From a virus: a stretch of DNA of 64,000 nucleotides. The notes below the pieces were generated by a model. The model was not told the DNA's origin. It worked only from the letters and a program-made list of their open reading frames with translations, and made no database searches. The position numbers and the translations under genes are program-made. The stretch spans positions 1 to 64,000 of IMG/VR virus record IMGVR_UViG_3300037461_000428; one strand, written 5' to 3'. Positions 1 through 64,000 of this stretch are shown in pieces. Position 1 is the stretch's first letter; each line of letters begins with the position of its first letter.

Positions 1-2
1 CA

Positions 3-230
3 GCAAAAGGTGGATTATTCAAAGAAGACCTAAGAATACTTAAAGGAAAGCTTTGTAATGAAACACATGAAGAAGCTATTCATCCTGATTCAGATCTAGC
101 TTCAATAGATGGAGTTGGAAAAACAGGTCTAGACTCATCTGATCGTACCGACATAAAAGGATATGATTATCGAACCGATGAGTTCTCTAACCTTAATGAA
201 GGGAACGATATATGTCATGGAGAGGAATAA
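3..230 (+). CDS. hypothetical protein, C-terminal fragment (5' end outside window)
   Basis: Frame 3 is open from the window edge to TAA at 228-230. No motif recognised. Confidence 0.4.
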   Translation, partial: AKGGLFKEDLRILKGKLCNETHEEAIHPDSDLASIDGVGKTGLDSSDRTDIKGYDYRTDEFSNLNEGNDICHGEE

Positions 231-679
231 CTGCGATTAGTTGTGGAGAAAAAGCAATTAAGATGTTCCCGAAATTGTACGATCCCAAAGTTCCAACTCT
301 TACCAAGACTACGGTGTTCGACCAAGAAGGGGGGAAAAAGAGTAAGAGGTGGGAGAGGTTGGAAAATGGCGCAACGATCAAGGAGATTATCAAAGAGTAT
401 GGTAATAATCTTAAGCGCACAAAAGTAAGTACAATTAAAATAAACGGAAAGATAGTAAATGTTACTGATCTTTATTCTTTTGTTGGGAGCGTTTATTGCT
501 TGATGGCAGTCGAAAAGAATCGCAACTCAGACGAAAGAAACATAAGGAGTCTGTTAGTAGTCGGATCAAAGACAGCGAAAGAGTTAGAAATAGCAGAGTA
601 TACGAAAAAGAAAGAGTCTTATTTACCTTTATTTATTTGTGTGAATGGTAGTTCTATTACAATGCTAAATAGCTTGTAA
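212..679 (+). CDS. hypothetical protein
   Basis: 155-aa ORF in the track that overlaps the upstream stop. An internal ATG at 263 is an alternative start. No motif recognised. Confidence 0.45.
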   Translation: MSWRGITAISCGEKAIKMFPKLYDPKVPTLTKTTVFDQEGGKKSKRWERLENGATIKEIIKEYGNNLKRTKVSTIKINGKIVNVTDLYSFVGSVYCLMAVEKNRNSDERNIRSLLVVGSKTAKELEIAEYTKKKESYLPLFICVNGSSITMLNSL

Positions 680-716
680 TAGTGTCTTAAATCCATCTAA
701 ACTCTTAGGAGGTAGT

Positions 717-1328
717 ATGCGTATTGTTAAGGGTGTCCGTATAACGGACAACAGAGGTACAGAAGTTACAGTTGATGGCGTCGTAAGCGACGACAACAAG
801 TATGTGGCGGCAGCAGTGGCACGGTCGTTTGTTACTCCGTGGAAAAAGTCCAGTACAGGCTCAGGAAATGATACCCGTGCAATTGGATTCGGAGACATCC
901 ACATTTTTCGTGCAGAAAAGGTCGAAGAGCTTTCTGACGGAACCTGCACAGCAGATCTTGATCAGATTATCGGCCCGCTTCAGATTCGTGTGAACGAGAT
1001 TGACAAAGGTGCTCTCGGAAAGTCAGTTAGTATCAACAGCTTTCTTGATGACAAGTATGGTATGGGAGAAAATGCCAAACCATACTCGAAGCTGATGCAT
1101 AATACTTCACTTAAAAGTGCGATACTCCATGCAATCGCAATTGCTGGAGAGAACATTGATAGCAAGGAATTCGTCAGCAGAAATTCAATTCTTGCAGCAG
1201 CATCCAAGAAATTCTCTGAACAGGCATACAAGCAGGAAAGTAAAGTGACACAGAAGCCTGCAAAAGAGAAAGAAGTACCCAATCAGGGTATTTCTGAAGA
1301 GTCGGCAGATAGTAATATACCATTTTAA
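717..1328 (+). CDS. hypothetical protein with SSB-tail-like acidic C-terminus
   Basis: 203-aa ORF with AGGAGG just upstream of the ATG. Visibly GC-richer than its neighbours. It ends ...EESADSNIPF, which resembles the acidic D-I-P-F tip of bacterial SSB. Confidence 0.7.
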   Translation: MRIVKGVRITDNRGTEVTVDGVVSDDNKYVAAAVARSFVTPWKKSSTGSGNDTRAIGFGDIHIFRAEKVEELSDGTCTADLDQIIGPLQIRVNEIDKGALGKSVSINSFLDDKYGMGENAKPYSKLMHNTSLKSAILHAIAIAGENIDSKEFVSRNSILAAASKKFSEQAYKQESKVTQKPAKEKEVPNQGISEESADSNIPF

Positions 1329-1548
1329 TCCAACGTCTCTCGCGTTGGATCGAACAGTAAGTGACTGAACACCTGCTCGTTTGGTTGCTCACTGTTCATC
1401 GATTTGTCTAGACGAAAAAGGGGCTGATGACAACGACACAATAAAGGCACTGAAAAGTGTAATGTGTCCTTAACTGGCGTAATGGCGTTGACAACCTACT
1501 AGACATTAACTTTGTAAGTATTGGAGTGTGTGAAATTCCACTCGAAAA

Positions 1549-1582
1549 GGGGATGGAACCGAAAGGTTCTGTCCCTTTTTTT
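1549..1582 (+). terminator. intrinsic terminator-like hairpin
   Basis: GGGGATGGAACC gaaa GGTTCTGTCCC followed by TTTTTTT. Confidence 0.7.
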
Positions 1583-1611
1583 ATTTGCTAACATAGCAGA
1601 ATAGAAACAAA

Positions 1612-1800
1612 ATGAAAATTAAAAATATTGAAAAGTGTCTTAATTATTTTCGGAAACATTCAAGACAATGTGATACTTTGCGCGAAGCCGAAAAAGAATT
1701 AAATGCATTAATAACCGCTCTTGTAGCAAAACAAACATGCCCATACTCCTACGTTAATTATATTTGTTGTGTCAATGATGAAGATTTTCCACAAGAATAG
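1612..1800 (+). CDS. hypothetical protein
   Basis: 62-aa ORF in the track, AT-rich like the backbone. No motif recognised. Confidence 0.5.
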   Translation: MKIKNIEKCLNYFRKHSRQCDTLREAEKELNALITALVAKQTCPYSYVNYICCVNDEDFPQE

Positions 1801-1846
1801 TTATTTATTTTTACTTTTTATGATCTATTTAATTTAAGGAGAATAG

Positions 1847-2047
1847 ATGGAAAAAGAAAAATTAATACAAATTGCAATAGAAAGAAAAGAATTCACTTAT
1901 TTAGAAGATGGATTCCTGTATTGGTTTCCATCAAATAAAGGTGGTGTGTCCTCATGGCAGTTAAGAGCCATCGCAGATTATCTTGATGAGAAAAACAAAC
2001 AGTGGGAAAAACAAATAAGTGAATATTTTAGCATTAACAAGATTTAA
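1847..2047 (+). CDS. hypothetical protein
   Basis: 66-aa ORF with AAGGAG 6 nt upstream of the ATG. Confidence 0.6.
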   Translation: MEKEKLIQIAIERKEFTYLEDGFLYWFPSNKGGVSSWQLRAIADYLDEKNKQWEKQISEYFSINKI

Positions 2048-2063
2048 TTTTATATAAACTCTC

Positions 2064-2093
2064 TTGAATCTTCGCGCAGCGCGCTCGATTCAA
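2064..2093 (+). terminator. GC-rich hairpin, possible terminator
   Basis: TTGAATC ... GATTCAA with an inner GCGC/GCGC stem. T-rich tract follows 10-20 nt downstream, not immediately. Confidence 0.4.
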
Positions 2094-2137
2094 ACCGAGT
2101 TTTCGTTTTTATTAAATTAATAAGAAAAGGAAAAAAA

Positions 2138-2239
2138 ATGATAAGTATTATTTCAATGTTAGTAGCAGTAATATCAGCAGTAGCAATAGGTTTTTTATTT
2201 GGCTGGTGGTTTTTCGATAACAATAGATTAAAGGAATAA
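2138..2239 (+). CDS. small hydrophobic (single-TM) peptide, 33 aa
   Basis: ATG preceded by AAAAGGAAAAAAA. Translation MISIISMLVAVISAVAIGFLFGWWFFDNNRLKE. Below the ORF-track size cutoff. Confidence 0.45.
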   Translation: MISIISMLVAVISAVAIGFLFGWWFFDNNRLKE

Positions 2240-2241
2240 AT

Positions 2242-2475
2242 ATGTTTTCAGTTACCCAAAAAAGAGCAATATCAGATGCAGTACAAAAAATCCTAAGAGA
2301 TACATGTCACCCTGAGCTTCCTGAAGGCGAGATTCAATTTCATCTTCATGTGGATGGAGCAGAGTCGTGGTCATGGGCGGACATAAATAATAATGGAACC
2401 GTATTAAATCCAGGAGTAAATCCTTACAACGAAAGAGTTGCTGAAGACATGTTAAAATATCAAAAGAAGGAGTAG
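2242..2475 (+). CDS. hypothetical protein
   Basis: 77-aa ORF in the track, tightly packed with its neighbours. Confidence 0.6.
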   Translation: MFSVTQKRAISDAVQKILRDTCHPELPEGEIQFHLHVDGAESWSWADINNNGTVLNPGVNPYNERVAEDMLKYQKKE

Positions 2476-2478
2476 TAA

Positions 2479-2685
2479 GTGAAAGAGAATATTGATAAGG
2501 TAGTCGAAGGCTCACTTAAGGTGAGGAAAGAAACTCTAGAGAGACTATTTCGTCTTTTAAGCAAATCCGGCAGAGCATTAATATTTATTAGTTTTGCATC
2601 GATTATCGCAATTATAGCATTTTTAATTGGATCCAAAATTAAAGAAAAGGAAGACGATAAAATTCTTCGTCATTTTCATATATGA
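2479..2685 (+). CDS. hypothetical membrane protein
   Basis: 68-aa ORF with a GTG start 6 nt after AAGGAG. Central hydrophobic stretch ALIFISFASIIAIIAFLIG. Confidence 0.5.
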   Translation: MKENIDKVVEGSLKVRKETLERLFRLLSKSGRALIFISFASIIAIIAFLIGSKIKEKEDDKILRHFHI

Positions 2686-3308
2686 GAAAAGAATTTTTAG
2701 AATTTACCTGCACTAAAGAATGCCCATATACTTCTACTTGCTGTCGATTGCCCACTGAAGTAATCAAGCATGAAGGTAGAGAAGGAATAGATATTTTAAT
2801 ATTTGGACAAGGAGCCGGTAAAGACGAAGCAAAAATTGGTCGATGTTTTGTGGGTCGAAGTGGAAAATATATGAGAAGTATAATCAAATCTCTTTGGGAT
2901 AATCCAGAGGTCGGTCCTTTTAATATAGCTTTAACAAATAATGTAAGATTTAGACCAGAAGACGAAAATGGAAAAGACAGAATGCCAACCGCAGAAGAGA
3001 TATCTAGATGCATAACTCATTTACATAGAGATATTGCTCAACTTAATCCAAAGGTTATTGTGCCAGTTGGTAAAAATGCAACTTTATCAATATTAAATAC
3101 GTCGCCAACTTTTTTAAATGTTTCAATAGCTACTATGATTTCTCTGAGAGGAAACGTATTTACTAATACTAACGGAATAAAAAGGACTGTTATTCCTACT
3201 TGGCACCCGTCTTTTTTGTGTCGTCAATATGGGGGGTTTGATCCAACAAAGAATAACAAATACGACAAAGAGTTTATTGCAGATATCCTCAAAGCATTGG
3301 AGTGTTAG
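2682..3308 (+). CDS. uracil-DNA glycosylase, family 4-like
   Basis: GQGAGKDEAKIGRCFVGRSGKYM matches the GEAPG..E...G.PFVG.AG motif. TWHPSFLCR matches the HPS motif. N-terminal Cys cluster CTKECPYTSTCC. Confidence 0.75.
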   Translation: MRKEFLEFTCTKECPYTSTCCRLPTEVIKHEGREGIDILIFGQGAGKDEAKIGRCFVGRSGKYMRSIIKSLWDNPEVGPFNIALTNNVRFRPEDENGKDRMPTAEEISRCITHLHRDIAQLNPKVIVPVGKNATLSILNTSPTFLNVSIATMISLRGNVFTNTNGIKRTVIPTWHPSFLCRQYGGFDPTKNNKYDKEFIADILKALEC

Positions 3309-3623
3309 ATGAATAAAAATCTACGTAAAGCCATATTAAAAAGTATTGAGCATTGGCATCAGAATCTTGATATGTTAATATTGAACAACCTTAGTAATCA
3401 CTATCTTATAGATGATATAAGTATACTTGGAGAAGATTGTGCTTTATGTATATATTTGCATAGTTTGTGTTGTGATTGTCCATTATATGATAATTATAAA
3501 TGGAATTGTTGTAAAGAATATCAATCTGTAATTAATTGGTATTATGGTAATCATCGTACATATACTATTGGTTATAAAGTTATAAGTGTGATGCTTGAGA
3601 AACTTTATAGTTTATTAGATTAA
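3309..3623 (+). CDS. hypothetical Cys-rich protein
   Basis: 104-aa ORF whose ATG abuts the upstream stop. Confidence 0.55.
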   Translation: MNKNLRKAILKSIEHWHQNLDMLILNNLSNHYLIDDISILGEDCALCIYLHSLCCDCPLYDNYKWNCCKEYQSVINWYYGNHRTYTIGYKVISVMLEKLYSLLD

Positions 3624-3788
3624 TATAACTTGGTAGTATGCTTAGAAGTAGCAAGCTTTAATGAGTAGAGTGATACTGCCACTACCCACGGGGGCTATTC
3701 TTAATAATAGAGAATGTGCTAGGGTGGGAGTGGATAAACAGATCAACCTTAATAGGGCTCTTTTGGTGTAATAACACGCCAAGTTATA
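3624..3788 (+). ncRNA. candidate structured RNA (unknown family)
   Basis: No ORF. Closing stem TATAACTTGG/CCAAGTTATA. Inner stems GGTAGTAT/ATACTGCC, GCTT/AAGC and CCACTACCCA/TGGGAGTGG. Confidence 0.3.
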
Positions 3789-3799
3789 TTTAATATCAT

Positions 3800-3847
3800 A
3801 CAACTATCAAAGGTTGCCATTAAAACGGCAACCTTTTGTTTAGTTGT
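3800..3847 (+). repeat. boundary hairpin of cassette array A (attC-like, also terminator-like)
   Basis: ACAACTA-TC-AAAGGTTGCC loop GGCAACCTTTT-GTT-TAGTTGT. Near-identical copies at 10429 and 23251. Confidence 0.8.
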
Positions 3848-3900
3848 AGTCAATGCTGCGCCTCTCTGAATTTATAGGCGCGGCCAAGAAAGGAATAACA

Positions 3901-4158
3901 ATGTCAACATGTCAATCGTGTGGTGGAATTATCGGTCGAGATTGTTTTAATCCTGAAGAGTGTGCTTGGATTACTCAGCAACAGGCCAACCAATGCGAGG
4001 CCGCGCAGTACAACGCGGAAGAGGCACAGCACAGCCTACAACAGCTAAAGGCTGAAATTGCCACTCTTGTCGATAAACTTGAGGCTATTTCGGCGGAGTA
4101 TTTATATCACCATAATTATGTAATTATTAATAAGCTGCGGCAACTATCAGCCGTTTAG
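3901..4158 (+). CDS. small cassette protein (Cys-rich N-terminus, coiled-coil-like)
   Basis: ATG after AAGAAAGGAATAACA. It ends ...LRQLSAV like the paralog at 12184-12528. The track ORF starts at 3853. Confidence 0.6.
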   Translation: MSTCQSCGGIIGRDCFNPEECAWITQQQANQCEAAQYNAEEAQHSLQQLKAEIATLVDKLEAISAEYLYHHNYVIINKLRQLSAV

Positions 4159-4168
4159 CAAACGTTGG
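4038..4168 (+). repeat. attC-like imperfect hairpin (E-element)
   Basis: 5' arm ACAAC-AGC-TAAAG-GCTG. 3' arm CAGCC-GTTTAGC-AAAC-GTTGG. Long loop that contains the ORF end. Confidence 0.6.
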
Positions 4169-4200
4169 TTGCAATGTTTGCACACAAGAAAGGTTAATAT

Positions 4201-4434
4201 ATGGCGGCATTTAACGAGTGGTGGGAAGAGGCGCGTGAAGCATTAGCAGGATTTACCGACAAGGGAGTCGCTCATTTTGCGTGGGATGCCGCCATTAAGA
4301 GCTTGGAAGGTGTGCAAACACAGACAACCAACTGCCAAAGTGCGCCATGTCCTGTCTGCTCAACAGCATTACGGCTTGATGCAAATTTTTGTATGCAATG
4401 CGGCAGACGAGTACAGGACGAGGCGCACGTTTAG
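4201..4434 (+). CDS. small cassette protein, zinc-ribbon-like
   Basis: 77-aa ORF with RBS AGAAAGG. CPVC...CMQC pairs. Confidence 0.65.
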   Translation: MAAFNEWWEEAREALAGFTDKGVAHFAWDAAIKSLEGVQTQTTNCQSAPCPVCSTALRLDANFCMQCGRRVQDEAHV

Positions 4435-4447
4435 CAAACGTTGGTGG
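4324..4447 (+). repeat. attC-like imperfect hairpin (E-element)
   Basis: ACAACCAAC-TGCC-AAAG-TGCGCC ... GGCGCAC-GTTTAGCAAAC-GTTGGTGG. Distal stem GTGCGCC/GGCGCAC. Confidence 0.75.
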
Positions 4448-4482
4448 CAATTACGCCGCCGACAATTTATAGGAGCGCGATA

Positions 4483-4722
4483 ATGAGCACAGACTGGAGT
4501 GCTGCTAAGTATCGAAGAGAAGCCAAGCGGGAACCTGCGCGTCTTAAATTTTGGTTGCAGTATCACGATGACATCGACAGGGCAAGTAGAGATGTTTGCG
4601 ATAACCCGCCTGGCTTTGACGAATACTGGAGGCAGATGTTTCCTAACGCAAAAAGATATCGCGCTCAGCAGATTATTGAGCGGCGGCGCAACAGCCACCA
4701 ACACGCAAAGGGAATGAAATAA
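4483..4722 (+). CDS. small basic cassette protein
   Basis: ATG after TATAGGAGCGCGATA. The track ORF starts further upstream at 4441. Confidence 0.6.
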   Translation: MSTDWSAAKYRREAKREPARLKFWLQYHDDIDRASRDVCDNPPGFDEYWRQMFPNAKRYRAQQIIERRRNSHQHAKGMK

Positions 4723-4854
4723 TGCTTTACACTATTGTAATTTTATCGGTCGTCTGTGCCGTTTTACTCGGCATAGTAATATGGGGCATTTTCTTTTTAT
4801 CGAAGTTTGGTAATTGGAGATAGCGCATTACTTCACCCTTTTGCGGAACGTTGT
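4698..4854 (+). repeat. attC-like imperfect hairpin (E-element) with a mini-ORF in the loop
   Basis: CCAAC-ACGC-AAAGGG ... CCCTTTT-GCG-GAAC-GTTGT. The middle box is CGC/GCG here but TGC/GCA in other copies, which is a compensatory change. Confidence 0.7.
4722..4823 (+). CDS. small hydrophobic peptide, 33 aa
   Basis: The ATG overlaps the upstream TAA. Translation MLYTIVILSVVCAVLLGIVIWGIFFLSKFGNWR. Lies inside the loop of hairpin 4698-4854. Confidence 0.45.
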   Translation: MLYTIVILSVVCAVLLGIVIWGIFFLSKFGNWR

Positions 4855-4886
4855 ACGCAATAATTTGCTTAAGAAAGGTTTGATAT

Positions 4887-5105
4887 ATGGCCGCAAAAAG
4901 AAGCATCACTTGTATTAAACGAGATGTATGTATCTACCACATTGGACATAAATTTCCTGCCTGTAGTGGTTGCGGCCATTACATTAAGGAAACGCAAATT
5001 ACAGCGCACAACTGCCAAAGTACGCCGTGTTGTTCAGAGTGTGGTAGCACTTGTGTTTTAGTAATGTGTAATACTTGTGGTCATCGACATTGTTATTTAA
5101 AATAG
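4887..5105 (+). CDS. small Cys-rich cassette protein
   Basis: 72-aa ORF with RBS AAGAAAGG. Multiple CxxC pairs. Confidence 0.65.
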   Translation: MAAKRSITCIKRDVCIYHIGHKFPACSGCGHYIKETQITAHNCQSTPCCSECGSTCVLVMCNTCGHRHCYLK

Positions 5106-5131
5106 CACGGCGCACGTTTAGCAACCGTTGT
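5004..5131 (+). repeat. attC-like imperfect hairpin (E-element)
   Basis: GCGCACAAC-TGCC-AAAG-TACGCCGTG ... CACGGCGCAC-GTTTAGCAAC-CGTTGT. Confidence 0.75.
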
Positions 5132-5308
5132 AAGAAATAAATTTTGCTCTTTTAAATTATAAAGGCGCGGCGAACATTGCACGATCTAATTAATCGTGCG
5201 GTCAAATGCTGGTTAATTGCACAGGATATTGCCAGAGGTGTGATCGTGAACTGTGTACGAAGATCACCCCGCGCCTAATTTATTGTAGCAAAATTTACAT
5301 CTTACAAC
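5127..5308 (+). repeat. non-coding cassette closed by a long terminal stem (R-type)
   Basis: GTTGTAAGAAATAAATTTTGCT pairs with AGCAAAATTTACATCTTACAAC (20 of 22 positions). Inner stem AAAGGCGCGG/CCGCGCCT. No ORF of 60 aa or more. Confidence 0.7.
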
Positions 5309-5362
5309 AGCTAAAGGAATGCAACGCCAAAATTGGCGTAGCATCCGTTTAGCAAACGTTGG
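5304..5362 (+). repeat. compact attC-like hairpin (E-element)
   Basis: ACAAC-AGC-TAAAG-GAATGC [ACGCC..GGCGT] GCATCC-GTTTAGCAAAC-GTTGG. No coding content. Confidence 0.75.
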
Positions 5363-5418
5363 TTGCAATAAACCACCATGAATATTATAGTTCGGCGCAC
5401 AATAAAGGAGGTTGCCGC

Positions 5419-5634
5419 ATGAAAATAAAACAGATTACCGATCAGCATCGCAGAGATTTTTCAGCTATTTATATTTGCGAACATTGTGGTGTCGAAGAAA
5501 AAGGTAGTGGATATGATGATGATAATTTTCACCGCAATGTTATTCCTAATAAAGTTTGCAAATCATGCGGCAAAAAAGCACCGGAAGATTATTGTCCTAT
5601 CGGCACAAAATATCCTGCATACGCAGTTGTATAA
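5419..5634 (+). CDS. small zinc-ribbon cassette protein
   Basis: ATG after AAAGGAGG. CEHC...CKSC pairs. The gene is bracketed by the inverted repeat TTCGGCGCACAA (5391) / TTGTATAATGCGCCGAA (5627). Confidence 0.65.
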   Translation: MKIKQITDQHRRDFSAIYICEHCGVEEKGSGYDDDNFHRNVIPNKVCKSCGKKAPEDYCPIGTKYPAYAVV

Positions 5635-5670
5635 TGCGCCGAATTAAAATTAAGGATTGGTGGTTTACAT

Positions 5671-5724
5671 CAACCAACACGCAAGTCACGCCATAGAAGC
5701 GGCGTGAACTTGCGGACACGTTGT
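5671..5724 (+). repeat. compact attC-like hairpin (E-element)
   Basis: CAACCAAC-ACGC-AAGTCACGCC loop GGCGTGAACTT-GCG-GACAC-GTTGT. Confidence 0.75.
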
Positions 5725-5772
5725 AGTCAATTCCGGTTTTGAAAACCTTTTATTATAGGAGCGCGCAAGAAA

Positions 5773-6045
5773 ATGAAATTATTAAACGATATCAACATTG
5801 TTGTGTCTAACAATTTTATTGAACTTATGGCATTAAAAGCTGAGTCGGATGGTATGCTTTCTGAAAATTATCAACGGATGGCATTATCACAAAGTATGGC
5901 GTATGCAGAAAAAGATTTTCTTTACGTAGCGGATAGAATGCGCGCTCTGAAATATGATGAAGCAAAACCGGAACAGCCTACAACAACGCAAGGCCAAAAC
6001 GCCCAAAGCGGCGCATCGGCCTTGCGTAAACGTTGTAAGAAATAA
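5773..6045 (+). CDS. small cassette protein
   Basis: 90-aa ORF, ATG after TATAGGAGCGCGCAAGAAA. Translation runs through the whole hairpin 5980-6036. Confidence 0.6.
   Translation: MKLLNDINIVVSNNFIELMALKAESDGMLSENYQRMALSQSMAYAEKDFLYVADRMRALKYDEAKPEQPTTTQGQNAQSGASALRKRCKK
5980..6036 (+). repeat. compact attC-like hairpin (E-element)
   Basis: ACAAC-AACGCAAGGCC loop GGCCTTGCGT-AAAC-GTTGT. Confidence 0.75.
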
Positions 6046-6171
6046 GACTTGCTTTTATGATTATAAGCGGCAAAGTTTCTTTGGGTGTAGATTTTAAAAA
6101 CCTCCGCACGGATGCTACTGAACGTGTGGTTTGCAACTTACATTATGGAGGCAAGTCTTACATCTTACAAC
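6032..6171 (+). repeat. non-coding cassette closed by a long terminal stem (R-type)
   Basis: GTTGTAAGAAATAAGACTTGC pairs with GCAAGTCTTACATCTTACAAC. The variable hexamer covaries relative to 5127 and 10472. Confidence 0.7.
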
Positions 6172-6265
6172 AAATAAAACCTGCAATGCCGCCTGTCCAC
6201 CTATTAGGACTGGATCGCTTTAAATGCGGCGTGCGGCGGCAAAGCAGGTGTTTATCGGACGTTGT
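6167..6265 (+). repeat. attC-like imperfect hairpin (E-element)
   Basis: ACAAC-AAATAAAA-CCTGCAATGCCGCC ... GGCGGCAAAGCAGG-TGTTTATCGGAC-GTTGT. Confidence 0.65.
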
Positions 6266-6307
6266 ACGCAATGCCACTTTAAATTAGATGCGGCGGGAGG
6301 TGTTAAA

Positions 6308-6580
6308 ATGGTTTTCTCATGTCCAAAGTGTCACGGTGCAATATATCCGTCAGATAATGTTGACTATTACGATTGCGAAGATTGTCATCACTTGTATCAT
6401 ATCGAATATTTAAAAGGTTTTGTTGCAGGTAAAATGTCCGCCGCAAAAGCGATGGAACAAAGTGGCACAGCGCACAACACGCAAAGTGACGGCATGTTTA
6501 ACTGTCCACCATTATGCCCTGTCTGTGGTCGATGTCATGTGCCATCAATAGAGTGTTTGCCATTACTGAGTATCAGTTAA
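6308..6580 (+). CDS. small Cys-rich cassette protein (two zinc-ribbon-like units)
   Basis: ATG after GGGAGGTGTTAAA. CPKC..CEDC and CPVCGRC motifs. The track ORF 6224 begins upstream, inside the preceding hairpin. Confidence 0.6.
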   Translation: MVFSCPKCHGAIYPSDNVDYYDCEDCHHLYHIEYLKGFVAGKMSAAKAMEQSGTAHNTQSDGMFNCPPLCPVCGRCHVPSIECLPLLSIS

Positions 6581-6608
6581 ACACGACCGCACGTTTGCGG
6601 AACGTTGT
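6470..6608 (+). repeat. attC-like imperfect hairpin (E-element)
   Basis: GCGCACAAC-ACGC-AAAG-TGACGG ... CCGCAC-GTTT-GCG-GAAC-GTTGT. Confidence 0.7.
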
Positions 6609-6634
6609 TTGCAATTGCAATTGAGGAAAAATAT

Positions 6635-6829
6635 ATGATAGTCGAGCTTGCACAAGAAGCGGCAGAGTTAATCAAAGTGTATCGTGATAAAAATATTGTA
6701 ATTGATAACTGGCAGTATAGGGTGCAAGCTCTATTAATTGCAGTAGCTCAATTGCAACAGACAAACAACTCGCAAAGGAATGCAATGGCGGTCGAGCCGA
6801 GTACGGTAAACGAGCAATCGTTTCATTGA
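6635..6829 (+). CDS. small cassette protein
   Basis: ATG after GAGGAAAAATAT. 64 aa. Confidence 0.55.
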   Translation: MIVELAQEAAELIKVYRDKNIVIDNWQYRVQALLIAVAQLQQTNNSQRNAMAVEPSTVNEQSFH

Positions 6830-6894
6830 GCAAGCTCAGTGGCACACGTAAGATCGTGTGGTGTCCGCCACTGCATCCATTTGCGGGACGTTGT
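6765..6894 (+). repeat. attC-like imperfect hairpin (E-element)
   Basis: ACAAC-TCGC-AAAG-GAATGCAATGGCGG ... CCGCCACTGCATCC-ATTT-GCG-GGAC-GTTGT. Confidence 0.75.
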
Positions 6895-6928
6895 ACGCAA
6901 TGCCACTTTAAATTGAAAGGAGTTTGCC

Positions 6929-7138
6929 ATGTTACAAGAGGTAATTGATTTTCTTGACCATCAATTTTCAATGAAAGACGCAACAATTTTATACCGTGAC
7001 CAATGGCAAACTCTGAAATCTGCGGTACTTGCGGCACAGCCAACCAACTGCCAAAGTGCGCCATGTTCTTTTTGCGGCAGAGCGGTTACGGTTCAATTTC
7101 CGATATGTTTTGAGTGCCGTGGTAAAATTCATGATTAA
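6929..7138 (+). CDS. small zinc-ribbon cassette protein
   Basis: 69-aa ORF, ATG after GAAAGGAGTTTGCC. CSFC...CFEC pairs. Confidence 0.65.
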   Translation: MLQEVIDFLDHQFSMKDATILYRDQWQTLKSAVLAAQPTNCQSAPCSFCGRAVTVQFPICFECRGKIHD

Positions 7139-7164
7139 CAAGGCGCACGTTTAGCGACCGTTGT
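7041..7164 (+). repeat. attC-like imperfect hairpin (E-element)
   Basis: CAACCAAC-TGCC-AAAG-TGCGCC ... GGCGCAC-GTTTAGCGAC-CGTTGT. Paralogous to 4324 and 5004. Confidence 0.75.
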
Positions 7165-7199
7165 ACGCAATTGTAAATTTTAAACAGGAGTATTATAAT

Positions 7200-7430
7200 A
7201 TGCTCGCTCAACCATGCCCTTTTTGTGGTAGCAGTATTAGAATCTTTGACAATGTAGGAGGCCAGTGCGTTACTCATAAACACGATACCTGCTGTTTGAG
7301 TCACATGGTATTTAGATTGCGGTCATGGAATGAGCGAGCAAACGCTGTGGAAGAAAATTTACAACAGCGCACAACACAGCAAGGCACACAAGCCGCAAAA
7401 GAAAAAGACGCGGCCAGCGGCCATTGCTGA
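7200..7430 (+). CDS. small cassette protein (CPFC motif)
   Basis: ATG after CAGGAGTATTATAAT. In this gene the conserved GCGCACAAC arm is read as R-T-T, not as A-H-N. Confidence 0.6.
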   Translation: MLAQPCPFCGSSIRIFDNVGGQCVTHKHDTCCLSHMVFRLRSWNERANAVEENLQQRTTQQGTQAAKEKDAASGHC

Positions 7431-7438
7431 AACGTTGT
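7367..7438 (+). repeat. attC-like imperfect hairpin (E-element)
   Basis: GCGCACAAC-A-CAGCAAGGC ... GGCCATTGCTG-AAAC-GTTGT. Confidence 0.65.
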
Positions 7439-7471
7439 ACGCAACCGGCAATGAAACTATAGGAGCGCAAT

Positions 7472-7597
7472 ATGTCGCAGATCGAAAAGAATACGCAGTC
7501 TATTGAGGCACTTGCAGAAGAAATACGGTTGTTACGTGAACAAGTTATTGCGCTCAAAGAGCAATTGGAATCATTGCCAGCAGCGCACAACAAATAA
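7472..7597 (+). CDS. small coiled-coil-like cassette protein, 41 aa
   Basis: ATG after TATAGGAGCGCAAT. Translation MSQIEKNTQSIEALAEEIRLLREQVIALKEQLESLPAAHNK. Below the track cutoff. Confidence 0.5.
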   Translation: MSQIEKNTQSIEALAEEIRLLREQVIALKEQLESLPAAHNK

Positions 7598-7725
7598 AGG
7601 TTAAAATTGTGGCCGATACCAAAAAACGCAGTTCAAGCTTCTCTGATCTCAAAAGAAGTATGGCGGTTTTACATAAAGTTTCCGCTGCAAAGCGGCCACA
7701 ACTTCAACCATTTATCGCACGTTGT
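7583..7725 (+). repeat. attC-like imperfect hairpin (E-element)
   Basis: GCGCACAAC-AAA-TAAAGGTTAAAATTGTGGCC ... GGCCACAACTTCAACCATTTA-TCGCAC-GTTGT. Confidence 0.7.
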
Positions 7726-7810
7726 ACGCAATGCTGCCCTTAAAACATTATTAGAGTTTGCGGCGGCCAAGAACGCGGCATCGTGCCGCGAAGAGAAAGG
7801 CAAAAACAAA

Positions 7811-8833
7811 ATGCAAATCACAAGAAACCTTATCGTACCAACTGGCAATATACTCGTGGTATCTGGAGCAAAAGGCAATTTGGAAATGCTTTCTCTTGCT
7901 GATTATGGACAGAGCGTAAATCTAAACCAACACAAAGCAGTAGAAAACGGATTGCCGCTTTTGCCACTAACTGAAAAGTGGGTGGTTACAGTTTCAACAC
8001 AATACGGTTGTTCAATGTGCTGTGAATTTTGCGATGTGCCGAAAGTTGGAGCGGGAAAAAACGCTACATTTCACGATCTTTGTGGTCAAATTCTTACGGC
8101 GTTGACATTACCAAATGTTCCACAGCAGACCAAAAGATTAAATATTCATTTTGCGCGAATGGGGGAACCATCTTGGAACCCTGCTGTTCTTGATTGCGGG
8201 AAATGGATAATGGAACATCTTGGCGATACCTACAATCCGCATCCTGTTGTTTCTACAATGATGCCGCGTAAAAACGAATGGTTGAAAACATTTATTCATA
8301 ATTGGATGAGAATGAAAAACAGGGTTTATCGTGGGAATGCAGGCTTGCAGCTTTCAATAAATTCAACAGATGAAGAAGAAAGAAAAAGAATGTTTTCTGG
8401 CAATGCTTGTACGCTTGAGGAAATATCAGAAATCATGCGTGGCATTATCCCTGTCGGAAGAAAAATAACTCTCAATTTTGCAGTAGCGGGATACACTGTA
8501 GATTGTGATAAACTTGCAAGGCTTTTTTCTCCTGAATTGTTTATTGTAAAGCTAACACCGATGCACAAAACTGACAAAGCAATCCAGAACGGAATAAAAA
8601 CGGAAGGTGATTATACAACACCAGAACCGTATTTAGAACTTGAAACAAGATTACAAAAAGCTGGATTTGATACTCTTGTTTTTATAGCAAGCGATGATGA
8701 AGATAAAGGAAGAATAACTTGCGGTAATGCAATTCTTTCTGGAACATTACCAGAATGCAAATATCAAGAGACGCATCCCTGCGCCGAGAGGCCGCCGCAA
8801 GACACTGTAGAAACGGGCAGCACATGCGTATAA
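7811..8833 (+). CDS. radical SAM enzyme, RlmN/Cfr-like
   Basis: VSTQYGCSMCCEFCDV contains CxxxCxxC. MGEPSWNP, LQLSINSTDEEERKRMF and the C-terminal GRITCGNAILSG parallel RlmN/Cfr blocks. The start was moved to ATG 7811 because the track start 7607 runs through a hairpin. Confidence 0.8.
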   Translation: MQITRNLIVPTGNILVVSGAKGNLEMLSLADYGQSVNLNQHKAVENGLPLLPLTEKWVVTVSTQYGCSMCCEFCDVPKVGAGKNATFHDLCGQILTALTLPNVPQQTKRLNIHFARMGEPSWNPAVLDCGKWIMEHLGDTYNPHPVVSTMMPRKNEWLKTFIHNWMRMKNRVYRGNAGLQLSINSTDEEERKRMFSGNACTLEEISEIMRGIIPVGRKITLNFAVAGYTVDCDKLARLFSPELFIVKLTPMHKTDKAIQNGIKTEGDYTTPEPYLELETRLQKAGFDTLVFIASDDEDKGRITCGNAILSGTLPECKYQETHPCAERPPQDTVETGSTCV

Positions 8834-8912
8834 CAGCCGCAGTATGCAAAGCGGATTACACTATGGAGTTTATTAATTAATAGCCGCTCAGCACACATGC
8901 GGCATACGTTGT
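8832..8912 (+). repeat. probable E-element (arms less regular)
   Basis: AAC-AGCCGCAGTATGC-AAAGCGG ... CCGCT..CATGCGGCATAC-GTTGT. The pairing register is ambiguous. Confidence 0.35.
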
Positions 8913-8943
8913 AAGAAATAAATTTTGCTCTTTGTAATTGTAG
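8908..8943 (+). repeat. orphan 5' arm of an R-type cassette
   Basis: GTTGTAAGAAATAAATTTTGCTCTTTGTAATTGTAG is near-identical to 5127-5162, but no matching ...TTACATCTTACAAC partner follows. Confidence 0.5.
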
Positions 8944-9029
8944 TTTGCATACAGCGGGTTCCGGTAGACCAACCTACGGCACTCCAAAAAAGTAACATTA
9001 GTAACGGTCGCTAAGCGGAAACAGCTACC

Positions 9030-9156
9030 GACAGCCAAAAGGATGAAATTTGCCCTAATTGTGGCTGTGTTGCTATCAGTATTGGTAATAACAATTTTCT
9101 GTGCGGTTGTGAGCCTGATCGTTAGGCAAATTATCAGCCATTTAGCGATACGTTGT
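9030..9156 (+). repeat. probable E-element with a mini-ORF in the loop
   Basis: GACAGCC-AAAAGG-ATGAAATTTGCC ... GGCAAATTATCAGCC-ATTTAGC-GATAC-GTTGT. The core on the 5' side is degenerate. Confidence 0.45.
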
Positions 9157-9195
9157 GCGCAATTAAAATTTTTCTGGAGTTATAATGGTAACTAA
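9043..9195 (+). CDS. small hydrophobic peptide, 50 aa
   Basis: ATG after CCAAAAGG. Translation MKFALIVAVLLSVLVITIFCAVVSLIVRQ... It overlaps the next gene's start. Confidence 0.4.
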   Translation: MKFALIVAVLLSVLVITIFCAVVSLIVRQIISHLAIRCAQLKFFWSYNGN

Positions 9196-9373
9196 AAAAG
9201 AAATCGGTGATATGGTTTTTCAGATTATTCGTGAAAAATGTGTCAGCGATATGGCGGCATTTCGTGCATCTGAGGACGTTGCTATTTACATTGTGGATAA
9301 AATTTTACCAGCTGCTCTTTCTGCCAATGAAGATATAATCTTTAATAATTGGAAAGATGCAGAAAACAATTAG
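9185..9373 (+). CDS. small protein at the right edge of array A (KDAENN family)
   Basis: 62-aa ORF, ATG after CTGGAGTTATA. Its 3' end and the downstream 20 nt are repeated at 24480-24575. Confidence 0.65.
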   Translation: MVTKKEIGDMVFQIIREKCVSDMAAFRASEDVAIYIVDKILPAALSANEDIIFNNWKDAENN

Positions 9374-9404
9374 ACAATAAACGAATCGCGGAAGAGGAAT
9401 TAAT

Positions 9405-10118
9405 ATGGTTAAAGTAAATACAGACTTTGAAAAACTACAATTAAAAGCAAGAGATGCTCTCTATTTTATAGATAGTCATCCAGCTATTAATGGTAGCTTT
9501 TTTGGTGTACAAACTAGTTTGTGGTTTAGTATCCAAACAGTTTGTAAAAGAGGCCATAGTGAATATTCTATCAAAGACATGACTATTTATTATAGTAAAG
9601 AAAACTATAAAAAATTTAAAAAAGAATTCGATAAAGAAATAGCAGAAGATCAGGATTATTTCAAAAAGTGTCCAACATTAGTAAGTATACAAATGCCTTA
9701 TCAAAAAGTATTTGGAGAACCTTGGATATTTGACCATATAGAATATTGGGGCGAACTTACATTGCATATTTATAAAGGTAAGAAAGCTAAAGAGAAGTTT
9801 AACTTTCTAGACTGGGATAATTGGGAAGGACCGCACGCAGGAGGAAGAACTTACGAAGAAATGATTATTAACCTCGCTAAGAAAATGAAAAAAGAATGTG
9901 GTAATTTTGATTATTATAGTTTTCTGACTCCAGAAGAAATTAAGAATCATAAAGAGGAAGAGGTATTCTTCTGGAAAAAAGTTCCAGATACAAAAGAACA
10001 TAAAAACTATTCTACTATTATACCTAACAAAAAGTATATTAAAGTAAGCGACGCCGAAAAGAATCTTCGATGGCAAGAGTGGATGAAGATTAAGAAGAAT
10101 ATTTCTTATAATAATTAA
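9405..10118 (+). CDS. hypothetical protein
   Basis: 237-aa AT-rich ORF with GGAAGAGGAATTAAT before the ATG. No motif recognised. Confidence 0.7.
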   Translation: MVKVNTDFEKLQLKARDALYFIDSHPAINGSFFGVQTSLWFSIQTVCKRGHSEYSIKDMTIYYSKENYKKFKKEFDKEIAEDQDYFKKCPTLVSIQMPYQKVFGEPWIFDHIEYWGELTLHIYKGKKAKEKFNFLDWDNWEGPHAGGRTYEEMIINLAKKMKKECGNFDYYSFLTPEEIKNHKEEEVFFWKKVPDTKEHKNYSTIIPNKKYIKVSDAEKNLRWQEWMKIKKNISYNN

Positions 10119-10141
10119 CAGGAGAAATAAATGAAAGAATA

Positions 10142-10402
10142 TTGGATATGTATAGTTGTCCAGTAGAAGGAAGTAAATTACCAGAAGGTTCTGATAGTGC
10201 ACCTAGAAACGGCGCACAAACAGGAATGTACAGATTAGGATTAGACGATAAATATGATATATCGTCTGGGTGGGGACTTACCAAAGACCAAGTAAATAGA
10301 ATTTTAAATATTTGGAGAGAGCCCAGTTGTCAAGGTATATTTAAAAATAGACAAGGCGCAATTAAAAGACCAAAACCTAAAGTTGTAAAGAAAAAGAAAT
10401 AA
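10142..10402 (+). CDS. hypothetical protein
   Basis: 86-aa ORF with a basic C-terminus. The RBS is not convincing. Confidence 0.5.
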   Translation: MDMYSCPVEGSKLPEGSDSAPRNGAQTGMYRLGLDDKYDISSGWGLTKDQVNRILNIWREPSCQGIFKNRQGAIKRPKPKVVKKKK

Positions 10403-10428
10403 TGTTATTATTTAACAATTAACTGCAT

Positions 10429-10476
10429 ACAACTATCAAAGATTGCCATTAAAACGGCAACCTTTTGTTTAGTTGT
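10429..10476 (+). repeat. boundary hairpin of cassette array B
   Basis: ACAACTATCAAAGATTGCC attaaaac GGCAACCTTTTGTTTAGTTGT. A copy of 3800-3847. Confidence 0.8.
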
Positions 10477-10644
10477 AAGAAATAAACTTGGCTTTTGTCT
10501 TATAGAAAATGGTGCGAAAAATGCGCTTAATTAGTTGCTTAAAACAGCCCTCGGATTATTCGCTATTATCATGGAACCCGACCAAGCTGCCGGTTCGAGC
10601 GAGCCATTTTTTACATTATGGAAGCCAAGTTTACATCTTACAAC
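10472..10644 (+). repeat. non-coding cassette closed by a long terminal stem (R-type)
   Basis: GTTGTAAGAAATAAACTTGGC pairs with GCCAAGTTTACATCTTACAAC. The interior is unrelated to the other R copies. Confidence 0.7.
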
Positions 10645-10767
10645 AAATGCGTTATGCAATATCCCGCTCCGGCATGGTTGCCATAGCACTACTAGAAATG
10701 GTTCGCAAGGTGTAAACATGGATTCGAGTCCCATGGGCGGGATATAGCATAACACATCAACCGTTGT
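10640..10767 (+). repeat. attC-like hairpin whose loop holds a tRNA-like element
   Basis: ACAAC-AAA-TGC-GTTATGC ... GCATAAC-ACATCAAC-CGTTGT. Confidence 0.65.
10663..10742 (+). ncRNA. tRNA-like element (acceptor plus T-arm, no canonical anticodon arm)
   Basis: Acceptor CCCGCTC/GGGCGGG. T-arm ATGGA-TTCGAGT-CCCAT. GGCA-tggt-TGCC hairpin. The central arm has a 13-nt loop. Confidence 0.4.
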
Positions 10768-10795
10768 ACAAAATTAAAATTTTTCTGGAGGTTAT

Positions 10796-11029
10796 ATGGC
10801 AAAAACTTATCTGTGCCCATATTCTAAAACGGAGAGCATACGATGTAATTTACAAACACCATGTATAGAGTGTAAGGTATTTTTGCCGGACACTATGGAT
10901 AAAATTTTAACTTCGTACAACAAACAAAGTATGCCATTTTGTGCTTTACCGGATCATTGCGATATGCAAAGCGCAGTTTATTTATGTAATTGCGAATCGA
11001 TTTGTAAGCATAAACGGCATACTTTGTAA
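10796..11029 (+). CDS. small Cys-rich cassette protein
   Basis: 77-aa ORF, ATG after CTGGAGGTTAT. Confidence 0.6.
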   Translation: MAKTYLCPYSKTESIRCNLQTPCIECKVFLPDTMDKILTSYNKQSMPFCALPDHCDMQSAVYLCNCESICKHKRHTL

Positions 11030-11037
11030 AACGTTAG
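10914..11037 (+). repeat. attC-like imperfect hairpin (E-element)
   Basis: TCGTACAAC-AAA-CAAAGTATGCC ... GGCATACTTTG-TAAAAC-GTTAG. The distal stem is 11 perfect bp. Confidence 0.7.
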
Positions 11038-11078
11038 ATGCAATGTTCGCCTTAAAACAGTATAGGAGTTTTTCGCGC

Positions 11079-11327
11079 ATGAAACTATCTCGTTGTATTT
11101 GCGGTCGTGAAGCAAAAATATGGGCTGGGCAGTATGGGGATGAATTGCGTACAATTGAGTGTAATTGCGGCATCTCAACGTTGGCATGGTGGAACGGGAA
11201 TAAATGTGCCGCAAATTGGAATACAATTCAGCGCGAAAAAAGAAAAGTTGAAGCGGCGAACACAGCATCTAACAACAGCGTTACGCAAGCCGCAGAAACA
11301 AAAAGCACGGCCAGCGCAACACTGTAA
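11079..11327 (+). CDS. small cassette protein (CICG...CNCG)
   Basis: ATG after TATAGGAGTTTTTCGCGC. The track ORF 10941 begins inside the previous cassette. Confidence 0.6.
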   Translation: MKLSRCICGREAKIWAGQYGDELRTIECNCGISTLAWWNGNKCAANWNTIQREKRKVEAANTASNNSVTQAAETKSTASATL

Positions 11328-11334
11328 ACGTTGT
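11272..11334 (+). repeat. compact attC-like hairpin (E-element)
   Basis: ACAAC-AGCGTTACGC ... GCGCAACACTG-TAAAC-GTTGT (9 of 11 positions pair). Confidence 0.55.
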
Positions 11335-11374
11335 GCGCAATGGGCGCGGAGAGCGTTTTTATAGGAGCTGCCAA

Positions 11375-11560
11375 ATGAAAGTATCTGCTATTGAGCAAGT
11401 AGTGAAATATTATCAGTCAATCGTTGACTCGTTGCCTATTGGTGGTTTTGGCGTGAAGGTGTTACACGATGCTTTGGTGGAATTGGCCGCTCTGAAGGCA
11501 GCGGAGTCCGCGCCCACAGACGCACAACAAACCAATGGCGGCGCAAAGCCTAAATGCTGA
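11375..11560 (+). CDS. small cassette protein
   Basis: ATG after TATAGGAGCTGCCAA. 61 aa. Confidence 0.55.
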   Translation: MKVSAIEQVVKYYQSIVDSLPIGGFGVKVLHDALVELAALKAAESAPTDAQQTNGGAKPKC

Positions 11561-11591
11561 GTATAGCACTTCGCCATTGGTCTGACGTTGT
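11520..11591 (+). repeat. compact attC-like hairpin (E-element)
   Basis: ACGCACAAC-AAA-CCAATGGCG ... CGCCATTGG-TCTGAC-GTTGT. The distal stem is 9 perfect bp. Confidence 0.75.
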
Positions 11592-11623
11592 ACGCAATAT
11601 TTTGCTTAAGAAAGGTTTGATAT

Positions 11624-11851
11624 ATGGCTGCTAATACAGGAATACGATTGTTGCCAAAAAATCTTTCTGATTCTGATCGTGCTTTATGGCTTGCAGGTTA
11701 CGAAGCGGCCATTAACGCTATGGAAGCGCAAAATACAGTGCACAACATCAGCGTTATGCCATGTGTCGGTTGTCTGAACAAAATCACAACTTGTCGGCTT
11801 GGTTATCAGATCGAAGATCAGCCTTGTAACCAGCGCACGGCACAACACTGA
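11624..11851 (+). CDS. small cassette protein
   Basis: 75-aa ORF. Its 5' UTR (TTGCTTAAGAAAGGTTTGATAT) is the same as that of the gene at 4887. Confidence 0.6.
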   Translation: MAANTGIRLLPKNLSDSDRALWLAGYEAAINAMEAQNTVHNISVMPCVGCLNKITTCRLGYQIEDQPCNQRTAQH

Positions 11852-11860
11852 AAACGTTGT
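11738..11860 (+). repeat. attC-like imperfect hairpin (E-element)
   Basis: GTGCACAAC-ATCAG-CGTTATGCC ... GGCACAACA-CTG-AAAAC-GTTGT. Confidence 0.6.
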
Positions 11861-11887
11861 ATACAATATTTAACAATCGAGGTTAAT

Positions 11888-12136
11888 ATGTCAAATTTGA
11901 AACGATATACAGAGAGTTATTGTTGTGGTAAGTATGATGGCATGGAAGAGGATTCTCTCGCTGGCGAATGGGTCAAATTTGACGACATTAAGGAGTTGTT
12001 AAATACCGTGCACAACCGCCAAAGGGATGAAATATTGCATCTTATTATGGATGATTCGTTTGCTATTTCATTTCAGTCGTTTAGTCAGTATCGGTCGGCA
12101 TTGGTTAAAGAGATCGCAAAACTATCAGCCATTTAG
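11888..12136 (+). CDS. small cassette protein
   Basis: 82-aa ORF, ATG after CGAGGTTAAT. It ends ...KLSAI, encoded by the shared AACTATCAGCCATTTAG module. Confidence 0.6.
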   Translation: MSNLKRYTESYCCGKYDGMEEDSLAGEWVKFDDIKELLNTVHNRQRDEILHLIMDDSFAISFQSFSQYRSALVKEIAKLSAI

Positions 12137-12146
12137 CAAACGTTGT
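12008..12146 (+). repeat. E-element arms present but distal stems do not match
   Basis: 5' arm GTGCACAAC-CGCC-AAAG-GGATG. 3' arm CAGCC-ATTTAGCAAAC-GTTGT. This looks like a recombinant or decayed site. Confidence 0.35.
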
Positions 12147-12183
12147 AGTCCATAATTGTGCAACCATATCATAGGAGGTGCGT

Positions 12184-12528
12184 ATGTATATAGGCGGTAA
12201 TGAAATTTCTAAACAGGTGGATTTCTTCGAGCTAGAAGCTAAGAACCGTGTTACAGCTGGTGATTTTGATACGGCGCAATGGTGCATTCAAGCTGCAAAT
12301 GCCGCGTTTCAGGCGTATGTATGTATTTGTAAACGTGAACGCGCCGAAGAAAAACAGCCTACAACAGCTCAAGCATGTCAGCCGGAGGAAGCGGGCCACA
12401 CAAACAGCCAACAACTAAAATCCGAAATTGCCGCTCTTGTAGCGGAATGTAGTGCTAATGCCATCAATAGTGGTAATAATAAGTATCAGTGGTTAATTGA
12501 TAGACTGCGGCAACTATCAGCCGTTTAG
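12184..12528 (+). CDS. small cassette protein, paralog of 3901-4158
   Basis: ATG after ATAGGAGGTGCGT. It shares QQLK.EIA.LV and the terminal LRQLSAV with 3901-4158. Confidence 0.6.
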   Translation: MYIGGNEISKQVDFFELEAKNRVTAGDFDTAQWCIQAANAAFQAYVCICKRERAEEKQPTTAQACQPEEAGHTNSQQLKSEIAALVAECSANAINSGNNKYQWLIDRLRQLSAV

Positions 12529-12539
12529 CGGTACGTTAT
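12408..12539 (+). repeat. probable E-element
   Basis: CCAACAAC-TAAAA-TCCG ... CAGCC-GTTTAGC-GGTAC-GTTAT. A homolog of 4038-4168. Confidence 0.45.
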
Positions 12540-12566
12540 GCAAAAGTTTTAACGCTGGAGATTTAT

Positions 12567-12821
12567 ATGTCAACGCTCGATGATCTTTGGAACGACACTA
12601 TGTACGCATACCAAAATGGTGAGCTGTCGCGGGAACAGGTCGCGTTGAAATTTGCGGAGGCGTTAAAACCTTCGCACAACAAACCTATGCCAAAATTGCC
12701 GACACTGGCGGAATGTCAAACAGAGATACAGTCGCAGATATGGGGTGGCGGCTTTAAGGGAACATCTTCAAATATAACTGAGATTGTTTACAATTTTATA
12801 TGTCGGCAACTGTCGGCATAG
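12567..12821 (+). CDS. small cassette protein
   Basis: 84-aa ORF, ATG after CTGGAGATTTAT. Confidence 0.6.
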   Translation: MSTLDDLWNDTMYAYQNGELSREQVALKFAEALKPSHNKPMPKLPTLAECQTEIQSQIWGGGFKGTSSNITEIVYNFICRQLSA

Positions 12822-12833
12822 GTCGGACATTGT
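12672..12833 (+). repeat. attC-like imperfect hairpin (last element of array B)
   Basis: TCGCACAAC-AAA-CCTATGCC-AAAA-TTGCCGACA ... TGTCGGCAA-C-TGTC-GGCATAGG-TCGGAC-ATTGT. Confidence 0.7.
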
Positions 12834-12876
12834 AAGCAATTTGTCTAAACTTTTAATGCTATACTATAACAATACT

Positions 12877-12923
12877 GGGGAATAACTCAATTGGTTAGAG
12901 TTCAAGTCTCTCTTCCCTTACCA
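12877..12923 (+). ncRNA. 47-nt tRNA-like minihelix ending in ACCA
   Basis: GGGAA/TTCCC acceptor-like stem, AATTGGTT D-loop-like segment, AGAG-TTCAAGT-CTCT T-arm, then TTACCA. Confidence 0.35.
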
Positions 12924-13361
12924 TTTTATAAGAAGGATCTTATTTCACATTATAATACATTAAAAACTGAGCTTCGTAACAAGAAGAATTTAATTAAGGC
13001 TCTTGTTCGAAGAGGATGGAAAGAAGAGAACATAGAAGTACATGATGAGGCCCAAAATTTAGTTGATTATCAAGGCGATAAAAGAAATCAGAAAGCTGAG
13101 ATAATTATACGCAGAAAATACGTAGGTGGTGCTTCTAATGATATGGGATTTAAGCTCCAATCAGATGGAACTTATCAGGCTATTATATCAGACTTTGACC
13201 GTAATAAATACGGTGATCAGTTCATGAAGAATCTTGAACTAGACTATGGTGTGGAACAGACTAAGGATGCATTCACAATGAACGGCTGGCAGTTTCAGGA
13301 ATCCACTGACGAAAAAGGAAATGTAGTATTGCTTGGTCAGGTTTACGAAGGAAGTTACTAA
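12891..13361 (+). CDS. DUF1257 (Ycf35-like) protein; start uncertain
   Basis: Paralog of 47479-47907. Shared segments are SHxxxxxTELxxKKxLxxAL and Y.A..D..... The best alignment begins at ATT 12942, 4 nt after AAGAAGGA. The track uses TTG 12891, which lies inside the minihelix. Confidence 0.6.
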   Translation: MVRVQVSLPLPFYKKDLISHYNTLKTELRNKKNLIKALVRRGWKEENIEVHDEAQNLVDYQGDKRNQKAEIIIRRKYVGGASNDMGFKLQSDGTYQAIISDFDRNKYGDQFMKNLELDYGVEQTKDAFTMNGWQFQESTDEKGNVVLLGQVYEGSY

Positions 13362-13567
13362 TGGGAACTCGAGAAGTTAAATTAATATTCGATAAGAAGA
13401 CTGGCAAAGTAATAAAGGAAGTAAGTGGTTTTACAAGCACAGAGTGCGTATCAAAGACTAAGTTTATTGATGATGCTATCGGCATAGTTGAAAAAACAGA
13501 GTACAAAACTGAATATCATCTACCAAATCCACAAGGTCTAGATGCGGAAGCAAAAGTATATTTATGA
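13361..13567 (+). CDS. DUF2997-like small protein
   Basis: 68-aa ORF whose ATG overlaps the upstream stop. Paralog of 47907-48104 (G.TG..C...T..I....G). Confidence 0.6.
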   Translation: MGTREVKLIFDKKTGKVIKEVSGFTSTECVSKTKFIDDAIGIVEKTEYKTEYHLPNPQGLDAEAKVYL

Positions 13568-13618
13568 GAATTCCATTACCTAAACAACGTCCTAAAGTTC
13601 ACAAGGATAAGAATAAAT

Positions 13619-14035
13619 ATGACCGTAAAAAAGAAAGAGCAAAAAATAAGGTTAGAGTCAACAAAAATAACTCCGACTGATGGATCTAATAACTTTTTAG
13701 TTGAAGTTATTGTTTCTAAGATTTATGCTTTTCCTATTTTAAAAAGTGGAAGAACATTTGATGGAAGAACTCCAGAAGAATTAGTACAAGAGTTCTTTGT
13801 TGATTTTGATATCAACAGAACACACGCTTCCAGAGATAGTAATGAAGTTGGAAATGGCAAAAAGATTATAGCAATAAAATACAAACTTCCAAGAAAAAAA
13901 GAAAAAGATCATCCAATAGTTAAAACTAAAAGATGTGAACATTGGGATTGTGGTTGGTGTTACAAACCAGCATCAAAGTATGAAAACGGTTGTATTGGTT
14001 TAGATAAATGTAGCTATTTGAAAAAGAAAGTTTGA
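13619..14035 (+). CDS. hypothetical protein
   Basis: 138-aa ORF with a C-terminal Cys cluster (CEHWDCGWC...C...C). Confidence 0.55.
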   Translation: MTVKKKEQKIRLESTKITPTDGSNNFLVEVIVSKIYAFPILKSGRTFDGRTPEELVQEFFVDFDINRTHASRDSNEVGNGKKIIAIKYKLPRKKEKDHPIVKTKRCEHWDCGWCYKPASKYENGCIGLDKCSYLKKKV

Positions 14036-14045
14036 TATATTACTT

Positions 14046-14119
14046 CTCGGGTTAGCGAAGTCTAGTATCGCGCAACATTTGGGATGTTGAGATCGCAGGG
14101 GCAGAGCCTGCACCCGAGA
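14046..14119 (+). tRNA. tRNA-Pro(UGG)-like with non-canonical D- and T-loops
   Basis: Full cloverleaf: acceptor CTCGGGT/ACCCGAG, D stem GCGA/TCGC, anticodon stem CAACA/TGTTG with loop TTTGGGA, T stem GCAGG/CCTGC. The T-loop is GGCAGAG and the D-loop has no GG. Confidence 0.55.
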
Positions 14120-14138
14120 AATAGTATATTAAATCTTC

Positions 14139-14185
14139 ACGTGATATAGTGGATCACTTCTACGTTCGAGTCGTAAGTATCACGT
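14139..14185 (+). ncRNA. 47-nt tRNA-like minihelix
   Basis: ACGTGAT/ATCACGT acceptor-like stem, ATAGTGG segment, and T-arm ACTT(ct)ACG-TTCGAGT-CGTAAGT. Confidence 0.35.
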
Positions 14186-14329
14186 AAATTTACGCAAGGT
14201 TGCTATGTTTGATACTCTCTGTGATAGCATTTGGTTAGTATGATAACTAACTGGTTAGCCAGCACTATTACAATATCAACATAGCAACAGTTATATGCAA
14301 GGAACTATCTCTTAAGATTTGTGTCTGAG

Positions 14330-14342
14330 CACGGGTATAAAT
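14330..14342 (+). promoter_or_regulatory. shared CACGGGTATAAT-type motif (possible -10 region)
   Basis: CACGGGTATAAAT lies 31 nt before ATG 14373. A near-identical CACGGGTATAATT lies 20 nt before ATG 22920. Confidence 0.3.
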
Positions 14343-14372
14343 GTGTGACACTAGAATTGCATAGGACTATTT

Positions 14373-14654
14373 ATGAAGTTGCCGATTAATTATAACAAAA
14401 GTAATTCTACTTTACGCAGAGCTGTAAGAGAAGAGTATATAAGACTTCAAAAAGGAATATGTTCTCATTGTGGAATTCCTTTGAATGAAGACCCACCAGA
14501 AGAAATAACAAGATTAAAAGTTAATAAGAGTTTATTTCCTAAAGACTTTTTTAAATGGTCTGTTCATTTACACCACGATCATAACACTGGAATGACCATA
14601 GGAGCAATACATAATTATTGTAATGCTGTATTATGGCAGTATTACGGAGAATAA
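14373..14654 (+). CDS. endonuclease VII-like (HNH/Endo VII fold) nuclease
   Basis: CSHCG plus HLHHDHNTGMTIGAIHNYCN matches the DHDH.TG..RG..C..CN signature of the T4 endonuclease VII family. Confidence 0.7.
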   Translation: MKLPINYNKSNSTLRRAVREEYIRLQKGICSHCGIPLNEDPPEEITRLKVNKSLFPKDFFKWSVHLHHDHNTGMTIGAIHNYCNAVLWQYYGE

Positions 14655-14656
14655 AT

Positions 14657-14917
14657 ATGTATAAAGTTGCCATTAAAAAGAATGATACAGGAGAGGTTCA
14701 TCTCTGTGAGATGGATCTTAACTGGGAAGATCATAGTGAGTGGTGGTGGACCGAAGGAAATATGGGTTGTGATTGTAATAGAGAATTACAGTGGTTACGA
14801 GCAGCCAATGAAAACCCAAGTCTAGGCGATGTTAAATGTAGTGATAATAGATTTACTGTTTTATACGCGAAGCTACCAGACGGAACTAAGATAGAAATAG
14901 ATGATGAGGAGAAATAA
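14657..14917 (+). CDS. hypothetical protein
   Basis: ATG after ACGGAGAATAAAT. The track start 14633 overlaps the upstream gene. Confidence 0.6.
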   Translation: MYKVAIKKNDTGEVHLCEMDLNWEDHSEWWWTEGNMGCDCNRELQWLRAANENPSLGDVKCSDNRFTVLYAKLPDGTKIEIDDEEK

Positions 14918-14921
14918 TATT

Positions 14922-15320
14922 ATGATTAACTTTGAAGATTATAAAAAAGAAAATGGAGATATAGATTGGAAAGCTTATAAAGCAGCTCAGATTGCTGCTG
15001 GAGAAAGATGTCCTAAGTGTGATTCGCGGATGTCTACTCTGTTTAATAACAAAAAATATGAACATTTATGTAGTGAGTGCGAGTCGCTTGCTGAGAACGA
15101 AGAGCTATCTCATAGTAGTTATATAAGATGCCCTAAATGTAAAGAATCATGGGATCCTTCTGATCGAGAAGACTATGATTGTTATCAGGATGGAGAACAT
15201 TCTGTAACTTGTAGTAGTTGTAATCATGAGTTTGAAGTATCTACAAGTGTATCTTATCTATTTACCTCACCAGAACTTTTAGACCAAGGAGAAAAAAATG
15301 AAACACAAGAACAAAGTTAA
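14922..15320 (+). CDS. hypothetical zinc-ribbon-rich protein
   Basis: ATG after GAGGAGAAATAATATT. Several CxxC pairs (CPKC, CSEC, CPKC, CSSC). Confidence 0.6.
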   Translation: MINFEDYKKENGDIDWKAYKAAQIAAGERCPKCDSRMSTLFNNKKYEHLCSECESLAENEELSHSSYIRCPKCKESWDPSDREDYDCYQDGEHSVTCSSCNHEFEVSTSVSYLFTSPELLDQGEKNETQEQS

Positions 15321-15414
15321 GAAACTCCAAAGCAGAATTAAGGATTACGAACAAACTGTTGCAAAAACAGCTAACCCAAGAGCATTTCACAAACCAGGAT
15401 CATTCAATAAGTAA
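15298..15414 (+). CDS. small basic protein, 38 aa
   Basis: ATG after AGGAGAAAAAA. It overlaps the upstream gene's end by 23 nt. Below the track cutoff. Confidence 0.4.
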   Translation: MKHKNKVKKLQSRIKDYEQTVAKTANPRAFHKPGSFNK

Positions 15415-15445
15415 CTTATACTATTGTAGACCAAAGGAGGTCTAT

Positions 15446-16012
15446 ATGAATATAAGTTCACTTCAAGTTAAGAAAGCCTTAATTAAAAAAGGTTACATCT
15501 GGAATCCAGTAGTAAATATTGTTGGTATCAGAAATCTAGATGTAGGCAGCTCAGTAACAAATTTATTTGATGATACTATTACTTTAAGTTATATATTAAA
15601 TGATAAGCCTATCTTTAGAGATTGGCCATGCACTACAGATCCAGGTAAGAAAACTGTTCTACAATATCAAAATGTTAAGGGAGTAGCTCGCTTAGTAGAA
15701 GGTCAGTATATAAACTCCTATGCATTAGGTCTACACAAAGGTATCTACGAAGCACTTGTTCAAGTTAAACCTGTTAAAGTATGGAGAGATGCAAATAAAG
15801 ATCTAGTTTATGATGAAAATACTGCTGAAGAAGGTCTTTTTGGAATTAATATTCATCATGCTGGAATTAGTAGTATTTATGTTAACGACTGGTCGGCTGG
15901 CTGCCAAGTCTTTAAAAACCAAATAGATTTTAATCAATTCATATTAATTATAAAATCGCTTAAGATAAAAAAATTCACCTATACATTAATATCTTCAAAG
16001 GATATAATATGA
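15446..16012 (+). CDS. hypothetical protein, possible cell-wall-active enzyme
   Basis: ATG after AAAGGAGGTCTAT. GINIHHAG...VNDWSAGCQVF is reminiscent of the YkuD-type H...S.GC motif. This is only a weak inference. Confidence 0.6.
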   Translation: MNISSLQVKKALIKKGYIWNPVVNIVGIRNLDVGSSVTNLFDDTITLSYILNDKPIFRDWPCTTDPGKKTVLQYQNVKGVARLVEGQYINSYALGLHKGIYEALVQVKPVKVWRDANKDLVYDENTAEEGLFGINIHHAGISSIYVNDWSAGCQVFKNQIDFNQFILIIKSLKIKKFTYTLISSKDII

Positions 16013-16347
16013 AAGTCATTAAATGGATATCTTCAGAAGAAGCAGATAAACTAGAAACATCTATTGGTGGTCTAGGTGGATGGTTTAGCGAAGGACATCG
16101 TTGGGGAGACTATTTAGCAATTTTATCAAAAAATCAAATCCAATATGCAGAAGCATTAAGAGAAGATATTATTAAACGCCAAATAAAAGAGTCTGGTAGT
16201 TGGCACCAAAATAGCGATATAGGCACGCCAGTCTTTGAAGATAATACGATAGGTAGTTTCTCATTTAGAGCATGGGGAGACCTACTAGCAGCTATTTGGT
16301 CAACAGAAGAAAATAGAGATTCACATTACATGGAATTTTACTGCTAA
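16009..16347 (+). CDS. hypothetical protein
   Basis: 112-aa ORF whose ATG overlaps the upstream stop (ATGA). Confidence 0.6.
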   Translation: MKVIKWISSEEADKLETSIGGLGGWFSEGHRWGDYLAILSKNQIQYAEALREDIIKRQIKESGSWHQNSDIGTPVFEDNTIGSFSFRAWGDLLAAIWSTEENRDSHYMEFYC

Positions 16348-16357
16348 AGGAGATTTT

Positions 16358-16453
16358 ATGAAAAATGAGGATTTTCATAAACTTACCACAAAAGATGTAA
16401 AATTTATAATTGTTTTATGTATTATTATTTTTATTGTCTACAAATTATTCTAA
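16358..16453 (+). CDS. small hydrophobic peptide, 31 aa
   Basis: ATG after AAGGAGATTTT. Translation ...FIIVLCIIIFIVYKLF. Confidence 0.4.
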   Translation: MKNEDFHKLTTKDVKFIIVLCIIIFIVYKLF

Positions 16454-16492
16454 ATAAAAGTAATTCCTTTTAAAAAAAGACTATAACATTTT

Positions 16493-16654
16493 ATGTTTAA
16501 TAACAGTGTGATAACAAGAATATTAAACATAAATCGTGAATTTTTAAAAACAAAGATTGTTTATATTTGTAGAATATGTAAGAAAAGAATACCTACAACT
16601 TGGACTAAGAATTTTGAACTAGATGGTGAATTTGTGGCTAATGATTTAATGTAG
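16493..16654 (+). CDS. possible small protein, 53 aa
   Basis: Open frame with a CRIC motif. No clear RBS. Confidence 0.25.
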   Translation: MFNNSVITRILNINREFLKTKIVYICRICKKRIPTTWTKNFELDGEFVANDLM

Positions 16655-16747
16655 AGTAAAGTTTTGGATTGCTCAGTATGCAATCCCCAAGAAATAACAT
16701 GCAAAGAATGTTATAATAAAAGAATCTAAAAAATCTGGAATTAAAAA

Positions 16748-17527
16748 ATGAGAAATATAAAAATATCAGGACTATCAGTTGATCAAACTTACGAGATAAT
16801 TCCAGATAGAACTTTGCTTTTGGGGTACGTCGGAAGTATTTCTCATGGAACTCAGATAAAAAAAGATAATCCAGACTGCATTGATGATATCGATATACTT
16901 GGGATTGCGCTTGGACCAGAAAATGTCTATTATGGCTTAGGTAAGTTTGAACAAAAAGAAGTTAAGAAAGACGAATGGGACAGTGTAGTATATGAGATAA
17001 AAAAAGCCTTTAGACTCTTATTAGGACAAAATCCTAATGTAATGGCTTTACTCTGGTTGCAGGAAAAGGACTATATACATATCTCTCCTACAGGGAGAAT
17101 GATCTTGGATAATCGTAACTTGTTCGTTAGTAAGCAGGCCTATCATTCATTCACTGGATACGCTCACGGCCAAGTTCATAGAGCTTTACATTTCGGAGAT
17201 ATGAAACAAGCCTATATGGGGGCTAAGAGATATGAGCTTGTACAAAAATATGGTTATGACACAAAAAACATGAGCCACTGTATCCGTCTTATGAGGATGT
17301 GCATCGAATACCTAGGTGATGGGGTACTAAGAGTCTTCAGAGAAGATGCTTGCGAACTTAAGGATATTAAATCTGGTAAGTGGAGTCTTGAAAAAGTTCA
17401 AAAGGAAACAGATAGATTATTCGTATTAGCACAAGAGGCGTTTGTAAGATCTACGCTTCCTAATCAACCAGACAAACAAAAAGCAGAAGAGTTGTTAATC
17501 TCGATTCTCAAAAAGGAGTTATCATGA
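16748..17527 (+). CDS. Pol-beta-superfamily nucleotidyltransferase (RlaP-like)
   Basis: GYVGSISHGTQ........DDIDILGI fits the GS..hG...D.D..G pattern of the nucleotidyltransferase family found next to RNA-repair ligases. Confidence 0.55.
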   Translation: MRNIKISGLSVDQTYEIIPDRTLLLGYVGSISHGTQIKKDNPDCIDDIDILGIALGPENVYYGLGKFEQKEVKKDEWDSVVYEIKKAFRLLLGQNPNVMALLWLQEKDYIHISPTGRMILDNRNLFVSKQAYHSFTGYAHGQVHRALHFGDMKQAYMGAKRYELVQKYGYDTKNMSHCIRLMRMCIEYLGDGVLRVFREDACELKDIKSGKWSLEKVQKETDRLFVLAQEAFVRSTLPNQPDKQKAEELLISILKKELS

Positions 17528-17943
17528 AAGACACAGTATTTTTTCACGTTCGCAATTCGATATCTCTACCTCATACATATTGTATTAAAAAGGGTCCACA
17601 AGGAGATCTTTATGTTGGTTATTCAATTGTTCATGAGAAGGATCAGTTTTGTCGTAAAGTTGGTTGCCAGCTAGCTGAGAAGAAAGCTAATATTGCAATG
17701 GGAATTAAGGACGATAATTTTACCATATCTAAAGTAGTTACCCTAATGGATACCACAGGAAAAAAAGAACAGACTTTTACTATTTCATACCCTCCTTCTA
17801 TTGAAAATACTCTTCCGGTCGTTATTCAAAGGGCTGGAGAGATTATGAAGTTATCAGGAAAAGTATATGTTAAAACTATAGTGTCTCCTAACAAGAGGCG
17901 TATACCTTTCGCGAAGATATTTGATATTTTACCAGTAGAGTAA
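17524..17943 (+). CDS. hypothetical protein
   Basis: 139-aa ORF whose ATG overlaps the upstream stop. Confidence 0.6.
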   Translation: MKDTVFFHVRNSISLPHTYCIKKGPQGDLYVGYSIVHEKDQFCRKVGCQLAEKKANIAMGIKDDNFTISKVVTLMDTTGKKEQTFTISYPPSIENTLPVVIQRAGEIMKLSGKVYVKTIVSPNKRRIPFAKIFDILPVE

Positions 17944-17953
17944 AGGCATAATT

Positions 17954-18133
17954 ATGACCATATTAGCATCATTTTTAACAGTATTATATTTCAGTCAGAT
18001 TATAGTAAATTTAATTAGATTCTTACTAGAAGATTTTAAAACCAAGAAAGAACTTTTTCATTCTTTAATTCCATTTGTTTATATATTTAAATCATTTAAA
18101 ATAGCCAGAAAAATTTATATGGAGTTAGAATAA
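17954..18133 (+). CDS. small membrane protein, 59 aa
   Basis: Open frame with a hydrophobic N-terminus. Just below the track cutoff. Confidence 0.4.
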   Translation: MTILASFLTVLYFSQIIVNLIRFLLEDFKTKKELFHSLIPFVYIFKSFKIARKIYMELE

Positions 18134-18153
18134 TATAATATCAGAACAATGGG

Positions 18154-18804
18154 ATGGTGATAATGCGTAAGATTCAATGTGTTGGGGACATACATGGTGA
18201 CTTTTATCGTCTAAAAGAAATTATTAAAGAGCATAAAGGAACCACTATTGTATTAGGTGACGTTGGCATAGGATTTATTCATAAATATCATAACCCTACT
18301 TTTATATTTGATCCTACCCAGCCTTTAATGTTAGAAAAGATAACTAACTTTCAATGTAATAGAGAACAGATGCTGTTCCTAAGGGGTAACCATGACAACG
18401 TAGAGATGTGCAGGGCGCACCATAACTATCTAGGAGAATATGGAGTATACAGAGGTATATTTTATGTAAGTGGAGCATTTAGTGTTGATAGGGCTTTTCG
18501 CACTGAAGGAATAGATTGGTGGTCAGAAGAAGAACTATCAATGGAACAGTGCTATAAAGCACTAGAAATGTATAAGACTACTAAGCCAAAAATAGTAATA
18601 TCTCATGACTGCCCTACTAATATTTTATCTTTAATATATAGTCAAATTATACCAACACGAACTGGTCAATTATTGCAGGCTATGTTCGAAGAGCATCAAC
18701 CAGAAAAATGGTATTTTGCTCATCATCATAAAGGATGGCAAGGTGAACTGAAAGGAACTACTTTTAGATGTTTAGACTGTTACGAAATAGCATTGGTTTC
18801 TTAA
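18154..18804 (+). CDS. calcineurin-like metallophosphoesterase
   Basis: Contains GDIHGD, LGDVGIG and RGNHDN. ATG 18163 is an alternative start. Confidence 0.75.
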   Translation: MVIMRKIQCVGDIHGDFYRLKEIIKEHKGTTIVLGDVGIGFIHKYHNPTFIFDPTQPLMLEKITNFQCNREQMLFLRGNHDNVEMCRAHHNYLGEYGVYRGIFYVSGAFSVDRAFRTEGIDWWSEEELSMEQCYKALEMYKTTKPKIVISHDCPTNILSLIYSQIIPTRTGQLLQAMFEEHQPEKWYFAHHHKGWQGELKGTTFRCLDCYEIALVS

Positions 18805-18899
18805 TACTTTTATTTTTTATATATTGCGCTAGTACTAATAATTATAATACAAACTTCGATGAAGTATTTAATACCTATAGTATAGATCAGGAGTTTAAT

Positions 18900-19394
18900 A
18901 TGAAAACAATAGTTAAAATAGACGGTATAAATGCTCAAGAAGAAATTCATTTAAAATATACCATATTAACAGATAGTTGCAGTTCTGAATTTCGAAAAAA
19001 AATTCGAAGTGAAGTTGATGGTGATCTGGAATATGATGATTTATTAAGACTAAATTTTTATGATGAATATGATTATGAAAATGATAACGATGATGAAGAA
19101 GAAGCAAAACGTAAAGAGTTCTATCGTAATGTAGAAAATAAAATTGCAAAGTACCTACAAAGAATAAGCATGAATACATTTCTAGAATATTATTTGAAGT
19201 CTGGAAATATTGAAAGCATATTTGAAATCATTGATGAAGATTCTATGCATAATGCTAAAATAAATATAGAATTTGAAAAAGAAGAAAGAAAGATAGATGA
19301 AGACAAAGACGACGATCAAAATCGATATAATTCAGAAGACTCAACTTCAAATAACTTCTTAGTATTCAAACCAGAATTATTTATTAAAAAATAA
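18900..19394 (+). CDS. acidic hypothetical protein
   Basis: ATG after CAGGAGTTTAAT. D/E-rich. The track start 18768 overlaps the upstream gene. Confidence 0.55.
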   Translation: MKTIVKIDGINAQEEIHLKYTILTDSCSSEFRKKIRSEVDGDLEYDDLLRLNFYDEYDYENDNDDEEEAKRKEFYRNVENKIAKYLQRISMNTFLEYYLKSGNIESIFEIIDEDSMHNAKINIEFEKEERKIDEDKDDDQNRYNSEDSTSNNFLVFKPELFIKK

Positions 19395-19408
19395 GGACGG
19401 ACTAAAAA

Positions 19409-19819
19409 ATGAAAATAAAAAATATATCTCCTATGACTAAAGATCAAGAAATAGTTTTAATTAATATTATTTTATCTAACCTTCTACGAGGAGAATTAAA
19501 CTACTTTTTAAAATCAAATAATATTAAAAATAGAACCAAGATATATAAAGATTATGGTTATATATATGCTTCAAATATTGAGGAAACACAAGCAACCAAA
19601 ACAAGAAGATTAAAGCATGCGGAGTTTATATTAGAATCAAAAAATGTCTACGACATTCTAGAATATTATTTCGAATATCATCGAGTTGAACGTTTAGAAT
19701 GGTTAATAAAAAATATTGGATTTGAACTTAATATATCGTTAGATCTTTCCAATACAAAAAAAGAAAATATAATTCAAGAAGAAAAAAATATTGAAGAGTT
19801 TTTAATTATAAAGGAGTAA
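19409..19819 (+). CDS. hypothetical protein
   Basis: 136-aa ORF in the track. Confidence 0.6.
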   Translation: MKIKNISPMTKDQEIVLINIILSNLLRGELNYFLKSNNIKNRTKIYKDYGYIYASNIEETQATKTRRLKHAEFILESKNVYDILEYYFEYHRVERLEWLIKNIGFELNISLDLSNTKKENIIQEEKNIEEFLIIKE

Positions 19820-19821
19820 TT

Positions 19822-20373
19822 ATGACGCGCAACTTTTTACGAAAAGAATTCGCATATATGTTCGATAATGAAAAAACACCAGTATCAACTTATGGAATCG
19901 AATCCTCAGATGGCTGGAATAATTTACTTTATAACTTGTTATGCATTATATCAATAATAGATGAAGAGAAAAAAATAAGAATAGAACAAGTTAAGTCCAA
20001 GTTTGGCACATTAAGATTTTATTTTAGATGGATTGGTCCCAAAAGAAAAACAATACACGACAGATACATAGATCTGATAAATCTTATACCATATCCGCTT
20101 GGAGGTTTGATAAGAAAATTATTAAAGTATCCTTGTAAAAAATGGGATCCTAATCACGAAAGAATTCGAGATATAGTAAATTTATTTGAAGCAATCACAG
20201 ATCGCATATGTGAAGAGTGTGGAGAACCAGCAGAAGAAAGAAATAATGGACATTGGATATATACTTTATGTGAAAAGTGTTGGATGGAGCAACAAGCATT
20301 AAGAGCAACAGAAGAACAAATACAAAATGAAAATCTTTTAGTAAGCGGACACCTACAGCCTCAGGATTTATAA
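19822..20373 (+). CDS. hypothetical protein with C-terminal zinc ribbon
   Basis: 183-aa ORF, ATG after AAGGAGTAATT. CEECG...CEKC pairs. Confidence 0.65.
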   Translation: MTRNFLRKEFAYMFDNEKTPVSTYGIESSDGWNNLLYNLLCIISIIDEEKKIRIEQVKSKFGTLRFYFRWIGPKRKTIHDRYIDLINLIPYPLGGLIRKLLKYPCKKWDPNHERIRDIVNLFEAITDRICEECGEPAEERNNGHWIYTLCEKCWMEQQALRATEEQIQNENLLVSGHLQPQDL

Positions 20374-20480
20374 TGAAATTAGTAATAGAAAATAAAACAA
20401 TTCCAGGAGATTTTATTGGACGACTGACATTTAGTACACACAAGTTCTTTATCTTTAATAAGATAACGTTTCATAATATC

Positions 20481-20562
20481 TCCCAGTACGACTAACGGAT
20501 CAAGTCAACGCTCTTCTAAAGCGTCGCCAAAAGCTTGAAGGTTCGAATCCTTCCTGGGAGAA
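20481..20562 (+). tRNA. tRNA-Arg(UCU) with an unusually long variable region
   Basis: Acceptor CTCCCAG/CTGGGAG. Anticodon stem ACGCT/AGCGT with loop CTTCTAA. T-arm GAAGG-TTCGAAT-CCTTC. 12-nt variable segment CGCCAAAAGCTT. Confidence 0.6.
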
Positions 20563-20665
20563 TATTTCTCCCTATACTTAATAGTATAGGACTCAAACAT
20601 ATATTTAGTAATTTATTTTTACTAAAAGGTTGAAATCCTTTCAAGGTTATTAATTAAGGAAAAAA

Positions 20666-20845
20666 TGAAAAGACTAGTAGTATTTCATAATGGTAAAACA
20701 AAATATAGTGGTAAATTCTATGTAGATCAAAACAATATTCTTTGGATAGATGGTGATCCTGATGGAGTAGATATGAGTGGAAAAAGAATTATATACCATG
20801 CTCCTAAAGAATATACTTATTTGTGGGAGTGTGAAGACGAATAAT
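20666..20845 (+). CDS. small hypothetical protein, 59 aa
   Basis: ATG after TAAGGAAAAA. Just below the track cutoff. Confidence 0.5.
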
Positions 20846-20994
20846 TAAAATTTCTCAATAGACTAAGTAGTTATCAAATAAGCACTTAATGTGGGCGATG
20901 AGATAACGAAAAGCTATTGGGGTTTTTATTCATCTTTACTTTTTATGGTAGACTTATACTATTTCGGAACAGTTATATTCCGAAGGAGTAAAAT

Positions 20995-21204
20995 ATGTTA
21001 ACAAATAATGAAATAAGCGGATTTTTAGAAGAAGAAATTCATCAAATGGAAATTCATAAATGGATTGAATCAGAGAAAGCTTGTATGGATCTTGGAGAAG
21101 CTGCTCTTCATGATTGGATAATTAAATACGCAGTAAATTTTAGAAAAGAATGGAATGAAAAACATGGAAAGCGTAGTACAAGTTGTTCGGGGATCGCAGC
21201 TTAA
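20995..21204 (+). CDS. hypothetical protein
   Basis: 69-aa ORF, ATG after GAAGGAGTAAAAT. Confidence 0.6.
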   Translation: MLTNNEISGFLEEEIHQMEIHKWIESEKACMDLGEAALHDWIIKYAVNFRKEWNEKHGKRSTSCSGIAA

Positions 21205-21427
21205 TATAGATACTCATTTTTGCATTTTTTGTGGATCGCCAGCTACGTCAATTTTCTCCATTACTCAAGAAAAGAAATATGATGGAATTCTATTAAAATG
21301 CTTTCCAATATGTAAAGAACATCAAGATAGAATAAATGCACTTCTATCGGGAGAATTCGACATAGATGAAATATTTCTAGATAAATACCGAACTAAACAT
21401 GCAAAAAAGGTACAATTAAGACAATGA
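21155..21427 (+). CDS. hypothetical protein (Cys-containing)
   Basis: 90-aa ORF that overlaps the upstream gene by 50 nt. The start is uncertain. Confidence 0.5.
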   Translation: MKNMESVVQVVRGSQLNIDTHFCIFCGSPATSIFSITQEKKYDGILLKCFPICKEHQDRINALLSGEFDIDEIFLDKYRTKHAKKVQLRQ

Positions 21428-21810
21428 ATCTAGCAAAGACTAAAAATAAGAGAACTTTAAAACAATGTGCATTTTTAGGTTGTACTAATAAGTTTATTGG
21501 AATAGCAAACAAAGACTATTGTGACGATGAAAGATGCAAAGAATTAAGAAATGCGTATTTTAAAACAATTAAAAGAACAAGGTTTAAAGATCCCGATGCA
21601 GTTAATCTTTTAATTGGACCAAAGCATAAGAGAAAGCTTAAGACAGGACAATCTTTAACTTTAAGATGTCGTGCTCGTAACTCTTTGAATATACGATGCT
21701 CAAATAAATTTTTAATAACATTCGACAGACAGCAAGGAGTTTATCCTTGTTTCTGCGAGGACCATCGCTCTGCTTTTAGAAGACAGAGATATAGCACACA
21801 GAAAGGATAG
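21424..21810 (+). CDS. hypothetical basic Cys-rich protein
   Basis: 128-aa ORF whose ATG overlaps the upstream stop. Confidence 0.6.
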   Translation: MNLAKTKNKRTLKQCAFLGCTNKFIGIANKDYCDDERCKELRNAYFKTIKRTRFKDPDAVNLLIGPKHKRKLKTGQSLTLRCRARNSLNIRCSNKFLITFDRQQGVYPCFCEDHRSAFRRQRYSTQKG

Positions 21811-21812
21811 TT

Positions 21813-21953
21813 ATGCCGAAAGTATCGGTATCAGAATTGGAAGAACTTACCAACGAAGATGATATTCCACAAGTAATTCTTAAACGAAGACTAAGAAAAG
21901 AAAAAAAAGAAAATAGATTGAAACCCACTATGGGACGAATTGAAGAAGAGTAA
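21813..21953 (+). CDS. small charged protein, 46 aa
   Basis: ATG after AAAGGATAGTT. Below the track cutoff. Confidence 0.4.
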   Translation: MPKVSVSELEELTNEDDIPQVILKRRLRKEKKENRLKPTMGRIEEE

Positions 21954-21977
21954 CCCTACCTTAGCAGGAAAAATTTT

Positions 21978-22397
21978 ATGGCAAAATGGAAGCAAGGGGA
22001 TATTTTAATACTTCCTGATAATGATTTAATTAAAGGAATTAAAATATTAGATGTTAGTGCAAATCAATATCTGACATCATCTCTTATTGTAGTTCTAAGA
22101 AAAATAGTATCAATTAAAGAAATAGATTCACTACCTTATACTTTATACAAAGGATTAAAAAATGGCAACAAAAAGAACCCCATTACAGACAACCAAAAAG
22201 GTACCACGCAAACGAGGAGGTCTAAAACAAATCGCCATATACCAAAAGAAAACTCTTCTCAATATAACAGGAGAACCATCGGAGATTCAAAAGCTAATGG
22301 CGGACGTACACCACTTCATAGGAAGCCACGAACTAGTCGTTGGTGGAAAAACAAAAAAAAAGGTAAGTGTGACCCACCAATCAACGGAACCCATTAA
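21978..22397 (+). CDS. hypothetical protein (C-terminal half low-complexity)
   Basis: 139-aa ORF. From about 22160 it overlaps 22162-22419 in another frame. Confidence 0.4.
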   Translation: MAKWKQGDILILPDNDLIKGIKILDVSANQYLTSSLIVVLRKIVSIKEIDSLPYTLYKGLKNGNKKNPITDNQKGTTQTRRSKTNRHIPKENSSQYNRRTIGDSKANGGRTPLHRKPRTSRWWKNKKKGKCDPPINGTH

Positions 22398-22419
22398 AAT
22401 ATTTGATGGGATTGCATAA
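22162..22419 (+). CDS. hypothetical basic protein
   Basis: 85-aa ORF, ATG after AAAGGATTAAAAA. Overlaps 21978-22397. Confidence 0.45.
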   Translation: MATKRTPLQTTKKVPRKRGGLKQIAIYQKKTLLNITGEPSEIQKLMADVHHFIGSHELVVGGKTKKKVSVTHQSTEPIKIFDGIA

Positions 22420-22439
22420 TACATAAGATTATATTAGAT

Positions 22440-22887
22440 GAAGAAATAAATAAAATAGGAAGCACGCCCTCATGAGGAGAAAGCGAGATTGGACACACTG
22501 AAGCAGTGCCCAGTCTGGATAAGATTGAGTTACTCTATCCTTCCTTAATTTTTTGTGTACGTCCTGTCATAACTATCGGTAACCTTGTGGCGAAAAAGAA
22601 GCCGAGTATACATTTAACTCTAGCAGCTGGGTTTGGTTATACCTAACTAACCAGTTAATAAAAACTGCTAATTCTTGATTAAGACAGCTAATATCAAGAC
22701 GTAGTCGCATACGTAGCCGTTCCCTAACCTAGGACAAGGTTGCGAAGTAGGTGACATTCTGGAGAGACAGAAACTAAATATTGACTACATACGCCTCTCA
22801 ACGATGCGCACCAATGTATGAAAGGAAAGCTAGCTAGTACCTTCAGGGATATTTTCCGTGTTTTGTATCTACGGTCTTTTAGAAAAA
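22440..22887 (+). other. long non-coding, GC-richer, hairpin-rich spacer
   Basis: No + strand ORF of 60 aa or more. Local stems such as TGGTTA..TAACCA. Shares CAAGGTTGC and TAACTAAC strings with the 14195-14300 spacer. Confidence 0.35.
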
Positions 22888-22900
22888 CACGGGTATAATT
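22888..22900 (+). promoter_or_regulatory. shared CACGGGTATAAT-type motif (possible -10 region)
   Basis: CACGGGTATAATT lies 20 nt upstream of ATG 22920. See 14330. Confidence 0.3.
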
Positions 22901-22919
22901 TCTTTTAGAATATAAATAT

Positions 22920-23231
22920 ATGAACAATAAAATATTATTGATAGCAAAAAACAAAGCAAGTCAATCTATAAGTAGATATAGAGTATCAGCTTTAGGGTTT
23001 AATAAAAAAGGCGAATTAGTATGCACCTCTTTTAATAAACCAAGATTTGAGCGCAAAGGTGGTGGAACTCACGCAGAAATGCAAGTAATGCGTATGCATC
23101 CTAAAAGCGTAAAAGTAATAATCATATGCAGAACCGGTGGTAAAGGCGACCTTCTCCCAATTCATGCATGTGCAACATGTCAGTCTAAAGCTAATGACTT
23201 AGGTATAAAGATAAAAACGATATCAAATTAA
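22920..23231 (+). CDS. cytidine/deoxycytidylate deaminase-fold protein
   Basis: THAEMQV (the H-A-E zinc/catalytic motif) and HACATCQ (CxxC) lie at the expected spacing. Confidence 0.65.
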   Translation: MNNKILLIAKNKASQSISRYRVSALGFNKKGELVCTSFNKPRFERKGGGTHAEMQVMRMHPKSVKVIIICRTGGKGDLLPIHACATCQSKANDLGIKIKTISN

Positions 23232-23250
23232 TATATAATTTTATTAACGT

Positions 23251-23357
23251 ACAACTATCAAAGGTTGCTATGCCGATAACATCCTGTGCGCGGGGTTGTT
23301 GATGACTGGCGCACCACCGACGCGACAACGCGGCACGGTAACCTTTTATTTAGTTGG
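23251..23357 (+). repeat. boundary hairpin of cassette array C with an insertion in its loop
   Basis: ACAACTATCAAAGGTTGC [about 60-nt GC-rich insert] GTAACCTTTTATTTAGTTGG. The arms match 3800 and 10429. Confidence 0.7.
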
Positions 23358-23389
23358 TTGCAATGCCGCAAGAATGAAAGGAATTTGCC

Positions 23390-23683
23390 ATGAAAAAAGT
23401 TATTAGCTCAGAGGAGCTAATAGCCGCCAACCCTTACTTTAAAGGTGGAGCGAAACACGTTCCACCAACTCACAAAGGGATGCAATGCGGGGGGTATGCG
23501 TTAGCGAGCGGTATGTGGCGTAACGTAACTATATCGCTTAGCGAAGCGAGCATTCATCGTCAAGATGAGCCTCCCACACAGCACCCATTTACGGACACGT
23601 TGTACGCAAGCTGGCCCTTAAAACAGCAGTATAGGAGCGCATTATGGGATTTGCATATAGATGTGATAAGTGTCACCAGTTAA
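23390..23683 (+). CDS. cassette protein
   Basis: 97-aa ORF, ATG after GAAAGGAATTTGCC. It reads through hairpin 23462-23603 and overlaps the next start. Confidence 0.5.
   Translation: MKKVISSEELIAANPYFKGGAKHVPPTHKGMQCGGYALASGMWRNVTISLSEASIHRQDEPPTQHPFTDTLYASWPLKQQYRSALWDLHIDVISVTS
23462..23603 (+). repeat. attC-like imperfect hairpin (E-element)
   Basis: CCACCAAC-TCAC-AAAGGG ... CCC-ATTT-ACG-GACAC-GTTGT. Confidence 0.55.
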
Positions 23684-23850
23684 CAGAGAGCCAAATTGTG
23701 CTTTGTCCATCGTGCGCTCCGAACATTAAGGAAGCGAGCCAACCAGTGCACAATTGCCAAAATGATGCAATTACTCGTGTTGAAAATAAATGTAATGAAA
23801 TATTGGAACGATTACCGCATCGGAATAGTGGTGAACTAGGCCCAGGTTAA
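23644..23850 (+). CDS. small zinc-ribbon cassette protein
   Basis: 68-aa ORF, ATG after TATAGGAGCGCATT. CDKC...CPSC pairs. Confidence 0.6.
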   Translation: MGFAYRCDKCHQLTESQIVLCPSCAPNIKEASQPVHNCQNDAITRVENKCNEILERLPHRNSGELGPG

Positions 23851-23867
23851 GCAATAGCACACGTTTA
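23746..23867 (+). repeat. E-element with a truncated 3' arm
   Basis: 5' arm GTGCACAAT-TGCC-AAAA. The 3' arm AGCACACGTTTA stops abruptly at an AT-rich palindrome. Confidence 0.4.
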
Positions 23868-23940
23868 TTAATAGTATTTATACTAGTTAATTAATAGCAC
23901 CTTATCCCAACTGGCCGAGGAAAAGGTGCTTAAAAACCTT

Positions 23941-24030
23941 CGCACAACAAACAAAGTACTCCATTATGTCCCACATAACGGGTTAGCAAAAATAGTAAGC
24001 GTACCGTATCCAGCGTGCGGTAAACGTTAT
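23941..24030 (+). repeat. probable E-element
   Basis: CGCACAAC-AAAC-AAAG-TACTCC ... GCGTGCGG-TAAAC-GTTAT. The distal stems do not match well. Confidence 0.4.
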
Positions 24031-24230
24031 ACAAAAATGCTGTGCTTTTAGAATTATGGGCACGGCTGGAGGTAACATGGAGTTTATCATTCTTCGAGGT
24101 AGATTTTCGGGACGCTTTTTTGGTGTCCAGTTGGTTTGTGGTAAGTATACGCTTCAGTATGCTTTTCGCAAATTTGGAGTATACAACTCTTGTACTCACA
24201 CATGGTGGCCGTGCTAAATTTTAGTTACAG
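24026..24230 (+). repeat. R-type non-coding cassette, divergent copy
   Basis: GTTATACAAAAATGCTGTGCTTTTAGAATTATGGGCACGGC ... GGCCGTGCTAAATTTTAGTTACAG. The GCTTTTAnnATTAT block is shared with the other R copies. Confidence 0.5.
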
Positions 24231-24396
24231 TACCATATTATTGGAGTCAATGATATGGTATATCGAACTGTCAAAAAAAATAGGACAGTTCACAATTACT
24301 AATTTTAGTAGATATTAGTAGATATTAGTAATATCACAAATTTTATAGACGCGCATTGTACTAAATTTACGGGATATTTAAAAATAGGAGAATACT

Positions 24397-24558
24397 ATGT
24401 CATCCTTTACATTTGAAGAATGGTGGGAAATAGGCAAGAAACTTGGCGGCAAAAAAATTACTGCACAGGCCGCATGGGAGGCCGCTCTTTCTGCCAATGA
24501 GGATAAAATTTTTGAAGAAGGATATAATTTGGGTTTTAAAGATGCAGAAAACAATTAG
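24397..24558 (+). CDS. small protein at the right edge of array C (KDAENN family)
   Basis: ATG after AATAGGAGAATACT. 53 aa. The segment ...ALSANEDKIF...KDAENN and the downstream sequence match 9185-9373. Confidence 0.6.
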   Translation: MSSFTFEEWWEIGKKLGGKKITAQAAWEAALSANEDKIFEEGYNLGFKDAENN

Positions 24559-24635
24559 ACAATAAACAAATCACAAAATACAAAAGAATAATTATCATAG
24601 AGGAATACACTCAAATATTCATATTCCAAATTAAT

Positions 24636-24710
24636 GGTATCTTATCTCAATTGGTTGAGGAAATTGTTTTAGAGACAATTTAGTGTAGGTTCGAATCCTA
24701 TCTGTAGAGG
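24636..24710 (+). pseudogene. tRNA-derived fragment (Leu-UAG-like anticodon arm, T-arm, no acceptor pairing)
   Basis: D-arm TCTC-AATTGGTT-GAGG, ATTGT-TTTAGAG-ACAAT and GTAGG-TTCGAAT-CCTAT are present. The 5' and 3' ends cannot pair. A related D-arm string lies at 23903-23922. Confidence 0.3.
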
Positions 24711-24958
24711 CACTTTTCAATACTCTTTTTATGTGGTGCGATGTGCTAATATAGTTAGGTGTAATAAATGTAAAGCTGAATTTCCGCTAATAAGTATGTG
24801 TTGACACAGCACACGTTTAGTGGCACGTTTTATGTAATACGGGGGAGTGCAAATAGTTATCGACATCGCGATTTAGTTCGGTAGCTTCAACGAGTAATGT
24901 CGTTGCTCTCCCGCGTATAGCATACAATGTCGCCATTTAAGTGTACATATTTTTCATT

Positions 24959-25043
24959 GGTCGGTTGATGGAATTGGGATACATTCGAAACTTAAAATTT
25001 CGCGGGTCTTGTACCCATGGGAGTTCAAGTCTCCCACCGACCA
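24959..25043 (+). tRNA. tRNA-Leu(UAA)
   Basis: Acceptor GGTCGGT/ACCGACC. Anticodon stem CGAAA/TTTCG with loop CTTAAAA. Long variable arm GGGT-cttgt-ACCC. T-arm GGGAG-TTCAAGT-CTCCC. Confidence 0.9.
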
Positions 25044-25083
25044 TTTAATACTTTAGGAGCACAATAATAATAAAGGAGTTGAT

Positions 25084-25254
25084 ATGCTTCGATTTTCTTT
25101 TGAGTCTTTTTTTAAAGATAAAAAAGAGTTAAGAGAAGAGATTGCTCATCTTCTTTGGCATATAGATTATTTATGGCCTTCGAGTTTTCATGATTTAGAT
25201 TGGGTAAAAGAAAAATCAGATAAAGCTTTTATAAAATTAAATGGTGGTGCATAA
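25084..25254 (+). CDS. small hypothetical protein, 56 aa
   Basis: ATG after AAAGGAGTTGAT. Confidence 0.5.
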   Translation: MLRFSFESFFKDKKELREEIAHLLWHIDYLWPSSFHDLDWVKEKSDKAFIKLNGGA

Positions 25255-25328
25255 AGGCAGAGTTTAGAAAGTGGAAAACATATATACGACCACAAAAAAG
25301 AATATTGATTTTATAAATTGAGGAAACA

Positions 25329-25568
25329 ATGATAACAATAGAATTATACGACGGTTCTGTATTAAAATTTAATTTTCCTAAGGATAGGGAACAGAAGTTT
25401 ATTGATATGTGGGTCGATCATAAAAATAAAGCTGTTAAACTAAATGGAGAAGAGATTAAACTATCTGATATACTAGACTGCTACTTAGGCGCGAAGGAAA
25501 AAGTTAGTAATACACCACATATAGATTTAGACTCAATCAAAAATTTATTTGGAGATATTCTTAAATGA
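25329..25568 (+). CDS. hypothetical protein
   Basis: 79-aa ORF, ATG after TGAGGAAACA. Confidence 0.6.
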   Translation: MITIELYDGSVLKFNFPKDREQKFIDMWVDHKNKAVKLNGEEIKLSDILDCYLGAKEKVSNTPHIDLDSIKNLFGDILK

Positions 25569-25903
25569 AAACATATAAAGTATACCAGATACAAAACTCT
25601 AAAGGCGAAAATATTGGTAATAAAGAATACTATTCTTCATTACGAAGCGCAAAAGCTGCATGCCGTCATTGTACTTGGAGAATGGACGAAAAAACAAAGA
25701 TAATTGAAATGGAATGGATAAGTGAATCTCAAATAACAGAAATACCTGTTATTACAAGTACTCAAGAAAGAAAAAGGTGGGATGGAACAACATATAATAT
25801 AGTATCATTAGAAGGTTTCGGAGATAATAAAAAGCAAAAGAAAGAAATAACAATAGAACCGGAAAAAGAAAAAGAATTAATAATATTTAGTAAGGATCTT
25901 TGA
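25565..25903 (+). CDS. hypothetical protein
   Basis: 112-aa ORF whose ATG overlaps the upstream stop. Confidence 0.6.
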   Translation: MKTYKVYQIQNSKGENIGNKEYYSSLRSAKAACRHCTWRMDEKTKIIEMEWISESQITEIPVITSTQERKRWDGTTYNIVSLEGFGDNKKQKKEITIEPEKEKELIIFSKDL

Positions 25904-25905
25904 TA

Positions 25906-26079
25906 ATGAATAAAAAACAATTATTAATTAAATCTTTACAAAAATTTAAGAACGATTTAGCAAAAATAAGAGATGAAATGGTAGAATTTTTAAGTGAGTT
26001 TGAAGATATTCTTGAAACTAACAAACAAGTAATAGAAGATATCGAAAGTGCTATAGATTCTCTTTCACAACATGTCTAG
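25906..26079 (+). CDS. small coiled-coil-like protein, 57 aa
   Basis: The ATG lies 3 nt after the upstream stop. Confidence 0.45.
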   Translation: MNKKQLLIKSLQKFKNDLAKIRDEMVEFLSEFEDILETNKQVIEDIESAIDSLSQHV

Positions 26080-26087
26080 GATTATAG

Positions 26088-26396
26088 ATGAACCTAAGAA
26101 CAGATAAACCAGAATATATAAAGCCAACTGAATATACTTCTAGACCATTGGGCAAAATTGAATTATATGCGGGTTTAGTAGGAGATCTTGGTATAGAACA
26201 AATATACAAAAGTACTGATAAGTTTAATGCCTTTGCTATGAATTTAAGAGCAAGAATGAATCCGCATAGAAACCTAAGAGTTTTTACGTGCGCAATTAAG
26301 AAAAAATATGTAGAAGACTTTAGTAAAATAGACCCAATTAAGTTATATAAACTTTTGAGGAAAATATCAATCAAATTTCTAGAGGATAAAATATGA
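26088..26396 (+). CDS. hypothetical protein
   Basis: 102-aa ORF in the track. Confidence 0.55.
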   Translation: MNLRTDKPEYIKPTEYTSRPLGKIELYAGLVGDLGIEQIYKSTDKFNAFAMNLRARMNPHRNLRVFTCAIKKKYVEDFSKIDPIKLYKLLRKISIKFLEDKI

Positions 26397-27103
26397 ATTT
26401 AAGAAAAGATAAAAAGGTTGTACACGTTGGTATAGCTTTAGATGAAAGTGGTAGTATGAGCGGAGTAAAACGAGAAACTCTAAGTGGTCTCAATGAGCAA
26501 ATTCAGGAACTTAAGAAACATTCAGATATAGATAGTACAATTACTCTTGTGACTTTTGCTGGAGATAAAGACGTCAAGGTTAAATATTCAGCTGTTCCTA
26601 TTAGCGAAATTGATACCATTAAGGAAGAAGATTATAATCCTAATGGCAGTACAGCTATGTATGATGGAGTAGCAAGATTGCTTAATGAACTCCAACAAAA
26701 GGTAGTAGATAATGATGAAACTACTTATTTGGTATTAATAGTAAGCGATGGAGAAGAAAATGCATCTAAAGAATATAATTCTTCAAAAATCGCTGAAATG
26801 ATTAAAACTCGCCAAGAAACAAAGAAATGGACAGTAAGTTATCTAGGAGCTAATCAAGATTTAACAATAGTCCAACAGACACTTGGTTTAAGTGCTGGTA
26901 ATTATTTCAAATATACTGGAGATGTTGCAGGAACACAGTTAATGTGGACTACTTCTTCTAATTCAATTGGTAATTATATGAAAGCCAGAGCAAGTTACAC
27001 GACTGGAGAGGCTATAAAGTGCGGAACATTAACAAGTAATTTTATTGCACCTGTTAATACAGTGTCCGATACTACAACTGATATTCCACCATTAAGTAAT
27101 TAA
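26393..27103 (+). CDS. von Willebrand factor A (vWA) domain protein
   Basis: VGIALDESGSM is a DxSxS MIDAS motif. LVLIVSDGEEN is the later conserved strand. Confidence 0.75.
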   Translation: MNLRKDKKVVHVGIALDESGSMSGVKRETLSGLNEQIQELKKHSDIDSTITLVTFAGDKDVKVKYSAVPISEIDTIKEEDYNPNGSTAMYDGVARLLNELQQKVVDNDETTYLVLIVSDGEENASKEYNSSKIAEMIKTRQETKKWTVSYLGANQDLTIVQQTLGLSAGNYFKYTGDVAGTQLMWTTSSNSIGNYMKARASYTTGEAIKCGTLTSNFIAPVNTVSDTTTDIPPLSN

Positions 27104-27109
27104 TTTACT

Positions 27110-27180
27110 GCGGGAGGCTAGGCCCAGTGGTCTGAAAAGTCTCATAAACTTTTAACCTTCGTGCAACTCGAAGTCCCGCT
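27110..27180 (+). tRNA. possible tRNA-Met/Ile2(CAU), irregular
   Basis: GCGGGA/TCCCGC acceptor (6 bp). Weak D-arm. Anticodon stem AAAGT/ACTTT with loop CTCATAA. T-arm CTTCG-TGCAACT-CGAAG. Confidence 0.4.
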
Positions 27181-27231
27181 TTACAAATGAGAAGAAATAA
27201 TATCTTTAATTTTTAGTAGAACGTAAAGGTC

Positions 27232-27259
27232 AGAAGTTCAACTCTTCTAGGGCCTACCA
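27232..27259 (+). ncRNA. stand-alone T-arm plus acceptor-3' strand plus CCA element
   Basis: AGAAG-TTCAACT-CTTCT-AGGGCCT-ACCA. The complementary AGGCCC sits inside the preceding tRNA-like gene at 27120. Confidence 0.35.
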
Positions 27260-27279
27260 TTTTTAACAAAGGATCAATA

Positions 27280-27510
27280 ATGGAAAAGATTTATCTATCA
27301 AGAAGAAACCTTTTAACTTTACTATCTAAATTAGATAGAAAGAAAAATGAAGAATCTACGGCTTGCACTTTAATTAAAAATAAGAATGACATAGATCCTT
27401 TTGTTCAAACAATAGATCAAATAGCAGTAACAGCAGTAGAAGATTCAGAGTATTATATAGCCCGAGAAGCAGGACAAGTACATCCAGCAGATGATCCAAC
27501 AATGATTTAA
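27280..27510 (+). CDS. hypothetical protein
   Basis: 76-aa ORF, ATG after AAAGGATCAATA. Confidence 0.6.
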   Translation: MEKIYLSRRNLLTLLSKLDRKKNEESTACTLIKNKNDIDPFVQTIDQIAVTAVEDSEYYIAREAGQVHPADDPTMI

Positions 27511-27531
27511 CTTTATCTAATTGGAGATATC

Positions 27532-28227
27532 ATGAAGGTTTTTACAGAGTTTGGTAAGTATCAAATAATTAATGACTCTTGTTTAAAAACTTTAAAATCA
27601 ATTAAAGACAGTTCTATTACTACAGTAGTAGCAGATTGGCCTTTTAAATTACATAATAAACTACTTCCAGAAGTTATTAAAGAATCTAAAAGAGTATTAA
27701 TAGATGGTGGAACTTTAATTTCTGTTATTTATCCTGATCTAAATTATTTAACTAGAAAACTTGCTGAAGAGGCCGGATTTATATTTGCCGAAGAGATAAT
27801 TTTACCAATGAAGGTTTCTTATTCAATGGGTATAACTACTCTTCCAAATAGAACAATGGGAATAATGTCTTTAGTTAAAGGGTCGTTAAATGAAAGAAAA
27901 TGGCAGCCACCTCTTGCTAAAAATGTAGCAAGAATTTTAGAAGCCAATTCAAAGTCTCATTATATTCCTACTAATTTCTGGTTCGAAAAATATTTTAAAA
28001 ATGGTTATAAAAATAAATGGGTAGGAAAACATTCTGAAGCTATGCCAAGATGGGTAGTTGAAAAAATGTTTAAGACTATTATTCCAAAAGAAGGAACTAT
28101 ATTAGACCTATTTGGCGGAGCAGGAACAATATTTGCTAATGCTTGGTTCAATAAGATTCCATGCATAACAAGTGAAATAGACGAAAATAATTGTAAAATA
28201 ATTTATAAAAGATTATATAACTATTAA
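27532..28227 (+). CDS. DNA N6-adenine/N4-cytosine methyltransferase (beta-class order)
   Basis: VVADWPF is a DPPY-like motif IV near the N-terminus. ILDLFGGAGT is the FxGxG motif I near the C-terminus. Confidence 0.7.
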   Translation: MKVFTEFGKYQIINDSCLKTLKSIKDSSITTVVADWPFKLHNKLLPEVIKESKRVLIDGGTLISVIYPDLNYLTRKLAEEAGFIFAEEIILPMKVSYSMGITTLPNRTMGIMSLVKGSLNERKWQPPLAKNVARILEANSKSHYIPTNFWFEKYFKNGYKNKWVGKHSEAMPRWVVEKMFKTIIPKEGTILDLFGGAGTIFANAWFNKIPCITSEIDENNCKIIYKRLYNY

Positions 28228-28239
28228 TAAAGGAATAGT

Positions 28240-29367
28240 ATGCAAAAAAAAGAATATGGTCCGTTATATTCATTGGCTTCAAATGGTAAGACGAAAGAAT
28301 GGTCTTGCAAAGTAGTTGAAGAAAACGGAGTAGTTAATATATATTACATACATGGTTATACAGATGGTAAGAAGATAACTGATACAAAATCAATTATAGG
28401 AAAAAATATTGGCAAATCTAATGAGAGCTCCCCATGGGAGCAGGCTAATTCTGATGCTCAGTCCAAAATGAAAAAGAAAATGGATGAAGGTTATCAGGAA
28501 ACAATAATAACTAATATAGCAGAAGTAACTATTGAATTGCCTATGTTAGCCCAAAAATATACTGAACGTAAAAAATATTTAAAATTCCCTTGCCAAGTAC
28601 AGCCTAAACTTAATGGCGTAAGATGTATAGCAAAAGGTGGAAAGTACATATCTAGAAAAGGTAAGGATTTTACTACTCTGTCGCATTTGGATAAAGAAAT
28701 AAAATTATTTCATAAAGAAGTTAAAGCAAATCCTGATGGTGAAATTTTTAATCCTGAGTGGGGCTTCCAAGAGATTATAAGGGCACTAAAGAAACAAAGA
28801 GATCACTCTAATGAATTAGAATATTGGATATATGATCTTGTAGATACAACCTCTAAGTTTTCCGAAAGAGAAGCAAAGATAAATAAATTCTTTGATGTGA
28901 ATTCGACTTCAAAAAATGAATTAGGTTTTAGAAAGGTTGGAAATTTAGTAGAAGTTCCAACTCATATAGTTACTAATGAAAAAGACATAAAGAGACTACA
29001 TAAAGAATTCACCAAAGCTGGTTTTGAAGGTAGTATACTAAGAAACAGTGATGGTCTCTATCTACTTAATCATAGAAGTAATGATCTATTAAAGTTTAAA
29101 GATTTTCTAGATTCTGACTATACCATTATTGGTGGGCATGAAGGTACAGGAAACGATATAGGAACAATCGTTTTTGAATGTGAAACTGAAGATGGTAAAC
29201 CATTTTCTGTAAGACCAAAAGGAAGTCGAGAACAGAGACGTGAGTGGCTAGAACAATTAGATGAAATAGTAAAACAAAAAATAAAACTCATAACTCGCTA
29301 TCAGAATCTTTCAGAAGACGGAATACCAATTTTTCCGGTTGGAATCGCTTTGAGGGATTTTGAGTGA
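28240..29367 (+). CDS. ATP-dependent DNA ligase
   Basis: QPKLNGVRC is the KxDG-type adenylation motif I. The size and the downstream EGSILR and LLKFK blocks fit phage ATP ligases. Confidence 0.75.
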   Translation: MQKKEYGPLYSLASNGKTKEWSCKVVEENGVVNIYYIHGYTDGKKITDTKSIIGKNIGKSNESSPWEQANSDAQSKMKKKMDEGYQETIITNIAEVTIELPMLAQKYTERKKYLKFPCQVQPKLNGVRCIAKGGKYISRKGKDFTTLSHLDKEIKLFHKEVKANPDGEIFNPEWGFQEIIRALKKQRDHSNELEYWIYDLVDTTSKFSEREAKINKFFDVNSTSKNELGFRKVGNLVEVPTHIVTNEKDIKRLHKEFTKAGFEGSILRNSDGLYLLNHRSNDLLKFKDFLDSDYTIIGGHEGTGNDIGTIVFECETEDGKPFSVRPKGSREQRREWLEQLDEIVKQKIKLITRYQNLSEDGIPIFPVGIALRDFE

Positions 29368-29404
29368 TCTATAGTTTATTATTTTTAAATATAAGGAATT
29401 AATT

Positions 29405-29656
29405 ATGTCAAAAGATATTAGAAAATATTGGCAAAAAGCTATAGATGTTCCAGCAGAATGGACGCCTATAAGAGTTAATCCTCTAGGTATCATTGTAAAA
29501 TGGCATGAAAAATATGGAGAAAATAGAGAAGAAAAATGTATTGGTCTATGGGAAAATAAAAACACTTACAGGCTTACTTATAAAGACAGCAAATTTATAG
29601 AATTACAAAAATCAAACATAAATTCAATTGAAGCTTTAGACGAAATAGTATGTTAA
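29405..29656 (+). CDS. hypothetical protein
   Basis: 83-aa ORF, ATG after TAAGGAATTAATT. Confidence 0.6.
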   Translation: MSKDIRKYWQKAIDVPAEWTPIRVNPLGIIVKWHEKYGENREEKCIGLWENKNTYRLTYKDSKFIELQKSNINSIEALDEIVC

Positions 29657-29751
29657 GAAACGGATGAAAAATTTAATGTTATACTTAATTTTAACAATAA
29701 TATTTATTCAGCTACATAAGTCTGAATGCGAAAATGCAATAAGGAGCATTT

Positions 29752-29886
29752 ATGCCTACATGTATATGTTGCGGCGAAGTAATAGAAGATACAGATCCAA
29801 CATCTGATGAATTATGCGAACAGTGTTATAATATGTATAACAATGAAAATAATTTATTAGATGATCTTGAAGAATTAGAAGAATAA
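29752..29886 (+). CDS. small zinc-ribbon acidic protein, 44 aa
   Basis: ATG after TAAGGAGCATTT. CICCG...CEQC pairs. Confidence 0.5.
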   Translation: MPTCICCGEVIEDTDPTSDELCEQCYNMYNNENNLLDDLEELEE

Positions 29887-29912
29887 GAGTTCAATTCTCT
29901 TTAGCTCTACCA
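29886..29912 (+). ncRNA. stand-alone T-arm plus ACCA element
   Basis: AGAG-TTCAATT-CTCT-TTAGCTCT-ACCA, located 15 nt before the next ATG. Confidence 0.3.
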
Positions 29913-29926
29913 AATTTTGGAGGAAT

Positions 29927-30259
29927 ATGATTATTAATCCAACTCATTTTTATGAGTTTTATAAAACACATTGCGAAAAGTATGAACTTCCAGTTGATAC
30001 ATTTGAAGATGTTTTAATTGGTCTTTGTTTGTTTTTAGGAAAATGTCTTGATTCTAATTTTATAGAACGTGGAAGTTTTTTATATCAAGGGCAATTATGT
30101 AAAGGACCATATATGGTTGCTATTCCATCAGAGGAAGGTGGATATAAATTTATGTTCGCGAATGATGCAGAGTGTTGCGCTAACCTAACAAAAGATTTAA
30201 TGGAAAATTATTTAATAAAAGATGTTAATACCAATGATGGAACTGAATTTTTTAATTAA
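29927..30259 (+). CDS. hypothetical protein
   Basis: 110-aa ORF, ATG after TGGAGGAAT. Confidence 0.65.
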   Translation: MIINPTHFYEFYKTHCEKYELPVDTFEDVLIGLCLFLGKCLDSNFIERGSFLYQGQLCKGPYMVAIPSEEGGYKFMFANDAECCANLTKDLMENYLIKDVNTNDGTEFFN

Positions 30260-30269
30260 AGGATAAAAA

Positions 30270-30431
30270 ATGAATAAACCAAAATTTAAAAAAGTCGTAA
30301 TTGATCTAACAGATAACGAATTTTTAGTCATAGCAAAAAAGGCTCATGAAGAAGATATCACTTTTAATCAAATGGCTGGAAAGATTATTGAAGAAGAGAT
30401 AAAAAAATTAGAGAAATTAAAAAGGAATTAA
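30270..30431 (+). CDS. small protein, 53 aa (possible ribbon-helix-helix)
   Basis: ATG after AAAGGATAAAAA. The segment VVIDLTDNEFLVIAKKA resembles an RHH strand-helix. Confidence 0.45.
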   Translation: MNKPKFKKVVIDLTDNEFLVIAKKAHEEDITFNQMAGKIIEEEIKKLEKLKRN

Positions 30432-30432
30432 A

Positions 30433-30576
30433 ATGAATGATACAGTAATTAATGATAACGAAAAAGAAATACTTTTAAATCTATTTTATTTTTATATAAA
30501 TATGTTAGGAATTAAACTAGATGAAGGTTATGATAAAGAATTTATTGAGCTTTATTATAAATTGGGTGGTAATTAA
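30433..30576 (+). CDS. small protein, 47 aa
   Basis: The ATG lies 1 nt after the upstream stop. Confidence 0.4.
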   Translation: MNDTVINDNEKEILLNLFYFYINMLGIKLDEGYDKEFIELYYKLGGN

Positions 30577-30628
30577 TTTGCTGTTTTTATAATAAATATA
30601 AACCTAAGAAAAAACAAAGAGAAACCAA

Positions 30629-30820
30629 ATGGAAAACAAACAAAAGACAACTGAAAAGAATGGTACTCTTACTATTTGTGGATTTGTACATGTCTGTGAA
30701 ATTCCTTTAAAGATATGTATTCATAAGGAACCTCATTTATTCACAGATGCTTGTAAAGGTATGTGTAAATATATGGGATACGCTGAGTGCAGAAAAATTA
30801 AAAGTAATGTGGGAATATAA
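30629..30820 (+). CDS. small Cys-rich protein
   Basis: 63-aa ORF. Its stop abuts the tRNA-Gly 5' end. Confidence 0.55.
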   Translation: MENKQKTTEKNGTLTICGFVHVCEIPLKICIHKEPHLFTDACKGMCKYMGYAECRKIKSNVGI

Positions 30821-30891
30821 GTGGGATTACGTTAATGGTAAACCTCTAGCCTTCCAAGCTAGTTTTGTGAGTTCAAGTCTCGCATCCCACA
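30821..30891 (+). tRNA. tRNA-Gly(UCC)
   Basis: Acceptor GTGGGAT/ATCCCAC. Anticodon stem CTAGC/GCTAG with loop CTTCCAA. T-arm GTGAG-TTCAAGT-CTCGC. Confidence 0.85.
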
Positions 30892-30930
30892 ATTTTTTGT
30901 AATATCAAATTAAAACAAAAGGATATTCAA

Positions 30931-31128
30931 ATGAATATTAATATTACTAATTTTTCTGGAGATACAGATGAATTTGAATGTAAAGATATGATATTTGAAA
31001 ATGGTTTTATAGTACTTAAACTCGAAGATGATAAAGATCTTTTTATAAGTCCAACAAAAGTAGCAATTATGGAAGTAATTGATAGACCAAAGAAAAAAGA
31101 AGTAAAACCTAAAAAGGAAAAATTATGA
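30931..31128 (+). CDS. hypothetical protein
   Basis: 65-aa ORF, ATG after AAAGGATATTCAA. Confidence 0.6.
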   Translation: MNINITNFSGDTDEFECKDMIFENGFIVLKLEDDKDLFISPTKVAIMEVIDRPKKKEVKPKKEKL

Positions 31129-31280
31129 ATAAAAATAAAAAGAAAAGAAAAATTGTTTTAACCTTTTTAGCACAACAATATGGCTTAACTATTAATGATC
31201 TTTTAAAAAGATATAATGATATTAAAAAAGAAGATATTTTAGTTGAAACATATGAAGGTCAATACTGGGATTTTACCTAA
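31125..31280 (+). CDS. small basic protein, 51 aa
   Basis: The ATG overlaps the upstream stop (ATGA). Confidence 0.45.
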   Translation: MNKNKKKRKIVLTFLAQQYGLTINDLLKRYNDIKKEDILVETYEGQYWDFT

Positions 31281-31289
31281 GGAGAAAAA

Positions 31290-31520
31290 ATGGGAACTAT
31301 AAAGTTTGATGGAAAAACTACAACGTTCTTTTATGATAATGATACCGGAATGGTATTAATCCAAGGAGGATTTGAACCAGAAATACAAGTAGATGTTCAA
31401 GATTTAATCTCTTTTATTTCTGAAGTTATTGTTAGACCAAAACTAATAGAAGTTATTAAAAACGCTGAACCAATAGATTTGTTACTTGGACAGTTTAATC
31501 CTTTACCATTAATAGAATAA
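31290..31520 (+). CDS. hypothetical protein
   Basis: 76-aa ORF, ATG after AAGGAGAAAAA. Confidence 0.65.
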   Translation: MGTIKFDGKTTTFFYDNDTGMVLIQGGFEPEIQVDVQDLISFISEVIVRPKLIEVIKNAEPIDLLLGQFNPLPLIE

Positions 31521-31521
31521 T

Positions 31522-31878
31522 ATGAAAATTTTAATATTAGAAGACAGCGGCGAAAGAATTTTTGAATTCAAGAAAAGATTAGGTGCTCACGATGTAACTT
31601 TTACAATGGATACTAAAGAATGTATACATTTATTAGCTACTCAAGATTGGGACTATATTTGTCTCGATCATGATATGGGGACTACTTTTGATAAACCAGG
31701 AGAAGGTACTGGATATGAAGTAGCCAAATGGATATCTGAAAATCCTGAACGTAAACCAAGACATATATTATTACACACAATGAATAATGTCGGGGCGTCA
31801 GCTATGATGTTAGTTCTAGGTAGAGTAGGAATAAGAGCAAGTTATATACCTTGTCTATGGACGAAGATAGAAGTTTAA
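31522..31878 (+). CDS. stand-alone receiver (CheY-fold)-like protein
   Basis: MKILILEDSGERI... and ...YICLDHDMG fit a REC-fold acidic pocket. It resembles the receiver-like domains reported next to RNA-repair genes, which is an inference only. Confidence 0.5.
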   Translation: MKILILEDSGERIFEFKKRLGAHDVTFTMDTKECIHLLATQDWDYICLDHDMGTTFDKPGEGTGYEVAKWISENPERKPRHILLHTMNNVGASAMMLVLGRVGIRASYIPCLWTKIEV

Positions 31879-31883
31879 TACAC

Positions 31884-31960
31884 GGTGACGTTAGCTCAGT
31901 TGAAAGAGCGTTGGGATGTGGCCCCAAAGGTCAAGAGTTTGAATCTCTTACGTCACACCA
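31884..31960 (+). tRNA. tRNA-His(GUG) with encoded G-1 and CCA
   Basis: G-1, then acceptor GTGACGT/ACGTCAC. D stem GCTC/GAGC. Anticodon stem TTGGG/CCCAA with loop ATGTGGC. T-arm AAGAG-TTTGAAT-CTCTT. ACCA end. Confidence 0.85.
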
Positions 31961-31976
31961 TTTTAAGGAGAGAATT

Positions 31977-33119
31977 TTGTCAGAAAGAAAATTAGCTCAT
32001 ATTGAATTAATAGAAAAACTGGAACCAATTCCAAATAGTGACTTTCTTGAAAAGGCTACTATACTTGGTTGGGAATGTGTAGTAAAAAAAGATCAGTTTA
32101 AAGTCGGAGAACGAGTTTGTTATATAGAAACCGATAGTATTGTTCCTACTATACCATTCTTTTTCTTTATGGAACCAAGACGTTACCGCGTGAAAATCAT
32201 ACGGTTACGTAAGCAAATTTCACAAGGCCTCGCCATTTCCTTTAGTGACATAGATAAAATATGTAGTGAATTATATAACAATACAATGGGTATTGTTACC
32301 TCTTCCCTAAATATTGGAGAAGATATATCAAAAACGTTACATATTATTAAACATGATCCTCAAGCTAAAGAGGAATTTCTAATAGAAGATAGTAAAAAAG
32401 CTAATCCTATCCATAAGTATTTATTAAAATACAAATGGTATAGAGCTATTCAGCCAAAGAAACAGGGACGATGGCCGAAGTGGATACAAAAAACAGACGA
32501 AGAAAGAATACAAAATATTCCATCTATTCTTATTCATCATGCTGATACCAAAGTTTATTGGTCAGAAAAATTAGATGGAAAAAGTATATCTATCTCATAT
32601 AAGAAGTTAAAAGTATTTGGTATATTTTCAAATTGGATATTTACTGTGTGCTCTAGAAACATCTGGTTGAAGCGGCCTAGCACACAAGACTATTGGAGAA
32701 TAGTTCGACAATTAGATCTTCAAAATAAATTAAAGAACTATAATAGAGAACTAGTTCTTCAAGGAGAACTTTGTGGACCGAGAATACAAAAGAATAAATA
32801 TAATCTTAAAGATATAGATTTATTTATCTTTACTGTTTATGATATAAAACTTGATACCTATTTAGGAATCGAAGGAATTAGAAAAGTTTGTGAAGACCTT
32901 AATTTAAAAATGGTACCAATACTTGGTACAGGAATATTAAAAGAAAACTTTCCCGATGTTCCAAAATGTGTAGAAAAATCAAAAGGAACTTCAATTCTAG
33001 CTAGTGTAAAAAGAGAAGGAATTGTGGTGCGCCAATATAATAACTCAAAAGGAACTAAAGGGCTTTCTTTTAAAGTAATTTCGCCAGAGTTCTTACTTGG
33101 ACTAAGCGAAGATGAATAA
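31977..33119 (+). CDS. RNA ligase (KxDG nucleotidyltransferase, DRB0094/Rnl-like)
   Basis: WSEKLDGKS is adenylation motif I. The N-terminal AHIELIEKLEPIPNSDFLEKATILGWECVVKK resembles the RNA-ligase N-domain. A TTG start after AAGGAGAGAA is assumed because the track ORF 31851 runs through tRNA-His. Confidence 0.65.
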   Translation: MSERKLAHIELIEKLEPIPNSDFLEKATILGWECVVKKDQFKVGERVCYIETDSIVPTIPFFFFMEPRRYRVKIIRLRKQISQGLAISFSDIDKICSELYNNTMGIVTSSLNIGEDISKTLHIIKHDPQAKEEFLIEDSKKANPIHKYLLKYKWYRAIQPKKQGRWPKWIQKTDEERIQNIPSILIHHADTKVYWSEKLDGKSISISYKKLKVFGIFSNWIFTVCSRNIWLKRPSTQDYWRIVRQLDLQNKLKNYNRELVLQGELCGPRIQKNKYNLKDIDLFIFTVYDIKLDTYLGIEGIRKVCEDLNLKMVPILGTGILKENFPDVPKCVEKSKGTSILASVKREGIVVRQYNNSKGTKGLSFKVISPEFLLGLSEDE

Positions 33120-33190
33120 ATTAGTATATATTTATCTTTATTTTTATATGATAGAATTGATTATTTAGTTAATAATATTTTATAGAATTA

Positions 33191-33311
33191 CCTAGGTGTA
33201 AGGGTTCAATTCCCTAAATTGAAAGTCGCGACTTTTCAATTACATTTGATCCGATTCTATAAACGATAGGATCTAAAATTCATCTGGCAGCGTAAGCTTG
33301 ATGGCACCTAG
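33191..33311 (+). ncRNA. tRNA-like structured RNA upstream of the Y-RNA-like array
   Basis: Closing stem CCTAGGTG/CACCTAG. T-arm-like GGG-TTCAATT-CCC. Hairpins TTGAAAGTCGCGACTTTTCAA and GATCC..GGATC. Confidence 0.35.
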
Positions 33312-33323
33312 ATTTAATTTTTT

Positions 33324-33436
33324 GAGTGGGTGTAGATAACAGTTACTTCACTTGAAAATCTGCCTTAGGCAGACCCGTGTAAGTCAAACTAGCACACGTT
33401 ATAGTCGTGGCATACCTGTTGTCGTTTTTATCACTC
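33324..33436 (+). ncRNA. Y-RNA-like (Yrl) RNA, copy 1
   Basis: 5' GAGTG-GGTGTAG-ATAACA-GTTACTTC. 3' CTGTTGTC-GTTTTTATC-ACTC. The 5' and 3' ends pair. The motif pair is repeated in the copies below. Confidence 0.6.
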
Positions 33437-33548
33437 AAATTTTATTATTGATCTGAAGGAAAATTGGGGTCGCTTTTCCTGTTCATCTCCAATTTAACCG
33501 CCTTCAGAACTAAATGATCCTTAATAATATAAGGATCATGTTTTAAAT

Positions 33549-33653
33549 GGTCGGGTGTAGTAAACGGTTACTTCTACATTTTATGTAATGCAAGTGAAAT
33601 TCAAGGCCTGTTGCACGTATAGTCGTGCGGATCCGTTTACGTTTTTATCGACC
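33549..33653 (+). ncRNA. Y-RNA-like RNA, copy 2
   Basis: GGTCG-GGTGTAG-TAAACG-GTTACTTC ... CCGTTTAC-GTTTTTATC-GACC. The spacer covaries (TAAACGG/CCGTTTA). Confidence 0.6.
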
Positions 33654-33674
33654 TTTATTTTTATTGATATAATT

Positions 33675-33761
33675 AAATTCAAGGGTGTAGTAGAGAGTTA
33701 CTTCTAATCGCATATAGATAGGCCGTAAGGCCATTTCTCTCTACGTTTTAATCTTGAATTT
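33675..33761 (+). ncRNA. Y-RNA-like RNA, copy 3 (short)
   Basis: AAATTCAAG-GGTGTAG-TAGAGA-GTTACTTC ... TCTCTCTAC-GTTTTAATC-TTGAATTT. Confidence 0.55.
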
Positions 33762-33779
33762 AATTAAATTAATAAACAA

Positions 33780-33942
33780 GATCGGGTGTAGATTACAGTT
33801 ACTTCTATCGAACTTACGATCGGTGGTTCGAATCCATCTCTATAAGGAAACTTGTAGATGGCCTAGTGGTAAGGCAAAAGTATGTGAAATTCAGAGCTGA
33901 CACGTTATAGCCGTGACATTCCTGTAGTCGTTTTTATCGATC
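33780..33942 (+). ncRNA. Y-RNA-like RNA, copy 4, with a tRNA-like module (YrlA-type)
   Basis: GATCG-GGTGTAG-ATTACA-GTTACTTC ... CCTGTAGTC-GTTTTTATC-GATC. The interior has GGTGG-TTCGAAT-CCATC and GCCTAGTGGTAAGGC. Confidence 0.6.
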
Positions 33943-33957
33943 TTTAAATAATCCATA

Positions 33958-34075
33958 AGTGGTGTAGACCTACGAAAGTATAGCTGACAAGGCTCTAGAC
34001 ATGGTCGAGGGGTTACCTACCGAAACTAGTAAGGTATGTGGCGGTAATGAAGGGGATTATTTATTATTTTTGCTT
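33958..34075 (+). ncRNA. possible divergent Y-RNA-like copy
   Basis: It has GGTGTAGACCTAC and GGTTACCTAC, but the two are separated by about 45 nt and the GTTTTTATC partner is missing. Confidence 0.25.
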
Positions 34076-34179
34076 TAGTTGACGACGAAACAAGATCCAG
34101 CCAGACACCAGAGCCTCTTAACAATGCTACAAATATTGGTCAACTGGTGTTGAATGTGGACTTACTAAAGCATTATTAA

Positions 34180-34306
34180 TAACGGGTGTAGACAAGAGTT
34201 ACTTCACTGATAATGAAAAGATATGGGTTCGAGTCCCATACCCTTCGTAAGAAGGGACTAGCTCAATGGCTAGAGCGTTAAAATACTCTTATCGTTTTTA
34301 TCGTTA
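34180..34306 (+). ncRNA. Y-RNA-like RNA, copy 5, with a tRNA-like module (YrlA-type)
   Basis: TAACG-GGTGTAG-ACAAGA-GTTACTTC ... ACTCTTATC-GTTTTTATC-GTTA. The interior has ATGGG-TTCGAGT-CCCAT and GCTCAATGGCTAGAGC. Confidence 0.6.
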
Positions 34307-34337
34307 TTATTTTCTCTCACACAAATAGGAGGGTGTT

Positions 34338-35888
34338 ATGAAACAAAATACAAAAGCAACTGGAAATGGAAAAACTGTTCTTACTATTGGTAAAACTTTA
34401 AATAAGGCCGGCGAAGAAGCCTTTGAGCTTAAGGATCGCGAGAAGCTTGTAACAGGCATTTTAACATGCCTAGTCAATGAGCCTACGTATTATGGAGATA
34501 CTACTCCAGATGTCATTAAAGTAGCCCGTAAGCTTATTCAGACAGATCCTGAGTTTGTCGCAAAGGCCGCGTGCTATGCAAGAAACGTTTTTCATATGAG
34601 AAGCATATCTCATGTACTTGCTGCAGAAGTAGCAAAAGGAGCTAAGGGAAGCAATGTTGTCCGTAAGATGACTCGTAAAATAATTGAGCGTGCCGATGAT
34701 ATTACCAATATCCTTTCCTACCACTTTAAGACTTGGGGAAAGAGAAAAAAGGATCCTGCTCTTACTGTAACCCAGTCAGACAATCCTGTATCAAGAGCTC
34801 TCCGTAGAGGAATAGCTGATGTATTCCCAAGATTCGACGAGTATTCTCTTGCTAAGTATAAAGGCGACGACAACGACGTCAAGCTTCGTGACGCCCTATT
34901 ACTTTCCAGACCTAAGCCTACTAATGAAGCACAAACCCAGCTTTGGAAGAAATTAATCGAAGGTAAGCTGGCTACGCCAGAGACCAGAGAAACTATTCTT
35001 TCCGAGAAAGGTCAGTCTAAGGAAACTTGGGAGAAGATCATTGATGGTAAAGCAGGATATATGATGCTTCTAAGAAACCTTAAGAATATTCTGGAAAATA
35101 AGGTTAGTCAGTCTCATCTTGATAAGGTATGTACTATTATTAGTGACACTGATCAGGTAAAGAAGTCAAAACAGTTCCCATTTAGATTCTTCTCTGCTTA
35201 TCGTGAAGTTGAAAATTTGGGATCTTTGAGATCTCAGCAAGTTTTAGATGCTCTTGAAAATGCGCTTAATACGTCATTTGAAAATCTTCCAAAGTTGGCC
35301 GGAACCACTGCAATTATTGTGGATCAATCTGGTAGTATGGATAGTCCTCTTAGCGAAAAAAGTAAAATCAATCTAAGGGACGTTGGCAATCTTCTTGCCG
35401 CAGCGGCATTAAAGTTCTGCGATAGAGCAGTTACTATTCCATTTGGATATACTGCAAAAGTTATATCTTTATCTTCTCGTAATAATATCTTTGCGAATAT
35501 GACAAAGATGGAGAATTCAGGAGTTGGTCATTCGACTTATCTTATTTCAGCATTTGAAGAAATTGATAAGCTGGATGAGAAAATTGATCGCATCCTTATT
35601 TTCTCTGATATGCAGGCATATGGAGAAGTAGCGACCATATTTGGATATTTCAGACGTCCATCGACTCCGTTATATAATAGCTGTCAGGCTTGGTTTGAAG
35701 CCTATAAACAAAAAGTGCCAGCGTTATGGTTACATTCATTTGATTTAGCTGGCCATAGTACTACTAAAGTAGCCGGAAAAGGTGTAAATCTTATCTCTGG
35801 TTGGTCAGAAAAAGTATTTGATTATGTTTCTCAGGTAGAAGAAGGCAGAGCCGGTCTAATCAAAGCAATTGAAGAATACGTAATTTAA
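34338..35888 (+). CDS. rsr: Ro60/TROVE-domain protein with C-terminal vWA domain (Rsr-like)
   Basis: 516 aa, ATG after ATAGGAGGGTGTT. The N-terminal part resembles TROVE (LVNEPTYYGD...FVAKAACYARN..HMR). IIVDQSGSM is the MIDAS motif. It sits immediately after the Y-RNA-like array. Confidence 0.75.
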   Translation: MKQNTKATGNGKTVLTIGKTLNKAGEEAFELKDREKLVTGILTCLVNEPTYYGDTTPDVIKVARKLIQTDPEFVAKAACYARNVFHMRSISHVLAAEVAKGAKGSNVVRKMTRKIIERADDITNILSYHFKTWGKRKKDPALTVTQSDNPVSRALRRGIADVFPRFDEYSLAKYKGDDNDVKLRDALLLSRPKPTNEAQTQLWKKLIEGKLATPETRETILSEKGQSKETWEKIIDGKAGYMMLLRNLKNILENKVSQSHLDKVCTIISDTDQVKKSKQFPFRFFSAYREVENLGSLRSQQVLDALENALNTSFENLPKLAGTTAIIVDQSGSMDSPLSEKSKINLRDVGNLLAAAALKFCDRAVTIPFGYTAKVISLSSRNNIFANMTKMENSGVGHSTYLISAFEEIDKLDEKIDRILIFSDMQAYGEVATIFGYFRRPSTPLYNSCQAWFEAYKQKVPALWLHSFDLAGHSTTKVAGKGVNLISGWSEKVFDYVSQVEEGRAGLIKAIEEYVI

Positions 35889-35892
35889 ATTT

Positions 35893-36039
35893 AAACAGTT
35901 GGTGGCGAAAAGTTGTTATATAATTAGAATAATAAAAATGGATAAAGTAAATGAAAATGTAGTAATGGGTGATTTCTTCAGATGACGCACTACAGCAACT
36001 TCTAAGAAAAATCCATCAAAGCCAACTGTTTATTTTTTT
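35893..36039 (+). ncRNA. candidate structured RNA downstream of the Ro60 gene
   Basis: A 10-bp closing stem AAACAGTTGG/CCAACTGTTT is followed by ATTTTTTT. No credible ORF. Confidence 0.3.
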
Positions 36040-36050
36040 AAGGAATTAAA

Positions 36051-36470
36051 ATGATAGAGATTAGTATTAAGGATAAGAATAGACTAATTATTTTAAACGT
36101 AGTAGGAAAGACTCCTATACGTGGAAGAATATCTTCTAATAATTACTTTCATACTCCTCTAGAACTTCTTCTGTCTGCTCTTGGTTTGTGTATAGGTGGG
36201 AAAATAAACGACTACTGTCGATTAAACGAATTAAATCCGGCTATTTTTGAACAAATTGCCGTTGGTCTTGAAGAGAATAAATTTATTGTATTTATTAAGC
36301 GACCAGAAGATTTTAATCCAGAACACATAGAAAGAATAAGTACCGAAATTTCTTATTGTACCATTGCTCAGGAATTAAAAAAAGAAGTAACAGTAAGATG
36401 GGAACTAAATAATACGCCTACTAAAGAATTACTAAAACCAGTAGAACAACCTTGTTGTGGAGCAAAATAA
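36051..36470 (+). CDS. OsmC/Ohr-like protein
   Basis: PLELLLSALGLCIGGKI resembles the OsmC-family P.ELL..AL..C motif. Confidence 0.5.
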   Translation: MIEISIKDKNRLIILNVVGKTPIRGRISSNNYFHTPLELLLSALGLCIGGKINDYCRLNELNPAIFEQIAVGLEENKFIVFIKRPEDFNPEHIERISTEISYCTIAQELKKEVTVRWELNNTPTKELLKPVEQPCCGAK

Positions 36471-36801
36471 AATAGGATTAAATTTAAGAACAGGTTTAAC
36501 ACCAGATAGTAAAAAAGAACATCATCAAGAAATGCAAAAACTCTCCAATAAAGAAGATAAGACTGGAAAATCTCTTGATCTTAATAATAAAACTGTTTGT
36601 ATAACAGGAACAACTATTGGATATACCCGCAAAGAAGCACAATCTCAACTTATAAAGAAGTTTCCTAAAATTACATTTTCCCATATAATAACTTCTTATG
36701 TAGACTACCTAATAATTGGACACGGAATAGGCCAAACAAAAATTAAAGCCGCACAAAAACATGCAATACAAATTATAGAATCTTCACTATTTTTCTCCTA
36801 A
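36457..36801 (+). CDS. BRCT-domain protein; start uncertain
   Basis: KTVCITGTTIGYTRKEAQSQLIKKF...VDYLIIGHGIGQTKIKAAQKHAIQII parallels the BRCT domain of NAD-dependent ligases. The track start is a GTG. Confidence 0.5.
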   Translation: MEQNKIGLNLRTGLTPDSKKEHHQEMQKLSNKEDKTGKSLDLNNKTVCITGTTIGYTRKEAQSQLIKKFPKITFSHIITSYVDYLIIGHGIGQTKIKAAQKHAIQIIESSLFFS

Positions 36802-36810
36802 GGAGGAAAT

Positions 36811-37074
36811 ATGCCTACAACTGAAGGTCGTTGGCCAGTAACTCATCTTACCGAACATAAGGTGATGTTTAATAATTTAATTATACTTTTAGCAGACATC
36901 GATCACGCATTAAATGAAGATGGAACACCTATAGTCTTGCCAAGAACAGAAGCAGGAGTTATAATCTGGAATGAAGTTTCAGTTGCCTTTATTATTCAAT
37001 GGTATATGATGAATGCTCAGAGATTAACACATAATCATAAAGAGAAATTAAATAATAATGTTACACCCAGTTGA
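36811..37074 (+). CDS. hypothetical protein
   Basis: 87-aa ORF, ATG after TAAGGAGGAAAT. Confidence 0.65.
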   Translation: MPTTEGRWPVTHLTEHKVMFNNLIILLADIDHALNEDGTPIVLPRTEAGVIIWNEVSVAFIIQWYMMNAQRLTHNHKEKLNNNVTPS

Positions 37075-37573
37075 ACCAATTAAGATTTATTTGTGCGGAT
37101 ACATAGGCGGACCAGCAGTTATAGATAAATGTATCGAGTGGAGACAGAGAATTGTTGAGAAGTATAATGACTATAAAGGAGACGGTCAACGATATCCTAT
37201 CGTATGGCTAGATCCAATCAATGGTAAAGACTGTAAGTTCATGGATAAACACGGACTAAAGTCTAACGTACCTTCGCATGCTATTATGCATCGAGATTAT
37301 CAGTGTGTAATGCGTGCCGATCTTATCGTAGCTAACATGGATACCTTTGGTCAGGAACGCCCACTCATTGGAAGTGTCTTTGAACTAGCATGGGCATGGG
37401 AACACCATAAGCCTATCATTTTGATCACAGACAATCCAATGTATACAGAACATCCCTTCTTGAGTTATGCTGCGTCACACGTAGTATCCTCAGTAGATGA
37501 TCTTCTAGAGAAGAAAGTAATTAACTATTACTTTAAAGGTTGGAACGATGCAATTTATTATGAGGAGAAATAA
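37058..37573 (+). CDS. nucleoside 2-deoxyribosyltransferase-like protein
   Basis: IYLCGYIGG near the N-terminus and VFELAWAWEHHKPIILI fit the NDT-like family pattern. Confidence 0.45.
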   Translation: MLHPVEPIKIYLCGYIGGPAVIDKCIEWRQRIVEKYNDYKGDGQRYPIVWLDPINGKDCKFMDKHGLKSNVPSHAIMHRDYQCVMRADLIVANMDTFGQERPLIGSVFELAWAWEHHKPIILITDNPMYTEHPFLSYAASHVVSSVDDLLEKKVINYYFKGWNDAIYYEEK

Positions 37574-37743
37574 TGGCTAAATTTTTAGTAGATCTATGGA
37601 TGGATGGATATAAAAGCGAAAAGGAAATGATAGAAGCATGTGAAGAATTTATTAAAGAACAATTAGATTTTAGTGCTTCTTCTGTAGACGTAAGTCTATT
37701 AACTGATAAAGAAATCAAAGCATTAGAAAGAGAAAAAGAATAA
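37573..37743 (+). CDS. small acidic protein, 56 aa
   Basis: ATG after TGAGGAGAAATA. It overlaps the upstream stop. Confidence 0.55.
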   Translation: MAKFLVDLWMDGYKSEKEMIEACEEFIKEQLDFSASSVDVSLLTDKEIKALEREKE

Positions 37744-37881
37744 TGCCTTAGTTACGATGTTAACAGTAATTAAAGAACAAGGACACATATTATATAACTT
37801 TAAATAAAGGAGTAAATTATCCCTTATATAACTAGAGAAAAAAGAGCAAAATATAATGAAATCTTACGCCACCTTCCAGAT

Positions 37882-38082
37882 ATGGAATCGAAAGGTGATT
37901 TAGAATATTGTATATTCTATCTCATGAGGAGATTTATATATAGACTTAAGAAAAATTATACCAACTTACATGATGTAACATATGCATGTCATCATGCATC
38001 AGATGAATTTAGAAGACGTTATCTAGACGAAAGGGAGAATGACGCTCTTTCGGAAAACGGGGATATAACAGGAGTTGAATAA
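37882..38082 (+). CDS. hypothetical protein; may start upstream at a non-AUG codon
   Basis: 66-aa ORF. The frame is open from 37816 (ATT) just after AAAGGAG. Confidence 0.5.
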   Translation: MESKGDLEYCIFYLMRRFIYRLKKNYTNLHDVTYACHHASDEFRRRYLDERENDALSENGDITGVE

Positions 38083-38270
38083 TGAGTGCAAAAAGTCGCA
38101 GTAATTTTCCAATAGGTATGTATGTTTCACAAGAAGATTGGAACAAGTGGTTCCCAAAGGAGAAGAAAGATGGGATTAAATCTGAGAAACAATGCGGAAA
38201 CCCCATTTCAGAATCTAGTAGCTCTATTCAAACTCCGAGTAGAGAAAGTACAGATCAGAACCACTCTTGA
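38082..38270 (+). CDS. hypothetical protein
   Basis: 62-aa ORF whose ATG overlaps the upstream stop. It overlaps 38170-38637 in another frame. Confidence 0.4.
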   Translation: MSAKSRSNFPIGMYVSQEDWNKWFPKEKKDGIKSEKQCGNPISESSSSIQTPSRESTDQNHS

Positions 38271-38637
38271 ATCAGAAATTACAATATTTAATGGAAAATT
38301 AGTACAGCAACTATCAGAAATATTTAAAGATATAGCTGTTAAAACTTCTATTGGTTTTCATATTAAATTAATGGATGAAAAGATTGAAGTATCAACAGAT
38401 GTAACTTTTATTAATAAAAAGAAATCAAGAGTTCAACAACTTCGTATATGTATAATAACAGCCTCAATTTATGAATGGCTTAGAAGTCCAGAAAGCATCT
38501 GTCATTATCATAAAGAGATCGAAAAGAATATACGCCTACTAGCTATGTCTTATCGAACTCAAAGAAAAGAAGGAACAGTAGAACTCTCAAGACCAAATAT
38601 AATAGTAAGTATCGACACAAGGAATAGGTATTTCTAA
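38170..38637 (+). CDS. hypothetical protein
   Basis: ATG after AAGGAGAAGAAAG. The track start is 38122. Confidence 0.55.
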   Translation: MGLNLRNNAETPFQNLVALFKLRVEKVQIRTTLESEITIFNGKLVQQLSEIFKDIAVKTSIGFHIKLMDEKIEVSTDVTFINKKKSRVQQLRICIITASIYEWLRSPESICHYHKEIEKNIRLLAMSYRTQRKEGTVELSRPNIIVSIDTRNRYF

Positions 38638-39107
38638 TGAATCCAGTGACAAATTATAAACCTTATGAAGCTACAAAAATAGAACCAATATACAAAACAA
38701 AAGAATCTAAAAATGATCTCCAAAAAAATAATGATGGAGACACGGTTGAAATAAATAATAAAGAATATAAGCCAAGTCCTCAACCAATTGGACCTTCTTT
38801 ATTCCCAGATAAACCAAAAAGTATTTTTGAACGAAGTCAAAATAAAGCAACAGATACACAAATTGGCGGAGATCACTATAAAAAATTTAAGATACAGCCT
38901 GTTGAGTTCTGTATTCTTAATGGTATCGGTTTTGGCGAAGGAAATGTAATAAAATATGTATGCAGGCATCAGTTTAAGAACGGGATTGAAGATTTGAAAA
39001 AAGCAAGACACTATATAGATCTTTTAATTCAACTGGAGTATGGCAATGAAAATCAAAGGTTACAAGCCAAGCAAGAAATGTGCAACTTACCTCAAGAAGA
39101 TGATTAG
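38637..39107 (+). CDS. DUF3310-family protein
   Basis: QIGGDHYKK..IQPVEF.......GFGEGNVIKYVCRH..KNG.EDLKKARHYIDLLI matches the DUF3310 signature. Confidence 0.65.
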   Translation: MNPVTNYKPYEATKIEPIYKTKESKNDLQKNNDGDTVEINNKEYKPSPQPIGPSLFPDKPKSIFERSQNKATDTQIGGDHYKKFKIQPVEFCILNGIGFGEGNVIKYVCRHQFKNGIEDLKKARHYIDLLIQLEYGNENQRLQAKQEMCNLPQEDD

Positions 39108-39624
39108 TAGAGGATTTTGGGAAATCAACGGGCCGATTTCATCAATTAATACTATCTCGCGTAAACTAGACATTTCAATGGCAACTGTTAGAAATGTTTT
39201 AAAACAGTTTGAACGGGATGGAATTTTAGAGTGTTGGGGAAGACTAGGATTCTATCTAGTATCTGATAGTACAAGAAGAAGTCAAAGTCGAAATCATAAA
39301 TTCCTAACTCTAATACAAACTAATCTTAAGGCTTTTGATATTTTACATAACAAAGGAATTAAGAAGCGTAATTGGCTAGTTAGATTTGATTCTAATTCTA
39401 ACAAAGTATTTGGACTAAATGAAGTATCAGGTCTTTCGATAGAAGCATCACTAGAAGAACTAACTACGATGCAGAAAGAGCTCCTATCTCTTTCTACTGT
39501 TTTAGCTATAGTTGACGTTAATGAATTTAAAGAAACAAAAAAGAAGTTTGATCGTCAAAGAGAAATATTACCATTAGCGCGAATTGTTCTCAACAACAAA
39601 AAAGAACTAGGAATAAATGAATAA
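39040..39624 (+). CDS. winged-helix (GntR-like) DNA-binding protein; start uncertain
   Basis: ISRKLDISMATVRNVLKQFERDGILE is HTH-like. Candidate starts are 39046 (after CTGGAG) and 39100. Confidence 0.5.
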   Translation: MAMKIKGYKPSKKCATYLKKMISRGFWEINGPISSINTISRKLDISMATVRNVLKQFERDGILECWGRLGFYLVSDSTRRSQSRNHKFLTLIQTNLKAFDILHNKGIKKRNWLVRFDSNSNKVFGLNEVSGLSIEASLEELTTMQKELLSLSTVLAIVDVNEFKETKKKFDRQREILPLARIVLNNKKELGINE

Positions 39625-39973
39625 CATAATCTATACTGATATTTGTCTTCCAGAGTTGAAGATAAAGATCAAAGAAAAATTAAAAATGGATATTATGTTA
39701 GGACTAGATCCATCTTTATGGGCTTTATCAGATGCTCTTGGATTAGTAATGGCACCAAGTATAAAACTTGCTGTAGTCAATATTATCAATGAGATAACTG
39801 TTATTGAAATGGGATTATTACACTTTATGTGTAAACCCATTCTAGTAACGGCTCCTAATATAAAAGATTATCCAATTTTAGCAAAAAGAATAATAGATTT
39901 TGCTGTTCCCGAATGTGATCTAAGAAATCCAAGTTCAAATTTTATCGATTGGTATAAGTCATGGGAGAAGTAA
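39617..39973 (+). CDS. hypothetical protein
   Basis: 118-aa ORF in the track. Confidence 0.55.
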   Translation: MNNIIYTDICLPELKIKIKEKLKMDIMLGLDPSLWALSDALGLVMAPSIKLAVVNIINEITVIEMGLLHFMCKPILVTAPNIKDYPILAKRIIDFAVPECDLRNPSSNFIDWYKSWEK

Positions 39974-42033
39974 TGAAAAAAATCTCGCCTGAAGTAAAGT
40001 CCTTCCTCGAATGGTTATCTGCCAACAAAGTAGAGAACCTTTTTTCCGAAGAAACTGTTACTCTAATAAGAAGTAAGACTTCAAAAGCAATAACATTGGA
40101 CAAAGAAGCGCAAATTAGAGCCGACAGATTATTCGCACAACTTCCCACAGGAATTTATGTCTCACCTAAGGAAGTAATAGATTTAATACAATCCTCTGTA
40201 AAGTCTATAATGACGGATTCGTTAAATTATTCTCCCATGACTCTTAATTTTAAAGAGTTTAGTTCATGTAAAGTAATGAAATACTTTCAGGGAAATATAA
40301 TAACTGGAAGAGAAAAAGAAATAGATACTATACTTCTTACTCTTAGTAAGAAAAGTAAACGTGGCTCGATTCTAATTGGAGACCCAGGTACAGGTAAAAC
40401 AGCTATAGTTCAAGCAATTAATGCGAGACTAATTGAGAGAACAGTACCAAAACAGTTAATTGGCTGTTATATTCTTAACATGGATATACCATATATCCTA
40501 AGTAAACATAAAGACGATCCAGTTGGAACTATAATTAATATTCTAGAAAAAGCCAGCGAGTATGATAAGGCTATTCTGTTTATTGATGAAATTCATCAGC
40601 TGCTTGGCCACAGAATGAATGATATTCTTAAACCATATCTTACTGAAAAGATTAGGTTTATTGGTAGTACAACTATTAACGAGTATCATACAATTATAAC
40701 AGAAGACACAGCACTTGAACGAAGATTTACCATTGTTCATGTCCAAGAACCAAATGTTGAAGAATCAACAAAAATGATAATTGGAACCAAGGCTGTGTAT
40801 GAAGAACATCATAAGTGTTCTATTCCAGATGATATATGTAAATATCTTGTAGAAATTGGAAGTAGATTTCTTGGCCATAGAAGAAATCCAGATAAGTCTT
40901 TGGATATTCTAGACATTGCCTGCTCCATTATGTATGAGTCTGAAATTAAAGACATACATGATAAAGAGAATAAGAATGGAGAACATCTACATGATATTGA
41001 CATTAAAAGAAAAGAGTTATCTACTCTAAGAGCGCATCCAGGAAAGAGAGTTCTAACTAACAAATATGTTAATTTGGCAATCGCTTCATTAACTGGAGTT
41101 AGCTATGATGAAATTAGCATGAGTACTAATTATGAAGGAGTTCTTAAAGCTATTAAGGAAGAAGTATTTGGTCAAGATAAGCAACTGACTCAACTTTCAA
41201 ATGTTGTTAATATTTTCAAGTCGACTAAATATGATCGTGTTAGACCAATATCAGTATTGTTAATGGTTGGGCCACCAGGATCAGGAAAAAGAACTTCAGC
41301 GCAGTTAATTGCAAAAAGATTATTCGGAAGTAAAAATTATTTTATTGATTATGATATGAGTGGATTTAAAGATGCATTTGCCATTACAGAACTTAAAGGA
41401 GCTCCACCAGGATACGTAGGATATGCAAAGTCCGGAGGATTGATAAAAGCCGTTCGTAATAATCCTTTATCTGTTGTGTTCTTTAGAGGTATTAATAATG
41501 CTCATGAGACAATTAGAAAGTATCTAGTAGATGGTTGCCGTACTGGTAAGATGACTGACTCCGCTGAAAGAGAAGCGAAGTTAAATAATACCATTATAAT
41601 TTTTTCAATAACTCTTGATACTGATTCTTTTAATAAGCTTATTAAAGGATCAGGAAAATCAATGGGATTTGGAAAAGTTAATGAAGAAGAAGAAAAACTT
41701 CCAAAGAAAGCCTTAACAGATATTGTTGGGCAGGATATTATAAGTATCTGTGATGATATATTGATTTACAATGAACTTAAAGCCGAAGATCTCGAAAAGA
41801 TATATAAGGCAAATTTAGAATCCTATTTAGGAATGTACAACGTGGATGTTGATCGTACAGAGTTACATAAGCTCGTCATGGAGAATTCGAAGAACGGCCA
41901 TGACGTAGTATCAAAATTATCTTCAGAAGTACCAAGACTAGTTTTTAAACAACTTTCATATAAGGAGAAAGAAAATGACAAAGTCAAAGTTCCCAAGATC
42001 AATCGTAAGAATGATCGAAGCAGCACGCAGTAG
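39973..42033 (+). CDS. ClpA/ClpB/ClpC-like double AAA+ ATPase
   Basis: GDPGTGKTAIV with LFIDEIH forms the first module. GPPGSGKRT forms the second. ELKGAPPGYVGY is a Clp signature. ATG after GGGAGAAGTA. Confidence 0.75.
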   Translation: MKKISPEVKSFLEWLSANKVENLFSEETVTLIRSKTSKAITLDKEAQIRADRLFAQLPTGIYVSPKEVIDLIQSSVKSIMTDSLNYSPMTLNFKEFSSCKVMKYFQGNIITGREKEIDTILLTLSKKSKRGSILIGDPGTGKTAIVQAINARLIERTVPKQLIGCYILNMDIPYILSKHKDDPVGTIINILEKASEYDKAILFIDEIHQLLGHRMNDILKPYLTEKIRFIGSTTINEYHTIITEDTALERRFTIVHVQEPNVEESTKMIIGTKAVYEEHHKCSIPDDICKYLVEIGSRFLGHRRNPDKSLDILDIACSIMYESEIKDIHDKENKNGEHLHDIDIKRKELSTLRAHPGKRVLTNKYVNLAIASLTGVSYDEISMSTNYEGVLKAIKEEVFGQDKQLTQLSNVVNIFKSTKYDRVRPISVLLMVGPPGSGKRTSAQLIAKRLFGSKNYFIDYDMSGFKDAFAITELKGAPPGYVGYAKSGGLIKAVRNNPLSVVFFRGINNAHETIRKYLVDGCRTGKMTDSAEREAKLNNTIIIFSITLDTDSFNKLIKGSGKSMGFGKVNEEEEKLPKKALTDIVGQDIISICDDILIYNELKAEDLEKIYKANLESYLGMYNVDVDRTELHKLVMENSKNGHDVVSKLSSEVPRLVFKQLSYKEKENDKVKVPKINRKNDRSSTQ

Positions 42034-42151
42034 AGGTTGGAATTCAAAAGAGATTGCAACCCATATTAATAGTTCTAAACTTGCTAAGAACCTGAAAGTT
42101 CATTATAGCACAAGAACTATTGCTGCTAAGCTAGCTAATTATAATAGGTAG
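41975..42151 (+). CDS. small HTH-like protein, 58 aa
   Basis: ATG after TAAGGAGAAAGAAA. It overlaps the Clp-like gene's 3' end by 59 nt. Confidence 0.45.
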   Translation: MTKSKFPRSIVRMIEAARSRGWNSKEIATHINSSKLAKNLKVHYSTRTIAAKLANYNR

Positions 42152-42206
42152 TATTTAAGTTAATCAACATCCACAATTTTTTTTATTTTATTAAACAAGG
42201 AGAAGT

Positions 42207-42590
42207 ATGAAAAAAGTAGAATTAACCCATGCAGAGGTTATACCTCTTTATGGAACAAAAGATGTTTTAAAAGAGACCGCAATAAAAGATAAAGGAACAA
42301 TCATTAATTTTAGTGTCAAAACTAAAATAAATGATAGAGTATCAAATAGTCCAGTTATTTTTGAAAAGTGCAGCTATTTTGCAAATTCGGCCGAACAAAT
42401 CGAAAGAATTAAACAGATAGTTAAACTCGGAAACGTACTAGACATTAAGGGTAAGCAAACTCGTAGCAGTTATAAGGATAAGACTACTGGCGCACAGAAA
42501 TATTCTGACTCAGTTGATGTCCGAGAAATTACACCTGTTCAAGCAGGTGCTGCTGTAGATCAACAACCAGAAGAAGATCTTCCTTTCTAA
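42207..42590 (+). CDS. ssb: single-stranded DNA-binding protein
   Basis: 127 aa, ATG after AAGGAGAAGT. OB-fold-sized body. Gln/Ala-rich linker and the acidic tip EEDLPF, typical of SSB. Confidence 0.7.
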   Translation: MKKVELTHAEVIPLYGTKDVLKETAIKDKGTIINFSVKTKINDRVSNSPVIFEKCSYFANSAEQIERIKQIVKLGNVLDIKGKQTRSSYKDKTTGAQKYSDSVDVREITPVQAGAAVDQQPEEDLPF

Positions 42591-42603
42591 GAAGGAGAAA
42601 GAA

Positions 42604-43029
42604 ATGATAATTAGCAAGGATACTAAAGAATTTAAATGGATATGGTCTGATGGAAAAATGCATAAAGTTAATATTGATCTTGACGGTGAAAAGATTGATA
42701 TTGAGGAACTTTATAAGACAGCATCAAATCTTCTTAGTGAAAAAGAAGATTTATGTAAATCCATTTATTTTCTAGGGGTCTGTTTAACCGGAAACCCAGA
42801 CAGTGCTTGGGGTTTCCTATTTGGCTATTTGATTCGTAGCATAAAGAAAGATAAGGCATGGATAATCAATCATGAAGAAGAAGATATTCCAGCAGATGAA
42901 AGAAACGAATATATGGCCGAGGCATTTGAGAGTGTGGCAAAGATGATTCGTGAAGGTAAAATGAACGAAAAGGTTAGCACTCCAAATGTTGGAGGAGACG
43001 ATGGCACCGACTTCTTTACCAAAAACTAA
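42604..43029 (+). CDS. hypothetical protein
   Basis: 141-aa ORF, ATG after GAAGGAGAAAGAA. Confidence 0.65.
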   Translation: MIISKDTKEFKWIWSDGKMHKVNIDLDGEKIDIEELYKTASNLLSEKEDLCKSIYFLGVCLTGNPDSAWGFLFGYLIRSIKKDKAWIINHEEEDIPADERNEYMAEAFESVAKMIREGKMNEKVSTPNVGGDDGTDFFTKN

Positions 43030-43858
43030 AGTAGTATCCTTGCATTTACAGTCGTGTTCGGGTTATTGCCCGAATGCGACTGTTTGTTATCATACTGCAA
43101 AAAATAAGACTACTGGTCAAATTGAATCTACAACATCATTAAGATTCGATGCCATATTAAATCATAAAGTTCATGAATCTATATGTGCAACAAACGAAGT
43201 TCATATAGATTTTATTAAAAGTTTATTAATAAATCATTCAAATTTTAATATAACTTTATCATCATTAATTGCTGATGTTTTTTGTAAAGATGAAGAGTTT
43301 AAAGAACAGATTCAAGTTTCTGTTTATAATGACGAACAAATTAAAAAATACAAAAATTATCAGAAGTTATTTTTAGTAAAAGATCATAAAACTCTTTTAG
43401 AATTTTATACATTACTATTTGGATCTAAGTCAGAAGAAACAGGAAGATTACACTTCTTATTTGATCAAGAATTTATTAAAAATAGATCATTTCCAATATT
43501 AATACAAAAATTTCAGGAATCAAAAAATAAGTTAATAACACTTGATACTTGTTTTTCAAGTTGGATAATAAATGGACATTGTCCTTATGATGATAATAGT
43601 TACATTGATATTTCAATAGATGAAACTATAAGAAAATGCCCATATGAACAAAATGGTACTTGGTTTGAAAATCTTTCATCTAAAGACTTAGACAAAGCAT
43701 TTGATTTAAAATTTGAACCAAGATGTGTTTACCAAAAAATATTTAAGGGAGATAAAGATGGAAAGTTCAGGAAAGATTCCTGTAATAAAAGTGAGGATGC
43801 CGATAACGAGCCACGAAGCGGTTCTGGACGTGTGCGGAGACTTTCATTACGGAGCTAG
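43001..43858 (+). CDS. hypothetical Cys-containing protein
   Basis: ATG after GGAGGAGACG. It overlaps the next gene by about 100 nt. Confidence 0.5.
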   Translation: MAPTSLPKTKVVSLHLQSCSGYCPNATVCYHTAKNKTTGQIESTTSLRFDAILNHKVHESICATNEVHIDFIKSLLINHSNFNITLSSLIADVFCKDEEFKEQIQVSVYNDEQIKKYKNYQKLFLVKDHKTLLEFYTLLFGSKSEETGRLHFLFDQEFIKNRSFPILIQKFQESKNKLITLDTCFSSWIINGHCPYDDNSYIDISIDETIRKCPYEQNGTWFENLSSKDLDKAFDLKFEPRCVYQKIFKGDKDGKFRKDSCNKSEDADNEPRSGSGRVRRLSLRS

Positions 43859-44618
43859 TAAGCAGGTAAGCAAAAATGATATCATTAATGCTTTAAATAG
43901 ATCTGCTGATGCATATCGTGGAAGAATATTTAGAATTTTTACAGGGGATCTAGTAGAGAATCAACTTAAAACATCAGTTGGACATAACTACGACGTTGCA
44001 ATTGCAGATCCGGCCATACAAAAAGCAGATATGATAGACATACTCAAAGATACTAATGAGTATCTCTATGGTACAAAAAAGTATAATAGTCTAAAGATCG
44101 ATAAGAAGGCAACTTCTTTTAAAGATCTATTATCTGTTGGAGTAGAAGGAAATCACGAATATAGAACTAGAAAAATGGTTGGCCAGTGGCTTTCAAAAGA
44201 AATGCATGAGGCTGCAAAGATAATAGATCTTAAGTTTGGTGGAATTGTCGAATTAACAATATTTAATACCAAATTAAAGATGGAAAAGACATATAAGATT
44301 TATGTAGCACATCGACCATCAAAAACAGATGCAACATCCATGGAAGCAATTATAAGAGCTTTCAAGAGAAAACAAAGTATCTTACCAGGAATAGATATAA
44401 TTATATTCGGGCATTTTCATCGTCGCTTTATTTCTTCTGATGGATATTTTGATTCTACAGCAGATGATTTTAAGAAAATACTTTACATAGTAAATCCTTC
44501 TCCGTTAAAAGATATGGAGTACGCCGATGAAGCAGGATATCCACCATTGAAGGTTGGGTATAACGTAAACTTATTTTTACCATTAGATCCATTGGCGCAA
44601 TGTTATGGGGTAATATGA
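43758..44618 (+). CDS. calcineurin-like metallophosphoesterase (SbcD/Mre11-like motifs)
   Basis: Contains GDFHYG, TGDLVEN, EGNHEY and FGHFH. ATG after AAGGGAGATAAAG. Confidence 0.7.
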   Translation: MESSGKIPVIKVRMPITSHEAVLDVCGDFHYGASKQVSKNDIINALNRSADAYRGRIFRIFTGDLVENQLKTSVGHNYDVAIADPAIQKADMIDILKDTNEYLYGTKKYNSLKIDKKATSFKDLLSVGVEGNHEYRTRKMVGQWLSKEMHEAAKIIDLKFGGIVELTIFNTKLKMEKTYKIYVAHRPSKTDATSMEAIIRAFKRKQSILPGIDIIIFGHFHRRFISSDGYFDSTADDFKKILYIVNPSPLKDMEYADEAGYPPLKVGYNVNLFLPLDPLAQCYGVI

Positions 44619-44646
44619 CTGAAATATTTAATAGAAAGGAAATTTC

Positions 44647-47466
44647 ATGAGCATTACAAAGGCCGAAGAATCAAGGCTTGCCACCTTTAAACCAGTATTT
44701 GATAGAATCGAATGCGATGCTGGAATTATTTTTGTTGATACTCCAGAAGAAACAAGATTAATTAGAGAAATTTATCGCACATATAAAAGCGACTCTGTCC
44801 AATTCTGGTCAATCGGGCAAGGTTTACATGAAGTAGAACAGAAAAAGCTTTCTGTAAATAAGTTCTATCCTCATAAATTTCCAGCAGTATCTGCTAGAAT
44901 GGGGAAGAATGGCAATTTTGATACAAGAGTCTCTCCATTAAATCTATTCAGTCTTATTGAAGAAGATTGTCGTGACAAGGCTAAGCCTAACGAAGTGCCA
45001 GATAAAAAGCATATTTATGTTTTACGAGATCTTGATAAATTTCTTAAAGATCCTGTATGTCTGCGCAGACTTAAAGATCTAGTATATCTTTGTGCTACTA
45101 CTTGTTCATGTATTATAGTTACCGGTTACGGAATAACAGTTCCTATTGAATTGGAGAAAGATGCTCAGTTTGTTAAACTTAAGTATCCAACTAGAGAAGA
45201 AATAATTGAAGGTATTCTTAAGAATACTAGGGAGCAAATCACAGAGCATAATAAAGTTGTTGCTCCAAAAGATAGAATTGATAACGTGTGGGATGACGTA
45301 GAAGTAGCAAGAGCATGTGGCGGACTAACTGAGGATCAGATCCTCAATACGCTACAATATTCAATGACTGTTCATAATAAGATTGATATCACAAGTATCA
45401 TTGAAGAGAAAAGATCCATCATTAATAAGTCAGATATTTTAGAGTACTGGACATGTACTCAGGGACTTGATGAAGTTGGCGGATTCAAGGCTATTAAAGA
45501 ATGGATCGCTATTCAAAAAACAGTTATGGATCATATCGACAATGCTGCAAAGTTTAAGACCACACCTCCAAAAGCAATCATGCTTCTCGGGGTTCAAGGA
45601 AGTGGTAAAGCACAACCATTATATACTCCCGTTTTAATGGCTGATAAATCATGGAAAAAAATGGAAGATATTGAAGTTGGAGATAAGATATTAACTCCTA
45701 AAGGAAAGGCTTCTACAGTAAAACAAATCTTTAACCATTATGATAAAGATAATTTTATTATAACTTTTAAAGATGGTCGTTCTACAGAATGTTGTAATGA
45801 ACATCTCTGGAAAGTATATAATAAAAACTGGAAAACCCAAAAAGAAGCCAAAGACGGATGGAAAATAATTACTCTAAATAAACTTATTAAATATTCAAAG
45901 TATACATCTGATACAAGAAGATTTTATATTCCATTACCGTCTTTTGAATTTGATACTCAAGAAATAGATCTTCCTTTTGATCCTTACATTATGGGTGTTC
46001 TATTAGGAGATGGTTGTTTTAGAGGTAATGGTGTAATTTTTACTTCTAACGATGAAGAAATTGTTAAAAATGTTGAAAAAAGATTGCTTCCTGGATATAA
46101 AATAACTAAAATAGAATGTGAAGAAAGAACACCAGACTATAGAATATCTCTTATTAATAATGATGGTCATACAAGAAATTTTTACAAAGTTAAATTAGAA
46201 GAACTTGGATATTGGGGTAAATTATCTTGGGAAAAGAATATACCAGAGATTTATCTTAATGGTTCACTAAACCAGAGATTAGAACTATTACGAGGTCTTC
46301 TAGATACAGATGGATATGCTGGAAATAGTATTAGTTATTCTACTACTAGTCCCAACTTAATGCATTCCATGATAAAACTTATTAGATCTGTAGGAGGACA
46401 AGCATTTTCTACAACTAAAATTTCAAAAGTTTCAAAAGAAAGTACACGAGAATTTTTATCTTTTAATATAAACATAAGATATCATAATCCAAAAGATTTA
46501 TTTAATCTAACAAGAAAAAAAGATAAATTATCTGATAATTACCAATATAATGATTTAAAGTTAGAAATAACAGAAATAAGACAAGTTAAGTCAGAAGACA
46601 TGAGATGTTTATTACTAGATGACGAAGAACACCTTTATATAACAAACGACTATATAGTTACTCATAACACTTTTTGTGCTCAAGCACTTGCCCAACATCT
46701 TAAGGTAAGTCTACTTAAGTTTGAAATCGGAAAAGTATTTGCAGGATTGGTTGGAGAATCAGAAAAGAGAATGAGACAGGCTCTAACACTCGCTGACGCC
46801 GTGGGTGGAATCATTGTAATCGATGAATTGGATAAGGGACTATCAGGAGCAGGTTCTTCTGATAAGACTGATGGTGGAACTACAAACAGGGTAATTGGAT
46901 CTCTATTAACTTGGTTAAATGAAGATCATCCTGGATTGTTATTGGTTGCAACAGCAAACGACATCACATCTCTTCGTAATAATCATCCTGAGCTTTTACG
47001 TAAAGGAAGATTCGACGAAATCTGGTTCTCTGACGTTCCAAACGCAGAAGAAAGAGAAGAGATTTATGGAATTCACATTAAGAAGTCTGGAAGAGATCCA
47101 AAGAAGTTTGATCTCAAAAAGCTTGCTGAATATGAGTACATTGATAATGACCACCAGAAGTTTACAGTAACTGGCGCCGAGATCAAAAGTTCCATCGAAG
47201 ATGCAAAAAGAAATAAGTTTGCAAAAGGTGGTGGAAAAGAAATCGAAATTGGCGGGAAAGACGATATTACTACTGAGGACATTTTAGAGTGTCTTAAGAA
47301 GATTAAGCCAATTACGAAAATTGGAAAAGAAAAGATTAATGCAATGCGTAAATGGTCAGAAGACAATGCAACAAATGTTTCAGCAGGAATTCCTAAAGCT
47401 GAAAAGAAAAAAGGAACAAAATCAAAAGTAAATCTTCGTGAAGCTAATGAAGAAATCGAACTTTAA
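44647..47466 (+). CDS. Ycf46-like AAA+ ATPase interrupted by an intein
   Basis: The Walker A motif is split, GVQGSGK | intein | TFCAQALA. Walker B is IVIDELDK. ATAN...ELLRKGRFDE is the second region of homology. Confidence 0.8.
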   Translation: MSITKAEESRLATFKPVFDRIECDAGIIFVDTPEETRLIREIYRTYKSDSVQFWSIGQGLHEVEQKKLSVNKFYPHKFPAVSARMGKNGNFDTRVSPLNLFSLIEEDCRDKAKPNEVPDKKHIYVLRDLDKFLKDPVCLRRLKDLVYLCATTCSCIIVTGYGITVPIELEKDAQFVKLKYPTREEIIEGILKNTREQITEHNKVVAPKDRIDNVWDDVEVARACGGLTEDQILNTLQYSMTVHNKIDITSIIEEKRSIINKSDILEYWTCTQGLDEVGGFKAIKEWIAIQKTVMDHIDNAAKFKTTPPKAIMLLGVQGSGKAQPLYTPVLMADKSWKKMEDIEVGDKILTPKGKASTVKQIFNHYDKDNFIITFKDGRSTECCNEHLWKVYNKNWKTQKEAKDGWKIITLNKLIKYSKYTSDTRRFYIPLPSFEFDTQEIDLPFDPYIMGVLLGDGCFRGNGVIFTSNDEEIVKNVEKRLLPGYKITKIECEERTPDYRISLINNDGHTRNFYKVKLEELGYWGKLSWEKNIPEIYLNGSLNQRLELLRGLLDTDGYAGNSISYSTTSPNLMHSMIKLIRSVGGQAFSTTKISKVSKESTREFLSFNINIRYHNPKDLFNLTRKKDKLSDNYQYNDLKLEITEIRQVKSEDMRCLLLDDEEHLYITNDYIVTHNTFCAQALAQHLKVSLLKFEIGKVFAGLVGESEKRMRQALTLADAVGGIIVIDELDKGLSGAGSSDKTDGGTTNRVIGSLLTWLNEDHPGLLLVATANDITSLRNNHPELLRKGRFDEIWFSDVPNAEEREEIYGIHIKKSGRDPKKFDLKKLAEYEYIDNDHQKFTVTGAEIKSSIEDAKRNKFAKGGGKEIEIGGKDDITTEDILECLKKIKPITKIGKEKINAMRKWSEDNATNVSAGIPKAEKKKGTKSKVNLREANEEIEL
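45610..46668 (+). mobile_element. intein (353 aa) with a LAGLIDADG homing-endonuclease domain, Ala1 type
   Basis: It starts AQPLYTPVLMADK (Ala1, T6, V8, D12) and ends IVTHN followed by Thr+1. LAGLIDADG motifs GVLLGDGC and LLRGLLDTDGY. Removing it restores GSGKT. Confidence 0.75.
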
Positions 47467-47478
47467 AAAGGAGTAGTA

Positions 47479-47907
47479 ATGTCACATAAGACAAGTATTC
47501 AAACAGAATTAAAGCACAAGAAGTATTTGACTCAAGCGTTAACTGATCTTGGATTTCAGTTTACTGAAGCCCAAGAAGGTCAGACACTAACAACAGTTGG
47601 TCGTTATGGAGTGCATGAAAAAGTCGATATTCTAATTGAGGGAAATGGCAACCACAATTATAATAAGTCGGTTGGATTCAAGAAAGAAGCAGACGGAACG
47701 TATTCTGCAGTCGGAGACTTTTATGGTCTAAGAACATCAGATGGTCGTTCGGTCACGGAGTCTATGCTCAAGTGTGAAGTTACTGCGCATGCCAAAGAAT
47801 GCGAAGTAAATGAAAGACTTAGCTCTTTAATGTTTTCAATGGACAAGTCGACTAGAAAAGAAAACAACAACGAAATCAGCTTTGAGCTGAAAAGGTGGGT
47901 GGACTAA
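47479..47907 (+). CDS. DUF1257 (Ycf35-like) protein
   Basis: 142 aa, ATG after AAAGGAGTAGTA. Paralog of 12891-13361. Adjacent to the AAA+ gene. Confidence 0.65.
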   Translation: MSHKTSIQTELKHKKYLTQALTDLGFQFTEAQEGQTLTTVGRYGVHEKVDILIEGNGNHNYNKSVGFKKEADGTYSAVGDFYGLRTSDGRSVTESMLKCEVTAHAKECEVNERLSSLMFSMDKSTRKENNNEISFELKRWVD

Positions 47908-48104
47908 TGGCTTATCAAACAGTTAAGGTTAATATTAATAAAAAAACCGGTAAGATGACCATGGAGGCCGAAGGATTTATTGGAACCCAATGTGATGCAA
48001 TTTCAGACATTGAAGCTCAACTTGGAACCATTACTAATTCCGAGGACAAACCAGAAAGATATCAGTATCTCCAACCTGACTATGTTCCACAAGGACAATA
48101 CTAG
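47907..48104 (+). CDS. DUF2997-like small protein
   Basis: The ATG overlaps the upstream TAA. Paralog of 13361-13567. Confidence 0.6.
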   Translation: MAYQTVKVNINKKTGKMTMEAEGFIGTQCDAISDIEAQLGTITNSEDKPERYQYLQPDYVPQGQY

Positions 48105-48232
48105 GAGATAACATAAAGGACAGGGACGTCCAATATGTTTTTTAACCATGTTCGAAATGACAAAAATCATGGATTATTACATGCTATTTACCAGATCATT
48201 CTGTTGTTAAATGTACTACTAATGAATATCTT

Positions 48233-48583
48233 ATGTGGGTTTCTTCTGTAGGATATAAAGACGATTCAAGAATAGTTAAAAGTACTAAATTAGAAGATAT
48301 TTTAGTATCAACAGTATTTTTGAGTGTGGATCATAAGTATGATAAATATGGTCCACCAATGGTATTTGAAACAATGGTATTTGGAGGAAAAATGAACGAA
48401 CATCAGGAAAGATATAGTACCTGGAATGAAGCAATAACTGGTCACGAGATGATTGTTAAAATGGTTAAAGAAACAGAAGAATTTGATTTTGTAGTTAGTA
48501 ATGCACTAGGAATTAAACTAGAAAATGAGGTAGAGTCAAAAAATGATCAAAGATATCGTAAAAGAATTTGTCTTAGATCATAA
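48233..48583 (+). CDS. hypothetical protein
   Basis: 116-aa ORF in the track. Confidence 0.55.
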   Translation: MWVSSVGYKDDSRIVKSTKLEDILVSTVFLSVDHKYDKYGPPMVFETMVFGGKMNEHQERYSTWNEAITGHEMIVKMVKETEEFDFVVSNALGIKLENEVESKNDQRYRKRICLRS

Positions 48584-49148
48584 TATAATAGTAACTGCTC
48601 CAACAGGAAATGGAACAACTACCTTAACTCTCCAAATTGCAAGCACACTTGCTGACTTAGATAAGAGAGTTTTATTCTATAATCCACTTGGCGATATTGA
48701 CAGAGAATTTGTCAAATCTACCTATCCAAACGCCTTCTCAAACATATTCTTTTTTAATGATTCTCTAGCACAATTATTGAGTTTTTTAGACTATATTAAT
48801 TATAATATAGATTTTTTAGTTCTAGACCCAGGCGACTCACTGATGATGAATAAGGGCATTTATCCTCTTCTAAATATTAGACTTAAGAATAAAGGGATTA
48901 TAGCCACTTCGCAGATAAGACAAGATCCAAATAAAGGCGGACAAATTTATAGTCCCGTCGAAGAATTAAATAAGAAAAATAATTTATCTATCTTTAATTT
49001 CAGTATATGGATACGTAATGTGACTGAGATGGAACAACTCTTTAAGTCAAGATACTTAGACATATACGATCACGCAAGAATAGGAAACGAATTCTTAAAA
49101 AGGTACATTGTAAGGTTCGATTCAAAAACGGGAGTTTTAATAGAATGA
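48543..49148 (+). CDS. P-loop ATPase (RecA/KaiC-like core)
   Basis: VTAPTGNGTTTL is a Walker A motif. DFLVLDPGD is Walker B-like. Confidence 0.5.
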   Translation: MIKDIVKEFVLDHNIIVTAPTGNGTTTLTLQIASTLADLDKRVLFYNPLGDIDREFVKSTYPNAFSNIFFFNDSLAQLLSFLDYINYNIDFLVLDPGDSLMMNKGIYPLLNIRLKNKGIIATSQIRQDPNKGGQIYSPVEELNKKNNLSIFNFSIWIRNVTEMEQLFKSRYLDIYDHARIGNEFLKRYIVRFDSKTGVLIE

Positions 49149-49522
49149 AAAAAATTTATAATAAGGGAAATTTACCCTCCCACGTCAACGCGTTCGCTCA
49201 ACAGTTAACTGGTATATTTTCAGGACAAAAAGAAACAGAGTTCTGGGAAGCATCAAGTATTACAGAATTTGAGAAAAATGCAAGTGAAGTTGGTTATGAA
49301 ATAGTTCCAGCAATGGATATGGCTACTAATAGAGCATACCTAGTTGGATTCGAAGTAACAGATTCCGAAATAGTAAGCGTTGGAGAAAGTTATTCTCAAC
49401 TTAAAATGTATTTTATTGAAGTAACCACAGCTGAGTTTAAAGCATGGGTAAAGAAAATAAAAACACATAGAGAAGAACAACAACTAGATGCTGAATTAAG
49501 AAGAGAACAAAAGCTTCCATAA
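49145..49522 (+). CDS. hypothetical protein
   Basis: 125-aa ORF whose ATG overlaps the upstream stop. Confidence 0.6.
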   Translation: MKKIYNKGNLPSHVNAFAQQLTGIFSGQKETEFWEASSITEFEKNASEVGYEIVPAMDMATNRAYLVGFEVTDSEIVSVGESYSQLKMYFIEVTTAEFKAWVKKIKTHREEQQLDAELRREQKLP

Positions 49523-49547
49523 AAAAGAAAATATTAAAGGAGGAAAA

Positions 49548-50138
49548 ATGATTAACTTAGGTTATGCATTATCTATATCTGAGGCCGAAGAGATGAAGAA
49601 ATTTAAAGAAAGTTCGGCGTATGGAACGTATTTAAAATCTATCTCTACTTCTCCTGCTTTCCAATTAATTATGAAAGAACATATTACAAATGTAGATGTA
49701 ACAGAGGATATTAAATCTCTAAAAAATCAAGGAAAGCTACCTGATACAATTAATCCAAAGGTTATAAGCGATCTTTTTAAACAATCGCTTTCAAAAATGG
49801 CTATTTGTATAGTTGCTGATTCTGTTCTATTAAAAGAGCTCGAAGATGTAAAAATGCAAGAAGCATCTAACGATCTATCAAAAGAATCAGAAGCAATATA
49901 TCTTCTAGGAAAAGCAGATAAGAAATTTTATGAACAAGCTGCTAAATTAGTAGAAGAGAATAAACTTAATGAAACAAGTATTGGATATAGAGGACTATTA
50001 ACGTATCTAAAACAAAATGGAAACAAGATGGGTGATTTAAAGAAAGTTGTACCAAAAATTCAATCCAAGCCAATAGCCTCAAAAGTACAACCAAAAGAGA
50101 AAACGACTTCTTCTTTTGACGAAGAGATAACTTTATAA
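49548..50138 (+). CDS. hypothetical protein
   Basis: 196-aa ORF, ATG after AAAGGAGGAAAA. Confidence 0.65.
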   Translation: MINLGYALSISEAEEMKKFKESSAYGTYLKSISTSPAFQLIMKEHITNVDVTEDIKSLKNQGKLPDTINPKVISDLFKQSLSKMAICIVADSVLLKELEDVKMQEASNDLSKESEAIYLLGKADKKFYEQAAKLVEENKLNETSIGYRGLLTYLKQNGNKMGDLKKVVPKIQSKPIASKVQPKEKTTSSFDEEITL

Positions 50139-50149
50139 GTGGCGGTAAT

Positions 50150-50401
50150 ATGAATATTAAAATAAAGGAAGATTCTCTTGGGGAATGCATTGTAAATTCT
50201 TACGTAGATGTAAGTAAGGATTCGCAATACTTAATTAAAGCAATGTCTGCCATAATTATCTTATGCATGAACGCCCAAGAAGATCCTAAGAAACACGAAC
50301 AACTTGCAGTTATATTAAAAGAGGCTTCTAATAAAGCCAATGAATTATTTAATGAAGATTTAAAAGAGGTAAATTTCAATGCAACAGAATTCTTCGGTTA
50401 A
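50150..50401 (+). CDS. hypothetical protein
   Basis: 83-aa ORF in the track. Confidence 0.55.
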   Translation: MNIKIKEDSLGECIVNSYVDVSKDSQYLIKAMSAIIILCMNAQEDPKKHEQLAVILKEASNKANELFNEDLKEVNFNATEFFG

Positions 50402-50675
50402 TATAAATTCAAAGCATTTCATTGATCGCATAGAGAACGATATTGTCCAACTAGCTAAGACCTTATCTATTGAGCATGCTACTGATATAGAGAATGCTAA
50501 ATTAATGGCTAGGCAAATCACCCAGCGTAGAATTAATCAACTTCTTACTAAAGAAGAACAATCTGGCGTAAAAGCAATACTTGATAATATTAAGCGTTCT
50601 ATAAAAAATGGTATGACCACAGTAGAGGACCCAAAAGCTATTTATGAACTATTAAAGACATTCGAGCTATTATAA
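50379..50675 (+). CDS. hypothetical protein
   Basis: 98-aa ORF that overlaps the upstream gene by 23 nt. Confidence 0.5.
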   Translation: MQQNSSVNINSKHFIDRIENDIVQLAKTLSIEHATDIENAKLMARQITQRRINQLLTKEEQSGVKAILDNIKRSIKNGMTTVEDPKAIYELLKTFELL

Positions 50676-50758
50676 GGGTCTTATGCGCGTAGAAAAGTGT
50701 AAAATTTTTCCAGCGATTTTGAAATTACAACAAAAAGTCAAAAAATTGGAGAATTTAG

Positions 50759-51301
50759 ATGATTTCATCTTGGCAAGATCTGGAAGATTATACGGAGGAA
50801 CTATTATCCAAAGATAATTCAGTAAAACCAAAAGGTAGTGGTAACGCAAAAAAAGAAGAGGATGTAGTTGGAAATACTATAATTGCCCAGTGTAAATATA
50901 CCGAAGATAAGAACATGTCCATTCTTTCTAAAGATTTAGAAAGATTATTAGAGGCGTGTTCTTTACAAGATAAGTTCCCATTATTTATTACCTCAAATGG
51001 AATTAATACCACTCTTTCTATTCCGATTAATAAAGATACAGAAAAAACAGTATCGAAATTATTAGAATTACTTATTATTTTAACTAATACAATTAAAATG
51101 TATGATTTAATTGGTTCTATTAAGACTATAAACCAATTAGATATAATTAATAGACAATTTAGTAAACTAAATAGACAAGTTGGATGTTTGAATATAGACA
51201 TTGGGCTTCATATTAAAAACTTAGAAATAATGATCCAATCTAAGTATGATGATCTAACAATATGTGATTTATTTGAAGGAGAAAAAGATGGCATTAAGTA
51301 A
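50759..51301 (+). CDS. hypothetical protein, possible PD-(D/E)xK-like nuclease
   Basis: GSGNAKKEEDVVGNTIIAQCKYT resembles a D..(E/Q).K core. This is weak. Confidence 0.5.
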   Translation: MISSWQDLEDYTEELLSKDNSVKPKGSGNAKKEEDVVGNTIIAQCKYTEDKNMSILSKDLERLLEACSLQDKFPLFITSNGINTTLSIPINKDTEKTVSKLLELLIILTNTIKMYDLIGSIKTINQLDIINRQFSKLNRQVGCLNIDIGLHIKNLEIMIQSKYDDLTICDLFEGEKDGIK

Positions 51302-52418
51302 AGATAAGAAAAAGGCACTACAAAAACTAAGAGATAGTTTCATTAAAGATAATAAACTCGATCCAGAAACAACCAAGATGGGTTTTCTAGATGAAAATGA
51401 GAATATAGGTAAGATTGAAAGGCTTCCTACTGGTATCATAGGATTCGACGTACTTACTGGTGGTGGTTGGGTCAAGAACAAGATAAATCAGCTAGTTGGT
51501 GGCGAGTCTGTTGGTAAGACTACAAAGCTATTGAGATCTATAGCAAGTTGGCAGGCCACTATTAAAGACTTCATGGCTGCATATATTCCTGCTGAGAAGT
51601 CATTTGATAGAGAATGGGCAATTAAGCAAGGTTGTACAGAAGATGCCACTTGGGTATATGAGCCCAGGACAGCAGAAGAGAACCTTGACTTCGTAATGAA
51701 GTGCGCAGCTGACGATAGTGGAGTAGACTGTTTGATCATAGACACGCTACAGGCTCTTGCAAGCTCGAAAGAAGTCTATAAGGGTAAGAAGAAGGATGGT
51801 AGTCCAAGTGACACTGAGAGGTCTGTAAACGATGATACGATGGCATTGCTGCCGAGGTTGTACTCGCAGTTCCTAAGAATGTATACTTCCAAGGCACAAG
51901 ATACTCTTACTTTGATCCTTGCGTCACAGGTTAGAACCGACATCACATCGATGGCTCGTGATAAAGAGAAGGAGACTGGTGGTAATGCTCTTCGTCATTA
52001 TAACATGCTTAATGTTAAAATGGCCCGTAAAGGCGATAGTGCATTCCCAATTAAAGACGGAGACTATGCTCCAGCTAATTCATATGCGGTGCAGTTAACG
52101 ATCTTAAAGTCGAAAGTGCGAAATAGATATAAAGGAAATAAATTATTGATATATTTCTACCACGGAAGCTTTGATCATAGATTTAATGTAATATGTATCT
52201 CTAAGGATCTTGGTCTTTGGGATGGTAAATCTCTAGAGTATGTGGCGAACGGAGAGACCAAAGAGTTTAAGGCTCGCGGTCTAAAAGAAGCTATTGAGAA
52301 AATGCCAGATGAAGCAGTGGCGTACTTAGAACCAAAACTTACAGAGGCATACACAAAGATAGTAATGAACTATATTCCTGAGGCCGATGTAGATGAAGAT
52401 GAGGATGGAGCACTATAA
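51288..52418 (+). CDS. RecA/UvsX-like recombinase
   Basis: GFDVLTGGGWVKNKINQLVGGESVGKTT parallels the RecA LD.ALG.GG.P.GRI.EI.GPESSGKTT block. LIIDTLQAL is the Walker B strand. ATG after GAAGGAGAAAAAG. Confidence 0.8.
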   Translation: MALSKDKKKALQKLRDSFIKDNKLDPETTKMGFLDENENIGKIERLPTGIIGFDVLTGGGWVKNKINQLVGGESVGKTTKLLRSIASWQATIKDFMAAYIPAEKSFDREWAIKQGCTEDATWVYEPRTAEENLDFVMKCAADDSGVDCLIIDTLQALASSKEVYKGKKKDGSPSDTERSVNDDTMALLPRLYSQFLRMYTSKAQDTLTLILASQVRTDITSMARDKEKETGGNALRHYNMLNVKMARKGDSAFPIKDGDYAPANSYAVQLTILKSKVRNRYKGNKLLIYFYHGSFDHRFNVICISKDLGLWDGKSLEYVANGETKEFKARGLKEAIEKMPDEAVAYLEPKLTEAYTKIVMNYIPEADVDEDEDGAL

Positions 52419-52603
52419 TGACACAAATTAGGCCAAATTTTTTAAGACAATATGATAAATCAGTTGGACCTTGCAAATATTGTGGTAAAAAGACTCACTG
52501 GTATAACGATGTGCCACTCCGTGCGTTTTGCTGGGGAACTATAAAGAAACCTTATAAAGAGTGGAGAAAATTAGTTCCATTACCACTACAACCATATAAA
52601 TAA
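52418..52603 (+). CDS. small Cys-containing protein
   Basis: 61-aa ORF whose ATG overlaps the upstream stop. Confidence 0.55.
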   Translation: MTQIRPNFLRQYDKSVGPCKYCGKKTHWYNDVPLRAFCWGTIKKPYKEWRKLVPLPLQPYK

Positions 52604-52619
52604 GAAATAAAAGATAAAT

Positions 52620-52796
52620 ATGTTACATAAAGTTAAAAAAGCCGAACGTCTTGAAAGAACCATTGATGGAATTATGTCTCAATATGAAGACTTCTATGAT
52701 CTTTTTTTAGAACTTTTAAAAGAAAGATTTAAAGATAGTAGCGAGCAAGAATTAATGGAGTGGTGGAACCTACCAGAAGATATGGACTATTTATGA
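52620..52796 (+). CDS. small protein, 58 aa
   Basis: Open frame below the track cutoff. Its stop overlaps the next ATG (ATGA). Confidence 0.45.
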   Translation: MLHKVKKAERLERTIDGIMSQYEDFYDLFLELLKERFKDSSEQELMEWWNLPEDMDYL

Positions 52797-52999
52797 AAGA
52801 TAAATTTGGAAGAGAGCTTCAAGTAGGAGATATATGTTTCAGAATAGGATATACTGGTGGTAGATTTGGGCGACCAAAATTAAATGTAGTTAAAATACAA
52901 GAGTTTACTGTATCTAAAGTAAAAATAGCAGAACGTTGCTTTGTAGACTCTACTAATTTAGCAAAAGCAAGTGTTGAAGATCTTGAAAGGTTTATTTAA
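52793..52999 (+). CDS. hypothetical protein
   Basis: The ATG is coupled to the upstream stop. The track start is 52760. Confidence 0.55.
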   Translation: MKDKFGRELQVGDICFRIGYTGGRFGRPKLNVVKIQEFTVSKVKIAERCFVDSTNLAKASVEDLERFI

Positions 53000-54679
53000 T
53001 TGGATTCTAAAAATATACAACTTACTGAAGAACAACAGACAATATTAGATAATTGTGACCAGAACTTATTTTTAAATGCGGGTCCTGGTAGTGGTAAGTC
53101 TTCTCTGTTATCAGTAATAGCAGAAAAATTATTAAAAGATTTAAATAATAAGGTCTTATTAGTTACATTTTCTAATAAGGCTAGTAAATCTATTATAGCA
53201 AAATGTTCTGGAATAGATCAAAAGAGAATTTTAGGCGGAACATTTCATGGATTAGCAAACTTATTTATTAGACAAAATAAATTACACTGGAATATTTGCG
53301 ATGAAGGAAAAAAAAGATTAATAATTAAAAAATTATTCGATTGTAAAAAAGACAAGAATAAGCTAATGGAAATATTAGACGAACTTAGTTTAGCAAAATG
53401 TGAATGGCCACTTAAATTAACTAATAATATAATTAAATATAATACTGAGCTAGTTAAATATGATTTAACTGACTTTGATGATATGATATATAAAATTATT
53501 GATCTTTTACCTTCATTGACTCTTTCTAAAATAAGCCATATTTTAGTTGACGAACTACAGGATACTAACTCTCCACAATTAGAGATGCTTAAGGTATTAT
53601 ATTCTAAACTTAATTGTAAAATTATTGGATGTGGAGATTTAGATCAGGAGATATATAGTTTTAGAGGAGCATGTTTTGAAAATATTGAAAGATTTATAAG
53701 TTATTTTAATTGTAAAATATATAATATGGGAATAAATTTCAGATCAAGTACTAAGATTGTTGAGTGTTCGCGTAATTTAATTGAACACAATAAGAAACGC
53801 ATTAATAAAACAATCAGAGCTTTTAAAACTGATATGGGTGTAGTATCAGATTATCAGTGTAAGAACCCACTCAATGAAATCGCATACGTAATAGCTAAAT
53901 GCAAACAAAATCCTAAAAGCGAAATAGCAATACTATATCGTAATAGAAGCTTTAAAAATCACCTAGAGTTCGAACTTAAGAAAGCTAACTTAAAATATTG
54001 TGTTAATGACTCTCTAGAAATAAGTGATAGAAGTTCTATTAAAGTAATGATTGCATGTATGAAATTGGCTGCTAAGATTGGTGACATTTTCGACTTAGAA
54101 ATTGCTTCTAAAGGTTTAAAAGGAATTGGTAAAGCATTTATAACTAATATTAAGAAAGAAATTAGTTCTGATAAATCTTTATCTGATGTGTTAATAGATA
54201 AATTTCATGATCCAAAGAATCATAAAAAATTAAATAGCTTGATAAGCATAGTTTCGTATTTCAATAATCACGAAGGACTATGTCTGACTCTATTAGCAGG
54301 ATTTATAGAGAAGTTTTTTATAAAGTCATTTGATTATCAAGAAGATATGAAAAATTTTATAAACGATATAACAAAAGATTATCGGATAAAAGCCTCGGAA
54401 ATAAGAGACATAAGTAACGACCTAGGATTAGATGGCAAGGAAGAGAACCAGGATAAAGATGCATTAATTGAGTTATCGACCGTGCACGGTTGGAAGGGAA
54501 TGCAGGCACCAATAGTAATATTACCGTGGTGTCAAATGTTTGAGCCTCAAGCTAGTAAAGAGTATAACATAGAGGATGAACGTAGGTTGTTCTATGTTGG
54601 AATAACTAGACCTGAGTTTAAATTATTTTTATCTTATAGCGGTTTACTTCCTCGTTTTATAAGGGAGATGGACATATAA
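53000..54679 (+). CDS. UvrD/Rep/PcrA-like SF1 helicase
   Basis: LNAGPGSGKSS is a Walker A motif. ILVDELQDTN is motif II. The segments ...TVHGWKGMQA... and RRLFYVGITR are late helicase motifs. TTG start as in the track. Confidence 0.8.
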   Translation: MDSKNIQLTEEQQTILDNCDQNLFLNAGPGSGKSSLLSVIAEKLLKDLNNKVLLVTFSNKASKSIIAKCSGIDQKRILGGTFHGLANLFIRQNKLHWNICDEGKKRLIIKKLFDCKKDKNKLMEILDELSLAKCEWPLKLTNNIIKYNTELVKYDLTDFDDMIYKIIDLLPSLTLSKISHILVDELQDTNSPQLEMLKVLYSKLNCKIIGCGDLDQEIYSFRGACFENIERFISYFNCKIYNMGINFRSSTKIVECSRNLIEHNKKRINKTIRAFKTDMGVVSDYQCKNPLNEIAYVIAKCKQNPKSEIAILYRNRSFKNHLEFELKKANLKYCVNDSLEISDRSSIKVMIACMKLAAKIGDIFDLEIASKGLKGIGKAFITNIKKEISSDKSLSDVLIDKFHDPKNHKKLNSLISIVSYFNNHEGLCLTLLAGFIEKFFIKSFDYQEDMKNFINDITKDYRIKASEIRDISNDLGLDGKEENQDKDALIELSTVHGWKGMQAPIVILPWCQMFEPQASKEYNIEDERRLFYVGITRPEFKLFLSYSGLLPRFIREMDI

Positions 54680-55267
54680 ATGCTTGATATGTTTTCGATA
54701 GATTTAAATACAGAACAGAGGTTAGATGCTTTAAGAGATGAGTTGGCCAGATATAATAGAAATTCTAAAGTAGATACAAAGAAGGCAAAAATAAAATTAT
54801 TCTACGGAGACGTAAATAATTTTAATGATGGCGTGCTGACCGTTTCGAGCCCACCTAAAGCAAAGTTCTTTGAATCCCCTGATGATAAATTCTTATCCAG
54901 CATTCTAGAATCCATCGAGATAAAGAAGTTCTTTCTTACATATGACTATTTATTTTTTGGCGACAGACCAACTACTCAAACTGTAAAAGATTTTGGATAC
55001 TTTATTCGAAGATTAGTTGATATTATAAACCCAAAACTAATAGTATGTCTAGGAGAAGAACCTCAGTTCTCTTTTTTTAAAAGAAAGTTTTTACTAAGTG
55101 ATTTTCATGGAAAACAAATTGGCGATTACGAAGGTAGACCAATTTATACAACGTATCCAATTAGCTATTACGAAGAAAGATCTCAGTTCGAAGATCATTC
55201 ATATAAAGAAGCAATTAAAAATAAGGATTGGAACGCTATAAGAGATAAATACAAGGAGTTAAAATGA
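54680..55267 (+). CDS. UDG-superfamily-like protein with degenerate catalytic motifs
   Basis: KLIVCLGEEPQ ... FHGKQIGDYEGRPIYTTYPISYY parallels the second half of family-4 UDG. The GEAPG motif and the His of HPS are absent. Confidence 0.35.
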   Translation: MLDMFSIDLNTEQRLDALRDELARYNRNSKVDTKKAKIKLFYGDVNNFNDGVLTVSSPPKAKFFESPDDKFLSSILESIEIKKFFLTYDYLFFGDRPTTQTVKDFGYFIRRLVDIINPKLIVCLGEEPQFSFFKRKFLLSDFHGKQIGDYEGRPIYTTYPISYYEERSQFEDHSYKEAIKNKDWNAIRDKYKELK

Positions 55268-55476
55268 TATCTGATTATAACTGTAAACACTGCGGTAATT
55301 CAGAAAACGACGTATTAATTAAAAACTCAGAAGAAGTTGTGCTATGCAAGATATGCAACGAGCCAATGGAAAGGACATACAGTGTCACAAAATTTACTCC
55401 ATTACGAAAAGGAACTCCTTATCCGACCCACCTTATTGGAGGAGGAAACAGAGCTAGTTTTGGAATCCTTGACTAA
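55264..55476 (+). CDS. small zinc-ribbon protein
   Basis: 70-aa ORF with CKHCG...CKIC pairs. Its ATG overlaps the upstream stop. Confidence 0.55.
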   Translation: MISDYNCKHCGNSENDVLIKNSEEVVLCKICNEPMERTYSVTKFTPLRKGTPYPTHLIGGGNRASFGILD

Positions 55477-55930
55477 AGTCCATTCATTTATAAAAACTAT
55501 TGCAGAATCTACTACTATTATATCTATAACTATTGAACATAGATCTAAAACTATTAAAAATTTAAGAACTAAATTAAATTTAAGAGAATCAAAAGAACCA
55601 GAAAAAAATTATTGGTTAAGAGAAACTTTTACCAATAAAGAGCCATTTACGTCAACAGAAAAATTAGGAACACACGAGGTAAGAGAAGTATCTTTAATTC
55701 TTCCACTTGGGGTATTGATAGATAGAGAAGAACTAGGAAAAATGTCCAATAAAAATTGTTGGATATTTAATAGATACATAGAGATCTTTTCTGTTAGTAA
55801 CATAACTGCAAAAGAAAATATGCTAGAGTATGTGGTATTAAATTCTTCCGGATTAACAAAATACTCTAATAATAATACTCCACTTTTAATTGAGGTATCA
55901 GATGGAATCAGAGGAATTATATCAGTATAA
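55337..55930 (+). CDS. hypothetical protein; start unresolved
   Basis: It is the only open frame across 55480-55930. Its 5' 140 nt overlap 55264-55476 in another frame. Confidence 0.4.
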   Translation: MCYARYATSQWKGHTVSQNLLHYEKELLIRPTLLEEETELVLESLTKVHSFIKTIAESTTIISITIEHRSKTIKNLRTKLNLRESKEPEKNYWLRETFTNKEPFTSTEKLGTHEVREVSLILPLGVLIDREELGKMSNKNCWIFNRYIEIFSVSNITAKENMLEYVVLNSSGLTKYSNNNTPLLIEVSDGIRGIISV

Positions 55931-56555
55931 ACCGATTTATCAATCAGAATATGCTGAGGGAACAAAACAAATAGTATTTTCTGGACACCGCGAAATTCAT
56001 TCAGGTGACGAAGAAACGCAATTTGCAACATGTGTAATATTAGATCACAACGAATATAGAATCCATAATTTTGAATTTAAAGATCCAAAACTACAAGTAA
56101 CTTATAATTTATTCTATGCATTTGGATTAACTATAAATCTATTTCATACAAAAATGTTAGCTGTAGATTTTGATAATAAAGATATTAATAAAGATATAAT
56201 TCCAATTTATGAAAAATTAAAGAAATGCAAAGAGGTCAAAGCTATAGACCTATTAGAATCTAGTAGAATTAATGGTAATTATCATATGATACTAGGATTC
56301 GATAGGTTTTATGATGTAAGAGGACTACCAGGATTTATTCCCAAATCTTGTATAGGGCATGCAATCTTTTGTACAAATAGAAGAGAACAGACTATAAGAG
56401 TATCACAAAAGTTTATGCTAAACCAATACCAAGATACTAGTATTATTCCTTTAATTAGTTGGAATCAAGATCTTAATCAAGAATTAAGAAATTTTCCGAG
56501 TAGACCAAAAAAAATAATAAATACGCCAAGAAAATTAAACTTAAGGACATCATGA
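55890..56555 (+). CDS. hypothetical protein, possible AEP-type primase-polymerase core
   Basis: LAVDFDNKD is a DxD motif and INGNYHMILGF is an sG.YH-type motif, at AEP-like spacing. Weak inference. Confidence 0.5.
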   Translation: MRYQMESEELYQYKPIYQSEYAEGTKQIVFSGHREIHSGDEETQFATCVILDHNEYRIHNFEFKDPKLQVTYNLFYAFGLTINLFHTKMLAVDFDNKDINKDIIPIYEKLKKCKEVKAIDLLESSRINGNYHMILGFDRFYDVRGLPGFIPKSCIGHAIFCTNRREQTIRVSQKFMLNQYQDTSIIPLISWNQDLNQELRNFPSRPKKIINTPRKLNLRTS

Positions 56556-56558
56556 AAC

Positions 56559-56957
56559 ATGGCAACAACATGTGCTTCAAGAAAACAAAAAGGTAGAAGA
56601 CTTGCCCAGAGAGTAGCTGGATTTATTAGACAAGTATTTAATTTAAGTGAAGACGATGTATATAATACACCTGGAGGTGTTCCTGGTGAAGATATTAAAC
56701 TATCAGAAAAAGCAAGAAAGCTTTTCGGTTTTTCAATAGAATGCAAAAATGTAGAGAAACTTAATATTTGGGAGGCACTTGAACAAGCAGAGAGTTCGAA
56801 TAGAAAATATAAACCATTAGTAATATTTTCTCGTAATAGATCAGAAGATTTTTGTGCCCTTAAATTTTCTGATTTTATGCTTCTTATGGAACAAATTAAA
56901 CTATTAACTGATGAAGTAAATTTTTTACATGAAGAAAAAGCAGGAATAAGTATATGA
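56559..56957 (+). CDS. PD-(D/E)xK-type nuclease (resolvase-like)
   Basis: GVPGEDIKL....FGFSIECKN gives a D...E.K core. The size (132 aa) fits small phage nucleases. Confidence 0.5.
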   Translation: MATTCASRKQKGRRLAQRVAGFIRQVFNLSEDDVYNTPGGVPGEDIKLSEKARKLFGFSIECKNVEKLNIWEALEQAESSNRKYKPLVIFSRNRSEDFCALKFSDFMLLMEQIKLLTDEVNFLHEEKAGISI

Positions 56958-57292
56958 AAGACGCTGTTAGCAGATCAATAAGAGTTGGAGACTATTGTGT
57001 TGGATCTTGGAAGTCTGCTTTAGTATATTGTTATGTAGTAAGACTTACAAAAAAAAGAATATTTACAACAAAAGGACGATGGGATCCAAAGCAAATATTG
57101 GTTATTAATGATGTACCAATAGAACGCAGAAAACATTTTACTGTATGGCAAGAAGAAAAATATGGAAATTTACCAGTAAATACTGACCAACTACTAATGG
57201 AATGGGAAGTTAAAGAGGAGATTAAAAATGATAAAGACGAAAATAATAGGAAATGGGGGAATTGGCAGTTACTTAGCCCACCACCTAGATAA
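56954..57292 (+). CDS. hypothetical protein
   Basis: 112-aa ORF that overlaps the next gene by 65 nt. Confidence 0.5.
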   Translation: MKDAVSRSIRVGDYCVGSWKSALVYCYVVRLTKKRIFTTKGRWDPKQILVINDVPIERRKHFTVWQEEKYGNLPVNTDQLLMEWEVKEEIKNDKDENNRKWGNWQLLSPPPR

Positions 57293-57800
57293 ACTTATCG
57301 AACTAAAGCAAATTAAAGATATGGATTTTACATTCTATGACGACGATAAAGTAGAATTAAAAAATATTTTATATCAGAATTTTGAAACATCTGATATAGA
57401 TTCTTATAAAACACAAGCTCTATCTTTAAAATATTTCAATTTAAATTTTGAATGCAAAAGATTATCATTAGAAGATCTAGCAGACTGCGAGTTAGTTGTA
57501 TTATGCGCAGATAATAATCTTATTAGAGAACAGGCATTAGAAAATTGGAACACTAATAAGATCCCATTTATAGATAGTAGAGCAAATGGTCGAGCGATTG
57601 GTATATTTTCAAGCGACACAGTAAATTATGATAAAACTTTATCAAAAGATACTAAGTCGTCTTCTTGTCAGAATCCATTTCAAATTGCTAAGAAAGAAAT
57701 TGAGTATGGTAATGTAGTGATAGCCGCGATATTAGCTCAGGTAATTTTAAACTATAGCAGATACAAAAAACTTCCAATAGATTTTACTACGATGCTATGA
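57228..57800 (+). CDS. minimal ThiF/MoeB/E1-like adenylyltransferase
   Basis: KIIGNGGIGSYLAHHL is a GxGxxG motif. FYDDDKVELKNILYQNF parallels D.D.V..SNL.RQ. ELVVLCADNNLIR and IPFIDSRANGRAIGIF continue the ThiF-fold pattern. ATG after AAAGAGGAGATTAAAA. Confidence 0.7.
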   Translation: MIKTKIIGNGGIGSYLAHHLDKLIELKQIKDMDFTFYDDDKVELKNILYQNFETSDIDSYKTQALSLKYFNLNFECKRLSLEDLADCELVVLCADNNLIREQALENWNTNKIPFIDSRANGRAIGIFSSDTVNYDKTLSKDTKSSSCQNPFQIAKKEIEYGNVVIAAILAQVILNYSRYKKLPIDFTTML

Positions 57801-58042
57801 AACCAATTAAGTTAGACGATAATGTACAAGTACCTAGTTTATGCAAACATTGCCAACATCTAGAGTATTGTTCAAATAATATAGATTCAAAACAATGTAA
57901 TAATCTTATAGGAAAATCATATAGAAGGTACCTATCTCAAAAAGATATACAAGAAATACTATCCGATACAAGTAATGGAAGATTAGAATTAGATATGGAT
58001 CCAATTCGTAAAAAATATAATATAAATTTAAGGAGAGATTAA
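57797..58042 (+). CDS. small Cys-containing protein
   Basis: 81-aa ORF whose ATG overlaps the upstream stop. CKHCQHLEYC...C cluster. Confidence 0.55.
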   Translation: MKPIKLDDNVQVPSLCKHCQHLEYCSNNIDSKQCNNLIGKSYRRYLSQKDIQEILSDTSNGRLELDMDPIRKKYNINLRRD

Positions 58043-60456
58043 TGAAGACAAAATCAGAACATCAACAAATACATGGCGTAATTAATGTAATTGATTCGCT
58101 ATTAGACTTTAAATTAAACTCTCAAGAGTTTATGTCTAATGAAAAAATTGTATTACAAATTGGAGAAACAATTGATAGACTCAACGCAGTTGAGTATGGA
58201 CATAGTCTTCTATCAATTACAAAAGGAAAGACTAGGAATCTACTTTTAATAACAAAAAATAATAATTGGTTTCATATTTATAAATGGATAATAGAAGAAT
58301 CAATTGAGAAGGTAGTTGGAGTAGAAATCCACGAAGAAAATCACTCAGCAGATCTTCATACTTTTCTTGAAAAACTCGAGGCAAGTAATCAAATTAGAAC
58401 AGATGAACTAATGTCTGCACTTGTTGTTCCTACTATAAATGGATTTAATACAAACAAAAAGGCAGCAACTGATTTTGTTAATTTAAAAAATAAAGACGAA
58501 AGAAAAGGTCCTTCACCAAAAGAAGAGGCAATTGCATATAGAAAAGAAAACGAAGGTCTAATATCTTTTGGAAGAAAAGTCTTATCAAAAATAGCTCATA
58601 TTAAAAGCGAACTTAAAAAGACAATTGAAACAGCAGTACAAAAATTTGAAATAAAAGAATTGGAACTGACTCAAGAGTTTAATAATTTAAAGAAAGATAA
58701 GATATTCTTAGGAGAGATAACCGATGTAAAAGAAATTGGTGGCCGCCGACACTTTGAAATTAAATGGGTATCAGTAGCGCAGTCTAATAATAATTTAAGA
58801 TACGGAAGATTAACACACGCATGCTCATCAGGAGTAGAATCAGTATCAATAATTAATTCAAATGATCTTTATATATATATAAAAAGAGATTACGATTATG
58901 ATAATGCTGAATTTAATGTAGAAAACTTAGAATATATTCCATATAATCTAGTAGATAAAGGAAGATTAATAGCTGCTATTAAGGATACAGATAGTGAATG
59001 GAAAATTTTAATTAGCCAAGATCCAAGAGTAGATGCAGAATTTTCTAAAAAGTTTGAAAAAGGAATTATTGAATATATTAATGAAAGAATCGAATTAGGA
59101 CATTCGATTCTTGGAACAGAAATTAAAGTACCATCTTTAAAAGCAGTTATTCCATACGATGCATATGAACATAATCAGAGAAAATTAAACGAAAATCTTT
59201 CTGGAATTCGATTAAAACTTAAATCTTTAAAGGTAATGGTTGATGAACATAACTACATAGTAAAGAAAAATAGTTCTATCGGAGAAGACGTTACAGTAAC
59301 CGATAGTATTAAGTTTAATCATCAAGAAGGTAAGATAGCTTATAATGATTTTAGTATAGCAATACCAGATGAATATGTTAAAGCAAAGCTATATAATTTA
59401 TTTAATAGTTACTTAATGAAATATTATCGTTCTGAAGCCACTGAGCAAGATATTCTAGACAGTCTTATAACAGATGTATTTACTGCAATATCTGAGAGAT
59501 TAAATAATAGTACAAAAACAGATCTTGAACTCCCAATTAGAATTAATGATAATATTAATATAATTGTAACCGGTAAGATATCAAAAAGATATGCTAAGAA
59601 TAAAGAAGGAGAGAAGACCGATACCGTAGCATCAACCGGTCAGCTCTTTTATATAAACGATCAAAGGTTTAATAAGAACGAAGTCCTAATGGTACTTAGA
59701 GAGATGACTTGTTATAGAAGTCAAGAGGAAGCTGATGCATTTATTAATAATATTGGTCGACTTAGTCTATCTTCATATATTGGAATTACGACTGGTTATG
59801 AAATCAATTTCAATACAGATAGCAGAAGTAGTTCTAAAGGAGAACCACAGAATAGATTGTTTAGATTTAAAAAGATAAAGGGAGGAAGATCAAACTTCCA
59901 ACTAATATTAGACGATACAAGTATTCCTATAAAGGGAAAGAAACTAATCAATATTCTTTATGAAAATTTTATTGGCGAAAGAGTTCCAGATTTCTTAGGA
60001 AAGATACCAAACTTTATATATGAGTGTAGTGGTTCATCACTTCAGTATTTAAAATATAGAGTATTAATAGACGAATCTTATAAAGCATTTAAAGATAAGT
60101 CTATTGAGTATCTTAATAAGAAAGTTAAAGAGCTGGGCGCTTCACACGCTAAATATTTTAATAAGAAGGCTAGAAAAATTATGGATGCTATTCTATTAAA
60201 AGGTGCGTCTGGAAAGACATATATAATTGCTTATGATTCAAAAGATTCATTTGTATTTATGGATCCACAGTTAAATGAAACAGAAGAACCTTCTGAAATA
60301 AAACAATATAAAGAAGGCAAGTACATATGCATGATTGATCAGAGCAATATTAAATCTAATATTAGTCATGATACTATTGTATCAAAATTAATGGCATTAA
60401 AGAACGATAGCAGTATTGCACATACAATTTACAATTTACAAGAGGAGCTAGAATAA
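58042..60456 (+). CDS. large hypothetical protein (804 aa)
   Basis: The ATG overlaps the upstream stop. No motif recognised by eye. Confidence 0.7.
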   Translation: MKTKSEHQQIHGVINVIDSLLDFKLNSQEFMSNEKIVLQIGETIDRLNAVEYGHSLLSITKGKTRNLLLITKNNNWFHIYKWIIEESIEKVVGVEIHEENHSADLHTFLEKLEASNQIRTDELMSALVVPTINGFNTNKKAATDFVNLKNKDERKGPSPKEEAIAYRKENEGLISFGRKVLSKIAHIKSELKKTIETAVQKFEIKELELTQEFNNLKKDKIFLGEITDVKEIGGRRHFEIKWVSVAQSNNNLRYGRLTHACSSGVESVSIINSNDLYIYIKRDYDYDNAEFNVENLEYIPYNLVDKGRLIAAIKDTDSEWKILISQDPRVDAEFSKKFEKGIIEYINERIELGHSILGTEIKVPSLKAVIPYDAYEHNQRKLNENLSGIRLKLKSLKVMVDEHNYIVKKNSSIGEDVTVTDSIKFNHQEGKIAYNDFSIAIPDEYVKAKLYNLFNSYLMKYYRSEATEQDILDSLITDVFTAISERLNNSTKTDLELPIRINDNINIIVTGKISKRYAKNKEGEKTDTVASTGQLFYINDQRFNKNEVLMVLREMTCYRSQEEADAFINNIGRLSLSSYIGITTGYEINFNTDSRSSSKGEPQNRLFRFKKIKGGRSNFQLILDDTSIPIKGKKLINILYENFIGERVPDFLGKIPNFIYECSGSSLQYLKYRVLIDESYKAFKDKSIEYLNKKVKELGASHAKYFNKKARKIMDAILLKGASGKTYIIAYDSKDSFVFMDPQLNETEEPSEIKQYKEGKYICMIDQSNIKSNISHDTIVSKLMALKNDSSIAHTIYNLQEELE

Positions 60457-60668
60457 TGGCTAACGTTGCAATTGAAAGAACATTAGACAGCGGGTACGAA
60501 GATAAAGAGTATCCACTAGAAGAGGCACTTCCTATTCTCAATAACGAATTGGAAAATGGAAGATCAATTTGGATTGATAATAAACTATTCTCTGATGGAA
60601 TAGTACAAGAAACAGATTTAGTAAAATGCAAAAAGGTTTGTGTAACCAATAGACTGATAGGTGGATAA
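60456..60668 (+). CDS. ThiS/MoaD-like ubiquitin-fold protein ending in Gly-Gly
   Basis: 70 aa. The C-terminal segment ...SIWIDNKLFSDGIVQETDLVKCKKVCVTNRLIGG-stop parallels the ThiS/MoaD pattern (.vNg......L.dgD.v.i....GG). Translationally coupled on both sides. Confidence 0.6.
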   Translation: MANVAIERTLDSGYEDKEYPLEEALPILNNELENGRSIWIDNKLFSDGIVQETDLVKCKKVCVTNRLIGG

Positions 60669-61228
60669 TGAATACAGCCATAAATACCTCAATTAATAAT
60701 CTTGCTAATCCAAGATTAGCAAGAAGTACATTCAAATCACAAGTTGAAAACTCTGCGATAATAAAAGAATTGTATGATGGTATTGTAAATGGTGAATCCG
60801 AAGACTATAAAACACTAAACCTTCTTTGCAAACAAACAGTGGATAATGGATATCGAATTATTCTATCTGATTTATTACCTATACCCTTTGTATTTAAATT
60901 CAAAGGAAAAAGTATTAAATCTCTTTATGAATATGAAGACGTCCATATCCAATCTTCTATTATTAAAACTTTGCTTTTAGATGGCGATGGAGACCTAGAC
61001 TCCAGAGTTAATAGAGCAATATACATATTATATAACTATTGGTTCTTTCATAAGAATAATATTAGTGATATTACTCTTAACGTTTGCGTCGATATAGAGA
61101 ATATCATATCGATTATAATAGATAAAAGTCTTACTATCTATAGAGAATATACAATAACAGGTGAGATAGTAGATAAACTAAGAGAAAAGTTAGTTAACGA
61201 AAAGCTTTTGAACATGGGAGACGTATGA
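60668..61228 (+). CDS. hypothetical protein
   Basis: 186-aa ORF whose ATG overlaps the upstream stop. Confidence 0.6.
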   Translation: MNTAINTSINNLANPRLARSTFKSQVENSAIIKELYDGIVNGESEDYKTLNLLCKQTVDNGYRIILSDLLPIPFVFKFKGKSIKSLYEYEDVHIQSSIIKTLLLDGDGDLDSRVNRAIYILYNYWFFHKNNISDITLNVCVDIENIISIIIDKSLTIYREYTITGEIVDKLREKLVNEKLLNMGDV

Positions 61229-61548
61229 TATTATTTGTTAGTAATGGAAAATTAACTAACGAGCTTTGTAAATTAACTTGGCACGACTTTGAATTCTTAA
61301 CAGGAGTAAAAGTTAATTTAACAAAACGAATCGCACGACAAGTAAGAGTTCTAAGAATTAAAGGACATACTTTTTTATCTGAGGCAACCTTCCTACAAGG
61401 ATGTAAATACGCTAAGTTAGATAGGCCTTCAAATATTTTAGAGTGCGTATATGTGTCTAATGAAGAAGTTATATTAAAAGATATAAAAGAAGATATGCGT
61501 ATTTTACACGTTACAAATAATGCAACAGATTATAGGATAATAGAATGA
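61225..61548 (+). CDS. hypothetical protein
   Basis: 107-aa ORF whose ATG overlaps the upstream stop. Confidence 0.6.
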   Translation: MILFVSNGKLTNELCKLTWHDFEFLTGVKVNLTKRIARQVRVLRIKGHTFLSEATFLQGCKYAKLDRPSNILECVYVSNEEVILKDIKEDMRILHVTNNATDYRIIE

Positions 61549-64000
61549 AAATACCACTATCAATGTACGCAGTAGATGATGGAATATTAATTTACAGAAA
61601 CGGACAGATTGATAAAGCCGCGTTTCCATTCAAGCCTTTTGCATTAGTTGAAAAAGGAAAAATACCAAACGTATTTGGAACAGAAGAAGTTTGGAGAAAA
61701 GTTCCGGAAGACGAAGATAGAACCTACCTAAAAATGGAATTTAATACTCCAAAAGATCTAATGGAATTTAAAAAAAGATTTGCTAAAAATTCAAATCATA
61801 TTTTTATAAATTCTTTTATAGAACAGATTTATATATCTGAACCAGATTTCTTTTTAAAATATCCCCACACAAATGTATTAAAGATTATGTTCTTTGATAT
61901 TGAGGTGGCCTCAAAAGGCGACGGTCTATTTCCTAAACCAACAACCAATGAGATTTTATGTGTTGGATACAGCGTTTGGGAATATTATAACGATGGAAGC
62001 AAAAAGAAAATTACACATAAAATATGCAAAGGATTCGATCCGGTTAAGCTAAACGATAAGCCCGTAATAGACGACTTCTTTAATGACATACAGAAGTATG
62101 ATCCAGATATCTTAGCAGGATATTACAGCGACGACTTTGATCTACCATATTTAATTGAACGCGGAAAGATTGTCGGATCTAACGTAGCAAAGTTGTGTCG
62201 TGGTGGAAGAGAGCCAGTAATAGGAACTGGAAAAGAAAATAAGATAAGACTACCAGGAAGAATTCACTTCGATATCTTTAGCTCAAACTCTGGTGTATTA
62301 AAAGACCAGACTCTATTTGGAATCAAATCCAAAACACTAAAAGACTTAGGCAGATGGTATAAGATTAAAAGAACTAGATTAGTAGATGGAGTCTGGGTAG
62401 AAGATAAGATGGACGACATTGAAATTAAAGAAAACATGGAAGATCTATTAAAGTTATTTAAAGAGAATCCAGATTTACTTTATGCCTATCAGGACGATGA
62501 CGTATATAGAACCGAAGGAGTTGGAAACGTTTATCTTAGGAACTGCATAACTCTAGCAGAGATGATGCACGTATCTCTAGACAGTGTTATAACTATGTAT
62601 TCAAGTCTCATACCAAAGCTATTAGTTGGCCGAGCTATGAATAAGTTAAAAATGATTAATACAGAGACTAACTTCCAAAGATATAATATCCAGACTGGAA
62701 CAGTAGCTAAGGTTAGCCCTAAGTTAAAGTATGAAGGAGCGCTTACCGGACTATATAGAGATGGATATATTCCGTCTACTTGGAAGATAGACTTTGCCTG
62801 TGTTGATAATAAAACAGAAATATTAACAGATGAAGGTTGGAAATTAGTTCCAAATATTAAAGGTAACGAAAAAATACTAACTTACCATTCAAGTGGTTCT
62901 TTAACTTTTCAAAAAATAAATAAATGGAATATATTTGATTACAAAGGAAAATTAATACATATAAAAAATAGATATATAGATCAAATGATTACTCCAAATC
63001 ATAGATGTCTATATAAAAATATAAGAAAAAAAGATCAAGACTGGAAATTTATAGATGCAGAAAAATTACCTACTTATATAAAAATGCCGGTCAGTGGATT
63101 TTCTACTAGTCATAAAATAATTAATAGATTAGTTAGGAAATATGCCGAATTAATCCCTTGGATTATAACAGAAGGAAATATAACTAATAATAATATAACA
63201 ATATCTCAAAGATATACTATAAATAAAGAAAATTGTAAAATATTAAAAGACCTATTTAATACCCTTTTTGATAAAAAAGACATATATATAAGAAACAGAA
63301 AAGATAGACCAGATACTGAATATACAGTAAGAAGAAATTCTTTCAAAAAAATATGTAAAGTATTTGATTTAGGTTTTAGAAGAATACCAACTTGGATATA
63401 TCATCTACCTATTATTGAACGCAGAATATTTATAGACAACCTTATTAAAGGAGACGGACATAAATATACTGAAAATAATCCAGGAGTATATATTTCTAAA
63501 GAAGAAAAATTAATAGACGATATCCAATTATTATGCCACATAACAGGAATGAGAGCTATTAAAAGTAATCAATATACTGATAAAAGAAATGGCTGTAAAT
63601 GGTATTATTTACATATTACTAATACTAACGAAACGCATCTAGGATTAAATACTAGTATAAAATCTAAAGCAGAATTGTACAAAAAAATAGATTATATTGG
63701 AAAAGTATATTGTCCTTCTATAGATAATGGCACTTTTATAATTAAAAGAAATGGTAAAATTTCCATAACTGGAAATTCGATGTATCCAAGTTCAATTCAA
63801 ACTTGGAATCTAGGACCAGATACAACTAAATTAGTAAGCATAGAAGAATATACAGGAAAGTATAACTGTAAAGTAGAAGGGATTTATAACTGGTATAGAA
63901 TTCCTACCAAGTTTGACGATAATAAATATGCATATGATTTTATAGTAAGAGTAAGAAATGATAAAGAAGGATTTTTAAAACAAGAAATCGCCAGATTAAA
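61545..64000 (+). CDS. family-B DNA polymerase, N-terminal part (3' end outside window), intein-containing
   Basis: The frame is open from ATG 61545 to the window end. MFFDIEV is the ExoI motif. Motif A is split, KIDFA | intein | SMYPSSI (DxxSLYPS). Confidence 0.8.
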   Translation, partial: MKIPLSMYAVDDGILIYRNGQIDKAAFPFKPFALVEKGKIPNVFGTEEVWRKVPEDEDRTYLKMEFNTPKDLMEFKKRFAKNSNHIFINSFIEQIYISEPDFFLKYPHTNVLKIMFFDIEVASKGDGLFPKPTTNEILCVGYSVWEYYNDGSKKKITHKICKGFDPVKLNDKPVIDDFFNDIQKYDPDILAGYYSDDFDLPYLIERGKIVGSNVAKLCRGGREPVIGTGKENKIRLPGRIHFDIFSSNSGVLKDQTLFGIKSKTLKDLGRWYKIKRTRLVDGVWVEDKMDDIEIKENMEDLLKLFKENPDLLYAYQDDDVYRTEGVGNVYLRNCITLAEMMHVSLDSVITMYSSLIPKLLVGRAMNKLKMINTETNFQRYNIQTGTVAKVSPKLKYEGALTGLYRDGYIPSTWKIDFACVDNKTEILTDEGWKLVPNIKGNEKILTYHSSGSLTFQKINKWNIFDYKGKLIHIKNRYIDQMITPNHRCLYKNIRKKDQDWKFIDAEKLPTYIKMPVSGFSTSHKIINRLVRKYAELIPWIITEGNITNNNITISQRYTINKENCKILKDLFNTLFDKKDIYIRNRKDRPDTEYTVRRNSFKKICKVFDLGFRRIPTWIYHLPIIERRIFIDNLIKGDGHKYTENNPGVYISKEEKLIDDIQLLCHITGMRAIKSNQYTDKRNGCKWYYLHITNTNETHLGLNTSIKSKAELYKKIDYIGKVYCPSIDNGTFIIKRNGKISITGNSMYPSSIQTWNLGPDTTKLVSIEEYTGKYNCKVEGIYNWYRIPTKFDDNKYAYDFIVRVRNDKEGFLKQEIARL
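62799..63776 (+). mobile_element. intein (326 aa) in DNA polymerase motif A
   Basis: It starts CVDNKTEILTDEGW and ends KISITGN followed by Ser+1. The internal NLIKGDGH is LAGLIDADG-like. Removing it restores DFASMYPS. Confidence 0.7.

Follow-up and report, generated by a model that had tools for sequence, protein, structure and literature searches.

Array B (10429–12832) is one of three cassette arrays, A, B and C, carried by a phage whose genome is at least 213 kb long. Our best reading is that the arrays of this large phage consist of small, mobile gene cassettes and that the cassettes undergo structure-specific recombination analogous to that of integrons, carried out by an unknown enzyme; we give this mechanism slightly better than even credence. 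The window analyzed here is a stretch of 64,000 nucleotides (positions 1 to 64,000 of IMG/VR virus record IMGVR_UViG_3300037461_000428), in which the GC content of the three arrays is 41–43%, compared with 31–32% for the backbone.

Layout of array B and its boundary hairpin

A sequence-only reading had proposed that array B opens with a copy of the hairpin at 3800, followed by an R-type cassette and eight gene cassettes. The opening was confirmed: the 48-nt boundary hairpin at 3800–3847 recurs at 10429–10476 with one G/A position as the sole difference, where 0 matches were expected by chance, and its 3' GTTG (10472) is the first cassette junction. The R-type cassette was likewise found, lacking an ORF and bounded by 44-nt arms that are 77% complementary. 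The gene cassettes number seven, and it is only together with the R-type cassette that the array reaches eight (Table 1). The final core of the array is a variant, ATTG, at 12829.

Table 1. Coordinates of the cassettes and associated elements in the window
Feature	Position	Strand	ORF	Inverse core	Site	Remarks
R0	3620–3800	+				structured noncoding element; 13-bp closing stem; ends resemble R-type arms
Array A	3800–9155	+				boundary hairpin 3800–3847 and 15 cassettes
Radical-SAM-like gene cassette, array A	7721–8911	+				1187-nt cassette; gene matches PHROG 24834 (2e-102)
Boundary hairpin, array B	10429–10476	+				minimal site: CAAC, 14-nt arm, 8-nt loop, arm, GTTG
B0r	10472–10766	+		10641	10641–10766	R-type, ORF-less
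B1	10763–11036	+	10796–11029 (77 aa)	CAAC 10918	10918–11036	core variant GTTA
B2	11033–11333	+	11079–11327 (82 aa)	CAAC 11273	11273–11333	
B3	11330–11590	+	11375–11560 (61 aa)	CAAC 11525	11525–11590	
B4	11587–11859	+	11624–11851 (75 aa)	CAAC 11743	11743–11859	
B5	11856–12145	+	11888–12136 (82 aa)	CAAC 12013	12013–12145	site hybrid or decayed
B6	12142–12538	+	12184–12528 (114 aa)	CAAC 12412	12412–12538	core variant GTTA
B7	12535–12832	+	12567–12821 (84 aa)	CAAC 12677	12677–12832	
Array B cores	10472, 10763, 11033, 11330, 11587, 11856, 12142, 12535, 12829					
Array C	23251–24358	+				boundary hairpin and about 3 cassettes, partly decayed

Array A contains three R-type cassettes (5127, 6032 and 8908), and its cassette order is identical in an independent Logan contig. 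A third copy of the boundary hairpin, with a 60-nt loop insertion, lies at 23251–23356 in array C. The 3' end of R0 runs straight into the CAAC of the array A boundary hairpin; R0 folds at -58.8 kcal/mol (z -4.9, with 0 of 200 shuffles as stable), and its 3' flank paired best with the beginning of the array B R-type cassette (10472). Because the left flanks of the boundary hairpins showed no pairing with what follows the final core of their own array (ranks 11–14 of 29), an ancestral empty long hairpin has not been demonstrated.

Site architecture, self-pairing and strand asymmetry

Each cassette extends from one ACGTTG core to the next (ACG|TTG on the top strand) and contains an inverse core, CAAC. 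The 20–45 nt preceding CAAC pair with the first bases after GTTG of the same cassette and not with the adjacent cassette, and the ~20 nt following CAAC pair with the last ~20 nt of the same cassette, so that a cassette joined at G|TTG is predicted to form a single long imperfect hairpin. At its base, this hairpin has an outer stem that leads into the CAAC/GTTG core; a bulge of 3 nt follows, then a conserved box (GCAAAG/CTTTGC) and a single extrahelical base, and beyond these the stem and the loop are variable. Both the bulge and the extrahelical base belong to the junction-core arm, with a spacing of 7 bp after the bulge. Sites measure 52–162 nt, and the AAC and GTT triplets are invariant.

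Pairing of the bases before CAAC averaged -23.1 kcal/mol with the start of their own cassette and -10.2 kcal/mol with other cassette starts, and none of 20,000 permutations reached the value observed; pairing with the adjacent downstream start was similarly weak (-5 to -16 kcal/mol). The bases after CAAC paired with their own 3' arm at -17.9 compared with -10.3 kcal/mol. The same rule held in the relatives L126 and L139 (-24.6 versus -12.0 in L139). Across 29 sites, 76% of cells were paired, compared with 54% after shuffling, and both sides had changed in 278 cells compared with 114, a count that 0 of 500 shuffles reached; sliding the pairing register left 37–45% paired. Each cassette has distal stems of its own that are not shared across its family, and structural rather than sequence recognition is therefore favored. 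Relative to the ORFs, CAAC falls in frame 0 in 6 cassettes, in frame 1 in 3 and in frame 2 in 10. Being read in all three frames, it is not a protein motif but a nucleic-acid signal.

Within array B, B0r (outer arms GTTGTAAGAAATAAACTTGGCT and AGCCAAGTTTACATCTTACAAC) paired with its own start at -29.7 kcal/mol and with the next cassette's start at -5.3, and in the five R-type copies compared, the outer stem was the only conserved part and covaried. B3 ranked first with its own start (-36.1 kcal/mol). Circular joining was predicted to stabilize the bottom-strand site by ~6.5–15 kcal/mol in 6 of the 8 cassettes, as in B1 (-34.3 kcal/mol versus -22.9 in the array) and B2 (-34.1 versus -20.9); it brought no gain in predicted stability to B5. 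The B5 site had been described as decayed or recombinant, with arms from different families, and we agree: its pairing ranked 19 of 23, its folding energies were -3.3/-3.8 kcal/mol, its 3' arm belongs to the family of 4126–4159 and 12496–12529, and its 5' arm resembles that of A2.

The two strands of the helices are not equivalent. Conserved mismatches appear as A.C on the sense strand and as G.T on the antisense strand, with 95 G.T wobbles on the antisense strand compared with 30 on the sense strand (p = 5e-9), and the antisense arms were more stable than the sense arms (Wilcoxon p = 8e-5). The wobble asymmetry was repeated in L139 (18 antisense, 7 sense). This is the opposite of what is expected of a helix in sense RNA, and it speaks against the explanation that the elements act purely at the RNA level, with hairpins that stabilize, terminate or process polycistronic mRNA or control translation, and with incidental mosaicism. 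That explanation draws on the overlap of sites with ORF ends and 5' UTRs, the stop codon that some sites supply (TAG within CGTTTAGC), the many RNA-handling proteins that the phage encodes, and the terminator-like boundary hairpin, whose copy at 3809–3836 scored as a 10-bp stem followed by a T-run. However, the cassette ends must be joined before the outer and inner stems make a single continuous helix, no Rfam match was found at E ≤ 1, and precise cassette replacement would be left unexplained. We accordingly give a purely RNA-level role scarcely any weight.

Breakpoints and exchange between phages

The arrays had been read from sequence as the outcome of shuffling at the junctions, a proposal that would have failed had the breakpoints of shared segments not coincided with the hairpin cores. 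They did coincide, and the proposal is supported. Similarity on the left and right of the cores was uncorrelated, with Spearman coefficients of -0.02 for 351 junction pairs and -0.03 for 253 CAAC pairs, and whenever a pair reached 70% identity on one side of a GTTG, the other side was at background (14–55%). In alignments, identity begins at ACGTTG and ends at CAAC. The ORF at 12184–12528, proposed as a paralog of 3901–4158, is related to it in its C-terminal 47 residues alone (47% identity), whereas the N-terminal parts are unrelated; the common stretch runs from ~10 nt before CAAC to GTTG. The B6 site is correspondingly homologous to the A0 site (4039–4167) from ~10 nt before CAAC, and is decayed.

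Cassette content also differs between phages. L133 and L126, variants of a single related phage, have one cassette and three, respectively, between flanks that are 97.7% and 99.1% identical; the left breakpoint comes directly after GTTGT, and the right one is no more than 13 nt from GTTG. In L139, L221 and L222, one cassette family begins precisely at GTTG with unrelated DNA upstream, and the same architecture is present in five other phage backbones.

These exchanges bear on the possibility that the sites are linkers like the promoter-early stem-loops (PeSLs) of T4-type phages, in which a local stem-loop accompanies a sigma-70-type promoter, exchange occurs by homologous recombination, and circular excision products have been proposed and shown (PMC2839356; PMC4122927). 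The sites would then serve as intergenic modules with a regulatory or structural role (terminator hairpin, 5' UTR, ribosome-binding site), and general RecA/UvsX-like homologous recombination would swap the intervening DNA. As with PeSLs, short repeated structured motifs surround small ORFans in plastic regions of large virulent phages and mark gene-content differences between relatives; the boundary hairpin is terminator-like; and the window encodes a RecA/UvsX-like recombinase (51264–52418), UvrD and an endonuclease VII-like protein below the Pfam cut-off (22.1 bits, cut-off 23.6). Unrelated ORFs also have 5' UTR classes in common, Shine-Dalgarno sequence included. Of three such classes thought to be common to arrays A and B, TTGCTTAAGAAAGGTTTGATAT (4865 and 11602) and AAAATTTTTCTGGAG (9165 and 10776) match exactly between the arrays; TATAGGAGCGC does not, being exact only in arrays A and C, and array B has only TATAGGAG (11061 and 11360).

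Additional breakpoints at the inner stem ends, near the start codon and ~45 nt before CAAC, fit double crossovers in flanking homology. Conserved stems surround unrelated ORF bodies in the first cassettes of L139 and L222 and in A3 (4850–5127) and B4, which by alignment have a 5' module and ~40 nt preceding CAAC in common. Crossover at GTTG alone explains neither these stems nor the breakpoints at CAAC, and a contribution from homologous recombination or from a second point of exchange is therefore required. As a full account, however, PeSL-like exchange appears unlikely, if by no means negligible. Promoter-like sites were not enriched (26 versus 24.6 ± 5.0 expected), leaving the arrays without the promoter signal of PeSLs. 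Homologous recombination requires neither inverted-complement flanks nor compensatory covariation, and in the arrays, unlike in PeSLs, coding sequence separates the arms, whose pairing spans the cassette, shows covariation and favors the antisense strand. Finally, array junctions are precise even without flanking homology: the unrelated DNA upstream of the same cassette in three phages means that there is no homology on that side.

Conserved inverted ends with variable interiors, as in the R-type cassettes and the two pairs just described, together with breakpoints at both GTTG and CAAC, one favored strand and a conserved tetranucleotide at the foot of every imperfect palindrome, would also suit hairpin-ended single-strand transposable units. 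In that case, every GTTG...CAAC or CAAC...GTTG hairpin would represent a small element that has terminal inverted repeats and is moved by an HUH-type (IS200/IS605 or RAYT-like) or other single-stranded DNA enzyme that targets the tetranucleotide. REP/BIME elements with RAYT and the ends of IS200/IS605 are imperfect palindromes of this kind, strand-specific, with a foot tetranucleotide and often in alternating orientation, but they are short, noncoding and dependent on an HUH Y1 enzyme, whereas the array hairpins enclose coding cargo. No Y1/HUH Pfam match was found in plus-strand window ORFs of at least 75 aa outside the arrays or in the examined flanks of relatives. The L133/L126 swap has GTTG at both ends, and the cassette-specific distal stems argue for structural recognition. 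We therefore regard such units as very doubtful.

Under the integron-like reading, a cassette would be excised as an inferred circle by joining of its two GTTG cores, creating the long imperfect hairpin, and a structure-specific recombinase, which was not found, would cut and rejoin at the core of the folded single strand, with the strand antisense to the genes preferred as substrate. Cassettes could thus be excised, inserted and reordered within and between phage genomes. In integrons, a crossover at G|TT leaves the cassette start complementary to its own inverse core, and the pairing of each array cassette's start with its own interior bears this mark; the sequence-only reading had missed it, as it had the breakpoints at the inner stem ends. 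The site architecture with its covariation and strand asymmetry, the core breakpoints, the differences in cassette content and the recurrence across phages are all observed. That cassettes pass through circular intermediates and fold as single strands in vivo, and that a dedicated enzyme acts on them, is inference only, and no circular cassette or junction read was observed.

Comparison with integrons and encoded functions

A hairpin in one DNA strand also serves the CTX phage, in which the folded attP strand mimics a duplex core site for the tyrosine recombinase XerCD, with two arms around a partly unpaired central region; there, however, a filamentous phage uses one such site to integrate into the chromosome, without cassette arrays. 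The likeness to integron attC sites and CALINs is more extensive. Both have tandem cassettes that share one orientation, most of them with one small ORF and some with none; an imperfect palindrome between an inverse core with AAC at its end and a core that begins with GTT; a cassette boundary at the GTT core, so that the first bases of the cassette complement its own inverse core; a folded site that is unpaired in places on one side and variable at its tip; an apparently favored strand antisense to the genes; and a composition unlike that of the carrier genome.

We therefore considered whether these are canonical integron cassettes, derived from a bacterial chromosomal integron and placed in the phage by host IntI at GTT-containing secondary sites. 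Small CALINs (attC clusters without integrase) of at least two attC sites are known in virulent phages and are recombined by IntI1 (PMC9892861; attC reference, PMC3053210), and IntI can insert cassettes outside att sites (bioRxiv 10.1101/2022.09.11.507474). Also in keeping with a CALIN are the size of the sites, their invariant AAC/GTT triplets, their hairpin with its unpaired features, and the lack of an integrase nearby. However, the consensus is ACGTTGTAC/GCACAAC and not GTTRRRY/RYYYAAC, with GTTRRRY in 1 of 27 cores and RYYYAAC in 0 of 26 inverse cores. In contrast to canonical attC, the bulge and extrahelical base lie on the junction-carrying arm, and 7 bp follow the 3-nt bulge in place of T-N6-G. 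The outer stem is 20–45 bp and cassette-specific, not 7 bp, so that the complementary stretch is much longer than in integrons. The cassettes are also smaller (229–410 bp, and one of 1187 bp), their ORFs extend across the inverse core, an integrase was not seen, and one phage has at least 26 of them, compared with 2–4 attC sites in published phage CALINs. Their carriers are phages of several unrelated backbones and very different GC, presumably with different hosts (hosts are inferred), and the identifiable cargo is phage-type. A canonical integron origin is thus distinctly improbable.

This cargo is made up of phage accessory functions and includes zinc-ribbon ORFans, the radical-SAM-like enzyme (PHROG 24834), structured noncoding R-type elements, a small gene in common with Yersinia and Streptococcus phages and, in a relative, a Tad2-like anti-defense domain. 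In the phages compared, array GC was 41–48% in backbones of 31–54%; four phages carry the radical-SAM gene as a cassette and others have it as an ordinary gene, and outside cassettes its GC follows the local backbone.

No tyrosine or serine recombinase or HUH transposase was detected by Pfam in the ORFs scanned (E ≤ 1e-3; E ≤ 0.01 for the 29 longest), which were plus-strand window ORFs of at least 75 aa outside the arrays and, from inside them, only the radical-SAM ORF; the 19 main cassette ORFs were scanned at E ≤ 0.05. For the relatives, selected longer ORFs of L139, L221 and L222 were scanned, L126 and L129 had only precomputed Pfam labels, and L134 was left out. Most of the genome of at least 213 kb lay outside what was seen.

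The junction motif was enriched, with 77 matches compared with 44 ± 6.8 expected. Within the three arrays, all exact matches are on the plus strand; beyond them, one plus-strand match lies at 22338, and the sole exact minus-strand match is at 1324–1335.

Layout of array B and its phage setting

Array B, one of three tandem arrays of mini gene cassettes on the + strand, opens with the boundary hairpin of array A, as the sequence-only reading had proposed: the two 48-nt copies differ only at a G/A position, and none would be expected by chance. At the start of array C the same arms enclose a longer loop. That reading counted eight gene cassettes in array B, which is one too many; we found an R-type (ORF-less) cassette and seven ORF cassettes. 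Of the three 5' UTR classes it named as common to the arrays, two are exactly shared, but TATAGGAGCGC is exact only in arrays A and C. Similarly, 12184-12528 had been called a paralog of 3901-4158; the last 47 residues are related, and the relation, which begins about 10 nt ahead of the internal CAAC and stops at the terminal GTTG, does not go further. The description of the site at 12013-12145 as a hybrid held: its arms come from two families, and it barely folds.

The arrays form three stretches of 41–43% GC in an AT-rich window (31–32% GC) in which all ORFs of at least 150 aa are on the + strand. The window encodes a DNA ligase, an RNA ligase, a Ro/TROVE protein, a ClpB-like ATPase, an intein-bearing AAA ATPase, a RecA/UvsX-like protein, UvrD and five tRNAs. 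A megablast comparison with 50,697 phage records revealed no nucleotide match to sequenced phages, either for the arrays or for 25 kb of backbone, and no isolate has a RecA-like protein that shares more than 31% identity with that of the window. Logan contigs of run SRR12684589 cover the region in three pieces: one of 137.8 kb that stops at array A, one of 6.65 kb that spans array A and one of 68.5 kb that begins in array B; together they put the genome at about 213 kb or more. The breaks in the assembly fall at the repeated boundary hairpins. An assembly artefact as the origin of the arrays was ruled out, as arrays are present in independent assemblies and samples.

Coordinates of the arrays and of features in or near them (window positions unless a contig is named)
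Feature	Location	Position	Remark
Array A	3800-9155		
Array B	10429-12832		
Array C	23251-24358		
Boundary hairpin copies	3800; 10429	openings of arrays A and B	
R-type cassette B0r	10472-10766	array B	
Cores after the R-type cassette	10763, 11033, 11330, 11587, 11856, 12142, 12535, 12829	array B	
RusA	L222 2-442	directly upstream of array	clear Pfam match
VRR-NUC-like protein	L139 2670-3077	directly upstream of array	just under Pfam cut-off
Endonuclease VII-like protein	14373-14654	1.5 kb downstream of array B	just under Pfam cut-off
UDG-superfamily gene	2682-3308	upstream of array A	
Structured noncoding element	3620-3800	directly upstream of boundary hairpin A	-58.8 kcal/mol, z -4.9
Hydrophobic ORFs	4722-4823; 9043-9195	loops of two sites, downstream of CAAC	33 and 50 aa
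Small genes with shared terminal peptide	9185-9373; 24396-24557	after arrays A and C	
T-arm-like sequence	10690-10760	loop of B0r site	
Truncated tRNA-like sequence	12868-12925	just past array B	
R-type cassette with T-arm	L221 4842-4990		11-bp stem
GC-richer noncoding stretch	22400-22900	upstream of deaminase-like ORF and array C	about 450 nt
Deaminase-like ORF	22920-23231	directly upstream of array C	103 aa
Degenerate junction-like sequence	24800-24840	about 450 nt beyond last clear core of array C	
RNA-repair-type gene set	16748-17527; 31851-33119; 34338-35888		cREC_REC protein position unresolved
AAA ATPase with intein-like insertion	44647-47466		939 aa

Pairing within cassettes and the structured strand

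Junctions followed the consensus ...(A)ACGTTG(T/G)..., and each cassette, taken from one ACGTTG core to the next, contains one inverse core, CAAC. An outer pairing joins about 20 nt before CAAC to about 20 nt after the GTTG at the cassette's own start and extends over 20–45 nt, and an inner pairing joins about 20 nt after CAAC to about 20 nt before the GTTG at the cassette end. The outer pairing averaged -23.1 kcal/mol with the own start and -10.2 with all other starts, the adjacent downstream start being similarly weak, and 0 of 20000 permutations gave own-start pairing as strong as observed; the inner stem averaged -17.9 vs -10.3 kcal/mol. The own-start rule was also found in L139, a terminase-encoding phage contig of 56.7 kb binned as Chitinivibrionales (-24.6 vs -12.0 kcal/mol).

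For covariation, 29 sites (23 from the window and six from one relative) were aligned, each with its own cassette start appended. Paired cells amounted to 76%, as compared with 54% after shuffling and 37–45% in slid registers, and changes on both sides were seen in 278 cells vs 114 in the shuffled alignments, none of 500 shuffles being as high. The alignment also revealed a conserved 3-nt bulge beside the core on the junction arm, with an antisense G and T in 29 of 29 and 25 of 29 sites, respectively, one extrahelical base 7 bp past the bulge on the same side and a conserved T.T position in the outer stem. In predicted folding, cassette ends joined at G|TTG gave a single continuous hairpin; within array B, joining gained about 6.5–15 kcal/mol (bottom strand) for six of the eight cassettes, B5 and B6 being decayed. 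Bulge and core often read AACGTT or NACGTT (e.g. 4160-4167), so that a 4–6 bp palindrome (ACGT) is present in duplex at every junction; the inverse core has no ACGT palindrome.

A repeated protein motif was ruled out as the source of the repeat: within ORFs, CAAC is read in frames 0, 1 and 2 in 6, 3 and 10 cassettes, respectively, and its conservation is therefore not that of a peptide motif. A helix in the sense mRNA would give the opposite wobble pattern to that observed, in which non-Watson-Crick positions carry G.T 95 times on the antisense and 30 times on the sense strand (p = 5e-9). The bias still favored the antisense strand when the four recurrent-wobble columns were left out (55 vs 27), and it recurred in L139 (18 vs 7). 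We infer that the GC skew of the window, an excess of G over C in the top strand, would lead one to expect wobbles on the sense strand if it had any effect. With DNA parameters, the antisense arms were the more stable. The computational proxies, G.T counts and arm stability, agree on the antisense strand, which in integron attC sites is the structured and recombinogenic one; for the phage sites a recombinogenic role of this strand is inferred from sequence alone.

Cassette exchange and comparison with known systems

Distal similarity to the left and to the right of the core was uncorrelated over all GTTG-junction pairs and all CAAC pairs (rho about 0), and wherever a pair reached 70% identity to one side of GTTG, the opposite side was at background. 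Cassettes A3 and B4, from arrays A and B, share ~93% identity in two stretches, one from ACGTTG into the first codons and one of ~40 nt that ends at CAAC, with unrelated ORF bodies and post-CAAC parts. Flanks 97.7% and 99.1% identical between the phage contigs L133 and L126 enclose one 272-nt cassette in L133 and three (983 nt) in L126; the left breakpoint lies directly after GTTGT and the right one at most 13 nt from GTTG. Both contigs derive from data of JGI sample 3300007628, and the L126 cassettes recur in L127 from the same sample. One cassette family leads the arrays of three contigs (L139, L221 and L222); the DNA upstream of it is unrelated, and identity starts at GTTG. The L139 and L134 radical-SAM cassettes share ~95% identity as far as ~10 nt past CAAC and diverge from there on, in the manner of a variable terminal structure. 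Crossover at GTTG does not by itself account for everything, because conserved stems surround swapped ORF bodies and breakpoints also occur at CAAC.

The radical-SAM-like gene of cassette A13 in array A (PHROG 24834) has thousands of close homologues; it is ordinary and tightly packed in several phages (L125, L130-132, L135-137) and in L126/L127/L128, L134 and L139 it lies inside arrays built in the same way. The arrays of L221 and L222 (IMG/VR) were found through a shared 5' UTR motif. Searches with the 17-mer TTGTAGGCCGCCGCAAG gave two true arrays and four chance matches in GC-rich coding DNA, and a two-part 5' UTR pattern, when used to scan metagenomes, had a single match, which was useful. 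In IMG/VR, the 14-mer ACGTTGTACGCAAT gave only single chance matches, and a boundary-hairpin 18-mer gave four matches, all unrelated. Across the phages, backbone GC varies from 31 to 54%, whereas array GC stays at 41–48%.

Integron cassettes are among the closest known systems. Our sites, 52–162 nt in length and supported by covariation, meet the description of attC as an imperfect palindrome of about 57–141 bp that folds to a hairpin; AAC is present in 26 of 26 inverse cores and GTT in 26 of 27 cores. The integron scheme of a G|TT crossover with a cassette start that complements its own inverse core is also met, although the phage pairing covers 20–45 nt vs 6. However, the integron attC/CALIN consensus, with inverse core RYYYAAC and core GTTRRRY (PMC3053210), is not: RYYYAAC occurs in 0 of 26 inverse cores and GTTRRRY in 1 of 27 cores. 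The geometry of the unpaired features differs as well, since the bulge and extrahelical base of the phage sites are on the junction-core arm and those of canonical attC on the other arm (PMC3053210). The proposed process would work like an integron, yet the sites fail canonical attC membership. We found no published account of such arrays, the nearest being phage CALINs, reported with 2–4 sites (PMC9892861).

PeSLs, local stem-loops that each come with an immediate sigma-70-type early promoter and are exchanged by homologous recombination, were another candidate. Breakpoints in the inner stems are compatible with such exchange, but GTTG junctions beside unrelated DNA are not, and the promoter arrangement is not met. 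Promoter-like sites numbered 26 vs 24.6 +/- 5.0 in shuffles and had no consistent position relative to the cores; this lack of enrichment argues against PeSLs (PMC4122927). Only the boundary hairpin is terminator-like. A relation to IS200/IS605 or REP-RAYT elements would call for a Y1 transposase in or near the elements, which was not met in the scanned ORFs. Shufflons and other invertible segments were ruled out, the assigned cassette ORFs and the exact in-array core matches being all on the + strand and no invertase having been found among the scanned ORFs.

Pfam detected no recombinase or HUH enzyme among the + strand window ORFs of at least 75 aa outside the arrays, the 19 main cassette ORFs and selected flank ORFs of relatives, and PHROGs detected no recombinase among the unknown ORFs. 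An IntI integrase beside the cassettes would mark a complete integron, and its absence a CALIN; Phage_integrase was absent from the scanned window ORFs, the precomputed Pfam labels of L129/L126 and the longer ORFs of L139/L221/L222, with at least 140 kb of the genome unseen. Likewise, no Y1_Tnp or related family was found by Pfam in the + strand window ORFs of at least 75 aa outside the arrays or in the flanks examined, the remaining genome being unseen. The left flank of each boundary hairpin does not pair with the sequence after the last core of its array. Nucleases of the Holliday-junction-resolvase type lie beside arrays in three different phages (table); this may simply reflect arrays lying within replication/recombination modules.

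As judged from sequence, the best fit is a process that would excise and insert cassettes at the ACG|TTG core of a hairpin site folded from the antisense strand; the enzyme and the intermediates are unidentified. A wider reading is possible, but we hold it tentatively and would not call it probable: that the arrays are a phage-borne counterpart of integrons, in which a pool of circularisable mini-cassettes among unrelated phages uses a new long-hairpin site (ACG|TTG core, antisense strand active) and a non-IntI recombinase, which could be new and phage-encoded or else a host or structure-specific enzyme that was co-opted, and forms a store of genes for counter-defence and host takeover and perhaps of small structured RNAs. 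Integrons have been considered a bacterial device, lately also an archaeal one, and to our knowledge only stray attC pairs have been reported from phages so far. If this reading is true, phages would own a cassette system in which dozens of tiny accessory genes are kept and rearranged, one or more of them with an anti-defence domain, in a mirror image of those bacterial integrons in which defences against phages accumulate. It would supply a concrete mechanism behind the hyperplastic ORFan regions of large phages and a reason why such regions break metagenome assemblies, and it would add a new structure-specific recombination site whose geometry, active strand and crossover point are predicted at base resolution. 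Phage accessory genes could then be mined in practice by scanning for the sites.

Cassette cargo and neighboring elements

Cassette ORFs are mostly ORFans of 41–114 aa, many of them cysteine-rich, one with a zinc-ribbon match marginally under the Pfam cut-off (24.9 vs 25 bits). The ORF of cassette A5 in array A (5419-5634; 71 aa, two CxxC pairs) has 68–75% DNA identity, over the ORF only, to small hypothetical genes of T4-like Yersinia phages (fHe-Yen9-01 gp108, phiR1-RT, TG1) and of Streptococcus phages, an unusual breadth of DNA conservation for so small a phage gene. One L126 cassette encodes a Tad2-like anti-Thoeris domain (1.4e-5). The two hydrophobic ORFs in site loops were each predicted by eye to form a single transmembrane helix.

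R-type cassettes have only the outer stem in common (RNAalifold), and their interiors are dissimilar, structured and noncoding. The promoter-like site scan did not support a promoter role for them, and ARAGORN found no tRNA in them. Rfam, at the gathering threshold and at E<=1, gave no match in arrays A and B; in the array C region it gave a partial tRNA match (24643-24701) just beyond the last core and two subthreshold sRNA matches before the array start. Three tRNA-like fragments (table) were noted without an ARAGORN or Rfam call: GGATTCGAGTCC in the loop of the B0r site, which resembles a T-arm and comes with a 7-bp acceptor-like stem, a truncated sequence past array B and a T-arm in an L221 R-type cassette. 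A tie between such fragments and the phage Ro/TROVE protein, as Y-RNA-like cargo, is only a guess.

The structured element upstream of array A has ends that resemble R-type cassette arms, and its 3' end provides the CAAC of boundary hairpin A; a degenerate R-type cassette may therefore have this hairpin as its site. The element has no counterpart in arrays B and C. A search found no relatives of the UDG-like gene adjoining array A, and the gene of 237 aa that separates arrays A and B is without homologues, its AlphaFold model being unusable (pLDDT 34.6). The small genes after arrays A and C share the terminal peptide ..LSANED.IF...KDAENN, and the same TTAGACAATAAAC sequence follows both; arrays A and C thus lie in paralogous backbone contexts. 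Near array C, the noncoding stretch had a folding z-score of only -1.84 and no Rfam match, and the ORF next to it, without a Pfam match or a PDB sequence match, has an HAE...(28 aa)...CxxC pattern that recalls zinc-dependent cytidine deaminases. Beyond array C, CACGTTTAGTGGCACGTTTTATG resembles a degenerate junction (cf. CACGTTTAGCAAACGTTGTACG), and the array may therefore once have reached further.

Farther along, the window contains an RNA-repair-type gene set comprising an RlaP nucleotidyltransferase, an RNA ligase with a PHA02142 OB domain, the Ro/TROVE protein and a cREC_REC domain protein, with several tRNA genes near. The insertion that splits the AAA ATPase matches LAGLIDADG above the Pfam cut-off and Hom_end and Hint more weakly.

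Follow-up and report, generated by a model that had tools for sequence, protein, structure and literature searches.

An eroded integron-like cassette array and its two larger counterparts in a large phage genome

The window, that is the whole stretch of 64,000 nucleotides analysed here, belongs to a phage genome of 213 kb with a GC content of ~30% and carries three arrays of small gene cassettes, A, B and C (Table 1). These are integron-like gene-cassette arrays with 16, 9 and about 5 sites respectively, and array C is the smallest and most eroded of the three and is largely decayed. They lie in a hyperplastic region of a large virulent-type phage where orphan genes are flanked by junction sites, with the junction-element cores of array A running from 4164 to 9152 and the end of array B adjoining a tRNA fragment. 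Six cassette proteins and four backbone proteins that were looked up are all singletons at 90% identity, bar alternative start calls. An earlier note made from the letters of the window had named the gene upstream of array C (22920-23231) a deaminase; an HAE...CxxC motif is indeed visible and is the sole basis for the name, while there is no Pfam match.

Table 1 Features of array C, its surroundings and the companion arrays A and B
Feature	Position	Strand	Description
Array A	3801..9397	+	hairpin A0, 15 junction elements, R cassettes, terminal gene
Hairpin A0	3801-3846		opens array A; 46 nt
Array A R cassettes	5127, 6032, 8908
Array A terminal gene	9185-9373
Array B	10430..12840	+	hairpin B0, R cassette as first unit, 8 junction elements
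Hairpin B0	10430-10475		opens array B; 46 nt
C0, left boundary hairpin	23251..23356	+	5' arm ACAACTATCAAAGGTTGC, loop insert, 3' arm GGTAACCTTTTATTTAGTTG
Cassette C1	23357..23602	+	leader GTTGCAAT...GAAAGGAATTTGCC-ATG; ORF from 23390
C1 attC-like site	23466-23602	+	5' arm CAACTCACAAAGGGATGC, 3' arm GCACCCATTTACGGACACGTTG
Cassette C2	23603..23880	+	leader TACGCAAG..CCCTTAAAACAGCAGTATAGGAGCGCATT-ATG
C2 ORF	23644-23850	+	68 aa, zinc-ribbon-like
C3, cassette remnant	23881..24029	+	no ORF
Divergent R (non-coding) cassette	24026..24229	+	starts GTTATACAAAAATGCTGTGCTTTTAGAATTATGGGCACGGC, ends GGAGTATACAAC
Decayed R-cassette end site	24184-24187 ... 24219-24227		CAAC ... TTTTAGTTA
AT-rich spacer	24230..24396	+	tandem repeat, junction-element remnant, ribosome-binding site
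Spacer short tandem repeat	about 24303-24332		TAGTAGATAT
Spacer junction-element remnant	24351-24366		GCGCATTGTACTAAAT
Decayed elements of array C	about 23857-23874, 24020-24033, 24220-24229, 24351-24366
53-aa right-edge gene	24397..24558	+	last ~25 codons common with array A terminal gene
Downstream of right-edge-gene stop	24559..24582	+	ACAATAAACAAATCAC, common with 9374-9397
tRNA-like sequence	24643..24701	+	just beyond array; partial match, model positions 8-63
Decayed junction element	24808..24838	+	AGCACACGTTTAGTGGCACGTTTTATGTAAT, E 2.8; upstream of tRNA-Leu
tRNA-Leu	24958-25044

The cassettes are co-oriented and combine a short leader with one small ORF and a junction site. This site is an imperfect hairpin that starts within the 3' end of the ORF. 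Its R box pairs YAAC with GTTG/A and its L box NNNAAA with TTTNNN, and between the two lies an asymmetric internal loop with 1 nt in the 5' arm against 4 nt in the 3' arm. There is also one extrahelical base, the stem covaries, and the loop varies in length from 1 to about 130 nt and in many cases codes for the C-terminus of the protein. The stop codon of each ORF falls inside the hairpin, always in the same frame, and is usually the TAG within GTTTAGC. GTTGTAC is the dominant core heptamer, with GTTAGGC, GTTAGAT and GTTGGGC as minority forms, and the cassette leaders (GCAAT..CTTTAAATT..TATAGGAG) are common to unrelated ORFs. The junction element occurs 27 times in the window against an expectation of 4.1, with 24/27 on the + strand and 23 of these 24 within arrays. 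Nearly every junction has a paired 5' arm with the same bulges, and within the 64 kb hairpins of this design are confined to the three arrays.

All three arrays begin with the same discrete hairpin directly after unrelated backbone genes, and upstream of these hairpins there is only AT-rich sequence in common. The reported recurrence of the boundary hairpin at 23251 with an insert in its loop is borne out, as the arms of the A and B hairpins are kept and an insert of ~69 nt was found. The 5' arm of C0 (23250-23268) is identical to that of the array A hairpin at 19/19 nt and its 3' arm AACCTTTTATTTAGTTG (23340-23356), which ends in the GTTG core (23353-23356), matches A and B at all but one base. 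In place of the 8-nt loop ATTAAAAC of the A and B hairpins C0 has the GC-rich insert, which extends the stem by TGCCG/CGGCA. A0, B0 and C0 are without an ORF and have the R-box and L-box layout of the cassette sites, so that the boundary hairpin is plausibly the first recombination site of the array, in other words its predicted landing site. A similar 3' arm, CTTTGTCTAGTTGTA, opens the array of another contig (L081) from a moderately related phage whose RlaP is 68% identical; matches to the hairpin arms in IMG/VR were rejected as chance matches within genes, and neither the boundary hairpin nor the right border was found in the other loci fetched.

Beyond C0 we confirmed two small ORF cassettes, decayed junction elements and a divergent non-coding R cassette. 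C1 retains a good junction element at 23597-23610 with 1 mismatch to ACGTTGTACGCAAT and is matched by the site model at 23575-23610 (E 1e-3), while its conserved TAG is mutated to TAC and the ORF (23390-23683) consequently reads through to 23683. The C2 site is decayed, with a 5' arm at about 23740-23770 and a 3' arm that stops after GCACACGTTTA (23857-23867). C3 contains a small hairpin at 23897-23929, a 5' arm CGCACAACAAACAAAGTACTCC (from 23941) with 88% identity to the arm of cassette B1 and a 3' arm GCGGTAAACGTTA with a GTTA core at 24026-24029, and the site model matches it weakly (23972-24037, E 1.2). The R cassette (about 24026-24187) aligns to the R family mainly at both ends. Within array C the design is kept only by C0 and C1; folding no better than that of shuffled sequences was obtained for C2, C3, the end of the R cassette and the right border.

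At the right edge, the claim that the 3' part of the 53-aa gene and the sequence downstream duplicate the end of array A holds for the last ~75 nt of the gene and ~25 nt beyond. The two loci are identical at 34/35 nt between 24538-24572 and 9353-9387 (E 1e-11) and at 21/22 nt between 24484-24505 and 9314-9335, and the shared C-terminal codons of the two genes (24397-24558 and 9185-9373) read AALSANED.IF...KDAENN. The border is A-rich yet not a simple repeat. The description of the two as the same right-edge gene is right for the 3' part; the N-terminal halves are unrelated and that of array C resembles the N-terminus of cassette A2. Nor does the array strictly end with this gene, since a further decayed junction element lies beyond it, upstream of tRNA-Leu. 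On visual inspection CTGCCAATG and TTAGACAATAAACGAAT look like the arm pair of a dead attC-like site, an assignment that the folding test did not support (z -2.8, weak, for the module in array A and z +1.2, none, in array C). A codon-degenerate pattern for KDAENN and the stop gave 0 matches in IMG/VR and a protein search with the 53-aa gene returned the query alone.

From the shared borders the earlier note had concluded that whole arrays have been duplicated or landing sites targeted repeatedly. The second of these agrees with the shared hairpin and with the similar arm in the moderately related phage. Whole-array duplication is unsupported because arrays A and C have no cargo in common; in addition, the shared right border amounts to only ~100 nt, the border genes differ in their 5' halves, the KDAENN border is absent from array B and the module in array C shows no folding above that of shuffles. 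The data agree better with short border modules placed at sites of repeated use.

The pairing of the junction sites was assessed by covariation in 47 arm-only sites that were pre-selected for arm complementarity, in which 90.5% of cells are paired as compared with 76% after shuffling and 29-38% with slid partners, and in which 103 double-sided changes were counted against 40 +/- 5 in shuffles, with 0/500 shuffles reaching 103. AAC and GTT are invariant in 47/47 aligned sites, the R helix is 99.5% paired and the unpaired column 35, which adjoins the L box, is occupied in 47/47. Sites span 38-179 nt with a median of 119. The arrays have no match in Rfam, which has no attC family, at E values up to 1. 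The non-coding strand is the better folder in 102/113 arm-only hairpins and mismatches on the coding strand are of the A.C type in 144 cases versus G.T in 15, which points to a structure at the level of DNA and not of mRNA. This bears on an RNA-level explanation, in which the hairpin would stabilise mRNA 3' ends, serve in processing or form a translation-termination context within a family of paralogous small genes without mobility. Such an element would suit a hairpin that spans each stop codon in fixed frame and units that are all co-oriented with transcription. We nevertheless disfavour it and consider it very improbable, given that the mRNA-sense strand folds worse and has A.C mismatches instead of G.U pairs, that the cargo ORFs are unrelated, that cassette GC at 40-45% is far above the 30% of the backbone and that in unrelated contigs these sites stand next to different genes.

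The arrays might alternatively be regulatory cassettes like the PeSL (promoter/stem-loop) cassettes of T4-type phages, a precedent that includes minicircles (PMC2839356, PMC4122927). The conserved element and leader would then be an expression or termination signal and shuffling would proceed by homologous recombination, with RecA/UvsX-type phage machinery acting on conserved blocks of 20-40 nt and no site-specific recombinase. Among the gene products of the phage are RecA-like, UvrD-like and SSB proteins, and neither the window nor the 20 kb upstream yielded a recombinase; leaders are shared by unrelated ORFs; and A0 and B0 resemble intrinsic terminators, being the sole array hairpins that qualify as terminator-like. 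Where cassettes from separate arrays are homologous, the similarity begins or ends at the GTTG(T) core, which favours the integron-like reading; some breakpoints lie near the 5' arm instead, so that more than one conserved block is involved, as homologous recombination between such blocks would likewise give. However, within the arrays neither sigma-70-type promoters (26 versus 26.4 +/- 5.8 expected, and unaligned with the junction elements) nor terminator-like sites (9 versus 8.8 expected) are enriched. Exchange driven by homology has no need of compensatory stem changes, conserved bulges or a non-coding strand with the better structure, and the identical stretch between sites is often only about 14-20 nt. 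We judge this explanation unlikely.

A search for the recombining enzyme gave no tyrosine recombinase, HUH enzyme or transposase among ~64 backbone ORFs of the window, no recombinase in the 20 kb upstream and none beside the arrays of metagenome contigs. Tested as a complete integron, which has an adjacent intI (a tyrosine recombinase bearing the IntI-specific insertion) and an attI site, the locus yielded neither, with tyrosine recombinases absent from the window, the upstream 20 kb and the flanks of the metagenome arrays. In the window and the 20 kb upstream there is equally no Y1/HUH transposase gene, the hallmark of IS200/IS605 and REP/RAYT elements, which counts against a single-stranded DNA transposase of that kind, or another hairpin-binding nuclease, moving hairpin-bounded units whose ends would be the boundary hairpin and the right border. 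That scheme would accommodate imperfect-hairpin sites with conserved flanking tetranucleotides, the strand bias and the defined left and right ends of arrays A and C. It seems to us quite improbable, as such elements are not known to yield tandem arrays with one site per unit, array B has no right end and the right border of array C does not fold.

The same site family is arrayed in ~40 metagenome contigs at a spacing of about 300 nt and with GC contents from 29 to 50%, some of them carrying phage genes. A recombinase as cargo was rejected, the only protein family recurring as cargo in these arrays being DNA methyltransferases. Among 185,579 prokaryote species genomes no array was found except on one contig (L105) of 5.5 kb and 29% GC, binned in a Methanolobus MAG and identical to a metagenome contig (L083), which has 3 junction-element matches and a GTTAGGC-type site variant; a host chromosomal integron with the same sites was accordingly dismissed, the scan having otherwise returned single chance-level matches. 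As to close relatives, neither array C nor 20 kb of backbone has a match in INPHARED and the backbone proteins have no relatives in IMG/VR. One contig without an array (L010) encodes a deaminase homologue that is 52% identical and was too distant to count as an empty site, and two Logan contigs (L135, L136) are 100% identical to the window and represent the same phage.

On balance we lean towards integron-like arrays in which folded attC-like sites are exchanged by a structure-specific recombinase, array C having eroded and its border having spread by recombination or gene conversion. Junction sites would fold as single-stranded DNA, mainly of the non-coding strand, during recombination-dependent phage replication, and the recombinase, which the host or another part of the phage genome may encode, would exchange strands at the GTTG core. 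Cassettes could thereby be excised, inserted beside the boundary hairpin and shuffled among phages. The confinement of the sites to the arrays, the covarying stems, the strand bias and a cargo that looks foreign and mobile by its GC content and its spread over contigs speak for this reading. The outcome of the recombinase search, the deviation of GTTGTAC from GTTRRRY, the arm on which the extra bases sit, the breakpoints near the 5' arm and the pre-selection of sites in the covariation count speak against it. In array C, C0 and C1 would still be site-like, and mutation would have removed the design from C2, C3, the end of the R cassette and the remnants in the spacer. The right border that A and C have in common may be a short module from the 3' part of a mosaic, cassette-type gene, most likely spread through inter-array recombination or gene conversion and not through duplication of an array.

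A wider proposal, which we put forward tentatively, is a phage-borne counterpart of the integron, with a cassette pool in unrelated large phages, attC-like sites of mirrored geometry, hairpins as landing pads and either a new class of recombinase or phage machinery alone. The pool would hold methyltransferases, zinc-ribbon proteins, a Cfr/RlmN-like enzyme and structured non-coding R units and would be placed in sediment-type habitats, and the recombining agent would be of a class not yet linked to integrons or the replication and recombination machinery by itself. Should the arrays be active, large virulent phages would gain integron-style acquisition and reordering of small accessory genes, probably counter-defence genes among them, drawn from a single cassette pool that phages of widely differing base composition have in common. 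With >100 sites and both covariation and strand bias clear, the site family is well defined, so that the nature of the recombining agent can be tested directly. Array C for its part offers a natural decay series from intact sites through half-sites to dead sites, and a second copy of the right border that helps to define the array end.

The closest known systems are CALINs in phages and PeSL cassettes. CALINs are clusters of attC sites lacking an integron integrase that occur in phage genomes (Qi et al. 2023, PMC9892861). They share with the present arrays co-oriented single-ORF cassettes that each end in a folded imperfect hairpin with AAC/GTT boxes, the lack of an adjacent integrase, virulent-type phage genomes, DNA methyltransferase cargo (PMC9892861) and an array boundary marked by a terminator-like hairpin that has inverted GTT-type motifs. 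The present arrays are however far larger (16, 9 and about 5 sites as against 2-3 published), their sites form one homogeneous family across many metagenome arrays, and arrays of this family are unseen in prokaryote genomes bar the one 5.5-kb MAG-binned contig. The present site also overlaps the 3' end of the ORF and provides its stop codon, GTTGTAC is the dominant core and the geometry of the extra bases is mirrored.

Considered as single sites, attC elements have an R box, an unpaired central spacer, extrahelical bases and a variable terminal structure (PMC5027507). The invariant AAC/GTT triplets, the unpaired spacer between R and L, the extrahelical bases, the variable loop and a similar length range are all found here, as is the one strand, namely the non-coding one, that folds better. 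With regard to the R' consensus GTTRRRY (R'' RYYYAAC), GTTGTAC is off at one position and GTTAGGC, GTTAGAT and GTTGGGC fit. Differences are the lack of a detected intI gene or attI site, a spacer with 1 nt on one arm and 4 nt on the other and cassettes that bring their own conserved leader. In canonical attC sites the recombinogenic bottom strand carries its extrahelical bases on the L'' (3') arm (PMC5027507), whereas on the better-folding bottom strand of the present sites the 4-nt spacer and the extra base adjacent to the L box sit on the 5' arm.

PeSL cassettes resemble the present arrays in that repeated composite motifs surround small orphan genes within the variable parts of large virulent phage genomes, and for them too a shuffling of modules has been proposed with no dedicated recombinase known. 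In contrast to PeSL elements the cassette sites described here are without a sigma-70 promoter and without a GC-stem/T-run terminator, their hairpin lies within coding sequence and has conserved bulges and covarying pairs, and the family is common to phages of very different GC content.

The phage-like genome in the window has ~30% GC, all its genes on the + strand and five tRNA genes, and derives from a JGI contig of 213,094 nt. Its backbone encodes RlaP, DNA and RNA ligases, a Ro/TROVE protein, a ClpB/C-like ATPase, UDG, an intein-bearing AAA protein and RecA-like and UvrD-like proteins, while the 20 kb upstream encode a GIY-YIG/T5orf172 protein, SSB, RNR and HSP20. All window proteins looked up were singletons at 90% identity, not counting the same gene called from another start. 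Within this background lie three islands of 40-45% GC, the integron-like cassette arrays A, B and C, opened by hairpins A0, B0 and C0 respectively.

Array C proved to have the anatomy described in the earlier note, with a recurrence of the left boundary hairpin at its start, two cassettes followed only by remnants and a divergent copy of the R cassette (a non-coding family), and a right-edge gene sharing its end with the terminal gene of array A. In C0 ~69 nt of GC-rich sequence replace the 8-nt loop, thereby lengthening the stem. The TAG of the sole good junction element, part of the attC-like imperfect hairpin ending a cassette, is mutated to TAC and the first ORF therefore reads through. 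A further junction remnant lies inside the AT-rich spacer downstream of the R cassette. Only C0, in its outer stem, and the first site (C1) still conform to the site design; for C2, C3, the end site of the R cassette and the right border, shuffled sequences fold just as well. The spacer upstream of the right-edge gene also contains ~2.5 copies of a short tandem repeat, TAGTAGATAT (24303-24332).

Positions of the arrays, the components of array C and the R cassettes in the window
Feature	Position	Remark
Array A	3801-9397	
Array B	10430-12840	
Array C	23251-~24560	
C0, left hairpin	23251-23356	arms same as A0 and B0
First ORF, array C	23390-23683	
Second ORF, array C	23644-23850	
Sole good junction element, array C	23597-23610	
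Truncated 3' arm	23857-23867	remnant
5'/3' arm pair	23941-24029	remnant without ORF
Divergent R cassette	24026-24187	end site dead
Right-edge gene	24397-24558	53 aa
Element beyond tRNA-like sequence	24808-24838	decayed
R cassettes	5127-5309, 6032-6171, 10472-10644	

Similarity at the right border extends over the final ~25 codons and the ~25 nt that follow (34/35 nt and 21/22 nt, E 1e-11), and the N-terminus of the 53-aa gene (FTFEEWWEIGKKLGG..AQAAWEAAL) resembles instead that of cassette A2 (FNEWWEEAREALAG..AHFAWDAAI). The right border is a module of ~100 nt on a mosaic gene, and array B has none. Matching borders had been taken to mean that whole arrays, or their landing sites, were duplicated or repeatedly targeted. 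Arrays A and C have no cargo in common, so duplication of whole arrays is unsupported; the left hairpin, on the other hand, is a discrete unit of ~46 nt with site architecture directly 3' of three unrelated backbone genes, and its reading as a repeatedly used landing site is therefore reasonable.

Sequences of tRNAs or tRNA fragments border the ends of arrays B and C (12870-12925, 24643-24701, 24958-25044), and the phage tRNA region and the arrays appear interleaved. The intein that splits the AAA ATPase gene (44647-47466) carries both Hint and LAGLIDADG homing-endonuclease domains. Three raised-GC repeat units, each ~400-500 nt long (families D16 and D19; 33300-34310), precede the Ro/TROVE gene (34338-35888) and adjoin a weak tRNA-Ile-like call (34180-34248); they might act as Y-RNA-like partners for the Ro protein.

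With up to three mismatches allowed, 27 copies of the junction element ACGTTGTACGCAAT were counted where 4.1 were expected; 24 are on the + strand, 23 of them inside arrays. For nearly every junction there is a pairing 5' arm inside the upstream ORF, giving the layout YAAC, N, NNNAAA, stem, loop, stem, one extra base, TTTNNN, NNAC, GTTG, and no other hairpin of this design was found outside the arrays in the 64 kb. Many ORFs translate the 5' arm in a single frame, as H/T-N-x-Q-S, and the TAG of GTTTAGC serves as stop codon. In a set of 47 arm-only sites, drawn from the window and metagenome contigs and pre-selected for arm complementarity, 90.5% of pairing cells were paired; in shuffles the figure was 76%, and after sliding the partners 29-38%. 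Double-sided changes in this pre-selected set numbered 103 versus 40 +/- 5 in shuffles (0/500 as high), and AAC and GTT were invariant. On the coding strand wobble pairs are almost absent and A.C mismatches outnumber G.T (144 vs 15), ~95 of the 144 coming from a single conserved position. With DNA parameters 102/113 arm-only hairpins fold better on the non-coding strand (-15.2 vs -12.9 kcal/mol, p 3e-14). Together with the A.C mismatches, this predicted folding argues for a bottom-strand DNA structure and against an mRNA element.

R cassettes, a conserved type mostly without an ORF, are also present in five metagenome contigs (L062, L064, L073, L075, L081), with a longer R-type unit enclosing an ORF in L022. 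Compensatory changes mark the pairing between their ends (GTTGTAAGAAATAA followed by a stem, and a stem followed by TTACATCTTACAAC), which continue the GTTG and CAAC boxes on either side as one long covarying inverted repeat around a variable, at times tRNA T-arm-like interior; no Rfam match was found. An R cassette opens array B and another closes the array of L081. The loop of site B1 (10641-10766) holds a tRNA-like sequence with T-arm GGATTCGAGTCC, whose acceptor-like stem GCGGGATA/TATCCCGC is also the site stem; neither ARAGORN nor Rfam called it.

Scanning metagenome contigs for one 22-nt pattern yielded 90 loci, ~40 of which have several elements at ~300-nt spacing (e.g. L024, 12 per 8.2 kb; L014, 8 per 7.4 kb). 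Array contigs range from 29 to 50% GC, and L076 and L081 carry phage genes, the RlaP of L081 being 68% identical to that of the window. The L081 array has different cargo and opens with a similar left-hairpin 3' arm, CTTTGTCTAGTTGTA. In 185,579 species genomes the same pattern found no arrays except L105, a 5.5-kb, 29% GC contig in a Methanolobus MAG bin with three matches, and the 34 single matches approximate chance expectation. L105 is identical to metagenome contig L083, on which a site variant with TAAC...GTTAGGC cores links the site family to the canonical core. Logan run SRR12684589 contains the same phage in three contigs whose breakpoints fall exactly inside A0 and B0 (3819 and 10472, the ends of L135 and L137), and array-bearing genomes are therefore likely under-detected and fragmented in short-read assemblies.

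In cassettes common to two contigs homology starts or stops at the GTTG(T) core and also breaks near the 5' arm; leader plus N-terminus and site plus loop-encoded C-terminus therefore behave as separate modules. DNA methyltransferases are the sole recurrent large cargo. The 340-aa product of cassette A13 (7811-8833) contains the radical-SAM motif CxxxCxxC; JGI names it a 23S rRNA A2503 methyltransferase (RlmN/Cfr-like), and Pfam had no match at E 0.01. On the 31% GC contig L033 a Xer-like tyrosine recombinase gene (2193-3160) is joined at its 3' end to a lone cassette-like fragment of higher GC that ends in a perfect junction element (3115-3136); this could represent a cassette end inserted on its own. 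Related hairpin sites occur in either orientation on soil contigs L012, L015, L025, L047 and L055; their cores include CCCGTTGTACGCAAT and TAAC...GTTG, and they may represent a different element family with the same core.

Each cassette boundary is marked by a conserved, covarying, strand-biased DNA hairpin, the cassettes have foreign base composition, and the same sites stand beside different genes in different phages. Recombination at these folded sites would move the cassettes. Among the ~64 backbone ORFs of the window and in the 20 kb upstream nothing matched a recombinase or transposase family, nor was any found beside metagenome arrays. A serious alternative is homologous or template-switch recombination between conserved blocks, as proposed for the promoter/stem-loop cassettes (PeSLs) of T4-type phages (PMC2839356); promoter-like and terminator-like sites are not enriched in the arrays, and among array hairpins only A0 and B0 look like intrinsic terminators.

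In phage genomes 17 CALINs (attC clusters without an integron integrase) of at least two attC sites each have been reported; among their features are methyltransferase cassettes and, at the boundary, a terminator-like structure with inverted GTT motifs (Qi et al. 2023, PMC9892861). Compared with these and with attC features as described (PMC5027507), the window sites share the kind of design; however the core heptamer and spacer geometry differ, the other arm bears the extra bases on the better-folding strand, the sites overlap coding sequence and the cassettes possess a conserved leader. PeSLs, in contrast, have a promoter and a terminator, both of which the window sites lack. Given an attC-like design with these five differences and no PeSL promoter or terminator, we class the window arrays as a probable variant on the CALIN/attC-type design, with putative attC membership.
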